Assembly: GCA_964617045.1 (NCBI GenBank)
Contig: CAZTVZ010000001.1
Span: 136,763 to 200,762, forward strand
Length of the DNA: 64,000 nucleotides
Reading direction: 5' to 3'
Origin: an uncultured Gammaproteobacteria bacterium
GTDB taxonomy: Bacteria; Patescibacteriota; Microgenomatia; UBA8517
Shown here: one piece after another, positions 1 through 64,000 of the stretch
How positions within the stretch are numbered: the first letter of the stretch is position 1
Layout: the number at the start of each line of letters is the position of its first letter
Made by a program: the position numbers and the translations under genes
The notes under the pieces: generated by a model
Told to the model about the DNA's origin: nothing
The model's input: the letters and a program-made list of their open reading frames with translations, nothing else
Databases searched by the model: none

Positions 1-512
1 AACATGTATTCGTAATGTTCGTAATTTCTTTGGGCGTCACTAATAAGAAGTTGCCTTATAAATTCCGCTTGATCTTGATTAAATTCATTCACCCTTCCTT
101 GATTGTTAACTTTAGATTGGACACCCATTTCTTCAGCCGAAGGAACATAAAATTCTTTATCCAAAATAGAATATCTTGCGGACATTTCGTTCAAACTGGC
201 GGTTCTATGGCGAATCCATTGCCTTGCAACAAATATCGGCATTTTTGCATGAAACTTAAATTCAACCATTTCAAAAGGACTTGTATGGTCATGGCTTAAA
301 AGATGTTTGATCAAATCCGAATCTTCCCTGATTGTCCTTGTTCCTTTTCCATATGAAGTTCTTGCCGCTCGCGCGATTTCGGAGTCGGATCCCATGTAAT
401 CCACCAAATAAATAAATCCGTGATCAAGTACCGGAAATTCCTTCCCCATCATTTCTTCGGCTCCGGGATTAACCGGTCTTTTGGTATATTCTTGTGTAAA
501 TTCGGGGCTCAT
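1..512 (-). CDS. thyX: Flavin-dependent thymidylate synthase ThyX, C-terminally truncated by the window edge (start ATG at 512-510)
   Basis: Manual reverse-strand translation gives MSPEFTQEYTKRPVNPGAEEMMGKEFPVLDHGFIYLVDYMGSDSEIARAARTSYGKGTRT...ARQWIRHRTASLNEMSARY, which carries the ThyX RHRx7-8S signature. It is absent from the ORF track because it runs off the window. Confidence 0.8.
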   Translation of the reverse strand, partial: MSPEFTQEYTKRPVNPGAEEMMGKEFPVLDHGFIYLVDYMGSDSEIARAARTSYGKGTRTIREDSDLIKHLLSHDHTSPFEMVEFKFHAKMPIFVARQWIRHRTASLNEMSARYSILDKEFYVPSAEEMGVQSKVNNQGRVNEFNQDQAEFIRQLLISDAQRNYEHYEYM

Positions 513-562
513 GAAAGCTACAAGTTTTTATCAGTTATTGATCACCCATGTCAACGGGGAAA

Positions 563-2590
563 TTATTCTTTATCGTTTTGTTTTTGAAGTTTTGGATTTT
601 TCCAGCTTGCGTATTTGCACTCCGGATAGGCTGAACATCCGTAGAATTTTTTGCCTCTCCCTGTTTTTCTCACAATTACATCTCCTTTTCCACATTCGGG
701 GCATTTAATACCAACCTTTTCCATATATTTTTCGGTGTACTTGCATTCGGGAAAACGTTCGCAAGATATAAATTTTCCGAATCTTCCCAATCTTATTACC
801 AACTCACCTTCTTTACATTCCGGACATTTTCTTCCGAGTTTTTCGGTTTCGATTTTTACCCTTTCACTTTTTTCTCCCACATGTTCAAGTGTTTTCTCAA
901 AGGGCATATAGAAATCCTTAATTGCTTTGTTCCATTTAAGTTTTCCGTTGGCGACGGAATCAAGTTCATCCTCCATTTTGGCGGTAAAGGGATAATCGAT
1001 AATGTCATCAAAGTTTTTGTTTAAAAATTCATCAACTGCTTTACCCACAGATGTGGGTAAAAACTTCCCTTCCTGTTTTTCAACATAATTTCTTATTTGT
1101 ATTGTGGAAATAATCGGAGCATATGTTGAAGGCCTTCCTATTCCAAGTTTCTCAAGCATTTTGATAAGAGATGCTTCGTTATACCTGGCAGGCGGTTCTG
1201 TGAATAGTTGATTCGCGATAATCTCCAACAGCTTTAATTTTTCATTATTTTCTATTTCGGGAATTTTTTCGTATTCACCTTCAGGATCTTGTTTTGCGGG
1301 AATCAATGTTCTCCACCCGTTGAATTTGATAATTTGTCCTCGTTTGACAAGAAGATATTCTTTTTTTCCATTGGCAGTAATACTAACCGTTGTTTCGTCA
1401 TATATTGCGGGTGACATTTGCGAAGATACAAATCTTTTCCAAATAAGACCGAATAGGATCGATTCGTCTTTGCCGAATTTGGTTTCCTTTTCTTCAACCT
1501 TTGCATTTAGGTCTGTTGGTCTTATTGCTTCGTGTGCTTCTTGCGCAACTTTGGATGTTTTTTTATAAAAGTTGGGTTTTTCGGGAAGATATTCTTTTCC
1601 GTAATTTGTCTCAATATATTTTCTTACTTTTGTAATTGCTTGGGCGGAAATGTTTGTCGAATCAGTTCTGTGATACGTAATTAATCCTTGTTCATACAGT
1701 TTTTGAGCAACCGACATTGTTCTTTTGGCAGACCATCCGTAAATTCTTGCCGCTGCTTGTGACATCGTTGATGTTGTAAACGGAGCATATGGTCTTTTTA
1801 CAACTTCTTTTTTCTCAATACCCGTTACTACATAGTCGGATTTTTCAAGGTCGTTTTTAATTACTTCCGAATCTTTGGCGTTATCAGAAGAAAACTTTTT
1901 ACCTTCAACTTTCGAAAGTTCCGCAAGTAGTTCACCTTTTTTCGCTTGTAGTTTGGCGAATATTTTCCAATATTCAACCGGCTTGAAAGCTTCGATCTCT
2001 TTTTCTCTTTCAACAATTAATTTAACTGCTACTGATTGAACTCGTCCGGCAGACAAACCCCTTCTTACTTTTCTCCACAAAAGAGGTGACAGCTTGTATC
2101 CAACCAATCTATCGAGGACTCTTCTTGCCGTTTGCGCATCAACCAAATCTTTGTCAATTTCGGAAGGGTTATCAATTGCTTCTTCGACAGCCTCTTTAGT
2201 TATTTCGTGGAATGTTATTCGTTTTGATTTTTTCTTATCAGTTATTTCGGAGACATGCATCGCGATTGCTTCACCTTCACGATCAGGATCTGTTGCAATA
2301 TAGATATTGTCTGCTTTTTTGGACATTTTTCCGATTTCTTTTACATTGTCTGCTCTTTTCGGAACTTCTACATACTGGGGCTCGAAATCTTTTTCAATAT
2401 CAATTCCCAAGTTATTCTTGGGTAAATCCTTGATATGTCCGTATGTGGCTATTACGGAATAATCCTTGCCCAAAAATCTTTCCAGGGTTTTGGCTTTTGT
2501 CGGTGACTCTACAATAATTAATTTCATTTTTTTGTTTTTCGTCAGATGACGTGCTCTTTCCAAAGTAGTTATTCTAGCAACTCTTGTCAA
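563..2590 (-). CDS. topA: DNA topoisomerase I. The true start is probably the internal MKLIIVESPTKAK near 2527.
   Basis: N-terminal TOPRIM motif IVESPTKAKT. C-terminal tandem C4 zinc ribbons (CPECKEG, CPECGKG, CSAYPEC). 675 aa. Confidence 0.9.
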   Translation of the reverse strand: MTRVARITTLERARHLTKNKKMKLIIVESPTKAKTLERFLGKDYSVIATYGHIKDLPKNNLGIDIEKDFEPQYVEVPKRADNVKEIGKMSKKADNIYIATDPDREGEAIAMHVSEITDKKKSKRITFHEITKEAVEEAIDNPSEIDKDLVDAQTARRVLDRLVGYKLSPLLWRKVRRGLSAGRVQSVAVKLIVEREKEIEAFKPVEYWKIFAKLQAKKGELLAELSKVEGKKFSSDNAKDSEVIKNDLEKSDYVVTGIEKKEVVKRPYAPFTTSTMSQAAARIYGWSAKRTMSVAQKLYEQGLITYHRTDSTNISAQAITKVRKYIETNYGKEYLPEKPNFYKKTSKVAQEAHEAIRPTDLNAKVEEKETKFGKDESILFGLIWKRFVSSQMSPAIYDETTVSITANGKKEYLLVKRGQIIKFNGWRTLIPAKQDPEGEYEKIPEIENNEKLKLLEIIANQLFTEPPARYNEASLIKMLEKLGIGRPSTYAPIISTIQIRNYVEKQEGKFLPTSVGKAVDEFLNKNFDDIIDYPFTAKMEDELDSVANGKLKWNKAIKDFYMPFEKTLEHVGEKSERVKIETEKLGRKCPECKEGELVIRLGRFGKFISCERFPECKYTEKYMEKVGIKCPECGKGDVIVRKTGRGKKFYGCSAYPECKYASWKNPKLQKQNDKE

Positions 2591-2591
2591 A

Positions 2592-3458
2592 TCATAGCCT
2601 TAAATCGTCAAGTATGTCTTTAGGGTTCAGTGCAATTTTTGCACCATTTTCTATTAACATATGGGTAACAAAAGATCCCGGATCAGTAATCTTTCCCGGG
2701 ATGGCGTAAACGGTTTTACCCTGATTTGCTGCATATGAAGAAGTTGTTAATGTTCCACTATTTTTTCTTCCTTCAACAACAAGCAATACTTTGGAAAATC
2801 CCGTTATGATTCTGTTTCTTTCGATAAAATTACCTGGCAAAGGTGGTGTACCCAAAGGATATTCTGTAATTGCCGCACCATTTTGAATGATTTTATTAAA
2901 CAAACCGTAGTTTTCGGAAGGATATATTCTGTCTAATCCCGATCCTAATATTGCTATCGTCCTACCTTTTCTTAACAGGGTTGTCTTGTGGGCGATCGAA
3001 TCAATTCCTCTGGCCATACCGGAAACAATGGTAACTCCATGATCGGCTAAATATTTGGAAAACATTACTGCCACTTCCTTGCCGTAATCTGAATTATTTC
3101 TCGATCCAACAATTGAAACCGATTCGCTATCTTTACTAAGAATATTTCCGATCATATACAGACATATTGGAGCACAATCAATTTCTTTTAAATTAATGGG
3201 GTAATTTTTATCAATAATTGTGATTATTTTTATTTCCCTGTTTCGATTATCCGAAATGTATTCAGTGAAATTAAATATATTTCGAAAAGTCAAAAATTGA
3301 TTTACAAGTTTTCGATTGACTCCGATTTTTATTAGTTCCGACTCGTCCGAATACCATATTTTTTTGTATGAAGAATAATAATCGAACAAAATTTTTAGTC
3401 TCGTAACGCCAAATCCGTTGAATGCGGATAAGGAAATCAGGCAGTCTCTTTCTTTCAT
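2592..3458 (-). CDS. dprA: DNA processing protein DprA/Smf
   Basis: Rossmann-like DprA core: VSGMARGIDSIAH, ILGSGLDRIYP, LGTPPLPGNFIERNRIITGFS. The dprA-topA adjacency is a conserved arrangement. Confidence 0.85.
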   Translation of the reverse strand: MKERDCLISLSAFNGFGVTRLKILFDYYSSYKKIWYSDESELIKIGVNRKLVNQFLTFRNIFNFTEYISDNRNREIKIITIIDKNYPINLKEIDCAPICLYMIGNILSKDSESVSIVGSRNNSDYGKEVAVMFSKYLADHGVTIVSGMARGIDSIAHKTTLLRKGRTIAILGSGLDRIYPSENYGLFNKIIQNGAAITEYPLGTPPLPGNFIERNRIITGFSKVLLVVEGRKNSGTLTTSSYAANQGKTVYAIPGKITDPGSFVTHMLIENGAKIALNPKDILDDLRL

Positions 3459-5059
3459 GGATTAAATTGATAATCGAATATTTTTCTGGCAATAGGTCCC
3501 GCAACTTTTGAACCTTCTCCTCCACCTTCCACCAAAACTGTCATCACCATTTCCGGTTTTTCAGCAGGAGCAAAAACCGTAAACCATGCGTGAGTTTTTC
3601 CGTCGGTGTTTGTTTCTGCCGTTCCAGTTTTACAAGCAACCTGAGGAAGAAAATCAAAAAACGTATAACCAGTTCCTCCGGTTGTACATGTTTTAACCAT
3701 TCCTGATATTACCGTGTCTATGTGTTTGCTGTTTATGTTTAATTTTTGACAATTTCCGCTTCCGAATATTTTCGGGCTGCAATATTCACCCCCCGAAGCA
3801 ATTGTTGTTGTAATTGTGTTCACGGCTACGGGAGATAGTCCCAAATACCCCTGTCCGATTGAAAGGTGATATGTGTTTCCCAAGTACCATGATTCTCCAA
3901 TTGTTTTTTTCTTCCAGTCGGGAGTTGGAACCAATCCTGCAATTTCACCCGGGATATCAATTCCGGTATTTTTATCCAATTTAAATTTCTCTGCCCAATC
4001 ATCAATCTTTTTTATCCCCATAAGTTCTCCTATTTTATAAAAGAAAGTGTCCGTAGACCTGGCCAAAGCTTTTTCTACATTGATTTCCCCTTCGGTACTT
4101 CCATATTGCGTGTAATACCAATTGGTATACGAATATTCGTTTACGTTAATATATCCGACATCGTTATATAACCAATCCTTATCAATTACCCCTTCTGATA
4201 ATGCGGCAAGGGCAATAAGTGGTTTAAAAACAGAGCCGGGATGATATTGACCACCGATTGTTCGATTAAATAACGGAAGATTTTCATCGGTTAAATACTT
4301 ACCGATTTCTTTATCTTTGTTCTTCCCTACAAATATATTTGGGTCAAAAGAAGGAGAGCTGGCAAGAGCCAGCACTTGACCTTTCAGGTCGGTAATTACA
4401 ACTGCCGCTTTTTCTCCACCAAGTGAGTCGAAAGCCCTAACCTGCAATCCGTATGAAATATTTGTTTTAATATCCTTTCCCGGGACAGGCTCTCTACGTC
4501 CAATTGTTCGGATTTTTTCACCAAATGTATCAACCTCAACCAGTTCCTCTCCGTCAATTCCTCTTAAATCGCATTCGTATTGGCTTTCAAGTCCGGTCCT
4601 TCCGATCGAATCTCCAGATCTGTAAATTCCTTTTTCTGGACATTTAGGATTAACTTTCCCGACTTCGTTCTCGTTAACTTCACCAATATATCCTCCAGTA
4701 TGGGCAAACTTTTCTCCCAAAACATAAAATCTTGAGTACTCTTTTACTATTTCGCTTTCGGAGGCATCTTTGATCTCGTCGGTTTTTTTAAATCCTTCTT
4801 TTGGATCTATTACAATTCTTTTTTTAGTTTCGATATTGTCAATTAGAATTTCTCCGCCTCTTGCCAACACTTTTCCACGAGCAGCTTTAATGGGAATTCT
4901 TCTAATCCTGTTTCCTTCTGCTGCCGCTTTATAATAATCACCTTTGATAATTTGAAGTTCCAATAATCTTCCCGCCAAAAGAAGGAAGGCGAGAATTAGT
5001 ATCCCTCTCACAAACCATACTAACCAGCTTTGTGTTCTGGTGGAGGCAAGTGTTTCCAT
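3455..5059 (-). CDS. mrdA: Penicillin-binding protein 2 family transpeptidase
   Basis: N-terminal membrane anchor. SxxK motif (GSVFKP) and KTGTAE motif. Located just downstream of mreB. Confidence 0.85.
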   Translation of the reverse strand: METLASTRTQSWLVWFVRGILILAFLLLAGRLLELQIIKGDYYKAAAEGNRIRRIPIKAARGKVLARGGEILIDNIETKKRIVIDPKEGFKKTDEIKDASESEIVKEYSRFYVLGEKFAHTGGYIGEVNENEVGKVNPKCPEKGIYRSGDSIGRTGLESQYECDLRGIDGEELVEVDTFGEKIRTIGRREPVPGKDIKTNISYGLQVRAFDSLGGEKAAVVITDLKGQVLALASSPSFDPNIFVGKNKDKEIGKYLTDENLPLFNRTIGGQYHPGSVFKPLIALAALSEGVIDKDWLYNDVGYINVNEYSYTNWYYTQYGSTEGEINVEKALARSTDTFFYKIGELMGIKKIDDWAEKFKLDKNTGIDIPGEIAGLVPTPDWKKKTIGESWYLGNTYHLSIGQGYLGLSPVAVNTITTTIASGGEYCSPKIFGSGNCQKLNINSKHIDTVISGMVKTCTTGGTGYTFFDFLPQVACKTGTAETNTDGKTHAWFTVFAPAEKPEMVMTVLVEGGGEGSKVAGPIARKIFDYQFNP

Positions 5060-5060
5060 G

Positions 5061-6128
5061 TTATAAACCTTTGGTTACTCTTATTTTCGCAAGAAGTTGA
5101 GGATCTTCCAATACCCTCCCGCAACCTCTGGCAACACAAGTTAAAGGATCATCGGCAACCCATACAGGCATTTTTGTTGCATCTGATACTACTTTGTCGA
5201 TTCCCGGTATCATTGCTCCCCCTCCAGCAAGAGCAATACCTTTTTCCATTATGTCGGATATTAGCTCCGGAGGGGTTTCTTCCAACGTCTCCGCTATCGC
5301 CGTTATTATTTCTTGAATCATCGGAGCAAGCGCTTCCCTAATTTCACTGGATGCAAGTTTAACCGATTTGGGTAAACCAGATTCCAAATCCCTTCCCCTG
5401 ATAACAGCAAATTTATCCTTTCCCTCAAGACATGATCCAATATTAATTTTAACGTCTTCTGCGGTGGGCTGTCCCAATAATAATGAGTACTTCAATCTAA
5501 CGTAATTAATGATTGCATCATCCATCTCGTCTCCGGCAACTCTAATTGATCTGCCCAGGACAATACCCCCCAGAGATATAACGGCAATTTCCGACGTACC
5601 ACCACCAATGTCAACAATGAATAACCCTCCGGGGTCTTCGACGGGAAGTCCGGCCCCAATTGCTGCTGCCATAGGTTCTTCAATTAAATGTGCTTCTCTT
5701 GCTCCGGCGGCAATGGCTGCATCAGCAACCGCCCTTCTTTCTACCTCGGTAACACCGGAAGGAATACCAATAACGACCCTTGGTCTCGGAATTTTGGGAA
5801 TATTGCTACCCGTCTCGTGAACTTTTCTTATATAGTGAGTAAGCATAGCAGCTGTTGCATCAAAATCGGCAATAACCCCGTCTTTCAATGGTCTTATTGT
5901 CTCGATTGTACTCGGAGCCCTACCCATCATTTTTTTTGCAGAAGATCCGATTGCGAGAACTTCTTTGGATTTTTTATGCCTTGCGACAGCGGATGGTTCC
6001 CTTATTACTATTCCTTTTCCACGGACATGTACAAGCGTGTTTGCAGTACCAAGATCGATACCCACATCGTGAGAAAATAATCCGAGGAATTTATCTATTA
6101 AAAATAGTTTCATTTGATATCTCCGCAA
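5061..6128 (-). CDS. mreB: Rod shape-determining actin homologue MreB
   Basis: GIDLGTANTLV phosphate-1 motif. EEPMAAAIGAGLPV and VDIGGGTSEIAV motifs. Confidence 0.9.
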   Translation of the reverse strand: MRRYQMKLFLIDKFLGLFSHDVGIDLGTANTLVHVRGKGIVIREPSAVARHKKSKEVLAIGSSAKKMMGRAPSTIETIRPLKDGVIADFDATAAMLTHYIRKVHETGSNIPKIPRPRVVIGIPSGVTEVERRAVADAAIAAGAREAHLIEEPMAAAIGAGLPVEDPGGLFIVDIGGGTSEIAVISLGGIVLGRSIRVAGDEMDDAIINYVRLKYSLLLGQPTAEDVKINIGSCLEGKDKFAVIRGRDLESGLPKSVKLASSEIREALAPMIQEIITAIAETLEETPPELISDIMEKGIALAGGGAMIPGIDKVVSDATKMPVWVADDPLTCVARGCGRVLEDPQLLAKIRVTKGL

Positions 6129-6184
6129 GTATATTATTCAATATACACTTACGCAAAGAGCATTTTATATTAAAATAGTTAAAT

Positions 6185-8167
6185 ATGTATCATTTTTTCA
6201 ACAAACTTATAAACGTTCTTTTCAAAATTCTCCTTTTTACAATTCCTTTGGTACTCTGGATCTACAATTCCGAATTATTTGAATTCAACAAAACGGTTGT
6301 TTTATATGTTATGTCTCTTCTTATTTTTGGAGCATGGATCGCAAAAAGCATTGCAGTCAAAAAAATAATTTACAGAAAAAATATATTACTAATACCCGCC
6401 CTAATATTTTTGGCTTCACAAATAATATCAGCATTGGTATCGATTGATCCCCGTACTTCTTGGTTGGGATATTACTCTCGCTTCAACGGTGGCATCTCAA
6501 CAACGGTATGTTATTTGTTCCTGTTTTTCGCCTATATTTCGAATGTTGAAAAAGAAGAAAACAAAAAAAACATTAAATTTTTGCTTGCATCCGGATTATT
6601 GGTCTCAATTTACGGGATATTGCAAAAATTTGGAATTGATAAAGATGTGTGGGTTCAAGATGTTCAGGAAAGAATATTCTCGACACTGGGACAACCTAAC
6701 TGGTTGGGTACATGGATATCCATGTTAATTCCCCTGACTTATTTATTTTTTAGAAAAGGAAACAAAAAAACTGTATTTATTATTTCAACCATATTTTTTG
6801 CGACACTACTTTTTACTAAATCAAGATCGGCTCTTTTGGGATTTGGTTTAGCTTCGATTGTTCTTTCTCTATCCACATTTCTGGGTAAAGAGATCAAAAA
6901 TAACTTCACAAAACTTCTGGGGTTTTTTATTCCCTTTGTAATTCTAATAATAATCTTTGGAACACCGATTACTCCTTCGGTGTTTTCTTTAGGAAAACCT
7001 GCAGTAAATACTCCGAAAAATGTTCCCGTACTGGAAAGTGGCGGAACAGAATCGGGAGAAATAAGAAAAATTGTATGGCAGGGTGCTGTTGAAATTTGGA
7101 AACATTATCCGATTGTTGGTACCGGAGTGGAAACATTTGCTTATTCTTATTACAAATACCGACCCCTTGCCCATAATCTGGTTTCCGAATGGGACTTTTT
7201 ATACAACAAAGCACATAACGAATACCTCAATATCATGGCAAATACCGGAGCGTTGGGTTTAATTAGTTATTTGTTCTTTTTAGGCGCTTCACTTTACTTC
7301 ATGTATAGGTCAAAAAATGAAAATAAATGGATTTACATATCCGGATATGTATCCGTGCTGGTATCAAATGCATTTGGGTTTTCGGTTGTTCCCGTAAATT
7401 TAGTATTTTTCCTTCTTCCAGCATTCTGTTTAACCGAAGTATTTGAACAAAAAGAAATCAAAAAAGAATTTATGGTCGGATTAAATCTCAAAATGTTAGC
7501 AGTCGGCATATGGTTAATTGTTTTCGGATTATTATTCCTCGTTGTTAAATACTGGTATGCGGATACTTTGTATGCGATGGGGAAAAGCTATAACGATTCA
7601 AGCGATTTTATCCAAGGGCGAAAATATCTGATTAACGCCGTCAAACTATCACCGAATGAGGCAATCTATTGGAGCGAGCTTTCCCAGTCTTCAGCCGGAA
7701 TCGCTTCCAAGTTTCACGAAAGCAGTGAGGATCTGTCGGCAAGAGAAATTGCCGGATATTCGTTAAAGGAAATCGATATTGCCGAAAATTTATCTCCTCG
7801 TAATTTAAACATTCGAAGAGATAAATATTTTGTCCTTCTCAAACTTCTTCCTATCGACAACAACCTGCTCGAGATCATTAAAAACGACCTCCTTGATGCC
7901 ATTAATTTGGCCCCAACCGATGCTAAACTTTACTATTATCTTGCACTAACCTATATGCGTGCAGGAGAAGACCAAAAATCAATGGAGGTGTTAAAAAATA
8001 CCATTGAGCTTAAACCCAATTACAAAGATGCAAGGCTTGCATATGCAATTCTTCTTGGAGAAGCAGGAAAAAGGAAAGAGGCTGTCGAAGAGTTAAACTA
8101 CATCCTTAAAAATATTGACAGCAAAGACGAGTTTGTTAAGCAAGAACTTAACAAATATGCCAAATAA
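6185..8167 (+). CDS. Polytopic membrane protein with an O-antigen ligase/Wzy-like domain and C-terminal TPR repeats
   Basis: About 10 TM helices. NKAHNEYLNIMANTGALGL resembles the Wzy_C/O-antigen ligase motif. The C-terminal ~200 aa show a TPR-like periodicity (YYYLALTYMRAGEDQKSMEVL...). Confidence 0.55.
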   Translation: MYHFFNKLINVLFKILLFTIPLVLWIYNSELFEFNKTVVLYVMSLLIFGAWIAKSIAVKKIIYRKNILLIPALIFLASQIISALVSIDPRTSWLGYYSRFNGGISTTVCYLFLFFAYISNVEKEENKKNIKFLLASGLLVSIYGILQKFGIDKDVWVQDVQERIFSTLGQPNWLGTWISMLIPLTYLFFRKGNKKTVFIISTIFFATLLFTKSRSALLGFGLASIVLSLSTFLGKEIKNNFTKLLGFFIPFVILIIIFGTPITPSVFSLGKPAVNTPKNVPVLESGGTESGEIRKIVWQGAVEIWKHYPIVGTGVETFAYSYYKYRPLAHNLVSEWDFLYNKAHNEYLNIMANTGALGLISYLFFLGASLYFMYRSKNENKWIYISGYVSVLVSNAFGFSVVPVNLVFFLLPAFCLTEVFEQKEIKKEFMVGLNLKMLAVGIWLIVFGLLFLVVKYWYADTLYAMGKSYNDSSDFIQGRKYLINAVKLSPNEAIYWSELSQSSAGIASKFHESSEDLSAREIAGYSLKEIDIAENLSPRNLNIRRDKYFVLLKLLPIDNNLLEIIKNDLLDAINLAPTDAKLYYYLALTYMRAGEDQKSMEVLKNTIELKPNYKDARLAYAILLGEAGKRKEAVEELNYILKNIDSKDEFVKQELNKYAK

Positions 8168-8192
8168 TAGGCTTAAATGATATAATAAGCTC

Positions 8193-8723
8193 ATGATTAG
8201 AAAAATCGTGAAGACGGGACATCCCGTACTTCGTAAAACAGCCAAACCGGTAAAAAGGATAGACAGAAAGGTTCTTCAATTGATTGAAGACTTGAAAGAC
8301 ACCCTAAAAACGCAAAAGGACCCAGAAGGGGTAGGTCTTGCGGCTTGCCAAATTGGTGAAAACATGCGGGTATTTGCCATGGTCAGGAGCGATAAGTCGA
8401 TCTTAATTGTTATTAATCCGGAAATTCTCTCTGTAAAAGAAATGACTCAAAAAGAAATTGAAAAAGAACCTTCTTTAATGGAAGGCTGTCTTTCTTTGCC
8501 GAATTACTACACTCCTCTTTCCAGATCCAAAGAGGTCAAGCTTAGATATATGACCGAAAAAGGAGAAACCAAAGAAGAAGTATTCAAAAATTTCGAAGCA
8601 CAAATTGTTCAGCATGAAGTTGACCACCTTGAAGGAATAATGTTTGTAGACAGGCTACTTGAACAGAAAAAAACACTTTACAAACTGGTCGGAAACGAAT
8701 GGGAAGAGGTAGAAATAATCTAA
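8193..8723 (+). CDS. def: Peptide deformylase
   Basis: Three PDF motifs: GVGLAACQIG, EGCLSLP, QHEVDHLEG. Confidence 0.9.
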   Translation: MIRKIVKTGHPVLRKTAKPVKRIDRKVLQLIEDLKDTLKTQKDPEGVGLAACQIGENMRVFAMVRSDKSILIVINPEILSVKEMTQKEIEKEPSLMEGCLSLPNYYTPLSRSKEVKLRYMTEKGETKEEVFKNFEAQIVQHEVDHLEGIMFVDRLLEQKKTLYKLVGNEWEEVEII

Positions 8724-8724
8724 T

Positions 8725-9660
8725 ATGTTAAAAATTGTCTTTTTTGGCACACCCGCGTATGTTTTGCCCGTTTTGGAGAAACTTAGTAGGGTGTTTAGGG
8801 AAAAAAACAAATCTCCGATAATGGCTGTTGTTACACAACCACCAAAACCTTCAGGCAGAAAACAAAGATTGGAGTATTCCGCTGTAGACAGATGGGCTCA
8901 CGACAGGAAAATTCCTGTATATTACGAACCTTTCAAAATCGCCAGAGACGGAATAGAAGCAGACATTGCAATATTGGCAGCATACGGAGCAATTATTTCC
9001 GATAAGGTAATAAACCACTTTCCCAAGGGAGTATTAAATATTCATCCTTCACTTCTTCCGAAATTTAGAGGGGCTTCCCCTGTCCAGGCACAAATAATTT
9101 CCACCCCGGAAAAAACCGGTGTCACAATTATCAAACTGGACGAGCTAATGGATCATGGAGATATTATTACTCAATTTGAAGAGGAAATTACTCCTGAAGA
9201 CACCACCGAAAGCTTGAGAACAAGATTGTTTGAAAAATCCGCCGACGTTTTGGTGGAAACAATGAAACCATACTTAACCGGTAAAATTAAACCCAAAGAG
9301 CAAAACCACAAAAACGCCACGTTTACCAGGCTTATTAAAAAAGAACACGGATTTGTTCCTTCCCATATTATCGCAGCTCTAATTAAAGGAGGCACATTGG
9401 AAGAAGATTGGGAAATTGGAATAATTAAAGATTATTGCGTTAAACCCTCTGCCGAAATACTGGAAAGAATGTTAAAAGCTCTTAGTCCGTGGCCCGGTTT
9501 ATGGTCCAAGTTTCGTGTTAACGGAAAAGAGAGAAGAATCAAACTTCTTGAGCTTCACAACGAAAAAGGCATACTGGTAATTGATCGTGTTCAGGTTGAA
9601 GCAAGAAATCCCGTAACTTGGAGTGAATTTTTACGAGGTTATCCGAAAGCCGAATTTTAA
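8725..9660 (+). CDS. fmt: Methionyl-tRNA formyltransferase
   Basis: N-terminal formyl-transferase fold (IVFFGTP; NIHPSLLPKFRG). Canonical def-fmt operon arrangement. Confidence 0.9.
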   Translation: MLKIVFFGTPAYVLPVLEKLSRVFREKNKSPIMAVVTQPPKPSGRKQRLEYSAVDRWAHDRKIPVYYEPFKIARDGIEADIAILAAYGAIISDKVINHFPKGVLNIHPSLLPKFRGASPVQAQIISTPEKTGVTIIKLDELMDHGDIITQFEEEITPEDTTESLRTRLFEKSADVLVETMKPYLTGKIKPKEQNHKNATFTRLIKKEHGFVPSHIIAALIKGGTLEEDWEIGIIKDYCVKPSAEILERMLKALSPWPGLWSKFRVNGKERRIKLLELHNEKGILVIDRVQVEARNPVTWSEFLRGYPKAEF

Positions 9661-9884
9661 TTCTTTGAGGCTTCTTTTTTGAATTTCTTTATACACTTTG
9701 TACAAAGCAAAATTGTCTCTTTGCTTCCGTTTTTCTCCATAGTAAATTTCTGAAGATTAGGTTTGAAATCACGTCCAGTAACAGTGGTTCTTGAATTCCA
9801 CCTTTTACCTGCAACACCTCTTTTGTGACGATGTTGTCTTCCGACTGTTTTTCCTTTTCCGCAGTATGCGCAAATGTATGCCAT
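9657..9884 (-). CDS. rpmB: 50S ribosomal protein L28 (zinc-ribbon type)
   Basis: MAYICAYCGKGKTVGRQHRHKRGVAGKRWNSRTTVTGRDFKPNLQKF matches the L28 family pattern. A second CxxC (CTKC) sits at the C-terminus. Confidence 0.75.
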   Translation of the reverse strand: MAYICAYCGKGKTVGRQHRHKRGVAGKRWNSRTTVTGRDFKPNLQKFTMEKNGSKETILLCTKCIKKFKKEASKN

Positions 9885-9955
9885 ATAATTTTCCCCAATC
9901 TTTTGTGCTTTGAGGTTAGCTATTATACAATTAACTCTACTATTTCGTAAAGCCC

Positions 9956-10606
9956 ATGACTATATTAATCTGGATTCTAGCTTTTGCAATTGCCATTACT
10001 GTCCATGAAGCGGCACACGCATGGATGAGTTTCCGTTTGGGTGACCCTACGGCAAAACTGGACGGCAGGCTCTCTCTTAACCCGATAAAACACTACGATC
10101 CGGTCGGAACCACCCTTCTTTTGGTAACCGCTATTATGAGGTCCTTTGGACTTCCAGTTATTCCTTTCGGTTGGGCCAAGCCTGTTGAATACGATCCGTA
10201 TAATCTGAAAAATCCCAGAAAAGACGCCGCATTGATTTCTCTTTCAGGCCCAATGGCCAACATTCTTGTTGCCATACTTTTGGCTGCTCTTACACGTATT
10301 TTCGGAGGTCCTTTCTCTCCTTACAATTTTGTCCTAAACATCGTATTCCCAATTATTCTTCTTAATGTATCACTGGCGATATTCAACCTTCTTCCTATTC
10401 ACCCTCTTGACGGGGGTAAAGTGTTGGTTGGGATTCTTCCCGAAGACACATATCACGAAGTTGACAGATTTTTGAGAAGATACGGAACGATTATTCTGTT
10501 GATGCTCATATTCCCCGTTTTCGGAGGAACATCACTATTATTTACAATCATCTCCCCAATACTTAATTTAATATTGAACCTCTTGTTACCCGGATATTTT
10601 GTTTGA
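9956..10606 (+). CDS. Site-2 protease family (M50-like) membrane zinc metalloprotease
   Basis: HExxH in the first TM segment (VHEAAHAW). Multiple TM helices. A conserved LDGG motif near the C-terminal half. Confidence 0.6.
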   Translation: MTILIWILAFAIAITVHEAAHAWMSFRLGDPTAKLDGRLSLNPIKHYDPVGTTLLLVTAIMRSFGLPVIPFGWAKPVEYDPYNLKNPRKDAALISLSGPMANILVAILLAALTRIFGGPFSPYNFVLNIVFPIILLNVSLAIFNLLPIHPLDGGKVLVGILPEDTYHEVDRFLRRYGTIILLMLIFPVFGGTSLLFTIISPILNLILNLLLPGYFV

Positions 10607-10817
10607 CAGATTGACTCCTATTGCTACAATGTAATTACCCTGATCGAAGGGAGCCGAGATAATCTTTCCTGATCAATAACTAATTTAGGGAAGGCGGAGT
10701 CTTTTAAGCCCTTTGGACTTAAAGGCAGCTTACCCACCTGGATTTTCCAGGAAAAATTAGTCCGGTTCTCCGAGACAGGGCTGACCTCGTACCCCTCCAA
10801 TTTGCGCGTATATTTGG

Positions 10818-10823
10818 TATAAT
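10818..10823 (+). promoter_or_regulatory. Putative -10 box within the recurring 11-mer TATAATTTCAT, 9 nt upstream of tRNA-Thr
   Basis: TATAAT consensus. The same 11-mer recurs at 12990 and 34854, each time directly upstream of a transcription unit. Confidence 0.5.
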
Positions 10824-10832
10824 TTCATTTAC

Positions 10833-10904
10833 GCCGGGGTAACTCAGTGGCAGAGTAGCTGTTTTGTAAACAGCAAGTCGTGGGTTCAAATCCCACCCTC
10901 GGCT
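10833..10904 (+). tRNA. tRNA-Thr (anticodon UGU)
   Basis: Manual fold: acceptor gccgggg/cctcggc, anticodon stem gctgt/acagc, loop tttgtaa, T-loop ttcaaat. CCA is not encoded. Confidence 0.8.
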
Positions 10905-10909
10905 CACAT

Positions 10910-10994
10910 GCTGAGGTGGCGGAGTGGTCAAACGCATCAGACTGTAAATCTGACGTCCGAAAGGGCTACCTAGGTTCGAATCCTGGCCTCAGCA
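10910..10994 (+). tRNA. tRNA-Tyr (anticodon GUA), long variable arm
   Basis: Acceptor gctgagg/cctcagc. Anticodon stem tcaga/tctga with loop ctgtaaa. Long variable arm cgtccgaaagggctac, typical of bacterial tRNA-Tyr. Lies 5 nt after tRNA-Thr. Confidence 0.8.
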
Positions 10995-11017
10995 CAATTT
11001 CTGCCTCTTTTTAATTC

Positions 11018-12070
11018 ATGAGAACGTCAAGACTTGATTACCATTTGCCCAAACAGAGAATAGCTCAGGAACCGGCTTCCCCACGAGATTCGTCTAAATT
11101 GCTTTTAATTTCCCGACAATCCGGAGAAATCAAACACGGAGTATTCCACGAGATATCCGACTACTTAAACGAAAATGATGTGCTGGTGTTTAATAAAACA
11201 AAAGTCTTTCCGGCCAGGTTTTTCGGAAGAAAAGAAACAGGAGGAAAAGTCGAACTTCTCCTTTTAAAAAGAATCAGGAATGGAGTATGGGAAACACTTA
11301 CCAAACCAGGCTTGGATGTCGGAACAGTCATTCATTTCGAAGACTTTGAGGGAGAAATAAAAAAAAGATTTAATGAAATATCGGTGATAGAATTCGATGT
11401 AAGCGATGATTGGTTAATGCAAAACCTGGAAAAACACGGGTTAACTCCTCTTCCTCCCTATATTAAAAGCAAAACAAAAGAAAAACTTCTAAGAAAAGAG
11501 TATCAAACAATCTATGCAGATAAATTAGGTTCTGCTGCTGCTCCTACAGCGGGACTTCATTTTACCGAAAGGCTTTTAAACAAGCTCAGAAAAAAGGGTG
11601 TAGATTTCGAATTTGTTACTTTACATGTTGGATTGGGAACTTTTGCCCCGATTAAAGACTCAAAAATAGAAAACCACAAAATACATTCCGAATATTTCGA
11701 AATAGATGCAAGAACAGCAAAAAGATTGAACACTGCCAAAAAGGAAGGAAAAAGAATTGTCGCAGTTGGTACCACAACGGCAAGGGTGCTTGAATCGGCT
11801 CTAAAATATCGGAAGCTTGTTCCATCCAGAAAAGAGACTGATCTCTTCATTTATCCTCCGTACAAATTTAGGTTTATTGATTCGATAATTACCAATTTTC
11901 ACTTGCCCAAATCGTCTTTATTGGCAATGATTTCGGCTTTTGTAAGTTGGCCAAACACAAAAAGAAAATTCGGTTCATTCGAAAAAAGTATTATCGGGGC
12001 TGCATACAAAGTGGCAATCGGTAAAAAATATCGATTCTTCAGTTTTGGAGACGCAACTTTTATCTACTGA
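11018..12070 (+). CDS. queA: S-adenosylmethionine:tRNA ribosyltransferase-isomerase
   Basis: N-terminus YHLPKQRIAQEP. TLHVGLGTFAPIK and VAVGTTTARVLES motifs. 350 aa. Confidence 0.9.
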   Translation: MRTSRLDYHLPKQRIAQEPASPRDSSKLLLISRQSGEIKHGVFHEISDYLNENDVLVFNKTKVFPARFFGRKETGGKVELLLLKRIRNGVWETLTKPGLDVGTVIHFEDFEGEIKKRFNEISVIEFDVSDDWLMQNLEKHGLTPLPPYIKSKTKEKLLRKEYQTIYADKLGSAAAPTAGLHFTERLLNKLRKKGVDFEFVTLHVGLGTFAPIKDSKIENHKIHSEYFEIDARTAKRLNTAKKEGKRIVAVGTTTARVLESALKYRKLVPSRKETDLFIYPPYKFRFIDSIITNFHLPKSSLLAMISAFVSWPNTKRKFGSFEKSIIGAAYKVAIGKKYRFFSFGDATFIY

Positions 12071-12965
12071 CGATTTCGGGTTGACCCAATTTGTTGATAT
12101 ATATATTTGTTATCTTCTCGGAAACAATATCGGATCCATCAAATTCAAGTGTAATCGCAATGCCCTTTCTTGTTTCTTCGCTCCACATTTGATCAAAAAC
12201 AAAATTGCCCAATGAATAATATACTTTCTTTCCGTTTATCGTTTCCATATCCTGCACCCAATGAGGATGGTGTCCCGCAATAATGTCGGCGCCCAAACCA
12301 ACAAGCTCCCTTGCATATGCACGCTGTTTATTGTTGGCTGAAGGTTGATACTCATCTCCCCAATGTACTCCGACAATCAACACATCAACCAGTTTGTCCG
12401 ACTCTGCTATCATCTTTTTTTCAAGATTGTCTGGAGATCGGTACATCAAATTAAACCCAAGAAATCCGAATTTTATTCCGTTCACTTCTTTTATGACCAA
12501 ATTACCCTCACCCGTGTATTCAATTGCGTTTTCCGTAAGCACTTTTTGGGTCGTGACCATTCCTTCTTTTCCGTAATTTCCAGTATGATTATTCGCCAAG
12601 GTAACCACGTTTATCCCAGCGTTAATTATTCCTTTTGCCAGTATTGGATCAGCACAAAAAATCATTCCCGAATTCGTTTGGGGACAATCTTCTGCAAACG
12701 GGCTTTCGAGATTGGCAAACACAATATCCGAACCTCTCAAATAAGAGGATACCTTTTTGAAGGGATAATCAAAATCGTTTTGCTTCATACTCGTCACCAT
12801 TACCGATCTTCCCAACATTACGTCACCCAATAGAGTGATCCTGGTGGTTGTTTTTAACCCCAATACATCTTTGGGTCCGAAATTGTTGATATGGCTAAGT
12901 ACGTATATGAGGATTATTAGAAATGCCGAGGCCAAAATCAGTAAAAACGAGGTTGTTTTGTTCAC
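12060..12965 (-). CDS. CapA/PgsA-family metallophosphoesterase-like protein with an N-terminal membrane anchor
   Basis: LLGDVMLGR, ANLESPF, LANNHTGNYG, GVHWGDEY, GHHPHWVQ. The calcineurin-like metal-binding pattern of CapA proteins. Confidence 0.6.
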   Translation of the reverse strand: MNKTTSFLLILASAFLIILIYVLSHINNFGPKDVLGLKTTTRITLLGDVMLGRSVMVTSMKQNDFDYPFKKVSSYLRGSDIVFANLESPFAEDCPQTNSGMIFCADPILAKGIINAGINVVTLANNHTGNYGKEGMVTTQKVLTENAIEYTGEGNLVIKEVNGIKFGFLGFNLMYRSPDNLEKKMIAESDKLVDVLIVGVHWGDEYQPSANNKQRAYARELVGLGADIIAGHHPHWVQDMETINGKKVYYSLGNFVFDQMWSEETRKGIAITLEFDGSDIVSEKITNIYINKLGQPEIVSR

Positions 12966-12989
12966 AAATCAGTATAGCAATAAATCTGA

Positions 12990-12995
12990 TATAAT
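12990..12995 (+). promoter_or_regulatory. Putative -10 box (TATAATTTCAT copy 2) 9 nt upstream of the second tRNA-Thr
   Basis: The 20-mer is identical to the 10818 site apart from one base (gaTATAATTTCATTTACGCC vs ggTATAATTTCATTTACGCC). Confidence 0.5.
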
Positions 12996-13004
12996 TTCAT
13001 TTAC

Positions 13005-13077
13005 GCCTGGGTAGCTCAGTCGGCAGAGCATGTCATTGGTAATGACAAGGTCGTGGGTTCGATTCCCACCTCAGGCT
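13005..13077 (+). tRNA. tRNA-Thr (anticodon GGU)
   Basis: Acceptor gcctggg/ctcaggc (one G-U pair). Anticodon stem tgtca/tgaca, loop ttggtaa. T-arm gtggg-ttcgatt-cccac. Confidence 0.8.
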
Positions 13078-13120
13078 CACAACTTGTCCAAATAAGGTTT
13101 ATCGGTTAAAATACACGTCT

Positions 13121-13294
13121 ATGGCAAAAAAAGGAGCTCGAGAAATAGTCGCTTTGATTTGTTCCGTTTGTAAAAGTCAAAATTACATTACAGACAGGAA
13201 CAAGGTTAATATGGAAGGAAAACTGCAAGTAAACAAATACTGCAAAAAATGCAGAAAATCCACTTCCCACAAAGAAACGTCCAAGCTTAAGTAA
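13121..13294 (+). CDS. rpmG: 50S ribosomal protein L33 (zinc-ribbon type), 57 aa. Not in the ORF track because it is under 60 aa.
   Basis: Manual translation: MAKKGAREIVALICSVCKSQNYITDRNKVNMEGKLQVNKYCKKCRKSTSHKETSKLK, with CxxC...CxxC. The tRNA-Thr-rpmG-tRNA-Trp-secE-nusG neighbourhood is a widely conserved arrangement. Confidence 0.8.
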   Translation: MAKKGAREIVALICSVCKSQNYITDRNKVNMEGKLQVNKYCKKCRKSTSHKETSKLK

Positions 13295-13338
13295 TTTCCC
13301 CTTTGAGCTTAAATCCGCTATAATAAACCCTAGTATTT

Positions 13339-13409
13339 AGGGGCGTCGTTCAACGGCAGGACTACGGTCTCCAAAACCGTCAATAGGAGTTCGATTCTCT
13401 TCGCCCCTG
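13339..13409 (+). tRNA. tRNA-Trp (anticodon CCA), compact 71 nt
   Basis: Acceptor aggggcg/cgcccct. Anticodon stem acggt/accgt, loop ctccaaa. T-loop ttcgatt. Its 3' end is overlapped by the recombinase stop codon at 13380. Confidence 0.7.
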
Positions 13410-15014
13410 CAGAGTGAGATTTTGAGAGTATAAATGCATCAATTGAGCCATATAATCGGTCTTTTCTTCGGGTTCGAACCTAGAGATAATTTTATCCGTC
13501 TCAACTTTAGCAGTTTTAGCAGCCAAAAACGGTTTTGGTACGGAAATACGGACTATTTTGTTGAATAACTCAAAGTTCGAACCGATTGTCGCCAGTATCT
13601 CTCTTTTCTTTTGTAAGCTATCGGTGTGTCCAAAATGATACATCGCATAACATGCAAAATCGAAGGTTTTAGTGGATAGTTCTAGCCACTGATTTACTCT
13701 CTCACCTACATTCTTCTTTTGATCTTCAAGGCTTTTCTTCTCTGCTTTTAAGTCTTTCATTTGTCTTTCAAATTCCTCGTCTGAAAGTACTGAACCGTCT
13801 GAATTCATTGGCGAGATTTTAAGCTTAACTAAATTGTTTATCTTCTCGATACAATCACCATAAGCAGAATCAACGCTTTTGTTTACTACTGTCTGATCTT
13901 TGGCCTCTTTATCGTGTAATTCATTCAGATACTTAATGGCCCAATCTTTGAATGACTCTGGAATCTCAATCTGGGATAGCAAATAGTCTGCTTGTCTCTC
14001 AAATTCACCCACCTCAATTGACTTTTGAGTACAATGCACATTTAATCTTTTCGTACAATGATAATAGATGTATCTTGAACCATATCTATTTATTTTCTCT
14101 TCAGCAGTAACCATTCCCCCACATTCTCCACAACGAACCATACCTGTAAAAGCAAACTCTCTGGTCTTAGGTCTTTGCTTCCCTTTCCTTCCTAAAAGAG
14201 CTTGGACCTTGTCGTATTCATCACGAGTTATCATCTTTTGATGTTTACCAACATACCATTTACCACTATATTCATATTCCCCGTAATAAAATGGATTTGT
14301 AAATATCTTGTATAAAGTGTTTTTGCCTATCTCATTTCCACCAAGTCTTTTATGTTTTGTAGTTCTATAACCCCATTCTTTATTCATTATGTCCATGATT
14401 TTTAAGACGGAATAATTACCAGTCAACATTAAGTCCCATGCTTTCCTGATAAGAGGAAACTTCACAGGATCAACACCTATTGTTCTTCTACCTCTCTCTT
14501 CAGTCTTGTCATTGTAATAACCTTCTGGAACACAACCAGGCCTCCAACCATTGTTTAGTTTCGTTTGTAAGCCTCTTTTAACATTCTTGGAAAGATCCCT
14601 CAAAAACTGATTAGCCTGCCCAAATTCGATATTTAGAAGAAGTACATTATCTTGTGATTGGTATAGTCTCTGAGGCGTCACAATCACTTTTAAGAGCTCT
14701 TTCTGAAGCAACCAGCTTAATGTACCAGAGTCGACTGGGTTTCTTGATCCACGGCTCAAATCCCAAATAATTAAGCCTTGAATAGCCCCTTCTTGAACAC
14801 GTTCAACTTCTTGATTAAAGACTGGTCTTCCTGGCTGTTTTGCAGACATTGATTCTTCTGCTATTTTTTCCACTTTGAGATGATTATCCATCGCTAACTT
14901 AACCAAGACCTCTTTTTGAGACTCAAGTGAAGCCACTTGATGATCATTATCATCACTACTACGTCTAAGGTAGATATCGTATTTTAATTGTAATAATTCT
15001 TCTGGTATGTACAT
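13380..15014 (-). CDS. Large serine recombinase (integrase of the putative inserted element)
   Basis: N-terminal resolvase catalytic domain (YLRRSSDDNDHQVASLESQ, with the serine nucleophile). Recombinase domain and a zinc ribbon (RCGECGG). C-terminal coiled coil. 544 aa. Confidence 0.85.
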   Translation of the reverse strand: MYIPEELLQLKYDIYLRRSSDDNDHQVASLESQKEVLVKLAMDNHLKVEKIAEESMSAKQPGRPVFNQEVERVQEGAIQGLIIWDLSRGSRNPVDSGTLSWLLQKELLKVIVTPQRLYQSQDNVLLLNIEFGQANQFLRDLSKNVKRGLQTKLNNGWRPGCVPEGYYNDKTEERGRRTIGVDPVKFPLIRKAWDLMLTGNYSVLKIMDIMNKEWGYRTTKHKRLGGNEIGKNTLYKIFTNPFYYGEYEYSGKWYVGKHQKMITRDEYDKVQALLGRKGKQRPKTREFAFTGMVRCGECGGMVTAEEKINRYGSRYIYYHCTKRLNVHCTQKSIEVGEFERQADYLLSQIEIPESFKDWAIKYLNELHDKEAKDQTVVNKSVDSAYGDCIEKINNLVKLKISPMNSDGSVLSDEEFERQMKDLKAEKKSLEDQKKNVGERVNQWLELSTKTFDFACYAMYHFGHTDSLQKKREILATIGSNFELFNKIVRISVPKPFLAAKTAKVETDKIISRFEPEEKTDYMAQLMHLYSQNLTLQGRRESNSY

Positions 15015-15131
15015 AACTTAAATGGCCGCTCTGGTGTACTCAACTCGGATTGCTCCAAATTGCCCAAAGCGGCCATTAAAAAAGCAATCCTAACGAGCTG
15101 AGTACAATATAATTATGTGCTCAGTTTGTGC

Positions 15132-16061
15132 CTAAGTCAAGCCTACATATTCCAAACATCTATAAAATATTTCGTTGTCCCAATTCCCAAAATAATGGTT
15201 TAGGCGAAGGTTGTTTTTATCACGCTCAATACTTGTGAGCCATCTATTAATAACTTCTCTCATCACTCTATAGATATACTCCAAAGACCAGCCTTGATCC
15301 CTTAAAATTTGCACCTGCATAATAAAACCCAGGTAACATCTGTTAAGTTGTTCTTGCTTATACAAAATATGTTCCTCACCAAGTAAGGCTTCATATTTAA
15401 GCAAGTAATAAAGAAGGGATTTTCTTGCTAATCTTATTTCGTTTTTCTTGATATTATGTTTTGTTAACAAATCCTTATCTAGTAAGAAAGAAACACTAGC
15501 TTTGTTTATCATGCTACGGAATACCACTTCGTTTCGGGTTTTCGATAACGGTACGGGATTCAGATTTTCAGAGTTTTCCTTATAAGTACTACTTTTCTGG
15601 TCGTCCAGATAATTATTAGATTTAATATCACTATTTAATATATTATGTGACTGATCCTTCATGACCCCCATGAATGGATTTTCATTACTTTTTAAGTTTG
15701 CTTTTAAACCTTGATTTATGATATTTCCGATAACAGGCGAAATCTTTCTTACAGTCCCATAGCGAGATTTTCCTTCTTTGATTTCAGACTTCTTATACCT
15801 TGTAACATTAATGTATATTAGTTTTTTACTTTTGAGCTTTCTTAAAATGTATTGAACCCCACGAACACTTTTTACTCCAGCAACTTGGGTTAAGGTTTCG
15901 TTTTTTATAAAGCAATACCCATCTTTTTTAGATAGTCCAACAATTACTGCCAAAACATCTCTTTCTGATGCTTTGAGACCGACAACAGCATTTACAATAT
16001 TTGGAATAAATATAAATGGCTCCTCATTGATCGATTCTGATTCTGTCTTTTCACTTTTCAT
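15132..16061 (-). CDS. Hypothetical protein with an N-terminal winged-helix DNA-binding region (replication-initiator-like)
   Basis: LKASERDVLAVIVGLSKKDGYCFIKNETLTQVAGVKSVRGVQYILRKLKSKKLI looks like a wHTH. No other motif recognised. Confidence 0.35.
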   Translation of the reverse strand: MKSEKTESESINEEPFIFIPNIVNAVVGLKASERDVLAVIVGLSKKDGYCFIKNETLTQVAGVKSVRGVQYILRKLKSKKLIYINVTRYKKSEIKEGKSRYGTVRKISPVIGNIINQGLKANLKSNENPFMGVMKDQSHNILNSDIKSNNYLDDQKSSTYKENSENLNPVPLSKTRNEVVFRSMINKASVSFLLDKDLLTKHNIKKNEIRLARKSLLYYLLKYEALLGEEHILYKQEQLNRCYLGFIMQVQILRDQGWSLEYIYRVMREVINRWLTSIERDKNNLRLNHYFGNWDNEIFYRCLEYVGLT

Positions 16062-16260
16062 TTTTGTATTTGTTCAATGCTTCTACAGGTATTGGTTTGT
16101 AAATAATGTCAAAAAGTATCAAAAGTTTGATGCCTTGCTCTTTTGCCTCCTCAGATGGAATTTCCATACCAAACTCGCTTTTATAAATTCGCTGGTACTC
16201 TTCTACTGCTTCGTTGGATATAGACTGAGTGTTTTGCATATTAGTCTTCCAAAAAAGCAT
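16051..16260 (-). CDS. Small hypothetical protein (element cargo)
   Basis: ORF only. Co-directional and tightly packed with its neighbours. Confidence 0.3.
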   Translation of the reverse strand: MLFWKTNMQNTQSISNEAVEEYQRIYKSEFGMEIPSEEAKEQGIKLLILFDIIYKPIPVEALNKYKNEK

Positions 16261-16525
16261 TCAAAGCCCAATAAAAAGATTCTTTGTCTGCATAGTTCCC
16301 GTCGTTATGAAATTCAGAATATTTTCCAAAATTATCAAGAAGTTTGCCGTAGTTAACTCTAAGATAAACGAAACTATCATTTTTCTCGATTTCTTTCCAA
16401 TTTATCGTGCGTATTTTTTGAGAAAAACTTCGTCTGGAGTGAGTTAAGCACTTACTTATTGTTTTACCATCTTTAATTATTTTGTAAGAAAAACTGAGCT
16501 TGGAAGTTTGATTGATAATATTCAT
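16241..16525 (-). CDS. Small hypothetical protein (element cargo)
   Basis: ORF only. Confidence 0.3.
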   Translation of the reverse strand: MNIINQTSKLSFSYKIIKDGKTISKCLTHSRRSFSQKIRTINWKEIEKNDSFVYLRVNYGKLLDNFGKYSEFHNDGNYADKESFYWALNAFLED

Positions 16526-16546
16526 ATTTATAGTTGTTCTTAAGAG

Positions 16547-16783
16547 CTAAGGCTCTTCGTAAATCCTGGCTTTTAAAGCTTTTAAGTTGTCAAAGTACTG
16601 TCGGGGTTCAACGAGAAGTTCCCTCTTCCAATATTTATCAACAGATTCTTGAAGTTTCTTACTATCTTCAAAAACAAACAGAACTTTTTTATTCCCATTT
16701 GTTTTATCCAAATTAACTGGAAACCATAAAGAAAGAGTCGCCGAGAGATCTAATGAATACGTAGAGAAAATATTTATCTTCAT
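16547..16783 (-). CDS. Small hypothetical protein (element cargo)
   Basis: ORF only. Confidence 0.3.
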   Translation of the reverse strand: MKINIFSTYSLDLSATLSLWFPVNLDKTNGNKKVLFVFEDSKKLQESVDKYWKRELLVEPRQYFDNLKALKARIYEEP

Positions 16784-16877
16784 ATACGTACATACAGAAC
16801 TTACACCAACAAGTTGTCAATACAGCAAAATCGAAGCTGAAACTATGTAAAAACGGTTGATTAACGGAGTAAATATG

Positions 16878-17588
16878 TTACTCCACCATTGAAACGGGTA
16901 TCTTGAGTGATATCGAATACGTATTGTTATTCTTATTAAACTCTCCAACTTCGATGTAATCAACATCATGCTTAATTTTTTTAACCAAAGCACTTTTTGT
17001 ATTTTTCAACCAGTTATCATCGACGCCTATTCTAGGATAATTGTTAGTTACATAACGAGTTATAGACTCTTGCGGGACGTTTGCTTTGAGCCAATCCCCG
17101 GATCGCTCTATATTACCTCGGAGGAAATCAACTAATGCAGACATAAACACAAACGAGTCCGTATAGCTTTTCTTGTCTTGCGGTTTAAAATCGATGATTA
17201 GTTTGTCATCAGCAATTCGTCTTAACCAAAATCTCAATCCACTAAAGCCAAAACATTCACCAAGCTTGTATTGCTTAGGTTTTTCACTATCTACTTTAAT
17301 TTCCTTTGTATAATAGGAGATTTTTCTCTCAAGTTTATTTGCGTTTAATAGGCGAAACTCTGCCTTAATTCCATTCGTATCACTTCCAAAACGAAGAGAT
17401 CCATTGTTTTTGCCTGTAAACATTAATGCGATAATACATTCTCCTTCAAGCTCTCGTAAAATATTATATTCGTTAGGAGAAACACCACCATAATCTATCC
17501 ATTCAAACTCTTTCTCGAAATAGGCATTAGTTTTTATCTTTTGAAGCACTCCCAAATATTCTTCACAGATAGCCCTATCAAGTTTCAT
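16878..17588 (-). CDS. Hypothetical protein (236 aa) transcribed downstream of the XRE regulator
   Basis: ORF only. No recognisable motif. It is directly downstream of the XRE gene on the same strand. Confidence 0.4.
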   Translation of the reverse strand: MKLDRAICEEYLGVLQKIKTNAYFEKEFEWIDYGGVSPNEYNILRELEGECIIALMFTGKNNGSLRFGSDTNGIKAEFRLLNANKLERKISYYTKEIKVDSEKPKQYKLGECFGFSGLRFWLRRIADDKLIIDFKPQDKKSYTDSFVFMSALVDFLRGNIERSGDWLKANVPQESITRYVTNNYPRIGVDDNWLKNTKSALVKKIKHDVDYIEVGEFNKNNNTYSISLKIPVSMVE

Positions 17589-17621
17589 ATTTATTTTAAT
17601 TAAGACTATTATCTTACGAAG

Positions 17622-17840
17622 CTAATATGGAATCAAATCTTTTACCTTAACTTTCAATACTCTTGCTACCTTCTGAAGAGTCTTTAAGCTCATTCTTCTA
17701 TTACCTGTCTCAACTAAACCTATATGGGTTGTACTAACCCCAATGTCTTCAGCCAGTTGCTCTTGGGTTAATTCTGCCTGCCTTCTAAATCTTTTTATTC
17801 TTTTACCTATTCCAGAATCTTTTTTAGTTACCTTATCCAT
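17622..17840 (-). CDS. XRE-family helix-turn-helix transcriptional regulator (Cro/CI-like)
   Basis: LTQEQLAEDIGVSTTHIGLVETGNRRMSLKTLQKVARVL is a canonical HTH_3 pattern. 72 aa. It sits at a divergent junction, as phage repressors do. Confidence 0.8.
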   Translation of the reverse strand: MDKVTKKDSGIGKRIKRFRRQAELTQEQLAEDIGVSTTHIGLVETGNRRMSLKTLQKVARVLKVKVKDLIPY

Positions 17841-17951
17841 ACATTTTAAGTTAGCAGAGAGTGTGTTAAATATTTATTACGTAAAAGGAAAGAAAATGAG
17901 GCTAAAACTATTGCTTTTTTATTAACTACGAGTTATGTTTATTGTATAAAT

Positions 17952-18158
17952 ATGGCACCCAAAGTAGCTTTAATTATTTTAGTCGCAATAATCATCCTGT
18001 TACTCCAAATTCTTGCGTTTGTAGGTTTTGCAAAATCCAATGACAATAAATTAACAAACACACAACAAGATAGGTGGAAAAAGTTTTCAGAATATATGGG
18101 TATAGCGTTTCTAATATTTGGAGCAATAGTGTTTGTTATAGCTGATTTTATTGATTGA
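17952..18158 (+). CDS. Small two-TM membrane protein
   Basis: Two hydrophobic helices. Overlaps the next ORF by 4 nt. Confidence 0.35.
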   Translation: MAPKVALIILVAIIILLLQILAFVGFAKSNDNKLTNTQQDRWKKFSEYMGIAFLIFGAIVFVIADFID

Positions 18159-18622
18159 AAATGAAAAAAATTATATTTGCATTTATATGTTTTTGTCTCG
18201 GTATACTCACCTATTTAGTAATTGAACATGTGTTTCCCAAAAACATAATTTCATCTCACATAAGTAAATTTGAGATTGATACAGATATTGTTTTAGAAGA
18301 TGTTAACAATTTTCGCTTAAAAAATGATTTGAACTCTCTCGTCAAAAATGAGAATTTATGCAATGTAGCAAAGGTAAGATTAAAAGAAATTCCTTTTAAT
18401 TGGAGTCATAATGGATTTTCGGCAGCTAGATTTTGTGCTGTAAACTGTATGATGGGTGAGAACCTAGCCAAGAATTATAAAACAGAACAGTCGATCATCG
18501 ACGCATGGGAAAATTCTCCAGAGCATAAGGCCGTTATGATTAACAAAGATCTTAAGTACGGTTGCGTCGCATCAGATGGAAAATATACAGTCTTGGAAGC
18601 ATCAACAATGATTCCATATTAA
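18155..18622 (+). CDS. Membrane-anchored protein with a possible CAP/SCP-like domain
   Basis: N-terminal TM segment. SPEHKAVMINKDLKYGC resembles the CAP-domain HxxxM...GC signature. Weak. Confidence 0.35.
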   Translation: MKMKKIIFAFICFCLGILTYLVIEHVFPKNIISSHISKFEIDTDIVLEDVNNFRLKNDLNSLVKNENLCNVAKVRLKEIPFNWSHNGFSAARFCAVNCMMGENLAKNYKTEQSIIDAWENSPEHKAVMINKDLKYGCVASDGKYTVLEASTMIPY

Positions 18623-18947
18623 TTGGTGTGTCTCTCTTCTCACATATCTACTTTTTTACTTGCAAACAATTCTACGATAGACAAAGTTTTGACTATTCGT
18701 GCCTAAAATAATCAATTTACATTCAGCAAATTAAGAAGAATTTGATTAGAGGCTAATTATTAACTTTCTCCCCGATCTTTTATATATCTAGCCTTAAATA
18801 ATCGTCCTCAGATTTTATAGTAATAAGTATTCGGTAATTATTGGTTTGTGTAATATCTCGGACACCATTTCGAAAAACTGCCGATTAATTTCTAAATAGC
18901 AATTATTAAATTTAGTCTGTTTATTTGTAAAAACTAGATTATAAAAA

Positions 18948-19769
18948 GTGCTAATATTATTATTAACTATGGATAAAACTACTCTAGAATCTAATGAAGA
19001 TAACAATAGAATCACCTTTTCACTAAAAGATATTGTTGTTGGTCAAGAAATTAACCCTAACAATATGACTCTCCCCTTACTAAATGAGTTTTTGCAACAA
19101 GTTACAACGTTTTTAAAAGGGGGGAAATATATAGACTTAGCCAAAGTTAAAAGTAGCATCAAGCATGGTTCCCTGGCAATTGAAGTAAACAACAACGACG
19201 GCCTATTGGATGAAGCCTTTAATGATTATCAAATTTTGTTAAAACATGGGTCGCTAAATGATATTGATTCCAATCGTGCAAGAATCGTTGAGTTATGGCA
19301 GTCGAATAGTAAAAATAATGAAAACAGGTCTTACGATTTGTATGTCGGTGATGATTCCACGAACAATCCTCATTTCATAATATCCAGGAAAACCAACTTT
19401 ATTATGATAAACAACAACTGGGTAGATGTTGATCTCTACCTTTACGGTAAGATATTTGATCTAGGGGGTAAAAACAAACCGAATGTTCATATCGAATTAG
19501 ATAATGGTAATACAATAAAAATTCAAACTAATACAAGCCTTTTATCAACCGATGAGGAAAACAGACTTTATAAAAAACAACTAGTAAGAATAAGGGCTAA
19601 ACGTAATATCGATACAAGACAATTGAAAGAAGAAAAACTTATGTCTTTTGTCTATTATAATCCTCAATTTGACGAAAAAAGCTTCGAAGAAATCTCAGAA
19701 AAAGCAACATTGGCTTGGAAATCGGTAAAAAATCCGTCTACTTGGGTTGATGAAATAAGAGGTAATTAA
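18948..19769 (+). CDS. Hypothetical protein, likely starting at MDKTT (18969)
   Basis: ORF only. N-rich and AT-rich codon usage. Immediately upstream of the PIN-like gene. Confidence 0.4.
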   Translation: MLILLLTMDKTTLESNEDNNRITFSLKDIVVGQEINPNNMTLPLLNEFLQQVTTFLKGGKYIDLAKVKSSIKHGSLAIEVNNNDGLLDEAFNDYQILLKHGSLNDIDSNRARIVELWQSNSKNNENRSYDLYVGDDSTNNPHFIISRKTNFIMINNNWVDVDLYLYGKIFDLGGKNKPNVHIELDNGNTIKIQTNTSLLSTDEENRLYKKQLVRIRAKRNIDTRQLKEEKLMSFVYYNPQFDEKSFEEISEKATLAWKSVKNPSTWVDEIRGN

Positions 19770-19777
19770 TACTAAAC

Positions 19778-20275
19778 ATGGATAAAGATAACAAGAAAAT
19801 GACTGTCTTAGTAGATACAAGTTTTCTAATAACTTTGTATGACAAAACGAGACCTAATAATCCTACTGCGTTTAAGTATTTAAATTATTTTTTAGATAAT
19901 TTAATAGACATGTATTTATCAACAATTGTTATTTCAGAATATCAACAAATGCAACCTATTGTCGATATTATAAATTCAGGTAATTACATACCCATATCTT
20001 ATAACTACGAGGACGCTATCAAAACGGCCGAAATTGCCTACAATATTTCAGGCGAAAAACGTGGATCACGGGCAGAATTCAAAGACGATCTGAAACTTAT
20101 GGGTCAGGCAGAATTTAACAATATTACATTCATTATCACAGATGATGAAACAACCTTAGCCAAATACTGTGAAAGATTATCTGGTGCCAAGATGTTTAAA
20201 CCAAAAATTATAATTATGAGTAAGGGATTTGATTCTAGTATTTTCAATGATGGCCAAGCCTCACTAATTGAATAA
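19778..20275 (+). CDS. PIN-domain-like putative nuclease
   Basis: VLVDTSFLI start, with conserved acidic positions (D in LVDTS, E in VISEYQ, DD in FIITDDET) spaced as in PIN domains. Confidence 0.4.
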   Translation: MDKDNKKMTVLVDTSFLITLYDKTRPNNPTAFKYLNYFLDNLIDMYLSTIVISEYQQMQPIVDIINSGNYIPISYNYEDAIKTAEIAYNISGEKRGSRAEFKDDLKLMGQAEFNNITFIITDDETTLAKYCERLSGAKMFKPKIIIMSKGFDSSIFNDGQASLIE

Positions 20276-20287
20276 AAGCACTTTAAG

Positions 20288-20911
20288 TTAATATGGTGGC
20301 ATTATTTGGAAGTTTATATTTTTACAACGCTTAATAAAATATAGTCGATAGTTTTTTCTATCTTCTCTCAATCTTTTTTTATATTCTTCACAAGCTTGTT
20401 TAAAATCTTCAATTAGTCGTGCATTTATAATAAGTATCTTGTAAAGATTGCCACTTTTAAGAAATTTTATTCCGCAGGATTCTCTTTCAAGAGCAATTTT
20501 GTAATCTGATTCATTTCCAGAACCAATTACTGAAAAAGTTAATTTTTTGCCATTTTTTATCTTATATGTCTTTATTAGATATTCATGAGTTAAACCTGAA
20601 CGAATAATGTTATAGATACCATTACCAGTCGCTCTTTTTATCTTTGCAATTTCTTTCTGATAACCATGATTAAATAGCTGGTTAATAACAAAATTGAATC
20701 TTTGAGTGGCAGAGCCACGAACATCTTTGTATCGATAAAAACTGCCTAGTATTTCAATATAGTTAAAAATACCCAATGCTACCAAAAAGTTCGCTTGTGC
20801 ATTAATACTAGACCTCTTTAGATCTCCATACATCCAGCCCTGAACTGTACTAAACCTAGGAAAATACCTTTGATAATCAACGTGGTTTTCCTGGAAGGTT
20901 TCCAAATTCAT
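20288..20911 (-). CDS. Hypothetical protein (207 aa)
   Basis: ORF only. Confidence 0.4.
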   Translation of the reverse strand: MNLETFQENHVDYQRYFPRFSTVQGWMYGDLKRSSINAQANFLVALGIFNYIEILGSFYRYKDVRGSATQRFNFVINQLFNHGYQKEIAKIKRATGNGIYNIIRSGLTHEYLIKTYKIKNGKKLTFSVIGSGNESDYKIALERESCGIKFLKSGNLYKILIINARLIEDFKQACEEYKKRLREDRKNYRLYFIKRCKNINFQIMPPY

Positions 20912-20988
20912 GTTTCAACAACAATATATTCTAGAAAGCTACAAAAGTAAATCTGGCTAGAGACAACTAGTGCTTTATCCCTCAGTCT

Positions 20989-21081
20989 GTTCCATTGTGG
21001 ATGTTAAGCATTTTTAAACACCCCTCCCCACCCACTAGGACGTGCAATGATTACACAAATTGAGGTTAATTATTGAAGCAC
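20989..21081. repeat. Repeat A copy 1 (93 nt). 71 nt are identical to 24203-24273 and a 9-mer matches 24181-24189.
   Basis: Direct comparison: tttttaaacacccctccccacccactaggacgtgcaatgattacacaaattgaggttaattattgaagcac is present identically at both sites. Confidence 0.85.
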
Positions 21082-21112
21082 AGATTACAAGACTGTTACG
21101 GTTTTTAATAAA

Positions 21113-21511
21113 CTAATTTAGTAACTTGTCGGCAAGGTCCCTGATTACTTCTCCTTTTTTTGTTATCTTTACTATCATCTCATCTGTACTTTTCTTACTT
21201 AATTTTTTACCTTTTTCTTTTCTCGTAACTAATTCCCATAATTTCTTATATTCTTGAATTTCATTTGAAAGAATTATACTGTGTTTCTTAAATCTAGATA
21301 TCAAATAATCCAACCTATCAAAGTCCTTGTCATATAAAGTTCGGTATTTCATAGATTTCTCAGCTCGCTTGGTAATATCGTGAGTTTTAATATTTAACTC
21401 CATTATTTCTTTATATTTAATCTCGTTTAATTTTTGCCTTCTAAAAAATGCCAACGGAAGGATCGCAAGAACAATAGAATTTATAATTGTGAGAGCTTGA
21501 AAAATGTCCAT
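21113..21511 (-). CDS. Small membrane-anchored coiled-coil protein carried on a ~509-bp insertion between repeats A and B
   Basis: N-terminal TM segment (IINSIVLAILPLAFF) followed by a K/E-rich helical region. The flanking 9-mers ttgaagcac (21073-21081) and ttgaagtac (21582-21590) resemble a target-site duplication. Confidence 0.45.
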   Translation of the reverse strand: MDIFQALTIINSIVLAILPLAFFRRQKLNEIKYKEIMELNIKTHDITKRAEKSMKYRTLYDKDFDRLDYLISRFKKHSIILSNEIQEYKKLWELVTRKEKGKKLSKKSTDEMIVKITKKGEVIRDLADKLLN

Positions 21512-21590
21512 TCACAGATATTATACTTCAAATCACTCAAAATGATGGATTGTCGGAATCTAAAACTCATACATTTAACTTTTGAAGTAC

Positions 21591-21643
21591 TGGAATATGG
21601 CAAGACTCTTGAAGCTGTCTGTAATAAGTTTTAACATCACTTA
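21591..21643. repeat. Repeat B copy 1 (53 nt, about 81% identical to 24274-24326)
   Basis: tggaatatggcaagactcttgaagctgtctgtaataagttttaacatcactta aligns with tgggatataacaaggctcttgaagattgaggtaataagttctaacatcactta. Confidence 0.75.
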
Positions 21644-23488
21644 GATATCCCATCGGGCTATCTCTTCGGCCAGTCTTTTAAACTCACTGATAGCATTACG
21701 ACTCATGAAAGCATTGAGTTCAGAAATACTACTTGGGTAATAATTTAATTGGAGCTTGTCGATAGATAACTTTTCCCCTTCCTTCAATGAACTATTTATG
21801 TAATCATCAATCGATCCAATTCCCAATAACCACACATTCTGCTTTCTAAAAATAGTTCTAATTTTACCAATCTGAAAGTCTTTAATAACTTTTAACAAAC
21901 CAGATTTCCGTTCATAGACATACTTTTCAATCAATTTCTTATAACGCATTTGGTATAGTTTTTTGTCATCCTCGGTTAACGTACCTTGATTAAAAATTTT
22001 ATTAACTAATTTGAAAAAAGTGGTCTTAACTTCACTGTTAAGTGAAAATGTCCTTATTCCACTTTCTTTATCGTCAAGTCTCACCATTTTTCTCTTAAGG
22101 GTATTTACAGATCTAACAAATTCTTTACCGAAAAAATCAAAATCTGTTTCTTGTAAAAAGAAGTCTAAATCTACTACAAAAAAATAGTCTGTTCCTAGGT
22201 CTTTAGATAAGTCATACAGACTATGCATATATGCTTTTCCATAGCCCGCAACTATCTCTATATTTCTTTGATCCAAACTCATTTTGTTTAAGTGCTTCGA
22301 TAGAACTCCCAACGTCCTTTCAAAAAATATTTTATCTGTCGTTGATTCGACAGCTATTATTTTTCTACAAAAAAATATTTCGGGAAATGTAAGATATTTT
22401 TGTAATAATCTTTTATTCTGTAGTTTGACATGTCTCGTAAAAGTGTCTGATGTTTTTAGCAATTTTATACAATCGACTTTCGTCCACCTGATAAAAAATG
22501 TGGAGTGTGTTGCAATCAAGACTTGAACACCACGATGTGATAACTTCTTAATTTTAGAAATTACAAATGGCAATTGGGAATAATTTAAGTGCAACTCAGG
22601 TTCGTCAATTATCACAATCGAGGGCCCGACTTCTTCTATTGTTTCAAAAAAAACATTAAGGTTGTTTAGTTGTTGTTCACCAGAGCTTGCCTTTTGAATA
22701 TCTTTCCCTTTCCCATCCAAAATCATACGTGACATTTCTGGATTTCCATCATATACATATCTATAGTCGTCACTTTTTGACAGGTTGTTAATTATTGTTG
22801 TAGAATCTTCGACAACCTTGTTAAAATGCCTACTCATCGCTTTTTTGTTTTCCAAGGTTTTGAATAATATGCTTTTAAAATCAGCGTAGTTGTAAGCTAA
22901 TGACTTAATTCTTAATTTTTGTAATATTTTTCTCGCATCTAAATCTCGTGATTGATAAACATAATATATATCGTTATCAACCCTAACCAAAACTCGTTCG
23001 TTATGACTACTTCCAGACCCGATAAGTACTAATAAAAATTTTACCTTTGAATTCTTCATGTCATGCAGTTTAAGAAGACCCTCCCTTACTATTGGTTTGT
23101 CTCTGGTGTCGTCAACCAAAATCTTCTTAATGTCGACCATGCAATTTTCGTTATTTTTTGTCAAAGCGCACACCATAGTATCAGACCATACATCTTTTAA
23201 AAAACTGCTATTCAACTCAACTTCTGATGTCTCGAAAACTATATAGGGAACTTTACTGTGGTCTTCGGAGTAATATGAGCTGAACAAATTAGTCACAGAG
23301 AAAAAGTTCTTATTTCCAAGAAAATTGCCATCCAAAAAATAGGCCATTATTTGCAATAAAGTACTTTTCCCTACAGCATTCGGCCCAACGAAGATATTTA
23401 GATTTGAAGTAAGATCTACTTCGAAATCTTTAAAGCACCTTATACCATCAACAAAGATTCTTGATATGTAAGTGGAATTCAAATTCAT
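21641..23488 (-). CDS. OLD-family nuclease: ABC-type ATPase with a C-terminal TOPRIM domain (a fused PARIS AriA/AriB-like architecture is also possible)
   Basis: Walker A GPNAVGKST. Signature-like SSGEQQ. Walker B IVIIDEPELHL. H-loop LIATHS. TOPRIM glutamate in IIAVESTTDKIFFERTL and the DxD in FFVVDLDF. 615 aa. Confidence 0.75.
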   Translation of the reverse strand: MNLNSTYISRIFVDGIRCFKDFEVDLTSNLNIFVGPNAVGKSTLLQIMAYFLDGNFLGNKNFFSVTNLFSSYYSEDHSKVPYIVFETSEVELNSSFLKDVWSDTMVCALTKNNENCMVDIKKILVDDTRDKPIVREGLLKLHDMKNSKVKFLLVLIGSGSSHNERVLVRVDNDIYYVYQSRDLDARKILQKLRIKSLAYNYADFKSILFKTLENKKAMSRHFNKVVEDSTTIINNLSKSDDYRYVYDGNPEMSRMILDGKGKDIQKASSGEQQLNNLNVFFETIEEVGPSIVIIDEPELHLNYSQLPFVISKIKKLSHRGVQVLIATHSTFFIRWTKVDCIKLLKTSDTFTRHVKLQNKRLLQKYLTFPEIFFCRKIIAVESTTDKIFFERTLGVLSKHLNKMSLDQRNIEIVAGYGKAYMHSLYDLSKDLGTDYFFVVDLDFFLQETDFDFFGKEFVRSVNTLKRKMVRLDDKESGIRTFSLNSEVKTTFFKLVNKIFNQGTLTEDDKKLYQMRYKKLIEKYVYERKSGLLKVIKDFQIGKIRTIFRKQNVWLLGIGSIDDYINSSLKEGEKLSIDKLQLNYYPSSISELNAFMSRNAISEFKRLAEEIARWDI

Positions 23489-23537
23489 AAAACAGGCTTA
23501 TTTTAGTTCACCCCAGATTAAGAAGCAATCAAGGAGC

Positions 23538-24107
23538 CTATTTTGATTTTACTATGATAAAGGAAAGTCCTCCAACATATTTGTCTTTAATTCTCTGATA
23601 CTCAGTATTGCCACCCATTACTTCTCCGTCATCTTCAAATCTGGGATTTTCCACCAATGCCATGAAATGTCCACGATTCTCTTCATTCTTTCTTCTTAAC
23701 ATCGTAACAGCAGTGGAAATTCCAGGCACAGGTCTAACCCACCCATCTTCTGAATCAATAATTGGAACCTGATCTTCTACTGGTATTCCCCCTCTAATGT
23801 GTTCTATTGATTGGTCAGTATGGTTAATAATGTGATCTACTTTAAGTCCTAATTCTGGTTCAAATCTTTTGACTTCGCTTATAAACTCACCCACCTTAAC
23901 TCCCTTACCAAGCTTTAAACCTTGTTTGATTTTCGTCTCAATAGATTTTGGTAAAAGTCTATCGGGATAGAGATAATTGAAACAACTGATCAGAGAATAA
24001 TAGAAACACCCATCACCCAAATCATGAGTTTCTTTTACAAAATTACTTAATCTATCTCTTTGCATTACTCCAATAGCTCTTTCAAGCAATGGTCTATCCA
24101 TGGACAT
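23538..24107 (-). CDS. Hypothetical 189-aa protein, first gene of the OLD operon. Possibly a papain-fold/OTU-like cysteine peptidase.
   Basis: LGDGCFYYSLISC resembles the OTU Cys-box and RGHFMALVE the His-box. Weak motif-level evidence only. Confidence 0.35.
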   Translation of the reverse strand: MSMDRPLLERAIGVMQRDRLSNFVKETHDLGDGCFYYSLISCFNYLYPDRLLPKSIETKIKQGLKLGKGVKVGEFISEVKRFEPELGLKVDHIINHTDQSIEHIRGGIPVEDQVPIIDSEDGWVRPVPGISTAVTMLRRKNEENRGHFMALVENPRFEDDGEVMGGNTEYQRIKDKYVGGLSFIIVKSK

Positions 24108-24180
24108 ATTTTAACTCGCACCATTATGAGAGGCAATCTGCTCTACAACTAGGCAAGTCTAGTACTTTACTCCGCGTTTG

Positions 24181-24273
24181 GTTCCATTGGGAGTCCCAGG
24201 CGTTTTTAAACACCCCTCCCCACCCACTAGGACGTGCAATGATTACACAAATTGAGGTTAATTATTGAAGCAC
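24181..24273. repeat. Repeat A copy 2
   Basis: See repeat A copy 1. Here A is directly contiguous with B. Confidence 0.85.
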
Positions 24274-24326
24274 TGGGATATAACAAGGCTCTTGAAGATT
24301 GAGGTAATAAGTTCTAACATCACTTA
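24274..24326. repeat. Repeat B copy 2
   Basis: See repeat B copy 1. Confidence 0.75.
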
Positions 24327-24353
24327 CGACTTTCTGCAAAAAAGCTTTAGGGT

Positions 24354-24824
24354 GTGTATTATAGAATAATGGAACCAACAAGAATTCCTACTATCGAAAA
24401 AGTTAAATTGTTCCTTGAGGAATATGGATGGCATTTTAGGGAAATTGTTTCTGAAAATAAAACCTCTTTAATTTCACCTTATACTTTGGAGGGAGAAAAT
24501 AAAGGAGTTTTGATTAGTTTTAAAATCGAAGGCGAATTTGTTATGGTATCGACTGTAGACTTTCTTAAAAATATCCCAGATAGCTTTACAATAAACCTTC
24601 TTTCATTAAACGATAAGTTGAAACTAATAAAAATATTTGTCACCAGCCAAAATGGAGATAATACCGTAAATGCAGATGTTGGTTTTGAACTTTGGGATAA
24701 TTCTTGGAATAAAGAAGGATTTTTCTCATTTATGGACATGCTTTGTTTAGGAATTGAAAAAACAATCGAAATGGTTTCAACTGAAAACATTCCCCATCAA
24801 ACAAATTTTGTTACATTCTCCTAA
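24354..24824 (+). CDS. Hypothetical protein, possibly YbjN-like (putative sensory-transduction regulator fold)
   Basis: The size (~156 aa) and an alternating beta-rich pattern are reminiscent of YbjN/T3SS-chaperone-like proteins. Weak. Confidence 0.3.
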   Translation: MYYRIMEPTRIPTIEKVKLFLEEYGWHFREIVSENKTSLISPYTLEGENKGVLISFKIEGEFVMVSTVDFLKNIPDSFTINLLSLNDKLKLIKIFVTSQNGDNTVNADVGFELWDNSWNKEGFFSFMDMLCLGIEKTIEMVSTENIPHQTNFVTFS

Positions 24825-24949
24825 CTTAATAAGTTCTTAACAAAGTTAGCTAACCCCTGCTAAAACCACACTTGGGAGAGGGTTGGTTGGGTACTTCAAC
24901 ACATACTAAACTGTTGACTTTATTAATTGATAATTGAGATACTAATCTG

Positions 24950-25741
24950 ATGAGTATTGATAATCAGAATCAATCTTCTGGACTACCAATAAATCAAAGT
25001 TTTCCCAATAGTAACGGTGACAATTCTACGCAACCAAATGCACCTCAACCTATGCCTTTCCCTCAACAAACAGACTCCTTTTCGGTGTCTCCACAAGTGC
25101 AACCACAAGACCCAACCATTCAAAAAGATATATCAAAATCAAAAATTAATAAAATAATTATTTTATTAATAATCTTATGTTGTGTTGGTCTCTTTGCATA
25201 CTTTGGATTTTTTCACAAGTCCACCCGCGTCTCCACGCCTCAACCGACAGATACCGAGGATGTTAACAACAATACCAATATTGCTCCCCCTGTAGATAGT
25301 TCTTGTAAAATTTTTTGGGTTGATCCTATTCTTCCGGAAGAAGGAAATATCGAGCCACTTTTTCTACGTACAACAAATAGTGAAATAGCAACCGGATTTG
25401 AGGCGATCATTAGAAGAAGTGTTCAAAACAATGTATTAACCATTGATGTGGTAACCAATCTACTTCCAGAAACACACTCCCCATACTATCTATGGGCCGT
25501 TGCAACTGGTCAAAACGATTCAATCTGTATCCAAAACAATATTGGCCAATTGGAAAAAATTGGCGAAGAAGGTCCTTGGGGAGCAGGACCATTTACAATA
25601 CCTGTTGAAAATGTGAATGACGCACAAATTTTCTTGATTACTACTAACGGAAAAGGTTCAAACGCTACAGATAAAATAGAATCTTTGTCTGATCCAAACA
25701 TAGTTCTTTGGGGTGCCTACAAAGACAACCAACAGCCCTAA
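24950..25741 (+). CDS. Membrane-anchored protein with a low-complexity Q/P/N-rich N-terminus, one TM segment and an extracytoplasmic domain
   Basis: Hydrophobic segment KIIILLIILCCVGLFAYFGFF. PT-rich linker. Confidence 0.4.
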   Translation: MSIDNQNQSSGLPINQSFPNSNGDNSTQPNAPQPMPFPQQTDSFSVSPQVQPQDPTIQKDISKSKINKIIILLIILCCVGLFAYFGFFHKSTRVSTPQPTDTEDVNNNTNIAPPVDSSCKIFWVDPILPEEGNIEPLFLRTTNSEIATGFEAIIRRSVQNNVLTIDVVTNLLPETHSPYYLWAVATGQNDSICIQNNIGQLEKIGEEGPWGAGPFTIPVENVNDAQIFLITTNGKGSNATDKIESLSDPNIVLWGAYKDNQQP

Positions 25742-25794
25742 TTTCAATAGAAATTCCCGATATTGTTTACAGGTTTCTACAGAAAATTGAAAAA

Positions 25795-26799
25795 TTACCT
25801 GTTTCTTTTCATTCGTCTCTCTTCGAAATACTCGTTTCGCATTAATTGATTGTGGATCTTCAACAAAGCGTGATACTCTATCTGCCTTACTCTTTCTCTG
25901 GTCAAGTTAAACATCTTGGCCGTTTCTTCCAATGTGTGTTTTTCGTGATCCAAATATCCAACTCTGTACAAAAATATTGTTGCATTTCTGGGATTTTTGT
26001 AAAAAATATCGTTAACCATTTTGACAATGTAATCGGCATATTCTTTTTCTTCCATGATAACTTCCTGGTTTTTCTTGCTATCCGGAATAAAGTCGGCAAA
26101 CACACTTTCTTTGTCCCCGACCGGTTCATCAAGATCGAGTACCATATTCTTGGCGTATTTAAGTTTTTTAACGTATTTGAGAGGCTTTCCCAACTCTTGC
26201 GCAATTTCTTCGTTTGTCGGCTCCGTTCCGTTAATAAGTGTCTGTCTTACAGTCATCTTGTTCATTTTTATCAAATTATCATGAACATTGGCCGGATATC
26301 GGATTATTCTCGAGTAGTTGGCCATTGCTCTTCTTATACTTTGTTCTATCCACCATGTGGCGTGAGTGGTAAATCGATTGCCCAAGGAATAATCGTATTT
26401 TCTTGCCGCAATTACCATTCCATACATTCCTTCCTGAATTAAGTCTTCAAAGGGCAAACCTTTTCCTACATATTTTTTGGCAATATTAACCACCAAACGC
26501 TGGTGGGCATCCATAAGTTGACTCATTGCCTCTCTTGCATCTTCATTGAAATCTTCTTTTTTGGCACCAATGATATCCCCTTTTCTTTCAAACAACATTC
26601 CGTTTTTAATCCTTTTTCCCAACTCAATTTCCTCTTCAAGGGTAAGATATGTGCCGTTTTCGGGAGCGCGGGCTTCCGCAAGCATCAACTTGATAGGATC
26701 TGTGGGTACATTTTCATATCTGTCTTTACCGTTTTTTCTGGACGGTAAATCGAAATCGGCAGGGATTCTGTTTTCTGGGAGTCTTTCGGTCATATGCAA
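25795..26799 (-). CDS. RNA polymerase sigma-70 family factor (regions 1.2, 2, 3, 4). Possibly the primary sigma factor.
   Basis: Region 2.4: TTHATWWIEQSIRRAMANYSRIIRYP. Region 3: EEIAQELGKPLKYVKKL. Region 4.2 HTH: TLEETAKMFNLTRERVRQIEYHALLKI. Confidence 0.85.
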   Translation of the reverse strand: MHMTERLPENRIPADFDLPSRKNGKDRYENVPTDPIKLMLAEARAPENGTYLTLEEEIELGKRIKNGMLFERKGDIIGAKKEDFNEDAREAMSQLMDAHQRLVVNIAKKYVGKGLPFEDLIQEGMYGMVIAARKYDYSLGNRFTTHATWWIEQSIRRAMANYSRIIRYPANVHDNLIKMNKMTVRQTLINGTEPTNEEIAQELGKPLKYVKKLKYAKNMVLDLDEPVGDKESVFADFIPDSKKNQEVIMEEKEYADYIVKMVNDIFYKNPRNATIFLYRVGYLDHEKHTLEETAKMFNLTRERVRQIEYHALLKIHNQLMRNEYFEERRMKRNR

Positions 26800-26822
26800 A
26801 AATAACTTGGTGATTTTATCAC

Positions 26823-27416
26823 CTACTTATCCTTGCGCACAATCAGATTTCTCAGAGGTTCTTCGAAGCATCCTTTTTGAAAGCTATTATTGATAACAAT
26901 TTTATCTGCAATATCCAACAATTGATCGGCATTTCTTTCGACAAATACTCCGTTAATGTTTAGTGAATGCATATCATGTCTTGAACACACAATTTCGACC
27001 CAGTATATTTTTCTCCCGGATAGTTCAGCTGTTGCTCTTAACATATTTCTGTACTCCAGTTTCGAAAAAGTTGCATCTAAGATTACGGAAGAATCATTTG
27101 CTAAAATCTTCGTTGTTTCTTTAAACATTTCTTCATACGCAGCTTTGGAATGCCACTCCTGGTATTGAGAGGAAGCAAATAACCTTCTTCGATAGATATC
27201 ACTACTCAAAATGGGGACGTTGATGTTCTTTGCTAATTCTTCGGCAAAAGTAGTTTTTCCGACCCCTGCTTTCCCGATAACCGCAATTATCGAAGGATAA
27301 GAGATATCGATGCTGGAGGGTCTTTCCCTGGATTTGATACTGAATTTTTCGATACTCATCTTGAGATTACTTAAAATATCGCATAATAAATAATATTCAA
27401 TAGACGCAATTGACAT
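26823..27416 (-). CDS. P-loop NTPase/kinase (AAA_33-like)
   Basis: Walker A GKAGVGKTT. Walker B-like VILDAT. Confidence 0.55.
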   Translation of the reverse strand: MSIASIEYYLLCDILSNLKMSIEKFSIKSRERPSSIDISYPSIIAVIGKAGVGKTTFAEELAKNINVPILSSDIYRRRLFASSQYQEWHSKAAYEEMFKETTKILANDSSVILDATFSKLEYRNMLRATAELSGRKIYWVEIVCSRHDMHSLNINGVFVERNADQLLDIADKIVINNSFQKGCFEEPLRNLIVRKDK

Positions 27417-27444
27417 TCTTAGGCTTCATGCCTCATATTTAGTT

Positions 27445-28089
27445 GTGACCAAAAAAGGATCAGTGTTGGCGATAATTTTGATAATAGTTGCAATCTCGCT
27501 TGCGGGTGTAGGAGGATTTTTTGCAAAAGATGCGATTAAGCAAATTGCAGAGGCAGACAAAAAAACCGGAGGTATGGAAAACTTAAACGAAAAAGAGATT
27601 TTTTCCAGCTCAACCCCCACCCCTACTCCGATTAAAACCACAAAGACATATGTAAACGACAATCCAAAATTTTCAGTTGAAATTAAAAACGATTTAATCG
27701 AAAAGAAAAGCACCGACAGAAACGGATACACAAGTATCCTATTCGAAAGTCCAGATTACAAAATGGATGAACCGGAGAACGGCTACCCAACAGTAAAATC
27801 CGGATATACAGTTAGTGTCTACGCAGAAAGTGCAAATTCGAATCTTCAGGGAGAATTTGACAACAAACCAATTTATAAAGAGGCGGGTCAAAATATTAAA
27901 AATATAAAAGTCGATAACAGGGACGCTTTACAGTTTGATTTTGGTTACGAAGGAGTAATTTCAGTTACAACCATGGTTGTTAAAGACGAACTTCTTTACA
28001 CCATAGATATGAGATATTCATACGAAGAAGGAAAAGATAAATATTTTGGGGAATACACAAAAATAATTGAATCTTTTAAGTTCCTTTAA
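27445..28089 (+). CDS. Membrane-anchored or secreted hypothetical protein
   Basis: N-terminal TM/signal segment, TPTPTP linker, then a beta-rich domain. Confidence 0.4.
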   Translation: MTKKGSVLAIILIIVAISLAGVGGFFAKDAIKQIAEADKKTGGMENLNEKEIFSSSTPTPTPIKTTKTYVNDNPKFSVEIKNDLIEKKSTDRNGYTSILFESPDYKMDEPENGYPTVKSGYTVSVYAESANSNLQGEFDNKPIYKEAGQNIKNIKVDNRDALQFDFGYEGVISVTTMVVKDELLYTIDMRYSYEEGKDKYFGEYTKIIESFKFL

Positions 28090-28685
28090 CCTCGAATCAT
28101 ATCCAAATCTTCAGGCCAGGTTTCTTCTTTTTCGGTTAAGATAAACATTGTGTGATAATCCCTTTCGTATCTGGTTTCACCCGTGAGCGGATTTACTATT
28201 TCATTTTCATCCCACCATCTGTCTTCAAATTCTAAAATATGAAATATTCTGTCGGTTCCCGCAAACCTGGCATACGGATCTGCCAACATAATAATGTTGT
28301 TTACCGTATCTATGTATGTAACAACTGCATAGTGGCCGTTATCGTCGTCCGAATCTTCATAAAATACACCTTGCCATTCTATTCCCACCGGGTGTTTGTA
28401 TTGACGAACCGCTCGGACAAGATCGCTTAGACTTGAATTGTGTTTGTACCAAAACTGCATGTCAGGAAGAAGAATACTTACTGCATGAGCCATTTCCTTA
28501 ATAAACATTCCATGGGTTTGAAGTTTTTGCCGTATATCAACTGCATCAACAAATGCTTCCTGATCAATATCTCGACCGGCATTCGAAGCAAGCATTTCAA
28601 GAACTGCAGGACCACAATGTGCATTTGTAACCTGCGCAATTCTTCTTAACTCAGGAAAATATTGGCTACTGAAGAGTTTTGGCAT
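28086..28685 (-). CDS. Papain-fold C39-like cysteine peptidase domain protein
   Basis: QVTNAHCGPAVLEMLASNAG matches the C39-like Q...CG.A.L.M.L..G motif. A downstream His sits in DDNGHYAVVTY. Confidence 0.5.
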   Translation of the reverse strand: MPKLFSSQYFPELRRIAQVTNAHCGPAVLEMLASNAGRDIDQEAFVDAVDIRQKLQTHGMFIKEMAHAVSILLPDMQFWYKHNSSLSDLVRAVRQYKHPVGIEWQGVFYEDSDDDNGHYAVVTYIDTVNNIIMLADPYARFAGTDRIFHILEFEDRWWDENEIVNPLTGETRYERDYHTMFILTEKEETWPEDLDMIRG

Positions 28686-29718
28686 ATTTGCTTATCATAC
28701 ACGCGAGAACGTCAGTGAAAGATACTCCATGGAGAGCCATTACTTCTGTCATAGGCAGTCCCATATCCGGCCCGAATGCCGTATTCGGATTACTGTCGGT
28801 AAAATATGGAATACCGGTATTCTCGTCTACCCTTACGTCAAATTTGGCATAGTCTTTGTGATGCAAACCGTTAAAAGCTCGAATGGCGAGTGTTTGAATT
28901 TTTGTTGCCAAAGGTTCGGGTACAAACTTGTATTTATACGCATCTTCGTCATCATAACTTTCGATTGAAGTAAAGAAATGCTTTCCGTCTGGTTTGTTTT
29001 TGAATATCTTTTGTCCCATAAATACCTGTTTTTTGGTTCCATCGTCAAAAACCACAACGGTTACTTCTTCTCCGTCAATAAATTGCTCGACAATTACCGG
29101 AATTTTGTATGTTCCGACCATTTCGTCAACTTTTTTCTGAGCTTCTTTTACTGTTTCTTTTACAGCTTTGTTGTCAATTCCCACAGATCCTCCCGATTCG
29201 TTAAGTTTTACAATCAAAGGAACCCCTAACCCTTCGTCAATTGCAGTTCCGGCTCTTCTTACAAATTGGAAATTGGGTGTGGGAATGTCGTATGCGATAA
29301 GAAGTCTTTTGGTAATATTCCTGTTGTTTCCGATAATCATTCCTTCCATCCCTGCTCCGGTATATGGAATACTGGATAATTCAAGTGCTGCGGGCACAGA
29401 TGTTTGGAGTCTGTCTTTTCCCCTCAGTGTATCCACCAGATTGATTACTATGTCTGGTTTGTCCACAAGAAGGTTCGTGAGGAAGTATTGGTCTCCGGGA
29501 TAGGTTCGGACTTCGACTCCGAGCTTTCTTATTTCCTCGGCAACTTCTTTTGCCCTATCCTCAACTTCAACCTCAGCTATATAAGCATCTTCTGTGGGGA
29601 AAAAATCTCTTTCAACGTGAGAATACGCAACGGCAACCAGTTTAAGTTTCTTTAAAGCGTCCTTATCGATAGGAAGTTTAATTTTCGAAGGTTTTTTTAT
29701 TTTTTTATCTTCCGACAT
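28666..29718 (-). CDS. ATP-grasp protein of the D-alanine--D-alanine ligase family
   Basis: PLIVKLNESGGSVGI and FDVRVDENTGIPYFTDSNPNTAFG match Ddl-type ATP-grasp motifs. Overlaps the C39-like gene by 20 nt, consistent with an operon. Confidence 0.55.
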   Translation of the reverse strand: MSEDKKIKKPSKIKLPIDKDALKKLKLVAVAYSHVERDFFPTEDAYIAEVEVEDRAKEVAEEIRKLGVEVRTYPGDQYFLTNLLVDKPDIVINLVDTLRGKDRLQTSVPAALELSSIPYTGAGMEGMIIGNNRNITKRLLIAYDIPTPNFQFVRRAGTAIDEGLGVPLIVKLNESGGSVGIDNKAVKETVKEAQKKVDEMVGTYKIPVIVEQFIDGEEVTVVVFDDGTKKQVFMGQKIFKNKPDGKHFFTSIESYDDEDAYKYKFVPEPLATKIQTLAIRAFNGLHHKDYAKFDVRVDENTGIPYFTDSNPNTAFGPDMGLPMTEVMALHGVSFTDVLACMISKYAKTLQ

Positions 29719-29808
29719 ACCATGAACATCTTAGCACAAAATTTGCGCACAAAAAAAGTCTTAATTATTTCCTTGACAGTTGTTCTCTCGTTGTTCTAAT
29801 ATGCGGCA

Positions 29809-30426
29809 ATGGATGAAGAACATATTGTGAGTGCAAGATACGAAGAAAGGAAATCAAACTCTTCAAATAACGGATTATTGGCTCTAATTTTCATTCTTTT
29901 GATAATGCTTGTTGGGGGTGGGGCTTTTATCTTCGGCACAAACCAATCAGGTGAAAAAACTGAAGAGCCAACCTCAACTCCAACACCATCGGTTACCGTA
30001 AAACCAACAGAAGTACTGGGAGACGAAACGGAAGTAACCCCATCCATTGTTCCGCAAAAGGTTATTGGTGCATCAGTAACGGTTAACCCGCAAAATTCAA
30101 CAACATGCCCCACAACTTTCGAGTTCACCGGACAAATTAAAGTTGACGCTCCGGGAGTTGTTAAATACAGATGGATTAAAAGTGACGGAACAACGCCTGT
30201 CGAGAATCAGGAAGAATTTATTATTGCGGGAACAAAAACGGTAAGTACCAATTGGAAAGTATTTGGTTCATATTCGGGTTGGATAAGGCTTGAAACAATT
30301 TCACCAAACATTATCAGTTCAACCAATGCTCAATTCAAATTAACATGTCCCACTACAACCCCTTCGTTAAATATCAAACCACTGATTACACCGAATATTA
30401 AAATCCAAATAACGGACACTCCTTAA
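29809..30426 (+). CDS. Membrane-anchored surface protein with a Thr/Pro-rich linker
   Basis: TM segment LLALIFILLIMLVGGGAFIF. TSTPTPSVTVKPTE linker. Confidence 0.4.
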   Translation: MDEEHIVSARYEERKSNSSNNGLLALIFILLIMLVGGGAFIFGTNQSGEKTEEPTSTPTPSVTVKPTEVLGDETEVTPSIVPQKVIGASVTVNPQNSTTCPTTFEFTGQIKVDAPGVVKYRWIKSDGTTPVENQEEFIIAGTKTVSTNWKVFGSYSGWIRLETISPNIISSTNAQFKLTCPTTTPSLNIKPLITPNIKIQITDTP

Positions 30427-30992
30427 TAGTTGAGATCGTGTTTTATTCCACCGAAGTCTTTGTCTTGTTTGGGGTTTTCGGGAACAACAACTCTTTCCAT
30501 TGATCTAATCTTGTTCATTTGAATGGTGTTTAATTTGTTTTCCCATTCCTGGGTATCCAGGGAGTATAAAATTTTCTCAAGAAAATCCACGGATTCCGGA
30601 TCCGAGAAATCAACTGTTTTAAACCTGTTTTCGGTTGAAGAAAGTTTTTCATTTATGTAAGTTCCCAACTCATAATATTTCTGTGCAGCCACACAATTCA
30701 CCTTAAGAGAATCGGGGCATGATTTAGTGTTATTGATTATTCTTCCAAACACCACGTATGCAAGATGATTGGTAAAAGCTTCCCCCTGCTCCTCGACTTC
30801 GCGAAGTGATATTGTTGCTTCACTTATCGCAATTTTTGCATAGTTAAGACCATGAAGAGATATCTCTAAATATTCTTTATCATAACCCTCGGATTCTTCT
30901 TTAAGAATCTTTAATTCCCTGCTTAAATCTGTATAATTAAACTCTGGCGACATATTAGTCCCATATTGTATCCAATGGAAGGTGAAAGTCAA
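30423..30992 (-). CDS. Hypothetical protein
   Basis: ORF only. Confidence 0.35.
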   Translation of the reverse strand: MTFTFHWIQYGTNMSPEFNYTDLSRELKILKEESEGYDKEYLEISLHGLNYAKIAISEATISLREVEEQGEAFTNHLAYVVFGRIINNTKSCPDSLKVNCVAAQKYYELGTYINEKLSSTENRFKTVDFSDPESVDFLEKILYSLDTQEWENKLNTIQMNKIRSMERVVVPENPKQDKDFGGIKHDLNY

Positions 30993-31622
30993 ACAGAAAT
31001 AATTCGCAAGACTTACGCAAGGGCAACATTGAATCCCTCCAAAGATGAATTTATTCGGGAAATCAATTCCACGAGTGGACTATCGTTATTGGATATCGGC
31101 TGCGGAGAAAACCCAAGAATGTCGGTTGGTTTAAAAAAGGGTGATCTTTGGGTTGGCTGTGATCCGCATATTAAGGAAGAAAACATAACGGGTTCATCTG
31201 TTCATGTGCATACATCTTCAGCAAACAACCCCGACTCAAAGCTCATCGTGTTTAATTCGGATGCCGCTAGTGTTCCGGGCTTTGCACCGGATTGGATTAC
31301 CTGCATTGCACCAAATCCGAAAGATGTAGTTGACGATAAAATTATCAATTACGATCTTGAAAAATTTTTTGACTCAAATAAAAAACAACATTTTTTGGTT
31401 GTAATGGACAACAGGACAAAAGAAGCGGAACTATTTAAAAAGGATGCAATTAAACATATTAAAAAGTTTATGCATGATTTGAATTTCAACCTAATTAGTT
31501 CAGACGAAATTGATGACTTGGGGGATTACCTAAGAACAAATATTAACTTTAAACCGAATTCTGCGGATCTGGGTATAAGCGGGAATCAGTATCTACTTTT
31601 TGTTAAACCAAAAGGAAGATAA
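30966..31622 (+). CDS. Possible class I SAM-dependent methyltransferase-like protein
   Basis: LLDIGCGEN resembles methyltransferase motif I. Weak. Confidence 0.35.
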   Translation: MYPMEGESQTEIIRKTYARATLNPSKDEFIREINSTSGLSLLDIGCGENPRMSVGLKKGDLWVGCDPHIKEENITGSSVHVHTSSANNPDSKLIVFNSDAASVPGFAPDWITCIAPNPKDVVDDKIINYDLEKFFDSNKKQHFLVVMDNRTKEAELFKKDAIKHIKKFMHDLNFNLISSDEIDDLGDYLRTNINFKPNSADLGISGNQYLLFVKPKGR

Positions 31623-31623
31623 C

Positions 31624-32661
31624 TTATTTTAGTCTTGCGATATTTGCTTCGACCATCATTCCAATCAGTTCTTCAAATTTCACTTTTGGTTCCCAGCCCA
31701 ATTCATCTTTGGCTTTTTGCGGATTACCTACCAAAGGCCCTGTCTCCGTAGGCCTGACGAATCTTTGATCTACTTCAACATGATCTTCCCAATTTTTTCC
31801 TACGTGGTTATATGCCGCTTCACATAATTCCCTGATCGTGTGAGTTTCGTTGGTGGCAATTACATAATCTTCAGGTTTTTCCTGTTGTAACATCAACCAC
31901 ATTGCTTCAACATAATCTCCCGCAAAACCCCAATCTCTTTTTGCATCCAAATTACCCATTGCCACTTTTCCGTTTTTGACAATAGGCTCCCCTTCTTCGT
32001 TAAGATGCGGTGAATTCTTGATACCCAACTTTGCACAAGCTGCTGCATAACAAACTTTTTGGGTTACAAAAGCCAAACCTCTTCTTGGTGATTCGTGATT
32101 AAAGAGGATTCCGCAGGAAATATGCATGTTATAACTTGCACGATAAATTTTTGCGATGTTGTGTGCATATAGTTTGGCTGCAGCATATGGATTGGCAGGA
32201 TTAACGGGAGTTTCTTCCGTTTGAGGGATTTCTTTAACCCACCCAAACATTTCAGAAGAAGATGCTTGATAAAACTTTGCTTCGGGAACCAAGTCCCATG
32301 CAGCATCCATTACTCTGTGGGCACCAATACCAGTTATTTCTGCGGTATGAATAGGTTGTCTGAATGATTCTCTCGGTGCCGACTGTGAAGCAAGGTTGTA
32401 TATTTCATCGGGTCGACTTGCTTGAATCGCTTCTCTTATTGATACCGGATCTAATAAATCAGCTTGGATTAAATTCAAGTGCTCTTGGATATGGTCAATA
32501 TTTTCGTATTTTGTGGAGCTGGTTTTCCTTACAGTACCTGCAACCTCATAACCTTTTTTCAGAAGAAGCTCAGCCAGATAAGATCCGTCCTGTCCTGTTA
32601 TTCCAGTTATGAGAGCCTTTTTTGCCATCGATTTCTCTATTCTAATTACCTCCTGGTACAA
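31624..32661 (-). CDS. gmd: GDP-mannose 4,6-dehydratase
   Basis: ALITGITGQDGSYLAELLLKKGYEVAG N-terminal signature. Short-chain dehydrogenase Yxxx(K) context. 345 aa. Confidence 0.85.
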   Translation of the reverse strand: MYQEVIRIEKSMAKKALITGITGQDGSYLAELLLKKGYEVAGTVRKTSSTKYENIDHIQEHLNLIQADLLDPVSIREAIQASRPDEIYNLASQSAPRESFRQPIHTAEITGIGAHRVMDAAWDLVPEAKFYQASSSEMFGWVKEIPQTEETPVNPANPYAAAKLYAHNIAKIYRASYNMHISCGILFNHESPRRGLAFVTQKVCYAAACAKLGIKNSPHLNEEGEPIVKNGKVAMGNLDAKRDWGFAGDYVEAMWLMLQQEKPEDYVIATNETHTIRELCEAAYNHVGKNWEDHVEVDQRFVRPTETGPLVGNPQKAKDELGWEPKVKFEELIGMMVEANIARLK

Positions 32662-32743
32662 AAATCAATACCAAAAACTCAAAAATCTGATAAAATATTT
32701 ATCTAGCAAGAGTATTTTTACTCGAAAGGAGGCGATTTTTTGG

Positions 32744-32938
32744 ATGTTTATAGTCAAAAAGAAAAAAGGAGAATCCGAGGATAGATTGATAGCTCGTTTT
32801 AAGAAAAAGGTCTTAAACGAGGGAATCCTCTTGGAACTCAGAGACAGAGAACGATATAAAAAACCAGCCGAAAGACGTAAGGAGAACAAATACAGAATTA
32901 AATTCAATATCGAAATGGAAAAGAAAAGAAATTATTAA
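32744..32938 (+). CDS. rpsU: 30S ribosomal protein S21. The start is at the internal ATG 32744, preceded by AAAGGAGG at 32726.
   Basis: MFIVKKKKGESEDRLIARFKKKVLNEGILLELRDRERYKKPAERRKENK matches the S21 pattern (RFKK...GIL.E.R.RE.Y.KP...RK). Strong SD 9 nt upstream. The track ORF 32609.. begins too far upstream. Confidence 0.75.
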   Translation: MFIVKKKKGESEDRLIARFKKKVLNEGILLELRDRERYKKPAERRKENKYRIKFNIEMEKKRNY

Positions 32939-33591
32939 TTCCTTTTCTTGAGCCAAGTTTCTATGTACTTCTTTCTGTGATATCTGGTACTTCCAAATTT
33001 AAGGATAGCTTCCTGATGCTTTTTTGTACCGTATCCCTTATTGCCGTCCCATTGGTATTCAGGGTATTTATTAGATAATTTTTTCATTAAATTGTCTCGA
33101 TATACTTTGGCAATAATTGATGCAGCCGCAATGCTAAGTGATTTTCTGTCACCCTTAATAATTGGCAATTGCCTTCTTTTTCTTTTTGCGGGCAATCTGG
33201 GAACATATGGAATACTAAAAGCATCGACAAGTAAATAATCTATCGGCTTGCCCATCTTTTGTCTCGTTTTCGAAATAGCCATTCTAAATGCTCTGTTGGT
33301 AGCTTTTTGAATACCGCTTTTATTAATTAAACCGACATTTGTTTCTCCGATTCCCCACGCGAAAGAATTCGCTCTAATCCATTTGTTTGCTTTTATCCTT
33401 TGAAGCGATGTTAATTTCTTGGAGTCATCTATTCTTACTTCTTTTGATATTGTTTGTCCTTTTTCAAAAACAACGCAGGCTGTAACGACAGGTCCAGCAA
33501 ACGATCCTCTGCCTACTTCATCAAGTCCGGCAACAATTTCATACCTTTTCTTCCATAATTTAGTTTCGAAGAAAAAGTTAGGTTGCTTCAT
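32935..33591 (-). CDS. rnhB: Ribonuclease HII
   Basis: GLDEVGRGSFAGPVVTA metal-binding motif. 218 aa. Confidence 0.85.
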   Translation of the reverse strand: MKQPNFFFETKLWKKRYEIVAGLDEVGRGSFAGPVVTACVVFEKGQTISKEVRIDDSKKLTSLQRIKANKWIRANSFAWGIGETNVGLINKSGIQKATNRAFRMAISKTRQKMGKPIDYLLVDAFSIPYVPRLPAKRKRRQLPIIKGDRKSLSIAAASIIAKVYRDNLMKKLSNKYPEYQWDGNKGYGTKKHQEAILKFGSTRYHRKKYIETWLKKRN

Positions 33592-33594
33592 ATA

Positions 33595-34803
33595 TCAGAA
33601 TGTATTAACTGCAAGAGTGTCGGGATCGTTAAGAAGAGCTTTCAAAACTCCGTGTGCGTATTTAATATGCTGTCTTGCTCCTGTAGAATCTTTTGCCCTA
33701 AGATAATCTTCCGCACACATTCCTTCTCTCAATTTCGGCATCTTTATATACTGCAGCCTTTGGTTGATAAGCTTTTCTTCCGAAGAGTTCTCAAAATATG
33801 CTCCCGTTAAATACTTTCTAGCGATAGTTACAGGCCCCAAATATGGAGCACACTGTACCTGCGATAAAATCTGTTTCGAAATTGCCTTTAATAGCTGGCT
33901 TACCGTCCAGTAATCGAAATTAACATGTTTAATTTGCGGATTTTCGAAAATATCTAATCCACGATATTCATTTAAGCCGATTATCATTTCCAATGAAATT
34001 GCGGCATTTTCAATTTGCATTCTCGTATATGCCCGCTCTTCCTCCAGCCATCTATATATATTTTCCGCCTTACCTTCAGTGTTTGGCATTTTAATTTCAT
34101 TTTTAACATTCTCCAAAAATGCTGACCTTAGAAGAATCCTTGATATCATGGGATTTACTCTACCAAGGCTGTCTTTTTGAGCTGCTTTGGCAACTTTATC
34201 GATTACGGTTTTCCAGATATTACTTCTTGAATCCAACATGCCATTTCTTTTAAGCACCATCTCTGCCTCAAATGCAATTTTTGATAAATCGTTTTGTGTT
34301 TTAATGTTTCCGTTAATAAATTCTCCACTGATTTCGTTAATCTCCTGAAACACCTCGTCGACCTTCCCCTTTTCAACTCCGTATTCTGAATAATCGTGTG
34401 CAATCAGATCTTGCTGTCTCATTGCAGGCTCCAATCCCCCCTCAACATTTACAAGGATAAGTCGTTTTATGTTCCAGCTTTTGGGATACTGAGGAATTAC
34501 AAGAGCCTCATTTTTTCTTTTACCTCCAAAGATAATATCTTTGTCAAAATCCAAGGCTCGTTCGGTATATTTTCCCCACCGGCTTACAATAACGGAACCG
34601 GAAACGGGATTTACTCTTGGTACCCAAATTGGATACTGAATAGATTCTTTTCTGTAGTTGCCGACAGCAGGATAATCAAGAATTTTCTCCTGCTCCTTGG
34701 ATATAACCATCAAGTCGAGCTTTTCTTCGGAAAACCTATTTTTTCTATTTTCCGCCCACATGTCACGAGCTGACTCAATACTTCTGGGGGAGTTTTCTTT
34801 CAT
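33595..34803 (-). CDS. Hypothetical protein (402 aa)
   Basis: ORF only. No motif recognised. Confidence 0.4.
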   Translation of the reverse strand: MKENSPRSIESARDMWAENRKNRFSEEKLDLMVISKEQEKILDYPAVGNYRKESIQYPIWVPRVNPVSGSVIVSRWGKYTERALDFDKDIIFGGKRKNEALVIPQYPKSWNIKRLILVNVEGGLEPAMRQQDLIAHDYSEYGVEKGKVDEVFQEINEISGEFINGNIKTQNDLSKIAFEAEMVLKRNGMLDSRSNIWKTVIDKVAKAAQKDSLGRVNPMISRILLRSAFLENVKNEIKMPNTEGKAENIYRWLEEERAYTRMQIENAAISLEMIIGLNEYRGLDIFENPQIKHVNFDYWTVSQLLKAISKQILSQVQCAPYLGPVTIARKYLTGAYFENSSEEKLINQRLQYIKMPKLREGMCAEDYLRAKDSTGARQHIKYAHGVLKALLNDPDTLAVNTF

Positions 34804-34829
34804 TTGTGCCCAAATAATACCATAGTTCC

Positions 34830-35051
34830 TTGTTAATTCAATTTCGAACTGCTATAATTTCATCCGTGAGAAAGGTTTTAGACTATTTCTCTGAGGTAAG
34901 GTCCGAGCTCCGCAAGGTAACCTGGCCCAAGAAAGAAGAGGTAACTAAGTTAACATTGATAGTTCTTATTATCTCTGTAATTGTGGGCGGATACGTCGGA
35001 GGGCTCGATTACCTACTAACCAAAGGCTTGGAACTTTTGGTAGCCAGATAA
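34830..35051 (+). CDS. secE: Preprotein translocase subunit SecE. The likely true start is in-frame GTG 34866, giving 61 aa.
   Basis: VRSELRKVTWPKKEEVTKLTLIVLIISVIVGG matches minimal bacterial SecE. Directly upstream of nusG. Confidence 0.75.
   Translation: MLIQFRTAIISSVRKVLDYFSEVRSELRKVTWPKKEEVTKLTLIVLIISVIVGGYVGGLDYLLTKGLELLVAR
34854..34859 (+). promoter_or_regulatory. Putative -10 box (TATAATTTCAT copy 3) at the start of secE
   Basis: The same 11-mer as at the two tRNA promoters. It lies inside the track ORF, which implies that secE starts at GTG 34866 or is leaderless. Confidence 0.4.
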
Positions 35052-35053
35052 AA

Positions 35054-35668
35054 ATGGACGAAGATACAGTATTAGCAGTAGACGAAAGAGGAACCGGGAA
35101 AAGAAAAATTCCTGGCCATATCGTTATTACAGAAACCGATGATCCGAAAGCAAAGTGGTACGTCGTACACACCGCTTCCGGACACGAAGCTCGTGTCTCT
35201 GAAACTTTAAGACAAAGAGTCGAAACAATGAGCCTTCAAGGAAACATTTTTGAACTTCTTGTTCCGACCCAAGACAGAGTTGTCATTAGAGGCGGAAGAA
35301 AAGCAACCATTAAAGAAAAAATATTCCCGGGTTATTTGCTTGTAAAAATGATTCTCGATGATCCAACATGGTTGGCAGTTAGAACCACACCTGGTATTAC
35401 TGGGTTTGTCGGATCAGGAGAAAAACCAACACCTCTTTCGGAATCCGAGGTATTAAATATTCAGAAATTCGTGTCGGCACCGGCACCCAGATTCAAAACA
35501 AAGTTTACTGTTGGAGAAGCAGTTAAAATCACCGACGGACCATTCGCCGATTTCTTGGGAACCATAAATGACATCGACGAAGAAAAAGGTAAAGTAAAAG
35601 TACTCGTATCCATCTTTGGAAGAGAAACCCCGGTAGAACTCGATTTCCTTCAGATAGCAAAAGTTTAA
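35054..35668 (+). CDS. nusG: Transcription termination/antitermination factor NusG
   Basis: NGN domain (KWYVVHTASGHE, FPGYLLVKM) and C-terminal KOW (FTVGEAVKITDGPFADFLGTI). Confidence 0.9.
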   Translation: MDEDTVLAVDERGTGKRKIPGHIVITETDDPKAKWYVVHTASGHEARVSETLRQRVETMSLQGNIFELLVPTQDRVVIRGGRKATIKEKIFPGYLLVKMILDDPTWLAVRTTPGITGFVGSGEKPTPLSESEVLNIQKFVSAPAPRFKTKFTVGEAVKITDGPFADFLGTINDIDEEKGKVKVLVSIFGRETPVELDFLQIAKV

Positions 35669-35673
35669 CCTCG

Positions 35674-35985
35674 ATGACGGAAAGACGCCGATGCAGTTAC
35701 AATGGAGGAGTTGTCTGCGACGAAGAATGCTTTCTAATCGGACAATTTAACTCTCAAGCTTCAATGGGTGGTGCTGACAATAAAGAACTGGATCTTTCGA
35801 CAAAAGAAGTTGGCCCATACTGGTCAAAAGAAAATTGGATAGGCCTTGTTAAAAACACTCTTGAAGAATCGAAAAAAGGCTGTCCCCATCGAAAAGACCT
35901 GGAAAGCATTATCCTTGAAACAACAAGGTCAAAATACGAAAAAGGAGAGATAGTTGAAGATACTTCGGGCGAAGTAATTCCATAA
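35674..35985 (+). CDS. Hypothetical Cys-rich small protein (doubtful)
   Basis: ORF only. Overlapped by an antisense ORF of similar size. Confidence 0.25.
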   Translation: MTERRRCSYNGGVVCDEECFLIGQFNSQASMGGADNKELDLSTKEVGPYWSKENWIGLVKNTLEESKKGCPHRKDLESIILETTRSKYEKGEIVEDTSGEVIP

Positions 35986-36017
35986 AGGACACTTTCGCCC
36001 AAAATTCGAAGGTACAT

Positions 36018-36650
36018 TTAGTAACTTCTTTTTGTATGATCCCTGTTTACATAGAGAAGGAATAGAACAATCGGTTCTCCAAAAAACGAGATCAACATCA
36101 ACAGAACATACACTGCTCCAAATACATTCAATCCCAATTCAGCCGGGAATAAATTTGTTGGAGTGGACCCGAGTACCCACATTTCGGCACAAAGAGTATC
36201 CAAAAGTGTATCTACTATTGAGAGGATTAATGCGGCCAAAAGACCCACAATGGAAATGATCTTACCGAATGCAGCATTACTTCTTGATTGGGTAAACACC
36301 ATTGTCCATAACCCCAGTTGTATGACTCCCGTCACAACTGAAATCACCCAGGGTATGGCGTATCTGAGCCAGGAAGAATCGGGAAATACGAATACTTCCT
36401 GTAATACAATCCCGCCAAGATATATGTCGGCCAATAATATTGCCGGCACTCCGATGATGTATAGAAGACTGTTGATCCAGCGAATGGTTGTCGAGATAAT
36501 CCCGGTAACCCAGCCTTCATACATTGACGACTTTCCAGCACTGACTGGCAAATCCATGACTGTCATTTCTCCTCCTTTTTGTATATGTGCGATTGAGTAG
36601 GGCTTACCTACAATAGCCGATAATATACGCCCGACAAGGCTGTTAGTCAA
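36018..36650 (-). CDS. Polytopic membrane protein inserted between nusG and rplK
   Basis: Five to six hydrophobic helices. Confidence 0.45.
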   Translation of the reverse strand: MTNSLVGRILSAIVGKPYSIAHIQKGGEMTVMDLPVSAGKSSMYEGWVTGIISTTIRWINSLLYIIGVPAILLADIYLGGIVLQEVFVFPDSSWLRYAIPWVISVVTGVIQLGLWTMVFTQSRSNAAFGKIISIVGLLAALILSIVDTLLDTLCAEMWVLGSTPTNLFPAELGLNVFGAVYVLLMLISFFGEPIVLFLLYVNRDHTKRSY

Positions 36651-36785
36651 GGACTACAGGATATATAGGCATACTTTACAGTACGTATGTCTTGTCGTAT
36701 AATTACCCTACCTCGGAAATCTGAGGGAGATATCACAGATATCGAAAACTTCACTTAAGTATTCCCTATCTGTGCACAAACCAAA

Positions 36786-37214
36786 ATGGCATCAAAAAAA
36801 GTAAAAGTAGTCTTAAAAGTTAATTTACCGGCTGGAGAAGCAACTCCCGCACCACCTTTGGGACCGGCTCTTGGACAGCACGGTGTTGCCATTATGGACT
36901 TCGTTAAAAGATACAACGACGAAACATCTAAGATGAAGGGCAATATTGTTCCCGCCGTTATCACCATATACGAAGACAGAACCTTTGATTTCGTCACAAA
37001 ACTTGCTCCCGTGTCAGAAATGATCAAAAAAGCCTTGGGGATAGAAAAAGGTTCAGGAAAAACACCCAGGGTCATTGCAGCAACCATGACTGATGCACAA
37101 CTGACCAAAATCGCAGAAGAAAAAATCAAAGATTTGAATACTACAGATCTTGATGCAGCCAAGAAAATTGTTGCAGGCACAGCCAGATCTATGGGTGTAA
37201 AGATAGAAGGATAA
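36786..37214 (+). CDS. rplK: 50S ribosomal protein L11
   Basis: KVNLPAGEATPAPPLGPALGQHGVAIMDF conserved N-terminal domain. Confidence 0.9.
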   Translation: MASKKVKVVLKVNLPAGEATPAPPLGPALGQHGVAIMDFVKRYNDETSKMKGNIVPAVITIYEDRTFDFVTKLAPVSEMIKKALGIEKGSGKTPRVIAATMTDAQLTKIAEEKIKDLNTTDLDAAKKIVAGTARSMGVKIEG

Positions 37215-37216
37215 AA

Positions 37217-37936
37217 ATGACAGACGAAAAGAAACAAAAAGAAGAAAAAATTCACATTTCCGGACTCAAAGGCGGCCAAAGAATAACCGCTATTGATGCG
37301 GAACCTGTCGTTGTTAACGATTTTTCAAGCGAAGAATCCAACAAACAGAAAAAGGCTCCAAAATCCAGAGGAAAAAAGTACCAGGAAAACAAAGCAAAGG
37401 TAAATTCCACCAACCTGTATTCTTTACCGGAAGCAATCAAGTTGGCAAAAGAAACCTCATATTCCAGTTTTGACGGATCAATGGAAATGCATCTTTCGGT
37501 CAAAAAAACCGGAACTAATGTTAACGTTAACCTTCCCCATTCTTTAGGAAAAGAAAAGAAGGTTGAAATCGTATCCGACGAAACAATTAAAAAACTCTCT
37601 GAGGGTAAAATTGATTTTGACGTACTTGTCGCAACACCCGAAACAATGCCTAAATTGGTTCCTTTTGCAAGGCTCTTAGGACCTAAGGGTTTGATGCCTA
37701 ATCCCAAAAACGGCACTTTAATCTCCGACCCGAAAAAATATGCTGCAGGAGCAACAAACATTAAAACCGAAAGAGAAGCTCCTCTTGTGCACACGATATT
37801 CGGCAAAGTCTCAATGGAAGACAAAGTATTGGTAGAAAATGCAGAAGCCATTCTGAAAGCACTAGGTGGCTCCAAACAGGTACTGCAAATTCATATCAAG
37901 GCAACAATGGGTCCTTCAATCAAGGTTAGGGCCTAA
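37217..37936 (+). CDS. rplA: 50S ribosomal protein L1
   Basis: VATPETMPKLVPFARLLGPKGLMPNPKNGT motif. Confidence 0.9.
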   Translation: MTDEKKQKEEKIHISGLKGGQRITAIDAEPVVVNDFSSEESNKQKKAPKSRGKKYQENKAKVNSTNLYSLPEAIKLAKETSYSSFDGSMEMHLSVKKTGTNVNVNLPHSLGKEKKVEIVSDETIKKLSEGKIDFDVLVATPETMPKLVPFARLLGPKGLMPNPKNGTLISDPKKYAAGATNIKTEREAPLVHTIFGKVSMEDKVLVENAEAILKALGGSKQVLQIHIKATMGPSIKVRA

Positions 37937-38131
37937 TCTCCTAGATAACAAGCCCGAATTATTAATTACTTCAGTATCTGACAAAACAGAAAATAAATAT
38001 AAAGTCGGTGTTTGTTCAATTGGTAGTTTTATTGACGAAGGATTAAATAGAATCATAGACATCGACGGAATTGACGAATCAGTGATTGGTGTAATTGCCT
38101 TGGGTGATATAAACTAAAGTTTCAAGAACTC

Positions 38132-38764
38132 ATGAAAATATTTTTGATTAGGCACGCAAAAGGAAACGCCCAAAATGGTTGCTGGCAACAACCCAGCACA
38201 CCTCTTGGCGATATCGGTTTAATGCAAGCAAAAAAACTCTCCAAACTTACTAGATTTAATGATACTGATTTTGTTATTTCCAGTACTCTTCAGCGCGGTC
38301 TTGAAACTGCAAATATTTTAGTAGAAAAAATAAAGGTTCCAATAATTAGTACTAACCTTGTCGATGAGCGCCGCCAAAGCAATAAAATATATGGTCAAAA
38401 TTTTGAGTCAGAAATTGGGAAAAATTATCGAGATTCATTTAATAATAGTGGCAATAAAATTGTTTGGAAATTTGACGCTACCGAAGAGTCTGTTGATGAC
38501 GTGACAGCAAGGGCAATTAAATTCGCTAATATTCTCATAAAAGAATACAAAGGGAGCAATATTGCAATTGTTAGTCACGATATTTTTATTCGAGCCTTTA
38601 TTGCAACTTGTATCCTTAACAAGCAAGAAAATGATAGTTCATTTCAAAAATTATTTAATTCCCTATCGGTAAACAATTGTGGAATTACTCTTATGGAATT
38701 CTCGGAAGATAAATCCATGTGGAAAATATTATATTTCAACGATTTTTCTTATCTATTCCATTAG
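38132..38764 (+). CDS. Histidine phosphatase superfamily (phosphoglycerate mutase-like) protein
   Basis: MKIFLIRHAKG N-terminus (an RHG-like catalytic motif) and a later conserved His (VSHDIFIR). Confidence 0.5.
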   Translation: MKIFLIRHAKGNAQNGCWQQPSTPLGDIGLMQAKKLSKLTRFNDTDFVISSTLQRGLETANILVEKIKVPIISTNLVDERRQSNKIYGQNFESEIGKNYRDSFNNSGNKIVWKFDATEESVDDVTARAIKFANILIKEYKGSNIAIVSHDIFIRAFIATCILNKQENDSSFQKLFNSLSVNNCGITLMEFSEDKSMWKILYFNDFSYLFH

Positions 38765-39034
38765 ATTGTTTTAACAATGTGTTCTAAAATTTTATTGTGA
38801 GTTTTAGCCGCGGATTTATAATATTTCGGATTATTCTTCATAAAATAATCCAAAGCCCGTGTAGATATGAAAAGCGTATAGAAATTAATAGCCTTTAATA
38901 AACTTTCATTTATTTTTTGGTTCTTGAAATATCCTTCCAGAAAATACCCAAACTTGTCCATATTATTTCCCATCCTAATCGTATGAAATAATAAAGTTGA
39001 ATTTGCATTATTTCCCAAGATACCCTTAAAATCA

Positions 39035-39640
39035 TTGTTAGTTATGGATAAAGTACTCGATGCTGATATCTTAAGAAGATCTCTAGAAAAAGCCCAGAGT
39101 GACGGAACATGGAAAAGAGCCGATGTACCTAAAAACCCAGAGGTCGTTCCCCCTTTCAAGGAAGGATCAATTAATACCCAAACGGGTCAAATTAAACCCG
39201 AGAGAACACACGAAGAATCGATGGAGTTCTTCCATAAAGCAATTGAGGAGTACAAACAGTGGGATGAGGCTGAAAAAGCTTTAAATACAGAGAACACCGT
39301 CCTTCCCACCACCGAAACACCTGCATCTTCAACACCCGACGCACTTATTCCACTACCCGAAAAGAAAAGTATTTTTGACAAGATAAAATCTCTGTTTGCT
39401 CCTAAACCCAAGGTAGTTGAACCTAACAAGCGATCCGGTCAAGAGGTGTTTGCCTCCGAGGAACAAATAAAGTGGGCAGAAATGGCAGAAAACAGACGAG
39501 GTGTTTTTTCCGGTCACGAAAGTATTCCTGCAGGAGAAAATACGGAAATATTAGCACCAGGTGCTAAAGTAATTGCCACCCCTGAAACGGACAAAAGTAA
39601 GCTTACCCCACCTCAACCCCCCAAGGGAACAACAGGTTGA
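39035..39640 (+). CDS. Hypothetical low-complexity protein. It conflicts with the antisense ORF 38761..39159, so one of the two is spurious.
   Basis: ORF only. The P/T/E-rich C-terminus ends in PPQPPKGTTG. Confidence 0.3.
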   Translation: MLVMDKVLDADILRRSLEKAQSDGTWKRADVPKNPEVVPPFKEGSINTQTGQIKPERTHEESMEFFHKAIEEYKQWDEAEKALNTENTVLPTTETPASSTPDALIPLPEKKSIFDKIKSLFAPKPKVVEPNKRSGQEVFASEEQIKWAEMAENRRGVFSGHESIPAGENTEILAPGAKVIATPETDKSKLTPPQPPKGTTG

Positions 39641-39729
39641 CTCTAACCTCCATATTTGGTATTATTTACCTTGTTCCTAAGACAGTACGCATTCAAATAA
39701 GTCGTACCGAGGCGATTAAACACACGTAA

Positions 39730-39753
39730 AGCGCGCCTCGAGCGCTTTTTTTT
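39730..39753 (+). terminator. Rho-independent terminator/attenuator hairpin in the rplJ leader
   Basis: agcgc-gcctcga-gcgct stem-loop followed by T8. Ends 22 nt before the rplJ ATG. A 6-codon mini-ORF (MASWEK) sits between it and rplJ. Confidence 0.5.
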
Positions 39754-39775
39754 ATGGCTTCTTGGGAAAAATAAA

Positions 39776-40294
39776 ATGAAAAAAGCAGAAAAAACATTTT
39801 TCGTAGACAATTTGACCGAAGAACTAAAGGCCGCCAAGTCTGTTGTTCTCGTCAACTATTCCGGTATGGGTGTTGCAAAACAACAAGAACTTAAAAAGCA
39901 ACTCTCCGAAGTAGGTTCAAAAATGATCGTTGTCAAAAACACTCTTCTAAAATTGGCAGGAGAAAAAGCAGAAATTAACCCACAGGTTCTGGAAGAGTCT
40001 GTTCTTTCTGGACAAACTGCTTTGATTGTCTCCGAAGTTGATCCGATTGGACCCATACAGGTACTCGGTAAATTTGCAAAAGAAAACGAAATTCCTCAAA
40101 TGAAAGTCGGCATAGTAGACGGATCCTTCCAAGATGAAGGGTCGTTGAAAAAACTTGCCACCTTGCCTGGAAGAGATGTTCTTTTGGGACAAGTACTTGG
40201 TGCTTTAATGGCACCTTCATACTCCCTCGTTGGAGTACTTAACGCAGGACCTCAAATGCTTGTATCTATGCTTGATAGAAAGGCTAAGAGTTAA
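39776..40294 (+). CDS. rplJ: 50S ribosomal protein L10
   Basis: MKKAEKTFFVDNLTEELKAAKSVVLVNYSGMGVAKQQELKKQL. Confidence 0.9.
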   Translation: MKKAEKTFFVDNLTEELKAAKSVVLVNYSGMGVAKQQELKKQLSEVGSKMIVVKNTLLKLAGEKAEINPQVLEESVLSGQTALIVSEVDPIGPIQVLGKFAKENEIPQMKVGIVDGSFQDEGSLKKLATLPGRDVLLGQVLGALMAPSYSLVGVLNAGPQMLVSMLDRKAKS

Positions 40295-40317
40295 TTTTGT
40301 AAGGGGGGTGATTATTA

Positions 40318-40725
40318 ATGGCAGACGCAGAAAACAAATTATCAGAAAAAGTTTCGAAATTGGTTGATTCTATTTCAGAACTTTCAGTATTGGAACTTTC
40401 TGAACTCGTAAATGCACTTCAAGACAAACTTGGAGTATCAGCAATGCCGGTTGCAGCCGCAGCCGCTCCAGTAGCAGGAGCACCAGCAGCTGATGCCGCA
40501 CCTGAAGCGGGAGCTAACCAAACAGTTGTAATGACTGATGCAGGAGCTAACAAAATCGGAGTCATTAAAGCACTCAGGGAGATCAATCAAAACTTGACAC
40601 TCATGGAGGCAAAAGGAATGACCGAAACGCTTCCAGCTGAAATCTTGAAAGACGCAAAAGCAGAAGACGCTAAAGCAGCCGCAGATAAACTTACGGCAGC
40701 CGGAGCAAAAGTCGAACTTAAGTAA
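40318..40725 (+). CDS. rplL: 50S ribosomal protein L7/L12
   Basis: N-terminal dimerisation helix, Ala/Pro-rich hinge, and C-terminal domain GVIKALREI...GAKVELK. GGGG SD-like sequence upstream. Confidence 0.9.
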   Translation: MADAENKLSEKVSKLVDSISELSVLELSELVNALQDKLGVSAMPVAAAAAPVAGAPAADAAPEAGANQTVVMTDAGANKIGVIKALREINQNLTLMEAKGMTETLPAEILKDAKAEDAKAAADKLTAAGAKVELK

Positions 40726-40753
40726 TTAAGTGCTTTGAATCTTTTCTAAAAAG

Positions 40754-40778
40754 TCCGTCCCTAAAAGACGGATTTTTT
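40754..40778. terminator. Bidirectional intrinsic terminator between rplL and the convergent ATP-grasp gene
   Basis: tccgtc-cctaaaa-gacgga followed by T6 on the plus strand. A T-run is also present on the minus strand. Confidence 0.6.
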
Positions 40779-41679
40779 AGTGGAGAAAAATTAAATATTT
40801 GAGGATTTCTTTCTCGACAACAATTCCATTATCTTTCGACACGCTATCCCATCTTGGAGCCGAATTTACTTCGAGAATGTACGGTTTTCCGGTTTCGTCT
40901 TCGTGAATTACATCTACTCCTGCAATATTTATTCCCAACGCTTTGCAAGCGTTTACAGCTATTTTGGCATCTTCTTCGGGAATCGGATCAAGGGATCTCC
41001 TTTCTCCTTCTGGGAACTCTCCCCCAATTTTTTTGATAAACCTTCTCCTCCACCTTGTCGGCCTGGTAATGCCGGCAACAGCTGCATCGCCGATAACAAA
41101 TATTCTGAATCTTTGAGAGGCTTTAATAAATTCCTGGGCGATAAATCTTCCGCCTTTTTCTTCTATCTCAAACAATGGTTCGGTTATTTTTCTAAGTTTT
41201 TCTTCGTCTTTAGGAGACCACACCGCATTTCCCTGTTTTCCTTGTGTTCCTTTAATGACAAACGGGTACCCGAATATTTTTGGGGCATTGACGCATATAT
41301 TCTCAAGCGATCCGTAATATGTTTTTGGGAAAGGAATACCCCCTTCGTATAAAAGCTTACCCTCCAAAGACTTGGCTATGGGAAGTCTGACAAATCTACT
41401 TTTCTCGTATGCCTCATCAACCACCTTAATCCCTTTTTGTTTTGCGTAATCGACAAGAAGAGATGCATCTTCGAACCTTTTCCCTACAAGTCGAATATAA
41501 ATAATTTCAAAATCGTCTAAAGGCGTATCCCCAACTTTTAAAACGAATTCGTTTTCCGTAACATAGTTTAGATCCGAAAAACTGGCAATCATCACATCCA
41601 ACCCCATCTTTTTACCTTCCTCAACAAAAGGAACCAGATGTTTTTTCCCTCCACCAGCGATAACTAATATTTTTTTCAT
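40777..41679 (-). CDS. RimK-like ATP-grasp ligase (alpha-L-glutamate ligase family)
   Basis: YPFVIKGTQGKQGNAVW, and ILEVNSAPRW in the C-terminal ATP-grasp Mg-binding region. Confidence 0.7.
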   Translation of the reverse strand: MKKILVIAGGGKKHLVPFVEEGKKMGLDVMIASFSDLNYVTENEFVLKVGDTPLDDFEIIYIRLVGKRFEDASLLVDYAKQKGIKVVDEAYEKSRFVRLPIAKSLEGKLLYEGGIPFPKTYYGSLENICVNAPKIFGYPFVIKGTQGKQGNAVWSPKDEEKLRKITEPLFEIEEKGGRFIAQEFIKASQRFRIFVIGDAAVAGITRPTRWRRRFIKKIGGEFPEGERRSLDPIPEEDAKIAVNACKALGINIAGVDVIHEDETGKPYILEVNSAPRWDSVSKDNGIVVEKEILKYLIFLH

Positions 41680-42960
41680 TTAAGGATTAACAAGGAAACC
41701 GTCCAAGTCCTTCCTCCCAATTATTATCTGTCTTTTCAATTTACTTCTGTCCGCAACCCCGGCAGCCGTTCGTATCTTTCTTCCTTTTAACCAGTAAACC
41801 AAATTAACAATAGCCCTTTTTTCTTTTCCGAGAGAGCTTCTGACGCTTTTGTACCAAAGTATGTTGTCGGGTGCAATCAACCCCAAATCCATTGCAAGAG
41901 TTCTGTCGATAGAAGTTCTATATGCACCGGTATCGATTTTTGCGGGGATAACTATCTTTTTACCGTTTTTGTTTTTGATCTTCACTTCCGCAAAAACATC
42001 TACGGTTTTAATTCCCTCTTCCGCCCTTACTCTGTCCGCGAAATCCGAAGCAAACAAGGATTTGGCAATTTTTACTCCGTGTTCTGCATCGACAACTTTT
42101 AAACCCTCCACACGATCAAGCCTTTTTCTTAATCCCGTTTGATTTGCAAGTTGGATATTCAGTCCCGGCTCGGCATTCATCTCAAGTACCATGGGTCCCT
42201 TTTCGGGATGAAGAACAATATCGACTCCAATGTATCCCAAATGGGATACCATTTGGGCTTTTACCGCGGTCAGAAGAACTTGAGTCCAGTTTGGTATTTT
42301 TATCCCGTGCAATTTTCTCATTGTGCCCGGTTTGAATTTAATCATGTTCTCCTGATAGAGAGCATGCGTGGTAATACCTGTTGCAATATCTATCCCGACA
42401 CCAATAGCACCCTGGTGAAGATTGGCTCTTCCTCCTGATTCTTTAGTAGGAAGCCTGAGCATTGCCATTACGGGTATGCGATTGAATACGATAATACGAA
42501 TATCGGGAGTTCCTCTGAATGCATATTTCCTGAATGCCTTATGTCTTCCAACGTACTCTTGAACAAAAGCAATGTCGGGAACATTGTCCATCGAGTATGC
42601 ACCCTCCAGTATTTCGAGTGTGTGAAATTTCAAATCATCAATCGATATCTTTTTCCTTTGGGTGGTAATCCATCCTTGTCCGTCTTTGGATTTTTTCTTG
42701 GCAACAATTATTCCTTCTCCACCCAAACCCTTTGATGGCTTTAGTGCAAACGATCCCGGAAGCTGGTTCCAATCAAAATTTTCGATATCTTCGGGCTTTT
42801 TAAACTTCTTATAAATCTGAGGGTTGGAAATCTCCGCCCTGGTCAACAGTTTATTGGTTAGCAACTTAGAATCCGCAATTCCTTTTCCCTTGGGAGAATT
42901 GTATACGTACGAATACAGCTGTGATCTAGCATTTAAACCAAGAATCGAAGAAAGTTTCAT
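41680..42960 (-). CDS. Alpha-L-glutamate-ligase-related ATP-grasp protein with a C-terminal retropepsin-like (DTG) putative protease domain
   Basis: ATP-grasp-like core (GSFALKPSKGLGGEGII; VLEMNAEPGL). C-terminal AKIDTGAYRTSID aspartyl-protease motif (Zn_protease/DUF785-like). Confidence 0.6.
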   Translation of the reverse strand: MKLSSILGLNARSQLYSYVYNSPKGKGIADSKLLTNKLLTRAEISNPQIYKKFKKPEDIENFDWNQLPGSFALKPSKGLGGEGIIVAKKKSKDGQGWITTQRKKISIDDLKFHTLEILEGAYSMDNVPDIAFVQEYVGRHKAFRKYAFRGTPDIRIIVFNRIPVMAMLRLPTKESGGRANLHQGAIGVGIDIATGITTHALYQENMIKFKPGTMRKLHGIKIPNWTQVLLTAVKAQMVSHLGYIGVDIVLHPEKGPMVLEMNAEPGLNIQLANQTGLRKRLDRVEGLKVVDAEHGVKIAKSLFASDFADRVRAEEGIKTVDVFAEVKIKNKNGKKIVIPAKIDTGAYRTSIDRTLAMDLGLIAPDNILWYKSVRSSLGKEKRAIVNLVYWLKGRKIRTAAGVADRSKLKRQIIIGRKDLDGFLVNP

Positions 42961-43847
42961 TTGTTTAATAATTTCCTGAATCGCCAGATTTCAAGAAGTC
43001 TTAAGCCAACATATTTGCCCAAGAAAAAGTTAAAGAGTGCGGTAATAAGAAGAAGAATTTCCGGATTAAGAAGGGCAAATTCTTGTATCGGTTTTAAGGT
43101 AAGGAATAGATATGAAAGCAAAGCAAGGATTATTGTTTCCGAAGTTATATTAATAGCAGTCTTAACACTTTTACCCATCTGAACTCTGGTAAAGTCCTCC
43201 GCAAGAAGTGCAAGAATTAATACCGGGAAAATGGACACATCTGACAATGACGGATATTTAATGATCGGAGCAAGGAAAAGTATACCGAGAACTCCGAGAG
43301 CTACAAACCAAAGGGTAAAGGCCATTCTGGGTAAATACTGAAGTTTAATCTTGGTCCACTTCAAAAATGCTCTTATCAAACTCGCAACCAAAATAATCAC
43401 CAGGAACAACAGAAATCCGACAATAGGCCCTGTTGCAATAAACACAACGGAAAGTGCAGCAGGCAAAAATATTCCGAATCCTCTGAGACCTATTAAATGC
43501 CTTGCTCCTGCGATAACAGAGGCGGCAACTGGCAAGAGAAGAAGCAGGACCATGGTGTTTGCCGGTACTCCGGCGTCAACAGCTCCCCGGATTGCATATT
43601 TAATAGGACTTAGATAATGTGACCCAAGTTTTTGTTCGTTTAGTAGTTTTTCCAAAGGGTCCAAATTCTCTCTGGTATCCTCTACCAGTTTTGGCGCAGG
43701 AGTCGGAGTGGGAGTCGGAGATTCCGAAACCGTGGGTGTTGCACTGGGGGAGGCAGTCAAAGCCGCTACTCCACCAAAAGAGGAGAAAAATATTACAAGA
43801 AATGCAAGTAAGGAAAAGGCGGTTTTACGCATATTGGGAAAAATCAA
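42957..43847 (-). CDS. 7-TM membrane protein with an N-terminal signal peptide and PT-rich linker, of the kind found with RimK-like ATP-grasp systems
   Basis: Signal peptide, SPSATPTVSESPTPTPTPAP linker, then about seven hydrophobic helices. Overlaps the upstream gene by 4 nt. Confidence 0.45.
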   Translation of the reverse strand: MIFPNMRKTAFSLLAFLVIFFSSFGGVAALTASPSATPTVSESPTPTPTPAPKLVEDTRENLDPLEKLLNEQKLGSHYLSPIKYAIRGAVDAGVPANTMVLLLLLPVAASVIAGARHLIGLRGFGIFLPAALSVVFIATGPIVGFLLFLVIILVASLIRAFLKWTKIKLQYLPRMAFTLWFVALGVLGILFLAPIIKYPSLSDVSIFPVLILALLAEDFTRVQMGKSVKTAINITSETIILALLSYLFLTLKPIQEFALLNPEILLLITALFNFFLGKYVGLRLLEIWRFRKLLNK

Positions 43848-43951
43848 AATCTAAGTAATATTATATCAGTTTTTGCCCCTCGAACCGATAAGGACGTCGA
43901 AATATGGAAAAATGGCCATAAAATGGTACGATATTGATACTCTAAGTAAAA

Positions 43952-44665
43952 ATGACGCATACCAAAAACATTGTGATTCTTCATGGCTGGGGTTCTTCTG
44001 TCGTCAAGTTCGAACCTCTGGCGGCAAATCTAAAAAAGACAGGCTGGAAAGTTCTAACCGTTGAAATGCCAGGTTTTGACCTCAAGGCTCCTCAAAAACC
44101 ATGGACACTCAATGATTATGCGGATTTCATTGTTTCCAAAGCCAGGAAACATTTCGGAAAATCAAAATACGTGCTATTCGGCCACTCTTTCGGAGCCAGG
44201 ATCGGGATAAAGATTGCATCCGAGGGTTTCCCCGAGCTGTCGGGTTTGGTTCTTTGTAGTGCACCAGGTATCTCCCGAACGGTGTCGGTTAAAAGATACG
44301 CTTTTGCAATTATTTCAAAAATCGGCAAATTGACCCTCGGTAAAAATCCCCATCCGATATTCAAAAAAATGCTTTATAAATTTGCTAGAGAACACGATTA
44401 CGAGAAAACATCCGGAGTAATGAAGCAGACAATGACCAACGTTATCTCGGAAGACTTGAAGCCTTTGGTATCCAAAATTAATATTCCCACCCTTATTCTT
44501 TGGGGCGACAAAGACACCATGACTCCACCCAAGGATGCAAAATTCATAAATAACAAAATTCCGGGATCGGTTCTAAATATTCATGACGGTTATGGCCACC
44601 GAATACCTTACGATATTCCGGAAATACTTTCCCGTGACATTGAAATTTGGTTTAAAAAATTATGA
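43952..44665 (+). CDS. Alpha/beta hydrolase fold protein
   Basis: VILHGWGSS, and the nucleophile elbow LFGHSFGARIG (GxSxG). Confidence 0.7.
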   Translation: MTHTKNIVILHGWGSSVVKFEPLAANLKKTGWKVLTVEMPGFDLKAPQKPWTLNDYADFIVSKARKHFGKSKYVLFGHSFGARIGIKIASEGFPELSGLVLCSAPGISRTVSVKRYAFAIISKIGKLTLGKNPHPIFKKMLYKFAREHDYEKTSGVMKQTMTNVISEDLKPLVSKINIPTLILWGDKDTMTPPKDAKFINNKIPGSVLNIHDGYGHRIPYDIPEILSRDIEIWFKKL

Positions 44666-46218
44666 TTACTCTGACATTATGGATTTTCCAGGCAATATAT
44701 TTTCTTTCAGTATACGTATACTGGATTCAAACCAAAGAATACCGTATCGACAAACTTGTTGATTTTGTTAAATCGGGTCAAGCCATAAGAAAACTATTTC
44801 TGCCGATTCTTTTTGCAAAAATAATCCTGCTTTTAATCCTCCATTTTGTTTCCAGTGTCACATGGATAATTCCTTATGTGTTCGGTGCAATCGTCATTTA
44901 TGTTTTATATAGGCTCTTAAGCTTCGGAATAACCAGACCAATACTTACGCTAAGAGCAATTTTGATTATTTTCGGCTCCCTGTTTATTTTATCGTTATCT
45001 GTATTGATACGTGCACCTTTTGTGTTATTGGAACTGCTATTGATAACTTCACCCGTTCTTTTGATGCTGATTACCGACATTCCGGTAATTATAGTTAAAA
45101 ATCGAATAATTGAATGTGCAAAAGAAAAACTTGAGAATATTAATCCAACCATTATCGCAATTACAGGAAGCTACGGGAAAACAACAACCAAAGAATTTAT
45201 TTATCAATTACTTTCTTCCTCGTATAATACGGTGGCTACGGAGGGAAGCCAAAATACTCCAATCGGAATAGCAAGAAAAATACTGAGAGATATAAAGCCC
45301 GGTGTAAAATTCTTCATCGTGGAAATGGGGGCATACAAGCAGGGTGAAATAAACAGGCTTTGCGATATCGCCAGACCCGATATTTCCGTATTAACGGGTA
45401 TAGATACCCAGCATGTATCACTTTTCGGAAGTTTCGAAAATCTTAAAAATGCAAAGTACGAAATTGTTCAAAATTTGGATAAGAACGGCTTGGCAATATT
45501 TAACACAAACAACAGTGAGATTAATGAATTTATTGAAAAAGCAAAAAAGTCAAAGATAGAATTTGCTGAATATACTTCCGGCAAAAAAGTCCCAGTAAAT
45601 GGGATCACTGTTTTAAGTGCGTCAGAAAACATAAAAGGATTAACGGTTAACGTCAAAATTAAACACGATAAGGGGATTGTGCAAACTGCCATACACGGTA
45701 AACATTTTGCCGAAAACCTCGCATGCGCAATTTATATTGCAAGATTAAATAAAATTCCGTGGACAGAAATTAAAAGGATATGCCGCAACTTAAAGCTTCC
45801 TCAAAAGACAATGAACTTTATTCCGACGGGTCTAGGAAGCGTAATTATCGACGACTCTTTCAATTCTACCCCCACTGCTTTTGTATCAGCGCTTCATTCT
45901 CTTTCCTCTTTTAAAACTAAGAAAGCCATCATTACACCGGGTTTACTGGAACTCGGTAAATACACAGAGAGAGAACATGTCAAAATTGGAAAGCTTCTCA
46001 GCAATAGGTACGATAAAATAATATTAACTAACAGAGAATTTGCTTCATATATCAAAGAAGGTATAGGTAACAGCAAAAAACCGGCTTTAGTTGTTAACGA
46101 GAACACCAACGATATACATAAGATCGCAATCGATTTGATTAAATCCGGTTATACAATCCTTCTGGAAGGAAGAGTCTCTGTTGATGCCAAATCATTAGCC
46201 GAAAGGAGAATAATATGA
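44662..46218 (+). CDS. Mur ligase family protein (MurF-like) whose N-terminal domain is replaced by a 4-TM membrane domain
   Basis: IIAITGSYGKTTTKE P-loop of Mur ligases, and the central and C-terminal Mur ligase domains. The first ~150 aa are strongly hydrophobic. Confidence 0.65.
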   Translation: MITLTLWIFQAIYFLSVYVYWIQTKEYRIDKLVDFVKSGQAIRKLFLPILFAKIILLLILHFVSSVTWIIPYVFGAIVIYVLYRLLSFGITRPILTLRAILIIFGSLFILSLSVLIRAPFVLLELLLITSPVLLMLITDIPVIIVKNRIIECAKEKLENINPTIIAITGSYGKTTTKEFIYQLLSSSYNTVATEGSQNTPIGIARKILRDIKPGVKFFIVEMGAYKQGEINRLCDIARPDISVLTGIDTQHVSLFGSFENLKNAKYEIVQNLDKNGLAIFNTNNSEINEFIEKAKKSKIEFAEYTSGKKVPVNGITVLSASENIKGLTVNVKIKHDKGIVQTAIHGKHFAENLACAIYIARLNKIPWTEIKRICRNLKLPQKTMNFIPTGLGSVIIDDSFNSTPTAFVSALHSLSSFKTKKAIITPGLLELGKYTEREHVKIGKLLSNRYDKIILTNREFASYIKEGIGNSKKPALVVNENTNDIHKIAIDLIKSGYTILLEGRVSVDAKSLAERRII

Positions 46219-47444
46219 TATCGATATCGCTATCCCCGAATCTTGAAAAAGACGATTTCAAATTGGCATTAAGGATGCTTTTTTCTCCTAATCGTTGGGT
46301 TTCGGGAAACTCAAACAATATTTTGACTCAAAAGTTTTCCAAAATTATTGGGAAGGATTATGACTGTTGGCCGATAAATAGCGGTCGAAGTGGCTTGTAT
46401 ATCATTCTTAAAACTCTAGGATTAGATCGCGATTCAGAGGTGATTATCCAGGCGCTTACTTGTATTGTCGTTCCCAATGCCATTCGCGCTCTTGGTGCAA
46501 ATCCCGTGTTTGCGGATGTCGACAGTTCATTTAATCTCGACCCTAAAGATTTTGAAAGAAAAATAACAAACCGTACCAAAGCGGTAATAGTTCAGCATAC
46601 ATTCGGAGTCCCCACAAATATGAAAGAAATTTTAAAGATTGCACGAAAACACGAGATTTTCGTAATCGAAGATTGCGCCCACTCGTTGGGGGTATCTTTT
46701 AAAGGTAAACCATTGGGAACATTTGGTGATATTGCCTTCTTCAGTTTCGGGCGCGATAAAGTAATCTCTTCGGTTTTTGGAGGAATGATAACAACCAAGA
46801 ATAAGTCGATAGAAGCTAAAATCGACAAACTAATCGAGATTCTTCCCTACAATTCAAAACTGTTTATTTTTAAACAACTTCTGCATCCGATAATCACCTA
46901 TTTCTCAGTTAAATTCTATTCCCCTTTCGGTAAAATAATTTTTTACCTGGCTTCAAAATCAAAATTGTTATCAAAAGCTGTGTTTTCGAAAGAAAAACTG
47001 GGGATTCAACCCGATTTCTTTCCGGCTAAATTACCCAATGCCCTTTCGGTTTTGGCTGTTCATCAACTCAACAAATTATCTAAATTGAATAAAAGAAGAT
47101 ATGAAATTGCAAAAACATATTTTACCGACCTGAAAAACACGAATTTTAAATTACCCCATGCATCGGAGGTTCCACCCTTATTAAGGTTTCCTATACTAAC
47201 AGATAAGGCTTCGGAATTGGAACTGTACTTCGCTAAAAAGAAAATATATCTGGGAGACTGGTACAAAGACGTGGTAATGCCCAAAACCAGTGATAAATTC
47301 TCAGGATACAAAAGAGGTTCGTGTCCCAAAGCCGAAGAGTATTCCAAGGAGATGCTCAACTTACCTACAAATCCCACACTTGGCACTAATGATGTTAATA
47401 TGATTGTTGATTTACTTTCAAAATGGTCAAATACTCACAAATAA
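46215..47444 (+). CDS. DegT/DnrJ/EryC1/StrS-family PLP-dependent sugar aminotransferase
   Basis: IEDCAHSLG, and FSFGRDKVISS (Lys in FxxxK). Confidence 0.8.
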   Translation: MISISLSPNLEKDDFKLALRMLFSPNRWVSGNSNNILTQKFSKIIGKDYDCWPINSGRSGLYIILKTLGLDRDSEVIIQALTCIVVPNAIRALGANPVFADVDSSFNLDPKDFERKITNRTKAVIVQHTFGVPTNMKEILKIARKHEIFVIEDCAHSLGVSFKGKPLGTFGDIAFFSFGRDKVISSVFGGMITTKNKSIEAKIDKLIEILPYNSKLFIFKQLLHPIITYFSVKFYSPFGKIIFYLASKSKLLSKAVFSKEKLGIQPDFFPAKLPNALSVLAVHQLNKLSKLNKRRYEIAKTYFTDLKNTNFKLPHASEVPPLLRFPILTDKASELELYFAKKKIYLGDWYKDVVMPKTSDKFSGYKRGSCPKAEEYSKEMLNLPTNPTLGTNDVNMIVDLLSKWSNTHK

Positions 47445-48442
47445 CCAAAAAGGATATCTGGGAATCATTCGTACAAAAATACGAATGGTCCAATTTCCTC
47501 CAGGGGTGGGAATGGGGAGAGTTCCACGAAAGAATCGGAAACGATATCGAAAGAATTGGTTTATATGACAACAAGAAACTCGTGGGGGTAATGCTGTTTA
47601 TCGTCGAACACGCAAGAAGAGCAACCTATGCAACCGTTCCGGCAGGACCCTTACTGGACTGGAACAACAAGAAAATTCTTAAATGTTTCATCTCCTGCAT
47701 AAAAGAACTTTCTCATAAACACCACTGCTCTTTTGTCCGGGTAAGGCCACAACTTCTAAATAACGATAATAACGTAAAATTATTTGGAAAGCTTGGTTTC
47801 AAGCCCGCTCCTATGCATCTGCATGCGGAACTAACTCTCAGACTTAACCTGGAAAAAAGTGAAGAAGAGTTAATGTCCGAGATGAGGAAAAACACCAGAT
47901 ACGAAGTACGAAAAGCCGAAAAGCTGGGAATCGAGATTATTAAAAGTAACGATGCCAAAGAGATCAATAACTTTTATAAACTCCAAGAAAAAACCGCAGA
48001 ACGTAACCATTTTGTTCCTTTCTCCCTTGATTATCTGAAAAAACAATTTGAAGTATTTAAGGAAAACGACAAAGTGGCAATGTACACTGCTCATCTGGGT
48101 AAAAAGATGCTCGCAAAAGCTTTCATTATCTTTTACGGAAATGAAGCCGTATATCACTATGGTGCCAGCAGTGATCTGGGAAGAAAATATCCTGGGGCGT
48201 ATCTTCTTCTCTGGAAAATAGCACTGGAGGCAAAAGAAAAAGGTTTGAAATACTTTAATTTTTGGGGAATTACCAAGGAAGATGAAATTAACCACCGGTT
48301 TTACGGAGTATCCCTTTTTAAACGCGGTTTTGGTGGCGAAGAGATTGATTATTTACACGCAAGAGACTTCGTAATAGACAAACCCAAATACTTACTAAAT
48401 TTTATTGTCGAGAAAGTAAGAAAAAAGGTAAGAAGGCTCTAA
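47423..48442 (+). CDS. FemAB-family peptidoglycan-bridge aminoacyltransferase-like protein
   Basis: Size and GNAT-like duplicated fold signature (YHYGASSD...YLLLWKIALEAKEKGLKYFNFWGI). Confidence 0.6.
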   Translation: MVKYSQITKKDIWESFVQKYEWSNFLQGWEWGEFHERIGNDIERIGLYDNKKLVGVMLFIVEHARRATYATVPAGPLLDWNNKKILKCFISCIKELSHKHHCSFVRVRPQLLNNDNNVKLFGKLGFKPAPMHLHAELTLRLNLEKSEEELMSEMRKNTRYEVRKAEKLGIEIIKSNDAKEINNFYKLQEKTAERNHFVPFSLDYLKKQFEVFKENDKVAMYTAHLGKKMLAKAFIIFYGNEAVYHYGASSDLGRKYPGAYLLLWKIALEAKEKGLKYFNFWGITKEDEINHRFYGVSLFKRGFGGEEIDYLHARDFVIDKPKYLLNFIVEKVRKKVRRL

Positions 48443-48481
48443 ATTGACTCTAAATTATTTTATGACATAATTCTAATTAAT

Positions 48482-48778
48482 ATGGACAATGTCGTGAGAA
48501 AAAGAGAAGGACCATTATTTAACGAATATACTTTTATTCGTACCGACGAAGGAATAAGAGAAGCTGTAGTTACCGGAGACATGGATTCCGCGGTACTTAC
48601 AATAAATAACGGAGAAACGTTTACTGGCTCTTTGGTTCAAATACCTACCTCCGATACGGGAGGCATACCCACAAGAACAACACTTTTTAAAAGGGACGGA
48701 TACGACTTGGATTTGGAAAATCCGATCATAGTATCTCTGGAACACGTTAAAGGTCCACGCGGTAAAGAGAGATCTTAA
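48482..48778 (+). CDS. Hypothetical small protein
   Basis: ORF only. Confidence 0.3.
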   Translation: MDNVVRKREGPLFNEYTFIRTDEGIREAVVTGDMDSAVLTINNGETFTGSLVQIPTSDTGGIPTRTTLFKRDGYDLDLENPIIVSLEHVKGPRGKERS

Positions 48779-49126
48779 ATCTGTTTCTTCTTAAGAAGAA
48801 TACATTCTTTTGTGGGTACTAAATTAACATCGGTATTTACACAAAAACTGGGTCTTGGTTCGTCTTCATAGTTTCGACATGTTCCCTTTTCTTCATCAAA
48901 ACTGTCGCAGTTATATACACTAACCATAATATCCCTACCACCAATATTAACGAGCTTAGATCCGGTTCTTTTGATAAACTGAAATTTCTATAGCGTTTTT
49001 GCAAGTTTACCTGGGTTATTAAGTTCCATGGTAATGGAGAAGTCTTTACAATATTTCCTTTCGCATGATTATCACGAATTCGCCATTTGAGAGGATTAAA
49101 GCAAACAGGAGCAAATTAGACCGTCT

Positions 49127-50929
49127 TTACGGCACAACTTCCTTCCAGCGCATTCTTGTCTGCTGGAATATCGAAGGGAACAACTGGACAATTTCGGGGG
49201 CATAATTGAATACTTCTGCCGGAGTGAACGAATTGTCGACCAAATCCCTTTCAAGAGTTATCCCCCCGTTTGCAACCATTGATCCTCTTACAACAAGCTG
49301 AGTATCCCCCGCACCCGTTGATATTTCCGATTCAGCAAAATATATACCATCCAAGTTGGTGACAAGATCATCAATAAAGATGTACCCGCTAGTACCGGTT
49401 ACATCTTTACCCGCAGTAATCATGAAAAATCCGTTTCCGGGACTAAGGATTTCCACATTTCCGTTTAAGTATATGTTTGCCGATTCCGCAAGCACTACCA
49501 CTTTTCTGTCTCCAGATATGTCTATGTCTCCATTAATCGTAAGACTGGATAAATTGGTTCCGTCAAAATGGTAATAATAATATCCCCTGTAGAGAGTGCC
49601 TCCCGATTCAAAAACCGATCCGTCAACAACCGATGTCGATATCTCTTCGGGTACTAGGCTGTTAGGAATCTGTGAGGAAAAATACGAATAATCGATCATT
49701 TTCCCCTGGAAGGATGTGTTTGCGATCCAATTATTGGGGCTGCTGGCAGCCATACCAAGTCCGCTTCCAGAAAGAAAATCATATCCAGAAAGATATACAG
49801 CAACACCAGGATATCCACCCGGACCATTCAGTCCAAAAACAGGATTACATGTAGGTAGTGTGCACGTGCCGGGAATGTATGAATACAAATTTGCGGCAGA
49901 ATATACATCGGAATTAACAACTTGCCACCAAGCACCCGGTGTACCTACAACAACAGAAGCGGTCGAAGAACAGTTTCCACCGTCATTCATGCTCACATAT
50001 GCGCTAATTGTTGTCGTGCCAATGGAATTGGTGGTTACAGTTGAAGAATAGCTGGGAGTGTAGTCAATGGTTGGGTCTACACTGGCCACGCCGTCATTAA
50101 TAGAATCAAAAACAACGGAGTTAACGGTACCCGAAATTACATTTACAGAAGCAGTTAACATCCCCGTTGATTCCAAAGCAATGTTTTGTGTAGAAGGAAG
50201 AAGAGAAACCGAACACTGTCCAGGTGTGGTTCCCCCACCCCCATCGTCTCCACCACCTACGCAAGAAGTGCCGCAGGAAGGATCGGGATTGGAACAATTA
50301 ACACCGCAAGGATTTTCAATACTATCACAATTAGTTGTTATCCTTATTGGACGCTGGCACGGACTACATCCCAACTGACCACAACGTCCATCGGTAATAT
50401 ATTGATAAATACATCCATTAACACCCGGCGTACATGCTGAACCTGGTCTGTCGACACATGCAACATCATTGTTGCACTGAGTAACGGGATATGAATAACA
50501 ATTAGTAGTTGTTCCGGTTTTAACATAACGACAAAAAACTTCATAACTCCCACATCTATCCTGTCCACAGAAAAGAGGCGCATCCCCACATAACCACTCA
50601 CACGCTGTCGGGGTTGTGGTTGCCGTGGGTGGAGGGGTTGATGTGCTGGTGGGACATGTTGTACAGATACCCCCGTTAACAGTTTTCGTACAACCGCATG
50701 GGCATTGATTTTGCATTGTTTGTGAACAATACGGATCGATACCTCCACACATAGTATTATTGCTACATTCATCGTATGTAGATGAACAATGGGGGGGTGA
50801 AGCAACTGTTGAACAAATATTGCCAATACACACCTTGCATGGATCGGTTATTATCGCATTTACTGGTTTAACACCAATCATAATTAATCCGAAAAGGGCA
50901 ACGAAAATAATTATTAGTTTTTTAATCAT
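49127..50929 (-). CDS. Secreted Cys-rich, Gly/Thr-rich large surface protein
   Basis: Signal peptide MIKKLIIIFVALFGLIMIGVKPVNA. Roughly 40 Cys in the first ~230 aa, spaced as CxxC/CGC. Gly-rich and beta-rich remainder. Confidence 0.5.
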   Translation of the reverse strand: MIKKLIIIFVALFGLIMIGVKPVNAIITDPCKVCIGNICSTVASPPHCSSTYDECSNNTMCGGIDPYCSQTMQNQCPCGCTKTVNGGICTTCPTSTSTPPPTATTTPTACEWLCGDAPLFCGQDRCGSYEVFCRYVKTGTTTNCYSYPVTQCNNDVACVDRPGSACTPGVNGCIYQYITDGRCGQLGCSPCQRPIRITTNCDSIENPCGVNCSNPDPSCGTSCVGGGDDGGGGTTPGQCSVSLLPSTQNIALESTGMLTASVNVISGTVNSVVFDSINDGVASVDPTIDYTPSYSSTVTTNSIGTTTISAYVSMNDGGNCSSTASVVVGTPGAWWQVVNSDVYSAANLYSYIPGTCTLPTCNPVFGLNGPGGYPGVAVYLSGYDFLSGSGLGMAASSPNNWIANTSFQGKMIDYSYFSSQIPNSLVPEEISTSVVDGSVFESGGTLYRGYYYYHFDGTNLSSLTINGDIDISGDRKVVVLAESANIYLNGNVEILSPGNGFFMITAGKDVTGTSGYIFIDDLVTNLDGIYFAESEISTGAGDTQLVVRGSMVANGGITLERDLVDNSFTPAEVFNYAPEIVQLFPSIFQQTRMRWKEVVP

Positions 50930-50932
50930 CTT

Positions 50933-52450
50933 TTAGTATTCTCCTGATTTGGGGTTTTCCTTTACTACTGGGATAAATAAACTACCTGCTGCCTCTATCC
51001 CTGATTCGTCAAAAAAATATAAGTCTTCAATTTTACTTTGAGCCTCCAACGACGCCAAATTTTGTGGTTGTGTAATGTTGGCATATACTGGAGGCCATAC
51101 TATTCTTTCTTCAATCAAACGGTCAATGTCACCAGCCAAATCATACCACTTATTTTTTTCTCCTATTGTTGTAACTTCTTTTGTGTAAATTTCTAAGTTT
51201 TCCATTTTTTCTCCCACAATTCGTCTAATTACATAATGATTTTGACTATTAACGTCCCTAATTCTTAATAACAAAGAGTAGCTTTCTTTAGTTCCCGGTA
51301 AATCAACAACGCCCACGAAGTCTCCAGTTGTCATGCCTAGATAAATCCCCCTGTGAACAAGCAAGTCTCTTCCATAAACACTGGTTGTGTGGGTTTTTTC
51401 CTTCAAATACTGCACAGCCGCTGGGCTTGAATTATACCAAATACCATACATTTCCCCTTTTACGTGAATATTTCGAAATTCCAACGAACCAATATCCGGG
51501 TCACCAATGATGTTCATTATCTCCGTAATAGTTAGGATACATTTCTGCTTATCAATAGCTGTGTGTTTCAAATAGTTGAAGAATATCTCGTCTTTATCCA
51601 TTTTTTCCAATCCTTCAACTCCTTTTTCTTTTAAGTAATCCATTCTTATCTTGTCCATAAATTTCTGGAACTCCTCGTCCATACTTTGATCTTCCGGATT
51701 ATTTACAAAGTAGTTTTTGAATTTCTCCGGCCAAGAATCAATATTGTTGGGATTTCCCGTATAGATTTCCGGTGTCGGCGACGGTTCGGGTATTTCGGTG
51801 GGAGTACTTGTAGGTTCAATGGTAATCGTAGGTTTTTCTATTGTTGCTGAAGCAACCGGTTTTTCCGATGGAGGTGTTGGTTCAATTGGTTTAGCAACCA
51901 CCGGTGAACATGCAGTGAGTAACAATAAAGCAAGAGGCATTCTTTTAAAATGATCTCTTGAAAAATTTTTCCCTGAAAAAATATCAGTTAGAGTCAGGTC
52001 CCGTGCATTTCCTTTTATTTTTTGAGACGATCTCGTGAGAATATTGTGCGTTTCTTTTTCGGCTTCTTTGAGTTTTTTGCCGGCTGCAAGTTTTACCGTC
52101 CATGGTACTTCATCCATTCTTCTGACAAGTTCCAGCTTGGCAGACAATAATCCCAAACCTTCCAAAACACTGGTTGCAGGCGTGTTTTCGTCGATTTTTT
52201 CAGGCAATGGATGGTTTGTACTTAATTCATATATCGGACCTTTACCGAAATTCGTTGATATCCTGGCCTCAACTTTTCCATGTTCCTCTGGAGTCATTAG
52301 AGAAATCGTGGACAACCAGCTTTCCAAATTGTTACCCCCTCTCCCTTCTTGCTTCAATGCATTTTTTACCCCGTGAACATACATATCCATTGTGGGATAG
52401 GGATATGTATACGCTTCTTCTTGGGTTGATATTAGTCTTTCTTCTCTCAT
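50933..52450 (-). CDS. Putative lipoprotein. The lipobox LLTAC at residue ~175 suggests the true start is Met171 near 51940.
   Basis: MPLALLLLTACSPVV lipoprotein signal, then a PT-rich linker (PTPPSEKP...TPTEIPEPSPTPE). Confidence 0.45.
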   Translation of the reverse strand: MREERLISTQEEAYTYPYPTMDMYVHGVKNALKQEGRGGNNLESWLSTISLMTPEEHGKVEARISTNFGKGPIYELSTNHPLPEKIDENTPATSVLEGLGLLSAKLELVRRMDEVPWTVKLAAGKKLKEAEKETHNILTRSSQKIKGNARDLTLTDIFSGKNFSRDHFKRMPLALLLLTACSPVVAKPIEPTPPSEKPVASATIEKPTITIEPTSTPTEIPEPSPTPEIYTGNPNNIDSWPEKFKNYFVNNPEDQSMDEEFQKFMDKIRMDYLKEKGVEGLEKMDKDEIFFNYLKHTAIDKQKCILTITEIMNIIGDPDIGSLEFRNIHVKGEMYGIWYNSSPAAVQYLKEKTHTTSVYGRDLLVHRGIYLGMTTGDFVGVVDLPGTKESYSLLLRIRDVNSQNHYVIRRIVGEKMENLEIYTKEVTTIGEKNKWYDLAGDIDRLIEERIVWPPVYANITQPQNLASLEAQSKIEDLYFFDESGIEAAGSLFIPVVKENPKSGEY

Positions 52451-52454
52451 CGGT

Positions 52455-53276
52455 TTATTCCAGCACTCCTACTGCAGTGGCAAAAATGTGATATTTCGGA
52501 TCATCCAATACTGCCCAGTTTCCTTCAAAAAGTTCCTTCGTCTTTCCCAGATACCATGTTTCATAAGAATTTAATTGTGTAAGCCCAAAACCAACCCACG
52601 CTTCCATAATAGTACCTGGCTTTAATTTGCTCACTACCGTTTCAAGATCGTTAAACACATATTTGGGATGTGTATTAAAACTATCCTCATATGAATAGAA
52701 TGGCATACCCGTCGGTGCTTCTTTGGTGGTTGCCAACATTATTCTCATTTTTCTCTGTTGTGCATCACCGTTAATTACAAACTCGCTTTCGTAATTATTC
52801 AGATCGTTAAATCGGAATTCTTTTATTAGAGTACCCGATATCTTGTAGAATCCTCCCTCACTTTTTATCGGAACTGTATCAATCTGTTGGGTGTTTTGGA
52901 TATTGGGAACCAGGTTTTTAATAAACTCAGTATTTTTATCCTTATACAAGAAGAAATATGTAAGGGCAGATAAGATTACCAACACTATTGCCACAATTGG
53001 TATTATCTTTTTAAGCATTCTATATAAATATATACTCTCTGCCGAGGTATATTCAAGCTCTGTGTGCTTGCCATGCTTTGTCTTAATAAATATACTTAGA
53101 TCATGGATCAGGAAAATACAAATTATCGCGTTGTCCAAACCATATCCACTCCTCCGGAAAACAAAACCAGAACATTGTTGATTATCGGTATTGCGATCAT
53201 TGTTTTGTTTGTCGCAGGTGAAGCGGGATATTATTTTTACAACAAACAAATGCTGGATAAACAACAGCAAATACAA
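52455..53276 (-). CDS. Membrane-anchored hypothetical protein. The likely start is the internal MLKKIIPIV near 53018.
   Basis: The shorter start removes an overlap with 53103..53696 and begins with a TM anchor. Confidence 0.4.
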   Translation of the reverse strand: MYLLLFIQHLFVVKIISRFTCDKQNNDRNTDNQQCSGFVFRRSGYGLDNAIICIFLIHDLSIFIKTKHGKHTELEYTSAESIYLYRMLKKIIPIVAIVLVILSALTYFFLYKDKNTEFIKNLVPNIQNTQQIDTVPIKSEGGFYKISGTLIKEFRFNDLNNYESEFVINGDAQQRKMRIMLATTKEAPTGMPFYSYEDSFNTHPKYVFNDLETVVSKLKPGTIMEAWVGFGLTQLNSYETWYLGKTKELFEGNWAVLDDPKYHIFATAVGVLE

Positions 53277-53696
53277 GAGGATGCCAATGAAGAATCAATT
53301 TTTGCTGTTGATCAAATAGTCGATAAATCTTCGTCAATCATAGATCAAATTAATGTATCTGCAGGAAGCGGACTTCTAAAGCAGGCGAATATCGAAAGAG
53401 TGATTGCGGGTACTGTTGAGGAAATATCTGCAAGCTCTGTTGTCCTTGATAATTATGTTGGTAAAACCGCAATTGTAATTAGGGGGGTTGAGGGTAAATC
53501 AATGAGAATTCATTTCTCAGAATCCGAAATTCAAAAAATGAAAATTAATCAAACAAACCCGGACGGAACGCCACAACAGGTTAATATTGAGGAGATTAAT
53601 GTCGGAGACTATATAAACATATATATAAAAGACAATCTACTTAATCCCAATCTTGATAGCGTCGTCACGATAAGCATTACCAGATCCCAACAGTAA
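53103..53696 (+). CDS. Membrane-anchored hypothetical protein
   Basis: TM segment TRTLLIIGIAIIVLFVAG. Confidence 0.4.
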   Translation: MDQENTNYRVVQTISTPPENKTRTLLIIGIAIIVLFVAGEAGYYFYNKQMLDKQQQIQEDANEESIFAVDQIVDKSSSIIDQINVSAGSGLLKQANIERVIAGTVEEISASSVVLDNYVGKTAIVIRGVEGKSMRIHFSESEIQKMKINQTNPDGTPQQVNIEEINVGDYINIYIKDNLLNPNLDSVVTISITRSQQ

Positions 53697-54731
53697 AAAG
53701 AAAAGCCACAAAAACAAAGGGATATTGTAAGTTATATCAAACATAAAAGAAGTTAATAACCCAATAATAAGAAGTTGTTTTAATTGTGGTTTTTTTTGCA
53801 CTCCAAGCAATTCTTTCGAACACATCTTTACAAAAAACAAGAATGCAAAGATCGACATAATCCCCATTCCACTTAAAAGTTCAAAAGGAATACTGTGGGT
53901 CATTTCCGAAAATCCTCCGAAAAGAGGAATGCTTTTTTCGAAAGTTTGGGATATGTATCCAAAATTACCCATTCCTATGCCGAAAATGTGTTTCGGAAAA
54001 GATACAATCGATTGAAGAATGTAAGGTCTATCAAGAAGTATTGTTCTCTGTCTCGATATTGCTACAAACAATATTGCTGTTATCAACAATATAACCAATG
54101 TTGAGATAATTTTTGACCTATTTTTGAACCTTGAAAGGAAGTAGATAAATACAGGTACCAAAAGCGAGACAACGGCCGTTCTTGAGCCAGAAATGTAAAT
54201 CGTCAACAAGCCAATGGCAATGGCTGATAAAAGTATTATTTTATTCTTAATAGATATTCCCCTGCCCATTGCAAAGATTGGTATTAAAAGGGTTATGCTC
54301 CACAAATCCCCCAGATGGTGGTGTTTGGAGTTCATTGGCGCAATTAATCCCAAATGGGTATTCCGAATTATTCCCCAATTATTTTGGACGTATGCAAGTA
54401 GCGTGTAAAGTGTAGTCAGAATTACAATCAACCTCACCATTTTTAACGAAGATTCGTTAGAGGAATATATCCACAATAATATTCCGGAAAGAAAAAGACA
54501 GAAAACATTAAACGAATTAGATAAATTGACCGACCAAATCATGCTAATTGCTAGAGAAAAAAGAAACAGTGCCGACAAACCAATGTGTTTTGGTAATAAT
54601 ATTTTCCCGTTTTTAATATAGACCGAAAAAAGAAGCATTAAGGAAAGAATAATGACTAAATATATTGTCTCGTTAACATAGATTCCAATGCCGCCCAGAA
54701 GAAGTATCAAAAATACCGAAATATTTATCAT
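53637..54731 (-). CDS. O-antigen ligase/Wzy-like polytopic membrane protein
   Basis: About 10 TM helices. Located in a glycan-biosynthesis context. Confidence 0.45.
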   Translation of the reverse strand: MINISVFLILLLGGIGIYVNETIYLVIILSLMLLFSVYIKNGKILLPKHIGLSALFLFSLAISMIWSVNLSNSFNVFCLFLSGILLWIYSSNESSLKMVRLIVILTTLYTLLAYVQNNWGIIRNTHLGLIAPMNSKHHHLGDLWSITLLIPIFAMGRGISIKNKIILLSAIAIGLLTIYISGSRTAVVSLLVPVFIYFLSRFKNRSKIISTLVILLITAILFVAISRQRTILLDRPYILQSIVSFPKHIFGIGMGNFGYISQTFEKSIPLFGGFSEMTHSIPFELLSGMGIMSIFAFLFFVKMCSKELLGVQKKPQLKQLLIIGLLTSFMFDITYNIPLFLWLFFLLLGSGNAYRDDAIKIGIK

Positions 54732-54737
54732 AATTAA

Positions 54738-56012
54738 TTGACTACCTACCCAGTTGTAGTATATTTTAATAATAGGATATGGAAAAGAAAAAGAAGTATA
54801 ATAGCCCTAAAATTAAGACCTCAAAAGTTCAACCTATACATTTCTATGGCAAAAACACTTCCACATCAAATTACGAAAACGCAGAGTTCCTCCTTGCATC
54901 ACCAACTTCAATATTCTAACAACATCTCTTTCGGTCTAAGCATGCTTCCTCTTTTTGACCAGAATTCTGTTCTTGAAATTGTAAAGGCAAAAAAATATAA
55001 AATTGACGACATCGTCGTATTTAAAAAAAGAAATCGATTAATCGCTCACCGGTTAATATACATTCCGAAATCGCGCAAATTTTTTATTACAAAAGGCGAC
55101 AACAATCTTCGAAGCGACGGTAAAATATTGCCTGACATGATCCTTGGAAAAGTAAAAAGTGTTAAGGGCAAAACTAAAAATAGCGAAATAGAATCTTTTT
55201 ATCTAACACAATCGCTTCTCTACATGCACCATATTGTTCGCTTTACCGATTTTCTTAACAAGAACAAGATTCCCTACATAATACTCAAAGGTTTACCGAT
55301 ACACCTACGCTACGAAGGTAAAATTCCCAATCGAATATATTTTGACGTGGATTTCTTGATAAATAAAAATTGCTTACGTATTGTTGATAAATATCTCAAA
55401 ACAAATGGTTTTAAAAAAGGCAATGACGGCAAAGACAAAAAGATTAGTGGCGTTCAGCATACCTACATCAATACAAATAAATCCTTTGGCGTTAATTTTG
55501 ATATTCATATTAGTCCGGTTCGGATTTATCGCAAGCTAAATTTATTAAATGTATTTGTTCCTGACAAAGTAAAGATTTCCAATATGCTTTGGGAAGGGTC
55601 GGAAAAGCTTAAAATTTCGGACAAGGAATACACTGTCTTAAATAAAGATACTCAAATTGTTTACCTTCTTCTGCATTTTTTCCAACACAATATGGAGGGA
55701 ATACATCGACTTAATTTTATAAACAATATTGTTACCAAGGGTTCCCGCCCCAACTGGAATCAAATTGCACGAATGATGATAAAGTATTCTCTTTTTTCGC
55801 TATGTTATCCGCCCTTAAAAATGTTGGAAAAATATTATGGTTTTTGTGCTCCTCGAAAGTTTTTTTCATTCTTTAAGAGTTACGAATATTTCAAATTCGT
55901 GGGAAATATAATATCCAGATTTTCCAATCCGTTTAACTCAAGCGGTAGATATTTTTCGCTTGCAAAAAGAATGTTTTATTCGATTATTTGCTCACCAATT
56001 TTTTACCGATAA
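54738..56012 (+). CDS. Fusion protein: N-terminal Sec11/SipW-type (Ser/His) S26 signal-peptidase-like domain plus a minimal nucleotidyltransferase-like domain
   Basis: All four S26 boxes are present: LSMLPLF (box B Ser), DDIVVF (box C), LIAHRLIYI (box D, with His replacing Lys), TKGDNNLRSDGK (box E, GDNRxxSxDSR-like). Downstream, ILKGLPIHLRYEGKIPNRIYFDVDFLI matches the G[GS]x9-13DxD nucleotidyltransferase motif. Confidence 0.5.
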   Translation: MTTYPVVVYFNNRIWKRKRSIIALKLRPQKFNLYISMAKTLPHQITKTQSSSLHHQLQYSNNISFGLSMLPLFDQNSVLEIVKAKKYKIDDIVVFKKRNRLIAHRLIYIPKSRKFFITKGDNNLRSDGKILPDMILGKVKSVKGKTKNSEIESFYLTQSLLYMHHIVRFTDFLNKNKIPYIILKGLPIHLRYEGKIPNRIYFDVDFLINKNCLRIVDKYLKTNGFKKGNDGKDKKISGVQHTYINTNKSFGVNFDIHISPVRIYRKLNLLNVFVPDKVKISNMLWEGSEKLKISDKEYTVLNKDTQIVYLLLHFFQHNMEGIHRLNFINNIVTKGSRPNWNQIARMMIKYSLFSLCYPPLKMLEKYYGFCAPRKFFSFFKSYEYFKFVGNIISRFSNPFNSSGRYFSLAKRMFYSIICSPIFYR

Positions 56013-56238
56013 GAATTTCGATATATTTTCCCAGATCATCAGAAGCTTTCTTTCTGTCGACATCATATTTTTCAATTATGTTATCGATAATTTGTTTTAC
56101 TGATTTTTTCTTCTCAATTTCTTCCAAAATAAAATATCCAATTTCGTTAAGTTCGTGCAATTGCTGATTGGAGTTATCATAGGCAACATACGCATTCCCC
56201 AGTTTGTTGATAATTATATCTTTGTTCAGTTTATACAT
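55984..56238 (-). CDS. PqqD-family protein (RiPP recognition element-like)
   Basis: LHELNEIGYFILEEIEKKKSVKQIIDNIIEKYDVDRKKASDDLGKYIEILIGKKLV matches the PqqD pattern closely. 84 aa. Confidence 0.7.
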   Translation of the reverse strand: MYKLNKDIIINKLGNAYVAYDNSNQQLHELNEIGYFILEEIEKKKSVKQIIDNIIEKYDVDRKKASDDLGKYIEILIGKKLVSK

Positions 56239-57008
56239 TTTACTAATTCCTTATGAATTTCTCTTGGTTTCAAATTGACAAACAAATCATACATTTTTGC
56301 TTTTGACGACAAATCCATGATATTCGACAAAGTCGTTTTATCAAGGTTGCCGTTTGGAGTCCATAAGGAATCAGCAATATTCTTTACCTCTACAAATTGA
56401 TCACTGATTATTTTTGATTGGCACTTTTTGCTTTTATGTATTCGCAACAAGACAATTTTACTTGAATGTTTTTTAACAGGATACTTAGTTTTTTCCAAGA
56501 AAGGTGTTGAATATATGGTCCAAAAACCATTGATCTTTCGGAGGATAACCGCGTCGTCAGCGATAATATTGTAACCAATCTTATGCAAATTTTTTGCAAT
56601 AGTAGATTTCCCACCACCAGATTTTGCAATAAAGACATATGCATTTCCATTTCTATTCATTACCGCAGATGCATGAAACAACAGCGAATCAGATCTTTGC
56701 TTCTCCAGGAGAATATCTCTAAGTATCAAATCGATATCCAAGGCGGAAGATGAATATGCAAGTTCATATTTGTTTCCCAGTTTACGATATTTATTAAGAT
56801 AATAATCATTATTTTTGCGGAATATTTTATATGCGAAATCTCTTACAACGATCGTCTTATCTATTTTCTTCTTATTGATCTTGAATTTACCCCAATACTT
56901 ATTGAGATTATTAATAAATATTTCTTGTTCAACAACATTCTTCGTTGTTTTTAGGCTAAATTGAATCACTACTCCAGCTATCTCAAAATATATATTACCA
57001 ATTTTCAT
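56226..57008 (-). CDS. HPr kinase/phosphorylase C-terminal-domain-like kinase
   Basis: LLFHASAVMNRNGNAYVFIAKSGGGKSTIAKNL...IIADDAVIL matches the HprK P-loop region. Confidence 0.65.
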   Translation of the reverse strand: MKIGNIYFEIAGVVIQFSLKTTKNVVEQEIFINNLNKYWGKFKINKKKIDKTIVVRDFAYKIFRKNNDYYLNKYRKLGNKYELAYSSSALDIDLILRDILLEKQRSDSLLFHASAVMNRNGNAYVFIAKSGGGKSTIAKNLHKIGYNIIADDAVILRKINGFWTIYSTPFLEKTKYPVKKHSSKIVLLRIHKSKKCQSKIISDQFVEVKNIADSLWTPNGNLDKTTLSNIMDLSSKAKMYDLFVNLKPREIHKELVKCIN

Positions 57009-58107
57009 TAATTATTTTGCAAACATCATTGATACTTTTATTGGTTAAAGTGCTATATGAAGGTAACAATAACCCTTTTTCAAAAAAATGTTCCGCATTT
57101 GGATATTTTTCTTTTTTATAATCTTCTTCATATAATTTTTGCAGATGCACAGGCCTAAAGAATCTTCTATTGTCTACTCCATTTTGTGTTAACAGTCTTT
57201 CCATTTTTTCTCTTTTTGTCTGATTATCAAATAATACTGCAGGGAACCAGTAATTGGGGTTTTGGGATTTTATCGGCTGGATAAAGCTGATTCCTTCAAC
57301 AAGCAGTTTCTTTTCCCACTCCCGATATACTCTTTTTCGCTCGGACAGGAGATGTTTAAATTTATTAAGCTGTGATAATCCCAATGCGGCTTGCAAACCC
57401 GTCATAACCAAGTTATATGCCATCATCTTATGGCTAAAGTGTTCTTCCTTATTAAAGTCGAAGAACGATATTTTCTTAATTTTATTTATGTAATCTTCAT
57501 TATTACTTGCGACAAACCCTCCGTTACCTGTCGTAATTATTTTATTAGCATATAAAGAAAAGCACGAAAGATCACCAAGGCTTCCCAATTTCGAACCTTT
57601 ATACTTTGATCCCATTGCTTCTGCCGCATCTTCGATCACAAATATATTATTAGATTTTGCAATTTTGGTAATTTCATCCATAGCGCAAGGATAACCATAA
57701 AGATGTACGGGAATAACTGCTTTCGTTTTTTTTGAAATCTTTTTTTGAAATTCATCTACGGACATATTCCAATCATTTTTGGATGTTGAATCAATAAGCA
57801 CCGGCGTAGCACCGGTCCACTTTACCGCATTGACAGTTGCTATCATCGTCAATGTCGGAATTATCACTTCGTCACCTTGTCCTATTCCCAAAGATTTCAG
57901 TGCTAAAAATATTGCGGAGGTTCCGCTATTAACTGCAGCTCCATGTTTTGTACCTGCGACCAAAGAAGAAAATCTTTTTTCGAATTTTGCGACGTAAGGA
58001 GATTTGCTGCTAATCCATGATGAATCGAAACATTTTAGAATCTCTCTTCTATCCTCTCGGGTTAAAGTCGGTTTGGATATTGGAATATTAAACTTTTTCA
58101 TCTCCAA
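56995..58107 (-). CDS. DegT/DnrJ/EryC1/StrS-family sugar aminotransferase
   Basis: VIEDAAEAMGS, and SFYANKIITTGNGG (SxxxNK). Confidence 0.8.
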   Translation of the reverse strand: MEMKKFNIPISKPTLTREDRREILKCFDSSWISSKSPYVAKFEKRFSSLVAGTKHGAAVNSGTSAIFLALKSLGIGQGDEVIIPTLTMIATVNAVKWTGATPVLIDSTSKNDWNMSVDEFQKKISKKTKAVIPVHLYGYPCAMDEITKIAKSNNIFVIEDAAEAMGSKYKGSKLGSLGDLSCFSLYANKIITTGNGGFVASNNEDYINKIKKISFFDFNKEEHFSHKMMAYNLVMTGLQAALGLSQLNKFKHLLSERKRVYREWEKKLLVEGISFIQPIKSQNPNYWFPAVLFDNQTKREKMERLLTQNGVDNRRFFRPVHLQKLYEEDYKKEKYPNAEHFFEKGLLLPSYSTLTNKSINDVCKIINENW

Positions 58108-58789
58108 TATTTAATGCCAATTTAATAGAAATTCCAATGTAGTTAACAAACATTTTTATTAAATTCGATTTACTTTTCCCATACCTTCTGTCAGGAGATA
58201 CATAAGGTACTTGAGTTATCTTTCCCTTGTTTCTTTTTACACCCATCAGCATTCTGAGATGATATTCCCCGTAACCCCTATAAACATGGTCGAAATTCAA
58301 TTTTCTTAGCACTTCTTTTTTTATTACATAGAAACCGCTCATGTTGTCCATAACGGGAAATCCAAGTATCTTATTAAGCAACAAATTAAAGGAATAAGTA
58401 AAAGGATATCTTATGTTTCCTTTCATTGCTTTCCTTTGAGCAACAACCAAATCATTTTTACCGATTTTTTCAATCAATTTAGGAATAATCTGGGGAGGAT
58501 GATTAAAATCTGAGTCCATTCCCACAAGGATATCTCCCTTAGCCTTTTCCATTCCATAACGGATAGATTTTGAAAGACCCTTGTCGGTTTTTCTTATAAA
58601 TATTCTTACTCTTTTGTTATTGGCAAATTTTTTTCTTGCATGATACCCGCCCTTGTCCGGACTGTCATCATCGACAACAATAATTTCAAAATCATATCGT
58701 TTTTTTCTCAGTACAATGTTTATTTCCGAAACCAACTCTAGAATATTTTCTTTTTCGTTAAAGGTGGGTATTACTACTGATATTTTCAT
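58088..58789 (-). CDS. Family 2 glycosyltransferase (polyprenyl-phosphate sugar synthase-like)
   Basis: ISVVIPTFNEKENI, and the DxD in IIVVDDDSPD. Confidence 0.8.
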   Translation of the reverse strand: MKISVVIPTFNEKENILELVSEINIVLRKKRYDFEIIVVDDDSPDKGGYHARKKFANNKRVRIFIRKTDKGLSKSIRYGMEKAKGDILVGMDSDFNHPPQIIPKLIEKIGKNDLVVAQRKAMKGNIRYPFTYSFNLLLNKILGFPVMDNMSGFYVIKKEVLRKLNFDHVYRGYGEYHLRMLMGVKRNKGKITQVPYVSPDRRYGKSKSNLIKMFVNYIGISIKLALNIGDEKV

Positions 58790-59508
58790 TTCTTTTTAGC
58801 CAAAGCAATTATCGACGATCCCCAAGGAAAGTCAAACCATTTTAGAATATATGCTTCAATTCGCAATAGGAACAACAACAAAATATTTATTGCTGGAATT
58901 ACTTCTTCTACATCCGATCCTTTTGCAACAAACTTATCCAAGACCACTCTTCTTAAAAACACGAGCGGGAATATGAAAAAATATATATATGAAATACGAA
59001 TGACCTGAAAGCCAGATTGTTCAAGCATTGTTCGCATCTCCAAACTCGAAAATCTTCTTACCCCTCCCAAATGCAAATCGTGAGAACTGTATAGACATGA
59101 CATTGCAGAATCGGTAACCAGTATATATCCTCCTTTTTTAATAATTGCTGCAACATTTTTAACTACCTTTTTTGGATCCGGTATATTTTTGTGATACAGA
59201 ACGTCGAACAAGGTAACCAAATCATATTTGTCTTTTATGCCGGACGTTTTATTCGCATCTCCAAGTCTAACTTTTATTTTTCTTTTCAGAGAGTATTTCA
59301 CAGCGCTTATGTCACTATCGATTCCTTCAACAACTCCGTATTTTGAAAGATGTTGAGTCATTCCACCCGTACCACATCCAACATCTAATATCTTTGAAAC
59401 GGAACCTTGGATTGGGTTAATAAATACATCAGCAAACGATCTTTTTGCCAAAAACCAAAAATGTTTGTTTTCGAGAGAAAACATTTTTACGTATTCGTTT
59501 TTATTCAT
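58786..59508 (-). CDS. Class I SAM-dependent methyltransferase
   Basis: Motif I ILDVGCGTGGMTQHL. Motif post-I VEGIDSD. Confidence 0.75.
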   Translation of the reverse strand: MNKNEYVKMFSLENKHFWFLAKRSFADVFINPIQGSVSKILDVGCGTGGMTQHLSKYGVVEGIDSDISAVKYSLKRKIKVRLGDANKTSGIKDKYDLVTLFDVLYHKNIPDPKKVVKNVAAIIKKGGYILVTDSAMSCLYSSHDLHLGGVRRFSSLEMRTMLEQSGFQVIRISYIYFFIFPLVFLRRVVLDKFVAKGSDVEEVIPAINILLLFLLRIEAYILKWFDFPWGSSIIALAKKK

Positions 59509-59509
59509 A

Positions 59510-61396
59510 TTATTTTTTTATTATTCGAAAAATTATTTCACCCGGTAAAACCACCGGGGGGATAGCCACGTACTTAGATTCATCTTGAATCAAATAATAT
59601 CTGCCTTCACCAAAGAATCTGCCATAACATTTTGTATTGTTCTCAATTATTACCTGAGTCTCTTTGCTCGATATTTTCTTGGTAAGAATATCAAGTTTAT
59701 CAGCTTCGGTAAAATAGCAGTTAGAATCTTTTTCTTTTGAAAAATCATATATTGCCCATCTTTTATCGGACCACACAAGACTACCACGGTATTTTTCCGC
59801 TATCTGAGACGCAAAATTCGGTTTATAAAAATAATCCAAAACAAGCAATTCGATATTTAGTGCCCTTACATAATTCTTCCAACCCGGATCATCAACAGAA
59901 TCCAATCTTGAGTTTTGGATGTGCATATCTTCAAAAACAGTACCCGTATATCCATTAACCAAAACGAAATCTTTTTGCATCGACATAATCATGTATTCGG
60001 TATTTGCAGCATTGCTTTCGTTTGTCGGTAGAAATGCAACATTTTTTTTGGACATATCGTAATTCGGAAATGATTGCGAATACTTGGGCATGTAATAAAT
60101 GTTTACAGTTTCAGCTCCGACGAGCAAAATAACAATAAGGGTGAACAGATTCTTCATCGATCTGTTCCTTATTTTATTGAACATCTTTTCATATGCGGAA
60201 CCAGCGATTAAGGCAATAAAAATAATTCCTACCAGCATTATTCTTCCCGGAGTTCTTGTTAACGACAATGTTGGGAAGATTTGAAATAGATAGTAGAAAG
60301 GCAGCTTTATGTTTTCATCATTTAGATTTAAAAATGGACCCAGGGAAATAATCATCGCAAAAAATGAAGAAATAACCCAAGCCCAATGTATTTTCTTCTT
60401 ACGAAGCAAAAACAAGAAAATAAGAGATAGCACGGTTGCTATTACCCCAGAAGATAAGGTCATTTCCAAACGATGCTTAAGCGTGTAGTCTAATCCAAAC
60501 AGATTAAATACTTTTTGTACTGTCAAATAGTAAATTCCGTTTGGGTTGCCTTCCAAATAACCAAAAACATTTCCGGAGTGATTTGCAGCCTCTTCGATTG
60601 AACGAGAGTAGTTTTCTTTTATCGAATAATCGCGATATGAGTCAAATATTTTTAATATGGGGAACAACGACAAAAACAAAATAACCAAAGATAAGACTAT
60701 TTGCCTAAGGTATTCTGTCTTCCCGCTTTTCTTAAGCTTTTCGAAAAATAAAAACATTCCGTAAGGGAACAACAAAATGAAGCTAAATAATGTTAATTGC
60801 ATATTATTTAATGCGTTAAGAACAACGATGCCGGCTAAGATAAGGGAATTTTTATTTCCCGGCTGTTCAATTATTTTGTGGATTAGAACAAGCAGGGGGG
60901 GTATAAAAATCCGAGACAGATACTCCATATGTCCCGGAAATCTAATCGTTACTAAGGGCGCGAAAGAAAAAATTACAGCCGCAATCAAGACAGCAATCTT
61001 ATTTTTTAGAAAATATTTGAATGAATAATAACTGCTTACAAAGGTTAAAACGAAAGATAACAATATTTTTATATTTGTAGAGAAAGCGACATTGTTGGTC
61101 AAATAATACGGTATTCCAAAAAGAACGAGTGATTGGAATGGTTGAAAATCGAATAAGGCAAGAATATTGGGAAAAGGATAGTGAATCGGAGGGCTAAACA
61201 GGGTCGAGTAACTTCCCGAAGTAATTTTCGAGAACACATACCACAAAGTCCAAGCATTTGATTCAAAATCTTCCCTTGGAAAATATACATTCGACAACTC
61301 TCTCATAAAAGGATAGGTTGCAAAATAAGTAAGAATAAGTGCCATTACGATTACCAGCAAAAATTCCGATACGATTTTATTAATTTTGTTTTTCAT
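59510..61396 (-). CDS. Large polytopic membrane protein, possibly a GT-C/YfhO-like glycosyltransferase
   Basis: About 12-14 TM helices with a soluble C-terminal domain. The context supports glycan assembly. No catalytic motif identified. Confidence 0.4.
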   Translation of the reverse strand: MKNKINKIVSEFLLVIVMALILTYFATYPFMRELSNVYFPREDFESNAWTLWYVFSKITSGSYSTLFSPPIHYPFPNILALFDFQPFQSLVLFGIPYYLTNNVAFSTNIKILLSFVLTFVSSYYSFKYFLKNKIAVLIAAVIFSFAPLVTIRFPGHMEYLSRIFIPPLLVLIHKIIEQPGNKNSLILAGIVVLNALNNMQLTLFSFILLFPYGMFLFFEKLKKSGKTEYLRQIVLSLVILFLSLFPILKIFDSYRDYSIKENYSRSIEEAANHSGNVFGYLEGNPNGIYYLTVQKVFNLFGLDYTLKHRLEMTLSSGVIATVLSLIFLFLLRKKKIHWAWVISSFFAMIISLGPFLNLNDENIKLPFYYLFQIFPTLSLTRTPGRIMLVGIIFIALIAGSAYEKMFNKIRNRSMKNLFTLIVILLVGAETVNIYYMPKYSQSFPNYDMSKKNVAFLPTNESNAANTEYMIMSMQKDFVLVNGYTGTVFEDMHIQNSRLDSVDDPGWKNYVRALNIELLVLDYFYKPNFASQIAEKYRGSLVWSDKRWAIYDFSKEKDSNCYFTEADKLDILTKKISSKETQVIIENNTKCYGRFFGEGRYYLIQDESKYVAIPPVVLPGEIIFRIIKK

Positions 61397-63368
61397 TTAT
61401 TTCGTTCCAAAAATTGATATTACATTTCAAATCAATAATATTCGAGAAATTGATACAGCAGGAAGAAGGTGTTTTAGTATCTACTATCTCAGTTTTATTG
61501 ACCTTCTCGCTATCCACAACGAACGGCAAATAATAATATCTGAAAACGAACTGCTGTGAATAACTGGATGCATCGATATCTTCTCCCGCAAAATGTATTT
61601 GAGTACAACCTCTTTTCTGCAAATCGACAAAACCATTCAAAAATTGATGATAATTCCGAGAATCAATATAGCCCCATCTTATATCCTCAAATCCCGATTC
61701 GTTATTTGCATTCCGAAATACACTTGCTGTTAACATCAAGACAATTAATACGATCGTAATTAATTTAACAATCAATTTAATTCCCGGGCTTCCAACAATT
61801 ATCGATATCATAAAGATAATTCCCAAATGGGCTATACCAAAAGTCCTTTCAACAAAAATGCAGGGGAAAATAATTGAAAAAACTGTCAAGCCAATCGTAC
61901 TTGCGATAAAAAGTCCATAACCGATCCAATAACCCAGGTTAGTTTTATCTTCCAACTTTTTCGCAACAAAAAAAGGAGATAAAAGCAGTAAAGCAGCAAC
62001 CGCATACCCGAAAACTTCTTCCCTTATTCTAAAGAAACTTTCGGCAATAATTTTTTTACTTGCAAAAATGATTCCAATTTTTTCCCCGTTTACACAATTT
62101 GACATAATTCTAGATGCCGGTTCCCAGCTTGCTCGTAGATAAAACAAGTTTGGCAATAAAACAATTCCCGATAGAACCAACGAAATGAAATATGCCTTTC
62201 GAATATTTGGCTTCAAAATTAAAAAAATGAAAATCTCAAAAATAAAGAATAAAACCGCTGAGTAGTGTGTATTAAATAAAAGAAAATTCGTAAGTATAAA
62301 TTTAATCATAGTAACAAAATTGTTTGTTTTATCTGTCGCATTGATAAACGATTGAATATTTTTGATTTGATACAGAGCCAGAGCAATCAGAAGGTTGTAA
62401 GGAGATATCCAAAAATTAACATTTATAAAATACGTGGAAAGCGAATAAAGAAACAAAGCAAAATATCTTGAAAAGTTGGAGTAGTGTTTGAAAATATCAT
62501 TAATCAAATAAAACGATAAAACAAATAATAAAATTGATGAAAATCTTAACCACTGTAAGTTGTTTGATACGCTACTCCATAATTTCAAAAAAGTAATATA
62601 TCCCGAAGGGTTGTTTTCAGGAATATGTACTGTTGTTAAAAGTTCGGGCATCGAGAACCTCTTCGCGGCATCAAAAATCATTGCTTCGTCCGCCCACATT
62701 GAAATATTTAACATTGAATCAATTCTTAAGATCAATCCAACAATTAATAAAATAAAGGCCAAAACCAAAGGTGCACCTGTCACTATCCTGATCATCGAAA
62801 ATGCAATCATTTTAACTGTTCTTAAAACGATCAATGTTTTGTTTATAAAATTGAGGTTATTAATCATATCCATATCCATCTCCATCCACTGAGTAAAACT
62901 GTTGTTGTGACTTCCGGAAACAACCCACAAAGAAGTGATGCCCGGATTAACAGAGAACCGCATGGAATATTTTTTACTTATTTTTCCGGCTTCTCCGGGA
63001 GGCAAAGGTCTTGGTCCAACAAAGGACATTTCCCCTTTTATGATATTGATAAGCTGGGGTAGTTCATCCAAGCCCGTGTGGGCAAGAACCCTTCCGAATT
63101 TGGTAAAACGCGGATCGTTATATATTTTAAATACCGGACCGTCTGCTTCATTGATTTTTTCATACCTTCCCTGGTGTTTTTCTGCTCCCACGTACATGGT
63201 ACGGAATTTGATAATTTTAAATATATTTTTATTTTTCCCCAAACGTTTTTGCAGGAAAAACGGATTCGAAAAATCCTGTACCCATATCAACATCGACACC
63301 AGTACAAACAGTGGTGAAAGAAGGATCAACAACAACACTGCGATTATTTTTTCAATAACGATTTGCAT
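61380..63368 (-). CDS. Fusion: polyprenyl-phosphate hexose-1-phosphate transferase (bacterial sugar transferase domain) plus a large C-terminal GT-C-like membrane domain
   Basis: N-terminal LSPLFVLVSMLIWVQD...KFRTM...GPVFKI..DPRFTKFGRVLAHTGLDELPQLINIIKGEMSFVGPRPL matches the WbaP/WcaJ catalytic domain. It is followed by about 12 TM helices. Confidence 0.7.
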   Translation of the reverse strand: MQIVIEKIIAVLLLILLSPLFVLVSMLIWVQDFSNPFFLQKRLGKNKNIFKIIKFRTMYVGAEKHQGRYEKINEADGPVFKIYNDPRFTKFGRVLAHTGLDELPQLINIIKGEMSFVGPRPLPPGEAGKISKKYSMRFSVNPGITSLWVVSGSHNNSFTQWMEMDMDMINNLNFINKTLIVLRTVKMIAFSMIRIVTGAPLVLAFILLIVGLILRIDSMLNISMWADEAMIFDAAKRFSMPELLTTVHIPENNPSGYITFLKLWSSVSNNLQWLRFSSILLFVLSFYLINDIFKHYSNFSRYFALFLYSLSTYFINVNFWISPYNLLIALALYQIKNIQSFINATDKTNNFVTMIKFILTNFLLFNTHYSAVLFFIFEIFIFLILKPNIRKAYFISLVLSGIVLLPNLFYLRASWEPASRIMSNCVNGEKIGIIFASKKIIAESFFRIREEVFGYAVAALLLLSPFFVAKKLEDKTNLGYWIGYGLFIASTIGLTVFSIIFPCIFVERTFGIAHLGIIFMISIIVGSPGIKLIVKLITIVLIVLMLTASVFRNANNESGFEDIRWGYIDSRNYHQFLNGFVDLQKRGCTQIHFAGEDIDASSYSQQFVFRYYYLPFVVDSEKVNKTEIVDTKTPSSCCINFSNIIDLKCNINFWNEINEKQN

Positions 63369-63397
63369 GATTACTAATATTAATCTAATATTGACCC

Positions 63398-64000
63398 GTG
63401 ACTAAATCAGCGGGGAATATCAAATCCAAGTTTACAATATATTTATTCATTATTATCTGCCTGTCTGTTGCCGCATTTATATTTATTAAACTTCAAGACA
63501 CCAACAAACAAGACTTATATGTAAAAGTTAAACTATCACAGGGCTATTGGTGGAGCGCAACGAGTAAACCAAATTATTGGATACCTTCAAGCATAAATTT
63601 GGGTAATTACGAAACAGACACGGGAGGAGTAATATCTGCAGAAATTATTGAAACAAGATACTATCCTTTCATTGAATATCAGGATGAAAATACAATTAGA
63701 GCCGAAACTCAATACAATGCATATGTCGTTGCAAAAATTAAAGCAACATATAACAAATCGCAAGGAAAATACTATTACAAAAGAGATAGCCTGACTATCG
63801 CCTCACCAATTGCAATTGAAACAACCAATACATTAATAAACGGAACAATTATGCAAATATCGGAATCGGAAATTCAGAATAATAGTAAAAACATTAAAGT
63901 CCTTTTGTCCAAACCAACATCTAATACCGGTACGTATGCTGTTAGGGGAGAAAAGTATTTTGACGGAACGGAAGATGTATTGGAAATCGTAAATTCATAT
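63398..64000 (+). CDS. Partial ORF (GTG start, runs off the window) encoding a membrane-anchored protein
   Basis: Manual translation is open from 63398 to the window end. N-terminal TM segment FTIYLFIIICLSVAAFIFI. No in-frame ATG until about 63851. Confidence 0.3.
   Translation, partial: MTKSAGNIKSKFTIYLFIIICLSVAAFIFIKLQDTNKQDLYVKVKLSQGYWWSATSKPNYWIPSSINLGNYETDTGGVISAEIIETRYYPFIEYQDENTIRAETQYNAYVVAKIKATYNKSQGKYYYKRDSLTIASPIAIETTNTLINGTIMQISESEIQNNSKNIKVLLSKPTSNTGTYAVRGEKYFDGTEDVLEIVNSY

Follow-up and report, generated by a model that had tools for sequence, protein, structure and literature searches.

An S26 peptidase-nucleotidyltransferase fusion in a probable linear polyphosphorylated peptide-type gene cluster of a Microgenomates genome

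The window, by which we mean the whole 64-kb stretch of DNA that was analysed, carries three open reading frames at 54738-56012 (+), 55984-56238 (-) and 56226-57008 (-), as a preliminary description of this DNA had noted. The features in and around them are listed here, with the basis of each assignment in brackets where one applies.

53103..53696, + strand: 'p197', a single-pass membrane protein (conserved neighbour)
53637..54731, - strand: Wzy_C (O-antigen ligase/polymerase family) membrane protein (PF04932 at 5.6e-9)
54738..54765, + strand: promoter-like site ahead of the precursor gene, TTGACT-16 nt-TATATT (consensus match only)
54779..54919, + strand: unannotated precursor peptide gene, 46 aa, MEKKKKYNSPKIKTSKVQPIHFYGKNTSTSNYENAEFLLASPTSIF (small-ORF search and HMM)
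54846..56012, + strand: S26 peptidase-nucleotidyltransferase fusion (LppS-LppN-like), 388 aa as publicly annotated (profiles, fold, alignment)
54927..55187, + strand: S26 domain of the fusion (SipW/archaeal-type signal peptidase I), residues ~28-114 (profile, hhalign, BLASTP, Foldseek)
55275..56009, + strand: NTP_transf_5 nucleotidyltransferase domain of the fusion, residues ~144-388 (PF14907 at 7.2e-19, above cutoff)
55984..56238, - strand: discrete RRE (PqqD-like, lasso-B1-type), 84 aa (PF05402, PqqD, at 1.8e-13)
56226..57008, - strand: putative HprK-like (PEPCK-fold, ScmC-family) P-loop kinase, 260 aa (fold search and sub-threshold profiles)
56995-58107, - strand: DegT/LegC-type aminotransferase (Pfam)
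58088-58789, - strand: GT2 (Pfam)
58786-59508, - strand: methyltransferase (Pfam)
59510-61396, - strand: 628-aa membrane protein
61380-63368, - strand: PGT-membrane fusion (Pfam)
63398..64000, + strand: 5' part of a gene for a membrane-anchored protein from a ~273-aa family (cut by the window edge)

The fusion gene is shorter than the preliminary description had it. The 424-aa reading given there starts at TTG 54738 and is too long because, judging from the sequence, this TTG belongs to the first hexamer (-35 box) of the promoter-like site and is not a start codon; the public annotation starts at ATG 54846 and gives 388 aa. The promoter-like site matches the consensus at 10 of 12 positions, and the region is nearly identical in the relatives L025 and L026. 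It is uncertain whether translation begins at ATG 54846 or at TTG 54894, both of which overlap the precursor gene. Residues 1-29 (388-aa numbering), whose codons overlap that gene, are modelled as disordered by AlphaFold. Many homologues start 4-10 residues ahead of the catalytic Ser, and the codon of this Ser is retained even where gene callers begin one codon later.

A search for small ORFs, which the preliminary description had recommended, recovered a leader-type ORF of 46 aa (54779-54919) that overlaps the over-extended N-terminus of the fusion. The encoded peptide has a lasso-like leader with the motif Y-x-x-P-x-I (here YxKPxI); beyond it come a stretch rich in Ser/Thr, the motif LLA and a tail that varies. 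We built an HMM from 11 small ORFs of this kind; it gives the window peptide an E of 1.2e-19 and detects one or two copies at almost all of the related loci. The Tyr and Pro are invariant in 25/25 precursors, with I/V at +5 and a Phe placed 5 residues ahead of a frequent Ser. The gene lies directly upstream of the fusion, on the same strand, in 17 of the 27 related loci and within ~4 kb of it in most others. When the precursors of the window and of L026 are compared, the leader is identical and the remainder has diverged, conservation falling right after FYG. The exact 46-aa sequence is absent from a collection of 15 billion proteins, and a PDB search with the peptide gave no match. We discounted an AGGA ahead of the precursor ATG as a Shine-Dalgarno sequence, since it lies 1 nt away from the start codon and is not conserved in L026. 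The preliminary description, which suggested a surface protein encoded nearby as a possible substrate, had missed this ORF at the 5' end of the interval 54738-57008; its product is most likely the substrate.

The fusion protein (AlphaFold pLDDT 83.9, pTM 0.84) has 233 representatives at E<=1e-30, and the best 150 of the 233 are nearly all full length. Its N-terminal part matches the archaeal-type signal peptidase I model TIGR02228 (E 1.9e-12, 47.3 bits, just below the 51.85 cutoff) and the SipW model NF046067 (9e-6), and Foldseek matches of the S26 domain include SipA, SpsB and LexA. The motifs SMxPL, DIVVF, AHR and KGDNN...D are conserved in 23 homologues, where Ser32, His68 and Asp91 (codons 54939-54941, 55047-55049 and 55116-55118) are invariant, in agreement with the S26 boxes and catalytic Ser/His described earlier. 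The protein also lacks a TM segment, as had been claimed (top 19-residue hydropathy of 0.92). It shares with SipW, Sec11 and the archaeal signal peptidase I (S26B) the sequence boxes, the Ser/His(/Asp) configuration and the S26/S24 fold, but it differs from them in being cytoplasmic, without membrane anchor and fused to a transferase, with equivalog scores below cutoff; by analogy, we propose that it acts with the RRE on a RiPP leader and not on Sec signal peptides. A housekeeping signal peptidase I of the SipW/Sec11 type was rejected, given the missing TM segment, the fused protein, the RRE context, the sub-cutoff equivalog scores and the short or disordered N-terminus.

The second domain of the fusion has invariant residues at Gly149, Asp167 (55344-55346), Asp169 (55350-55352) and Asp219 (55500-55502), the metal-binding Asp included. 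The nucleotidyltransferase of the preliminary description is thus confirmed by its Pfam match, but the Gly-to-DxD spacing of 9-13 residues given there is not, the actual spacing being 17. Foldseek matches are LnuA, MenT1 and ANT(2'')-Ia, the same fold as reported for PsmN, which is required for hexose addition to phosphorylated Ser (PMC6993621).

The RRE and fusion genes are convergent, with an overlap of 29 nt at the 3' end of the fusion. Besides the PqqD family, to which the preliminary description had correctly assigned it, the RRE matches NCBIfam lasso and WgkC chaperone families. In the PDB, the single sequence hits PbaB1 (9X90_B) at 4.5e-6, and the family profile hits TbiB1 (7e-12), TfuB1 (9e-9), PbaB1 (1.6e-7) and LppB (9X8Z, 1.1e-4); an hhalign comparison with LppB gave a probability of 93.8%. 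The 260-aa protein is a putative kinase by fold and family, consistent with its earlier description as HprK-like. All its profile matches are sub-threshold (TIGR04352, TIGR00679, TIGR04355, TIGR04249, PF07475), and against TIGR00679 (HPr kinase/phosphorylase) it scores 22.9 bits for a cutoff of 240, the P-loop/catalytic core alone being aligned. Since a PDB search with the alignment profile was dominated by generic P-loop matches, we used a fold search, where the AlphaFold model (pLDDT 89.4) had solely ATP-PEPCK and HprK/P as top matches. The ScmC/HprK models are the leading matches across 19 members of the family, homologues carry a precomputed PF27840 ScmC assignment, and His112, Gly133-Lys134-(Ser)-Thr136 and Asp151 are invariant. 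A divergent HprK-fold kinase beside a PqqD-family protein also characterises the cassettes of HprK-related kinase A and ScmC (SynChlorMet), but the scores here are far below the respective cutoffs (30 vs 200 and 20 vs 125 bits), and the window has no radical SAM/SPASM partners.

The genes next to the kinase on the same strand form a block (56995..63368, -) with overlaps or gaps of <=1 nt between coordinates, and the same gene order is found in L005, L006 and L025. We read the kinase, the RRE and this block as one operon, co-transcription being suggested by the packing. One idea is that the DegT, GT2 and 628-aa proteins make up an ArnB/ArnC/ArnT-like system. On the other side, the Wzy_C gene, whose family is present in 20 of the 27 loci, is divergent from the precursor promoter, while p197 (no Pfam match) occurs in 17 loci by clustering, with positional equivalents elsewhere, and is usually directly upstream of the precursor gene. 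The ~273-aa family is divergent from the PGT gene and present in 16 loci; its member in L002 has no Pfam match. For four unassigned proteins, neither Pfam nor PDB sequence searches gave a usable match.

The trio of the preliminary description occurs together in essentially every related locus (27 loci have the fusion, 25 the kinase and 22 the RRE, and several of the loci are truncated). Precursor, fusion, RRE and kinase are found together in ~25 related loci, and every locus with a named host belongs to Microgenomates (CPR). A phmmer search with an ABC ATPase found no ABC exporter in the whole 64-kb window, and its matches in the related loci are restricted to four loci of the YcaO type. In some of the related loci the same module is accompanied by YcaO/SagB and classical Cys-rich precursors; YcaO is absent from the window and found solely in related loci such as L015 (1.5e-40).

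The unfused module is already described: it is the linear polyphosphorylated peptide (LPP) RiPP system, which Popov et al. (Nat Commun, May 2026, PMC13381572) described from LppA/K/B/S/D/N clusters of Bacillota. In these clusters, LppK, assigned in the paper's tables by ScmC/HprK models, polyphosphorylates the core Ser of LppA, and LppS, whose N-terminal helix docks LppB, cleaves the leader in an RRE-assisted step, using a triad (S29/H68/D93) that is essential by experiment (PMC13381572). The cut lies 3 residues past a conserved Phe and 3 ahead of the phospho-Ser, the leader consensus is YxxPxVLxHQxIxFETxxS, an MsbA-like ABC exporter (LppD) is part of the core, and LppN is a nucleotidyltransferase (NTP_transf_5 in the tables) that was inactive in the heterologous system (PMC13381572). 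The S26 domain of the window aligns with LppS at an hhalign probability of 97.6% (E 4.4e-12; BLASTP 7e-8), S32/H68/D91 pairing with S29/H68/D93. In both systems the leader peptidase appears from these alignments to be a soluble signal peptidase I of the archaeal type, and its Ser/His/Asp triad is shared. Both also have a discrete RRE adjoining the peptidase, an HprK-like kinase, an NTP_transf_5 transferase and a YxxPx[V/I] leader with a conserved Phe further downstream; both lack a cyclase and are set in polysaccharide loci.

We consider it likely that the locus is an LPP-type RiPP biosynthetic gene cluster, carried here by a Microgenomates (CPR/Patescibacteria) genome. The cluster would be a variant of the LPP system in which the peptidase and the nucleotidyltransferase are fused and the precursor gene is unannotated. 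What is new relative to the published clusters is the LppS-LppN fusion, the CPR host, the lack of an ABC exporter and the apparent operonic association of kinase and RRE with amino-sugar/glycan genes. The preliminary description had called the domain fusion apparently undescribed, and this appears to hold for the LppS-LppN-like protein: neither the text nor the sequence tables of the LPP paper contain it (PMC13381572), and we found no earlier description of it in the literature on PF14907 or on Patescibacteria RiPPs and lasso peptides.

Several observations are counter-points to the LPP reading. The likeness to LppA of Bacillota is confined to YxxPx[I/V]: the precursor HMM has no significant match to LppA, and the published leader consensus is absent outside this motif. 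In the window precursor, the residue that corresponds to Ser3 of LppA is a Thr, and LppK rejected the LppA S3T variant (PMC13381572). The window lacks the MsbA-like exporter, the LppS docking helix has no counterpart in the disordered first 29 residues of the fusion, and LppN gave no activity on heterologous expression (PMC13381572). The RRE does not appear to be LppB-like in particular, and the module may be independently assembled and not an LPP orthologue, because the profile of the CPR RRE scores lasso B1 proteins above LppB. The CPR clusters further differ from those of Bacillota in having the LppS and LppN counterparts in a single protein, the kinase and RRE in one apparent operon with sugar genes, and a PGT, a Wzy_C protein and two membrane proteins conserved with the module.

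From the genes, domains, active-site conservation, precursor family and conserved neighbourhood observed here we derive a chemistry for the cluster that is a proposal only. The 84-aa RRE would bind the 46-aa precursor (54779-54919) through the YxKPxI leader motif, as homology with lasso B1 and LppB suggests. By analogy with LppK, PadeK and PsmK, the HprK-like kinase would then phosphorylate at least one Ser/Thr downstream of the leader motif, and the soluble S26 domain (Ser32/His68/Asp91) would cut off the leader, assisted by the RRE, in the manner of LppS. More speculatively, the fused NTP_transf_5 domain would decorate the phosphate in the way PsmN does, a sugar being the most likely addition. 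It would probably draw for this on sugar nucleotides or lipid-linked sugars made by the glycan genes of the putative operon. The fusion would couple leader removal to phosphate decoration. The core of the preliminary description, a non-lasso module for recognition, cleavage and nucleotidylation/phosphorylation, is retained in this scheme, and its nearby surface-protein substrate is not.

The module has much in common with the paeninodin and pseudomycoidin clusters (PadeK; PsmK/PsmN; PMC6993621), namely a B1-type RRE, a [Y/W]xxP leader, an HprK-like kinase, which phosphorylates Ser in those clusters, and a nucleotidyltransferase with an ANT(2'')-Ia-like fold. It differs from them in lacking the macrolactam synthetase, the B2 cysteine protease and the ABC exporter, and in having a serine S26 peptidase instead. 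With its lasso-like RRE and YxxPx[I/L] leader, and with a kinase and a nucleotidyltransferase that are typical paeninodin-type tailoring enzymes, the locus could be part of a lasso pathway that has its cyclase and B2 protease genes at another site. We rejected this explanation, which we regard as barely credible: neither the Asn-synthetase-like cyclase nor the transglutaminase-like protease, both already reported missing near the trio, was found among the scanned ORFs of the window (those of the cluster and, outside it, chiefly those of ~200 aa or more), in the Pfam tables precomputed for 9 related contigs or among the conserved families of the 27 loci. Moreover, a dedicated peptidase is already present, and the tails lack the length needed for a lasso fold.

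It is also very unlikely that the trio acts on a surface protein or a glycan instead of a small peptide, the small ORF being a regulator or untranslated. This would fit the tight packing of kinase and RRE with sugar genes in one putative operon, the fact that PGT, Wzy_C and two membrane proteins accompany the trio in 16-20 loci, and the conserved secreted proteins encoded upstream. Yet RREs are binders of peptide leaders, and the RRE here resembles lasso B1; nearly every locus encodes a cognate YxxP leader peptide beside the fusion; some loci pair the same module with YcaO/SagB and classical Cys-rich precursors; and an HMM scan found no YxxP-type leader on the neighbouring large proteins. Less improbable, but still doubtful, is a role of the peptide as scaffold or carrier, cut after LLA (the Ala being residue 40), with a tiny variable tail (SPTSIF in the window; VGTC, IIFS or VTIT elsewhere) or a derived small molecule, possibly sugar-linked, as the product. 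Such a pathway would be closer to the logic of PQQ, mycofactocin or pearlin than to that of a 22-aa phosphopeptide. Essentially all precursors, in both types of loci, have [L/F/V/Y]-[L/F/Y]-Ala directly before the hypervariable or Cys-rich region, which fits the preference of S26 peptidases for a small residue at -1 and a hydrophobic one at -3, and the stretch from FYG to LLA keeps a semi-conserved (D/N)-S-E motif that would be unusual in a true core. On the other hand, the CPR peptides share the F...S spacing around the LppA cut site (FYG|xxS), it is right after FYG that the window and L026 cease to be conserved, and the tail in L005 (AEMC) has no hydroxyl residue to be phosphorylated.

We tentatively suggest, as a possibility that is rather unlikely, that the CPR module does not stand alone as a peptide pathway and is the peptide arm of a glycoconjugate pathway. 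The phosphopeptide would be the acceptor or primer of a phosphodiester-linked sugar chain, built or attached by the fused nucleotidyltransferase together with the co-transcribed glycan machinery (the phosphoglycosyl transferase, the Wzy_C ligase-like protein and the aminosugar genes). If true, the product would be a ribosomal peptide-phosphoglycan located on the cell surface, or released from it, without an ABC exporter. This would explain the silence of LppN when expressed without its glycan neighbours, as well as the capsule-locus setting of LPP and paeninodin clusters in Bacillota.

LPPs were stated to be restricted to Bacillota (PMC13381572); the related family that this locus reveals in CPR/Microgenomates is large (233 representatives at 50% identity and E<=1e-30). 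This family bears on the end product of LPP clusters and on the role of the PsmN/LppN transferases, a question since 2019. The fusion of peptidase and transferase argues that both steps are coupled. The link with glycans recurs in a second, distant phylum, here apparently at the operon level, and conserved PGT, Wzy_C and two membrane proteins take the place of the ABC exporter. Public gene calls omit the precursor gene, whose promoter had been read as coding sequence. Finally, the leader-handling cassette is modular, as it also serves Cys-rich precursors of the YcaO type.

The three open reading frames singled out in the preliminary description are present in the sequence, and its observation was largely right, apart from the 5' end of the fusion gene and a 46-aa gene that it missed:

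54779-54919, + strand: predicted 46-aa precursor ORF, in another frame of the region covered by the over-extended fusion start; MEKKKKYNSPKIKTSKVQPIHFYGKNTSTSNYENAEFLLASPTSIF
54846-56012, + strand: S26 peptidase-nucleotidyltransferase fusion, as publicly annotated
55984-56238, - strand: 84-aa PqqD-family RRE
56226-57008, - strand: 260-aa HprK-like kinase

The N-terminal domain of the fusion is S26 signal-peptidase-like. It matches TIGR02228, the archaeal-type signal peptidase I (E 1.9e-12; 47.3 bits, where the cutoff is 51.85), as well as the SipW profile (9e-6), and the C-terminal domain is an NTP_transf_5 transferase (PF14907, 7.2e-19). An alignment of 23 homologues shows that the family keeps the peptidase boxes S-M-x-P-L, D-I-V-V-F, A-H-R and K-G-D-N-N...D and the transferase residues Gly149, Asp167, Asp169 and Asp219. 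Some gene callers place the start of a homologue at the Met after the catalytic Ser; the preceding in-frame codon encodes Ser in all such loci, so this residue is under selection. As claimed earlier, there is no transmembrane anchor (the top 19-residue Kyte-Doolittle mean is 0.92, with no hydrophobic segment). The AlphaFold model built from the family alignment is confident (pLDDT 83.9, pTM 0.84) and shows two domains, one beta-rich (residues 30-114) and one alpha/beta (144-388), besides a long helix; Foldseek relates the first domain to SipA, SpsB and LexA, and the second to LnuA, MenT1 and ANT(2'')-Ia. Clustering at 50% identity leaves 233 representatives of the family at E<=1e-30; among the best 150, almost every one is a single 360-450-aa ORF matched over its full length.

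The assignment of the 84-aa protein to the PqqD-family RREs is confirmed (1.8e-13), and among solved structures it matches lasso B1 proteins best. Profile matches of the 260-aa protein are all sub-threshold and all to HprK-type families. ATP-dependent PEP carboxykinases and HprK/P are the only structures that its model (pLDDT 89.4) matches, and the family keeps His112, the GK(S)T P-loop and Asp151 with few or no exceptions. Another fusion of the same parts is P0203, a 372-aa kinase-PqqD protein.

The fusion had been read as 424 aa from TTG 54738, a triplet that belongs to the first hexamer of a promoter-like site (TTGACT-16-TATATT) kept almost base for base in two relatives (L025, L026). The public annotation starts at ATG 54846 and gives 388 aa, of which residues 1-29 are disordered in the model and poorly conserved in the alignment. 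The exact sequence of the 46-aa ORF was not found in a collection of 15 billion proteins. An HMM trained on 11 such small ORFs detects the peptide gene, once or twice per locus, in nearly all related loci (E-values between 1e-23 and about 1e-3). In 17 of the 27 loci it stands directly upstream of the fusion on the same strand, and most of the others have it no more than about 4 kb away. The leaders of 25 precursors follow a Tyr-anchored consensus, Y-x-K-P-x-I-K-x-x-K-I-x-x-x-x-F, in which Tyr and Pro are invariant, I5 occurs in 21 and F15 in 19; conservation drops beyond. Relative to L026, whose fusion is 80% identical, residues 1-24 differ by one conservative change (Ile to Leu), the remaining DNA differences over these residues are synonymous, and the rest of the peptide has diverged. 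Judged from sequence, the 46-aa ORF is a precursor peptide. Tails are very short in window-type loci (SPTSIF, VGTC, IIFS, VTIT) and long and Cys/Gly/Ser-rich in loci with YcaO and a SagB-like nitroreductase.

In one of the latter (L015, 7593-9933), the fusion, RRE and kinase cassette lies beside YcaO (1.5e-40) and the SagB-like protein, a setting also seen in L010, L016, L017, L019, L022, L023 and L024. The YcaO-type precursors share the YxKPxI leader, and their long cores often follow 'VFAQS'. In L003 (200-1009), an ORF resembling p197, a conserved single-pass membrane protein, continues into a precursor-like C-terminus (...KPQIKSSKLGMIHLYNERSLRRTADSEHFLAGLAS) that is a separate peptide in the near-identical L004; either the two parts are truly fused, or the difference stems from a frameshift or the assembly. 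At 1731-3794 in L011, a Hint/intein-like domain (PF14890, 4.7e-10) and a precursor-type leader (MKNKYVKPVLKK...) form one protein, and a radical SAM enzyme is encoded next to it.

Genes conserved around the fusion (27 loci, several incomplete)
Fusion family: 27/27 loci
Kinase: 25/27 loci
RRE: 22/27 loci
Wzy_C: 20/27 loci
Small phosphoglycosyl transferase (PGT): 17/27 loci
Single-pass membrane protein p197: 17/27 loci
Membrane protein of about 273 aa: 16/27 loci

Seven minus-strand genes of the window overlap or abut (a PGT-fusion, a 628-aa membrane protein, a methyltransferase, a GT2, a DegT/LegC-type aminotransferase, the kinase and the RRE), and their order is repeated in L005, L006 and L025. 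We infer that they form one operon. No ABC ATPase was found anywhere in the window; among the related loci, ABC exporters are confined to four of YcaO type. Named hosts of the fusion are Roizman-, Gottesman-, Levy- and Woesebacteria and 'Patescibacteria group'. Nine of the 17 fusion-carrying genome records are TPA MAGs titled 'uncultured Gammaproteobacteria bacterium' (including L008, L010, L013, L015, L017, L021, L022 and L024), labels that look unreliable because the gene content of these loci resembles that of loci from candidate-phyla bacteria (CPR).

Popov et al. (Nat Commun, 20 May 2026, PMC13381572) described 'linear polyphosphorylated peptides' (LPPs) in Bacillota, with a core of LppS peptidase, LppB RRE, LppK HprK-like kinase, LppN (NTP_transf_5) and LppD MsbA-like exporter, and a precursor leader YxxPxVLxHQxIxFETxxS. 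LppK places up to four phosphates on core Ser3; cleavage by LppS after Thr-1 requires LppB and prefers the phosphorylated precursor; the LppS mutants S29A, H68A and D93A are inactive; and no activity of LppN was seen in the heterologous host (PMC13381572). A transferase of the same kind, PsmN of the pseudomycoidin lasso cluster, is required to add one or two hexoses to phosphorylated Ser (PMC6993621). Compared with the Lpp sequences in the supplement of PMC13381572, the fusion family aligns with LppS at a probability of 97.6% (E 4.4e-12; pairwise BLASTP with the fusion, 7e-8), with S29/H68/D93 corresponding to S32/H68/D91. The RRE family aligns with LppB at 93.8%, yet it scores lasso B1 proteins higher, and the precursor HMM recognises only the YxxPx[I/V] motif of LppA. 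LPP clusters have an exporter, which is absent from the window. Most likely, the locus would operate like an LPP cluster, but strict membership is not established: it lacks the exporter, matches the leader consensus only in part, and has an RRE not clearly of the LppB clade.

The earlier interpretation, a peptide- or protein-modifying module possibly acting on a surface protein, was right in kind and wrong on the likely substrate, which is a precursor peptide; it also took no account of the unfused system, published shortly before (PMC13381572). That paper mentions neither the fusion nor CPR, and its tables contain no sequence with transferase motifs. Two further peptidases from CPR do appear in them (OGV92686.1 and PIS09522.1): one, from Beckwithbacteria, stands alone and shares 41% identity with the window S26 domain, and the other is an ABC-ATPase fusion. 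The Microgenomates ABC-ATPase-S26 peptidase fusion has an RRE gene adjoining. What is new is the joining of peptidase and transferase, the occurrence in CPR and the link to glycan genes at operon level; this last point gives concrete candidates for the missing LppN partner.

By homology, the RRE would bind the YxKPxI leader, the kinase would phosphorylate Ser/Thr downstream of this motif, the S26 domain would take off the leader and the fused transferase would modify the phosphate, probably with a sugar. Gene content, active sites and conservation are what we observed, and we infer all chemical steps. The data fit either of two cleavage sites. A cut after F-Y-G (residue 24) would keep the Phe(-3)...Ser/Thr(+3) register of LppA and coincides with the drop in conservation, and a cut after the hydrophobic-hydrophobic-Ala motif (LLA, residue 40) would agree with the S26 -3/-1 rule, this motif standing before the variable tail in all precursors. 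The N-terminal helix by which LppS contacts LppB has no counterpart in the fusion, so RRE docking must differ; the fused transferase domain may supply the contact surface.

Other features of the window were noted. Three secreted or membrane proteins of 600 (Cys-rich, with a signal peptide), 505 and 273 aa, encoded at 49127-53276 (-), had no family match, and L002, L005, L007, L018 and L026 carry a homologous block ahead of the p197 gene. A RimK-like ATP-grasp, a 'sugar-transfer associated' ATP-grasp with a Zn-protease-like tail and a 7TM_transglut membrane protein are consecutive at 40777-43847 (-), and L002 has this trio close to the module (560-3664). One run of genes (44662-48442, +) encodes a Mur-ligase-like protein, a second DegT aminotransferase and a FemAB-family transferase, which suggests peptide branching on a sugar or cell-wall precursor. 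In the region 13005-15014, tRNA-Trp and tRNA-Thr adjoin the gene of a large serine recombinase (13380-15014); downstream, GC falls to 0.30-0.33 (16000-24000) and an OLD-family nuclease (AAA and TOPRIM) is encoded at 21641-23488. An integrated element or a defence island is a possible reading of this region. Far from the cluster, at 6185-8167 (+), lies the gene of a second Wzy_C protein that ends in C-terminal TPR repeats.
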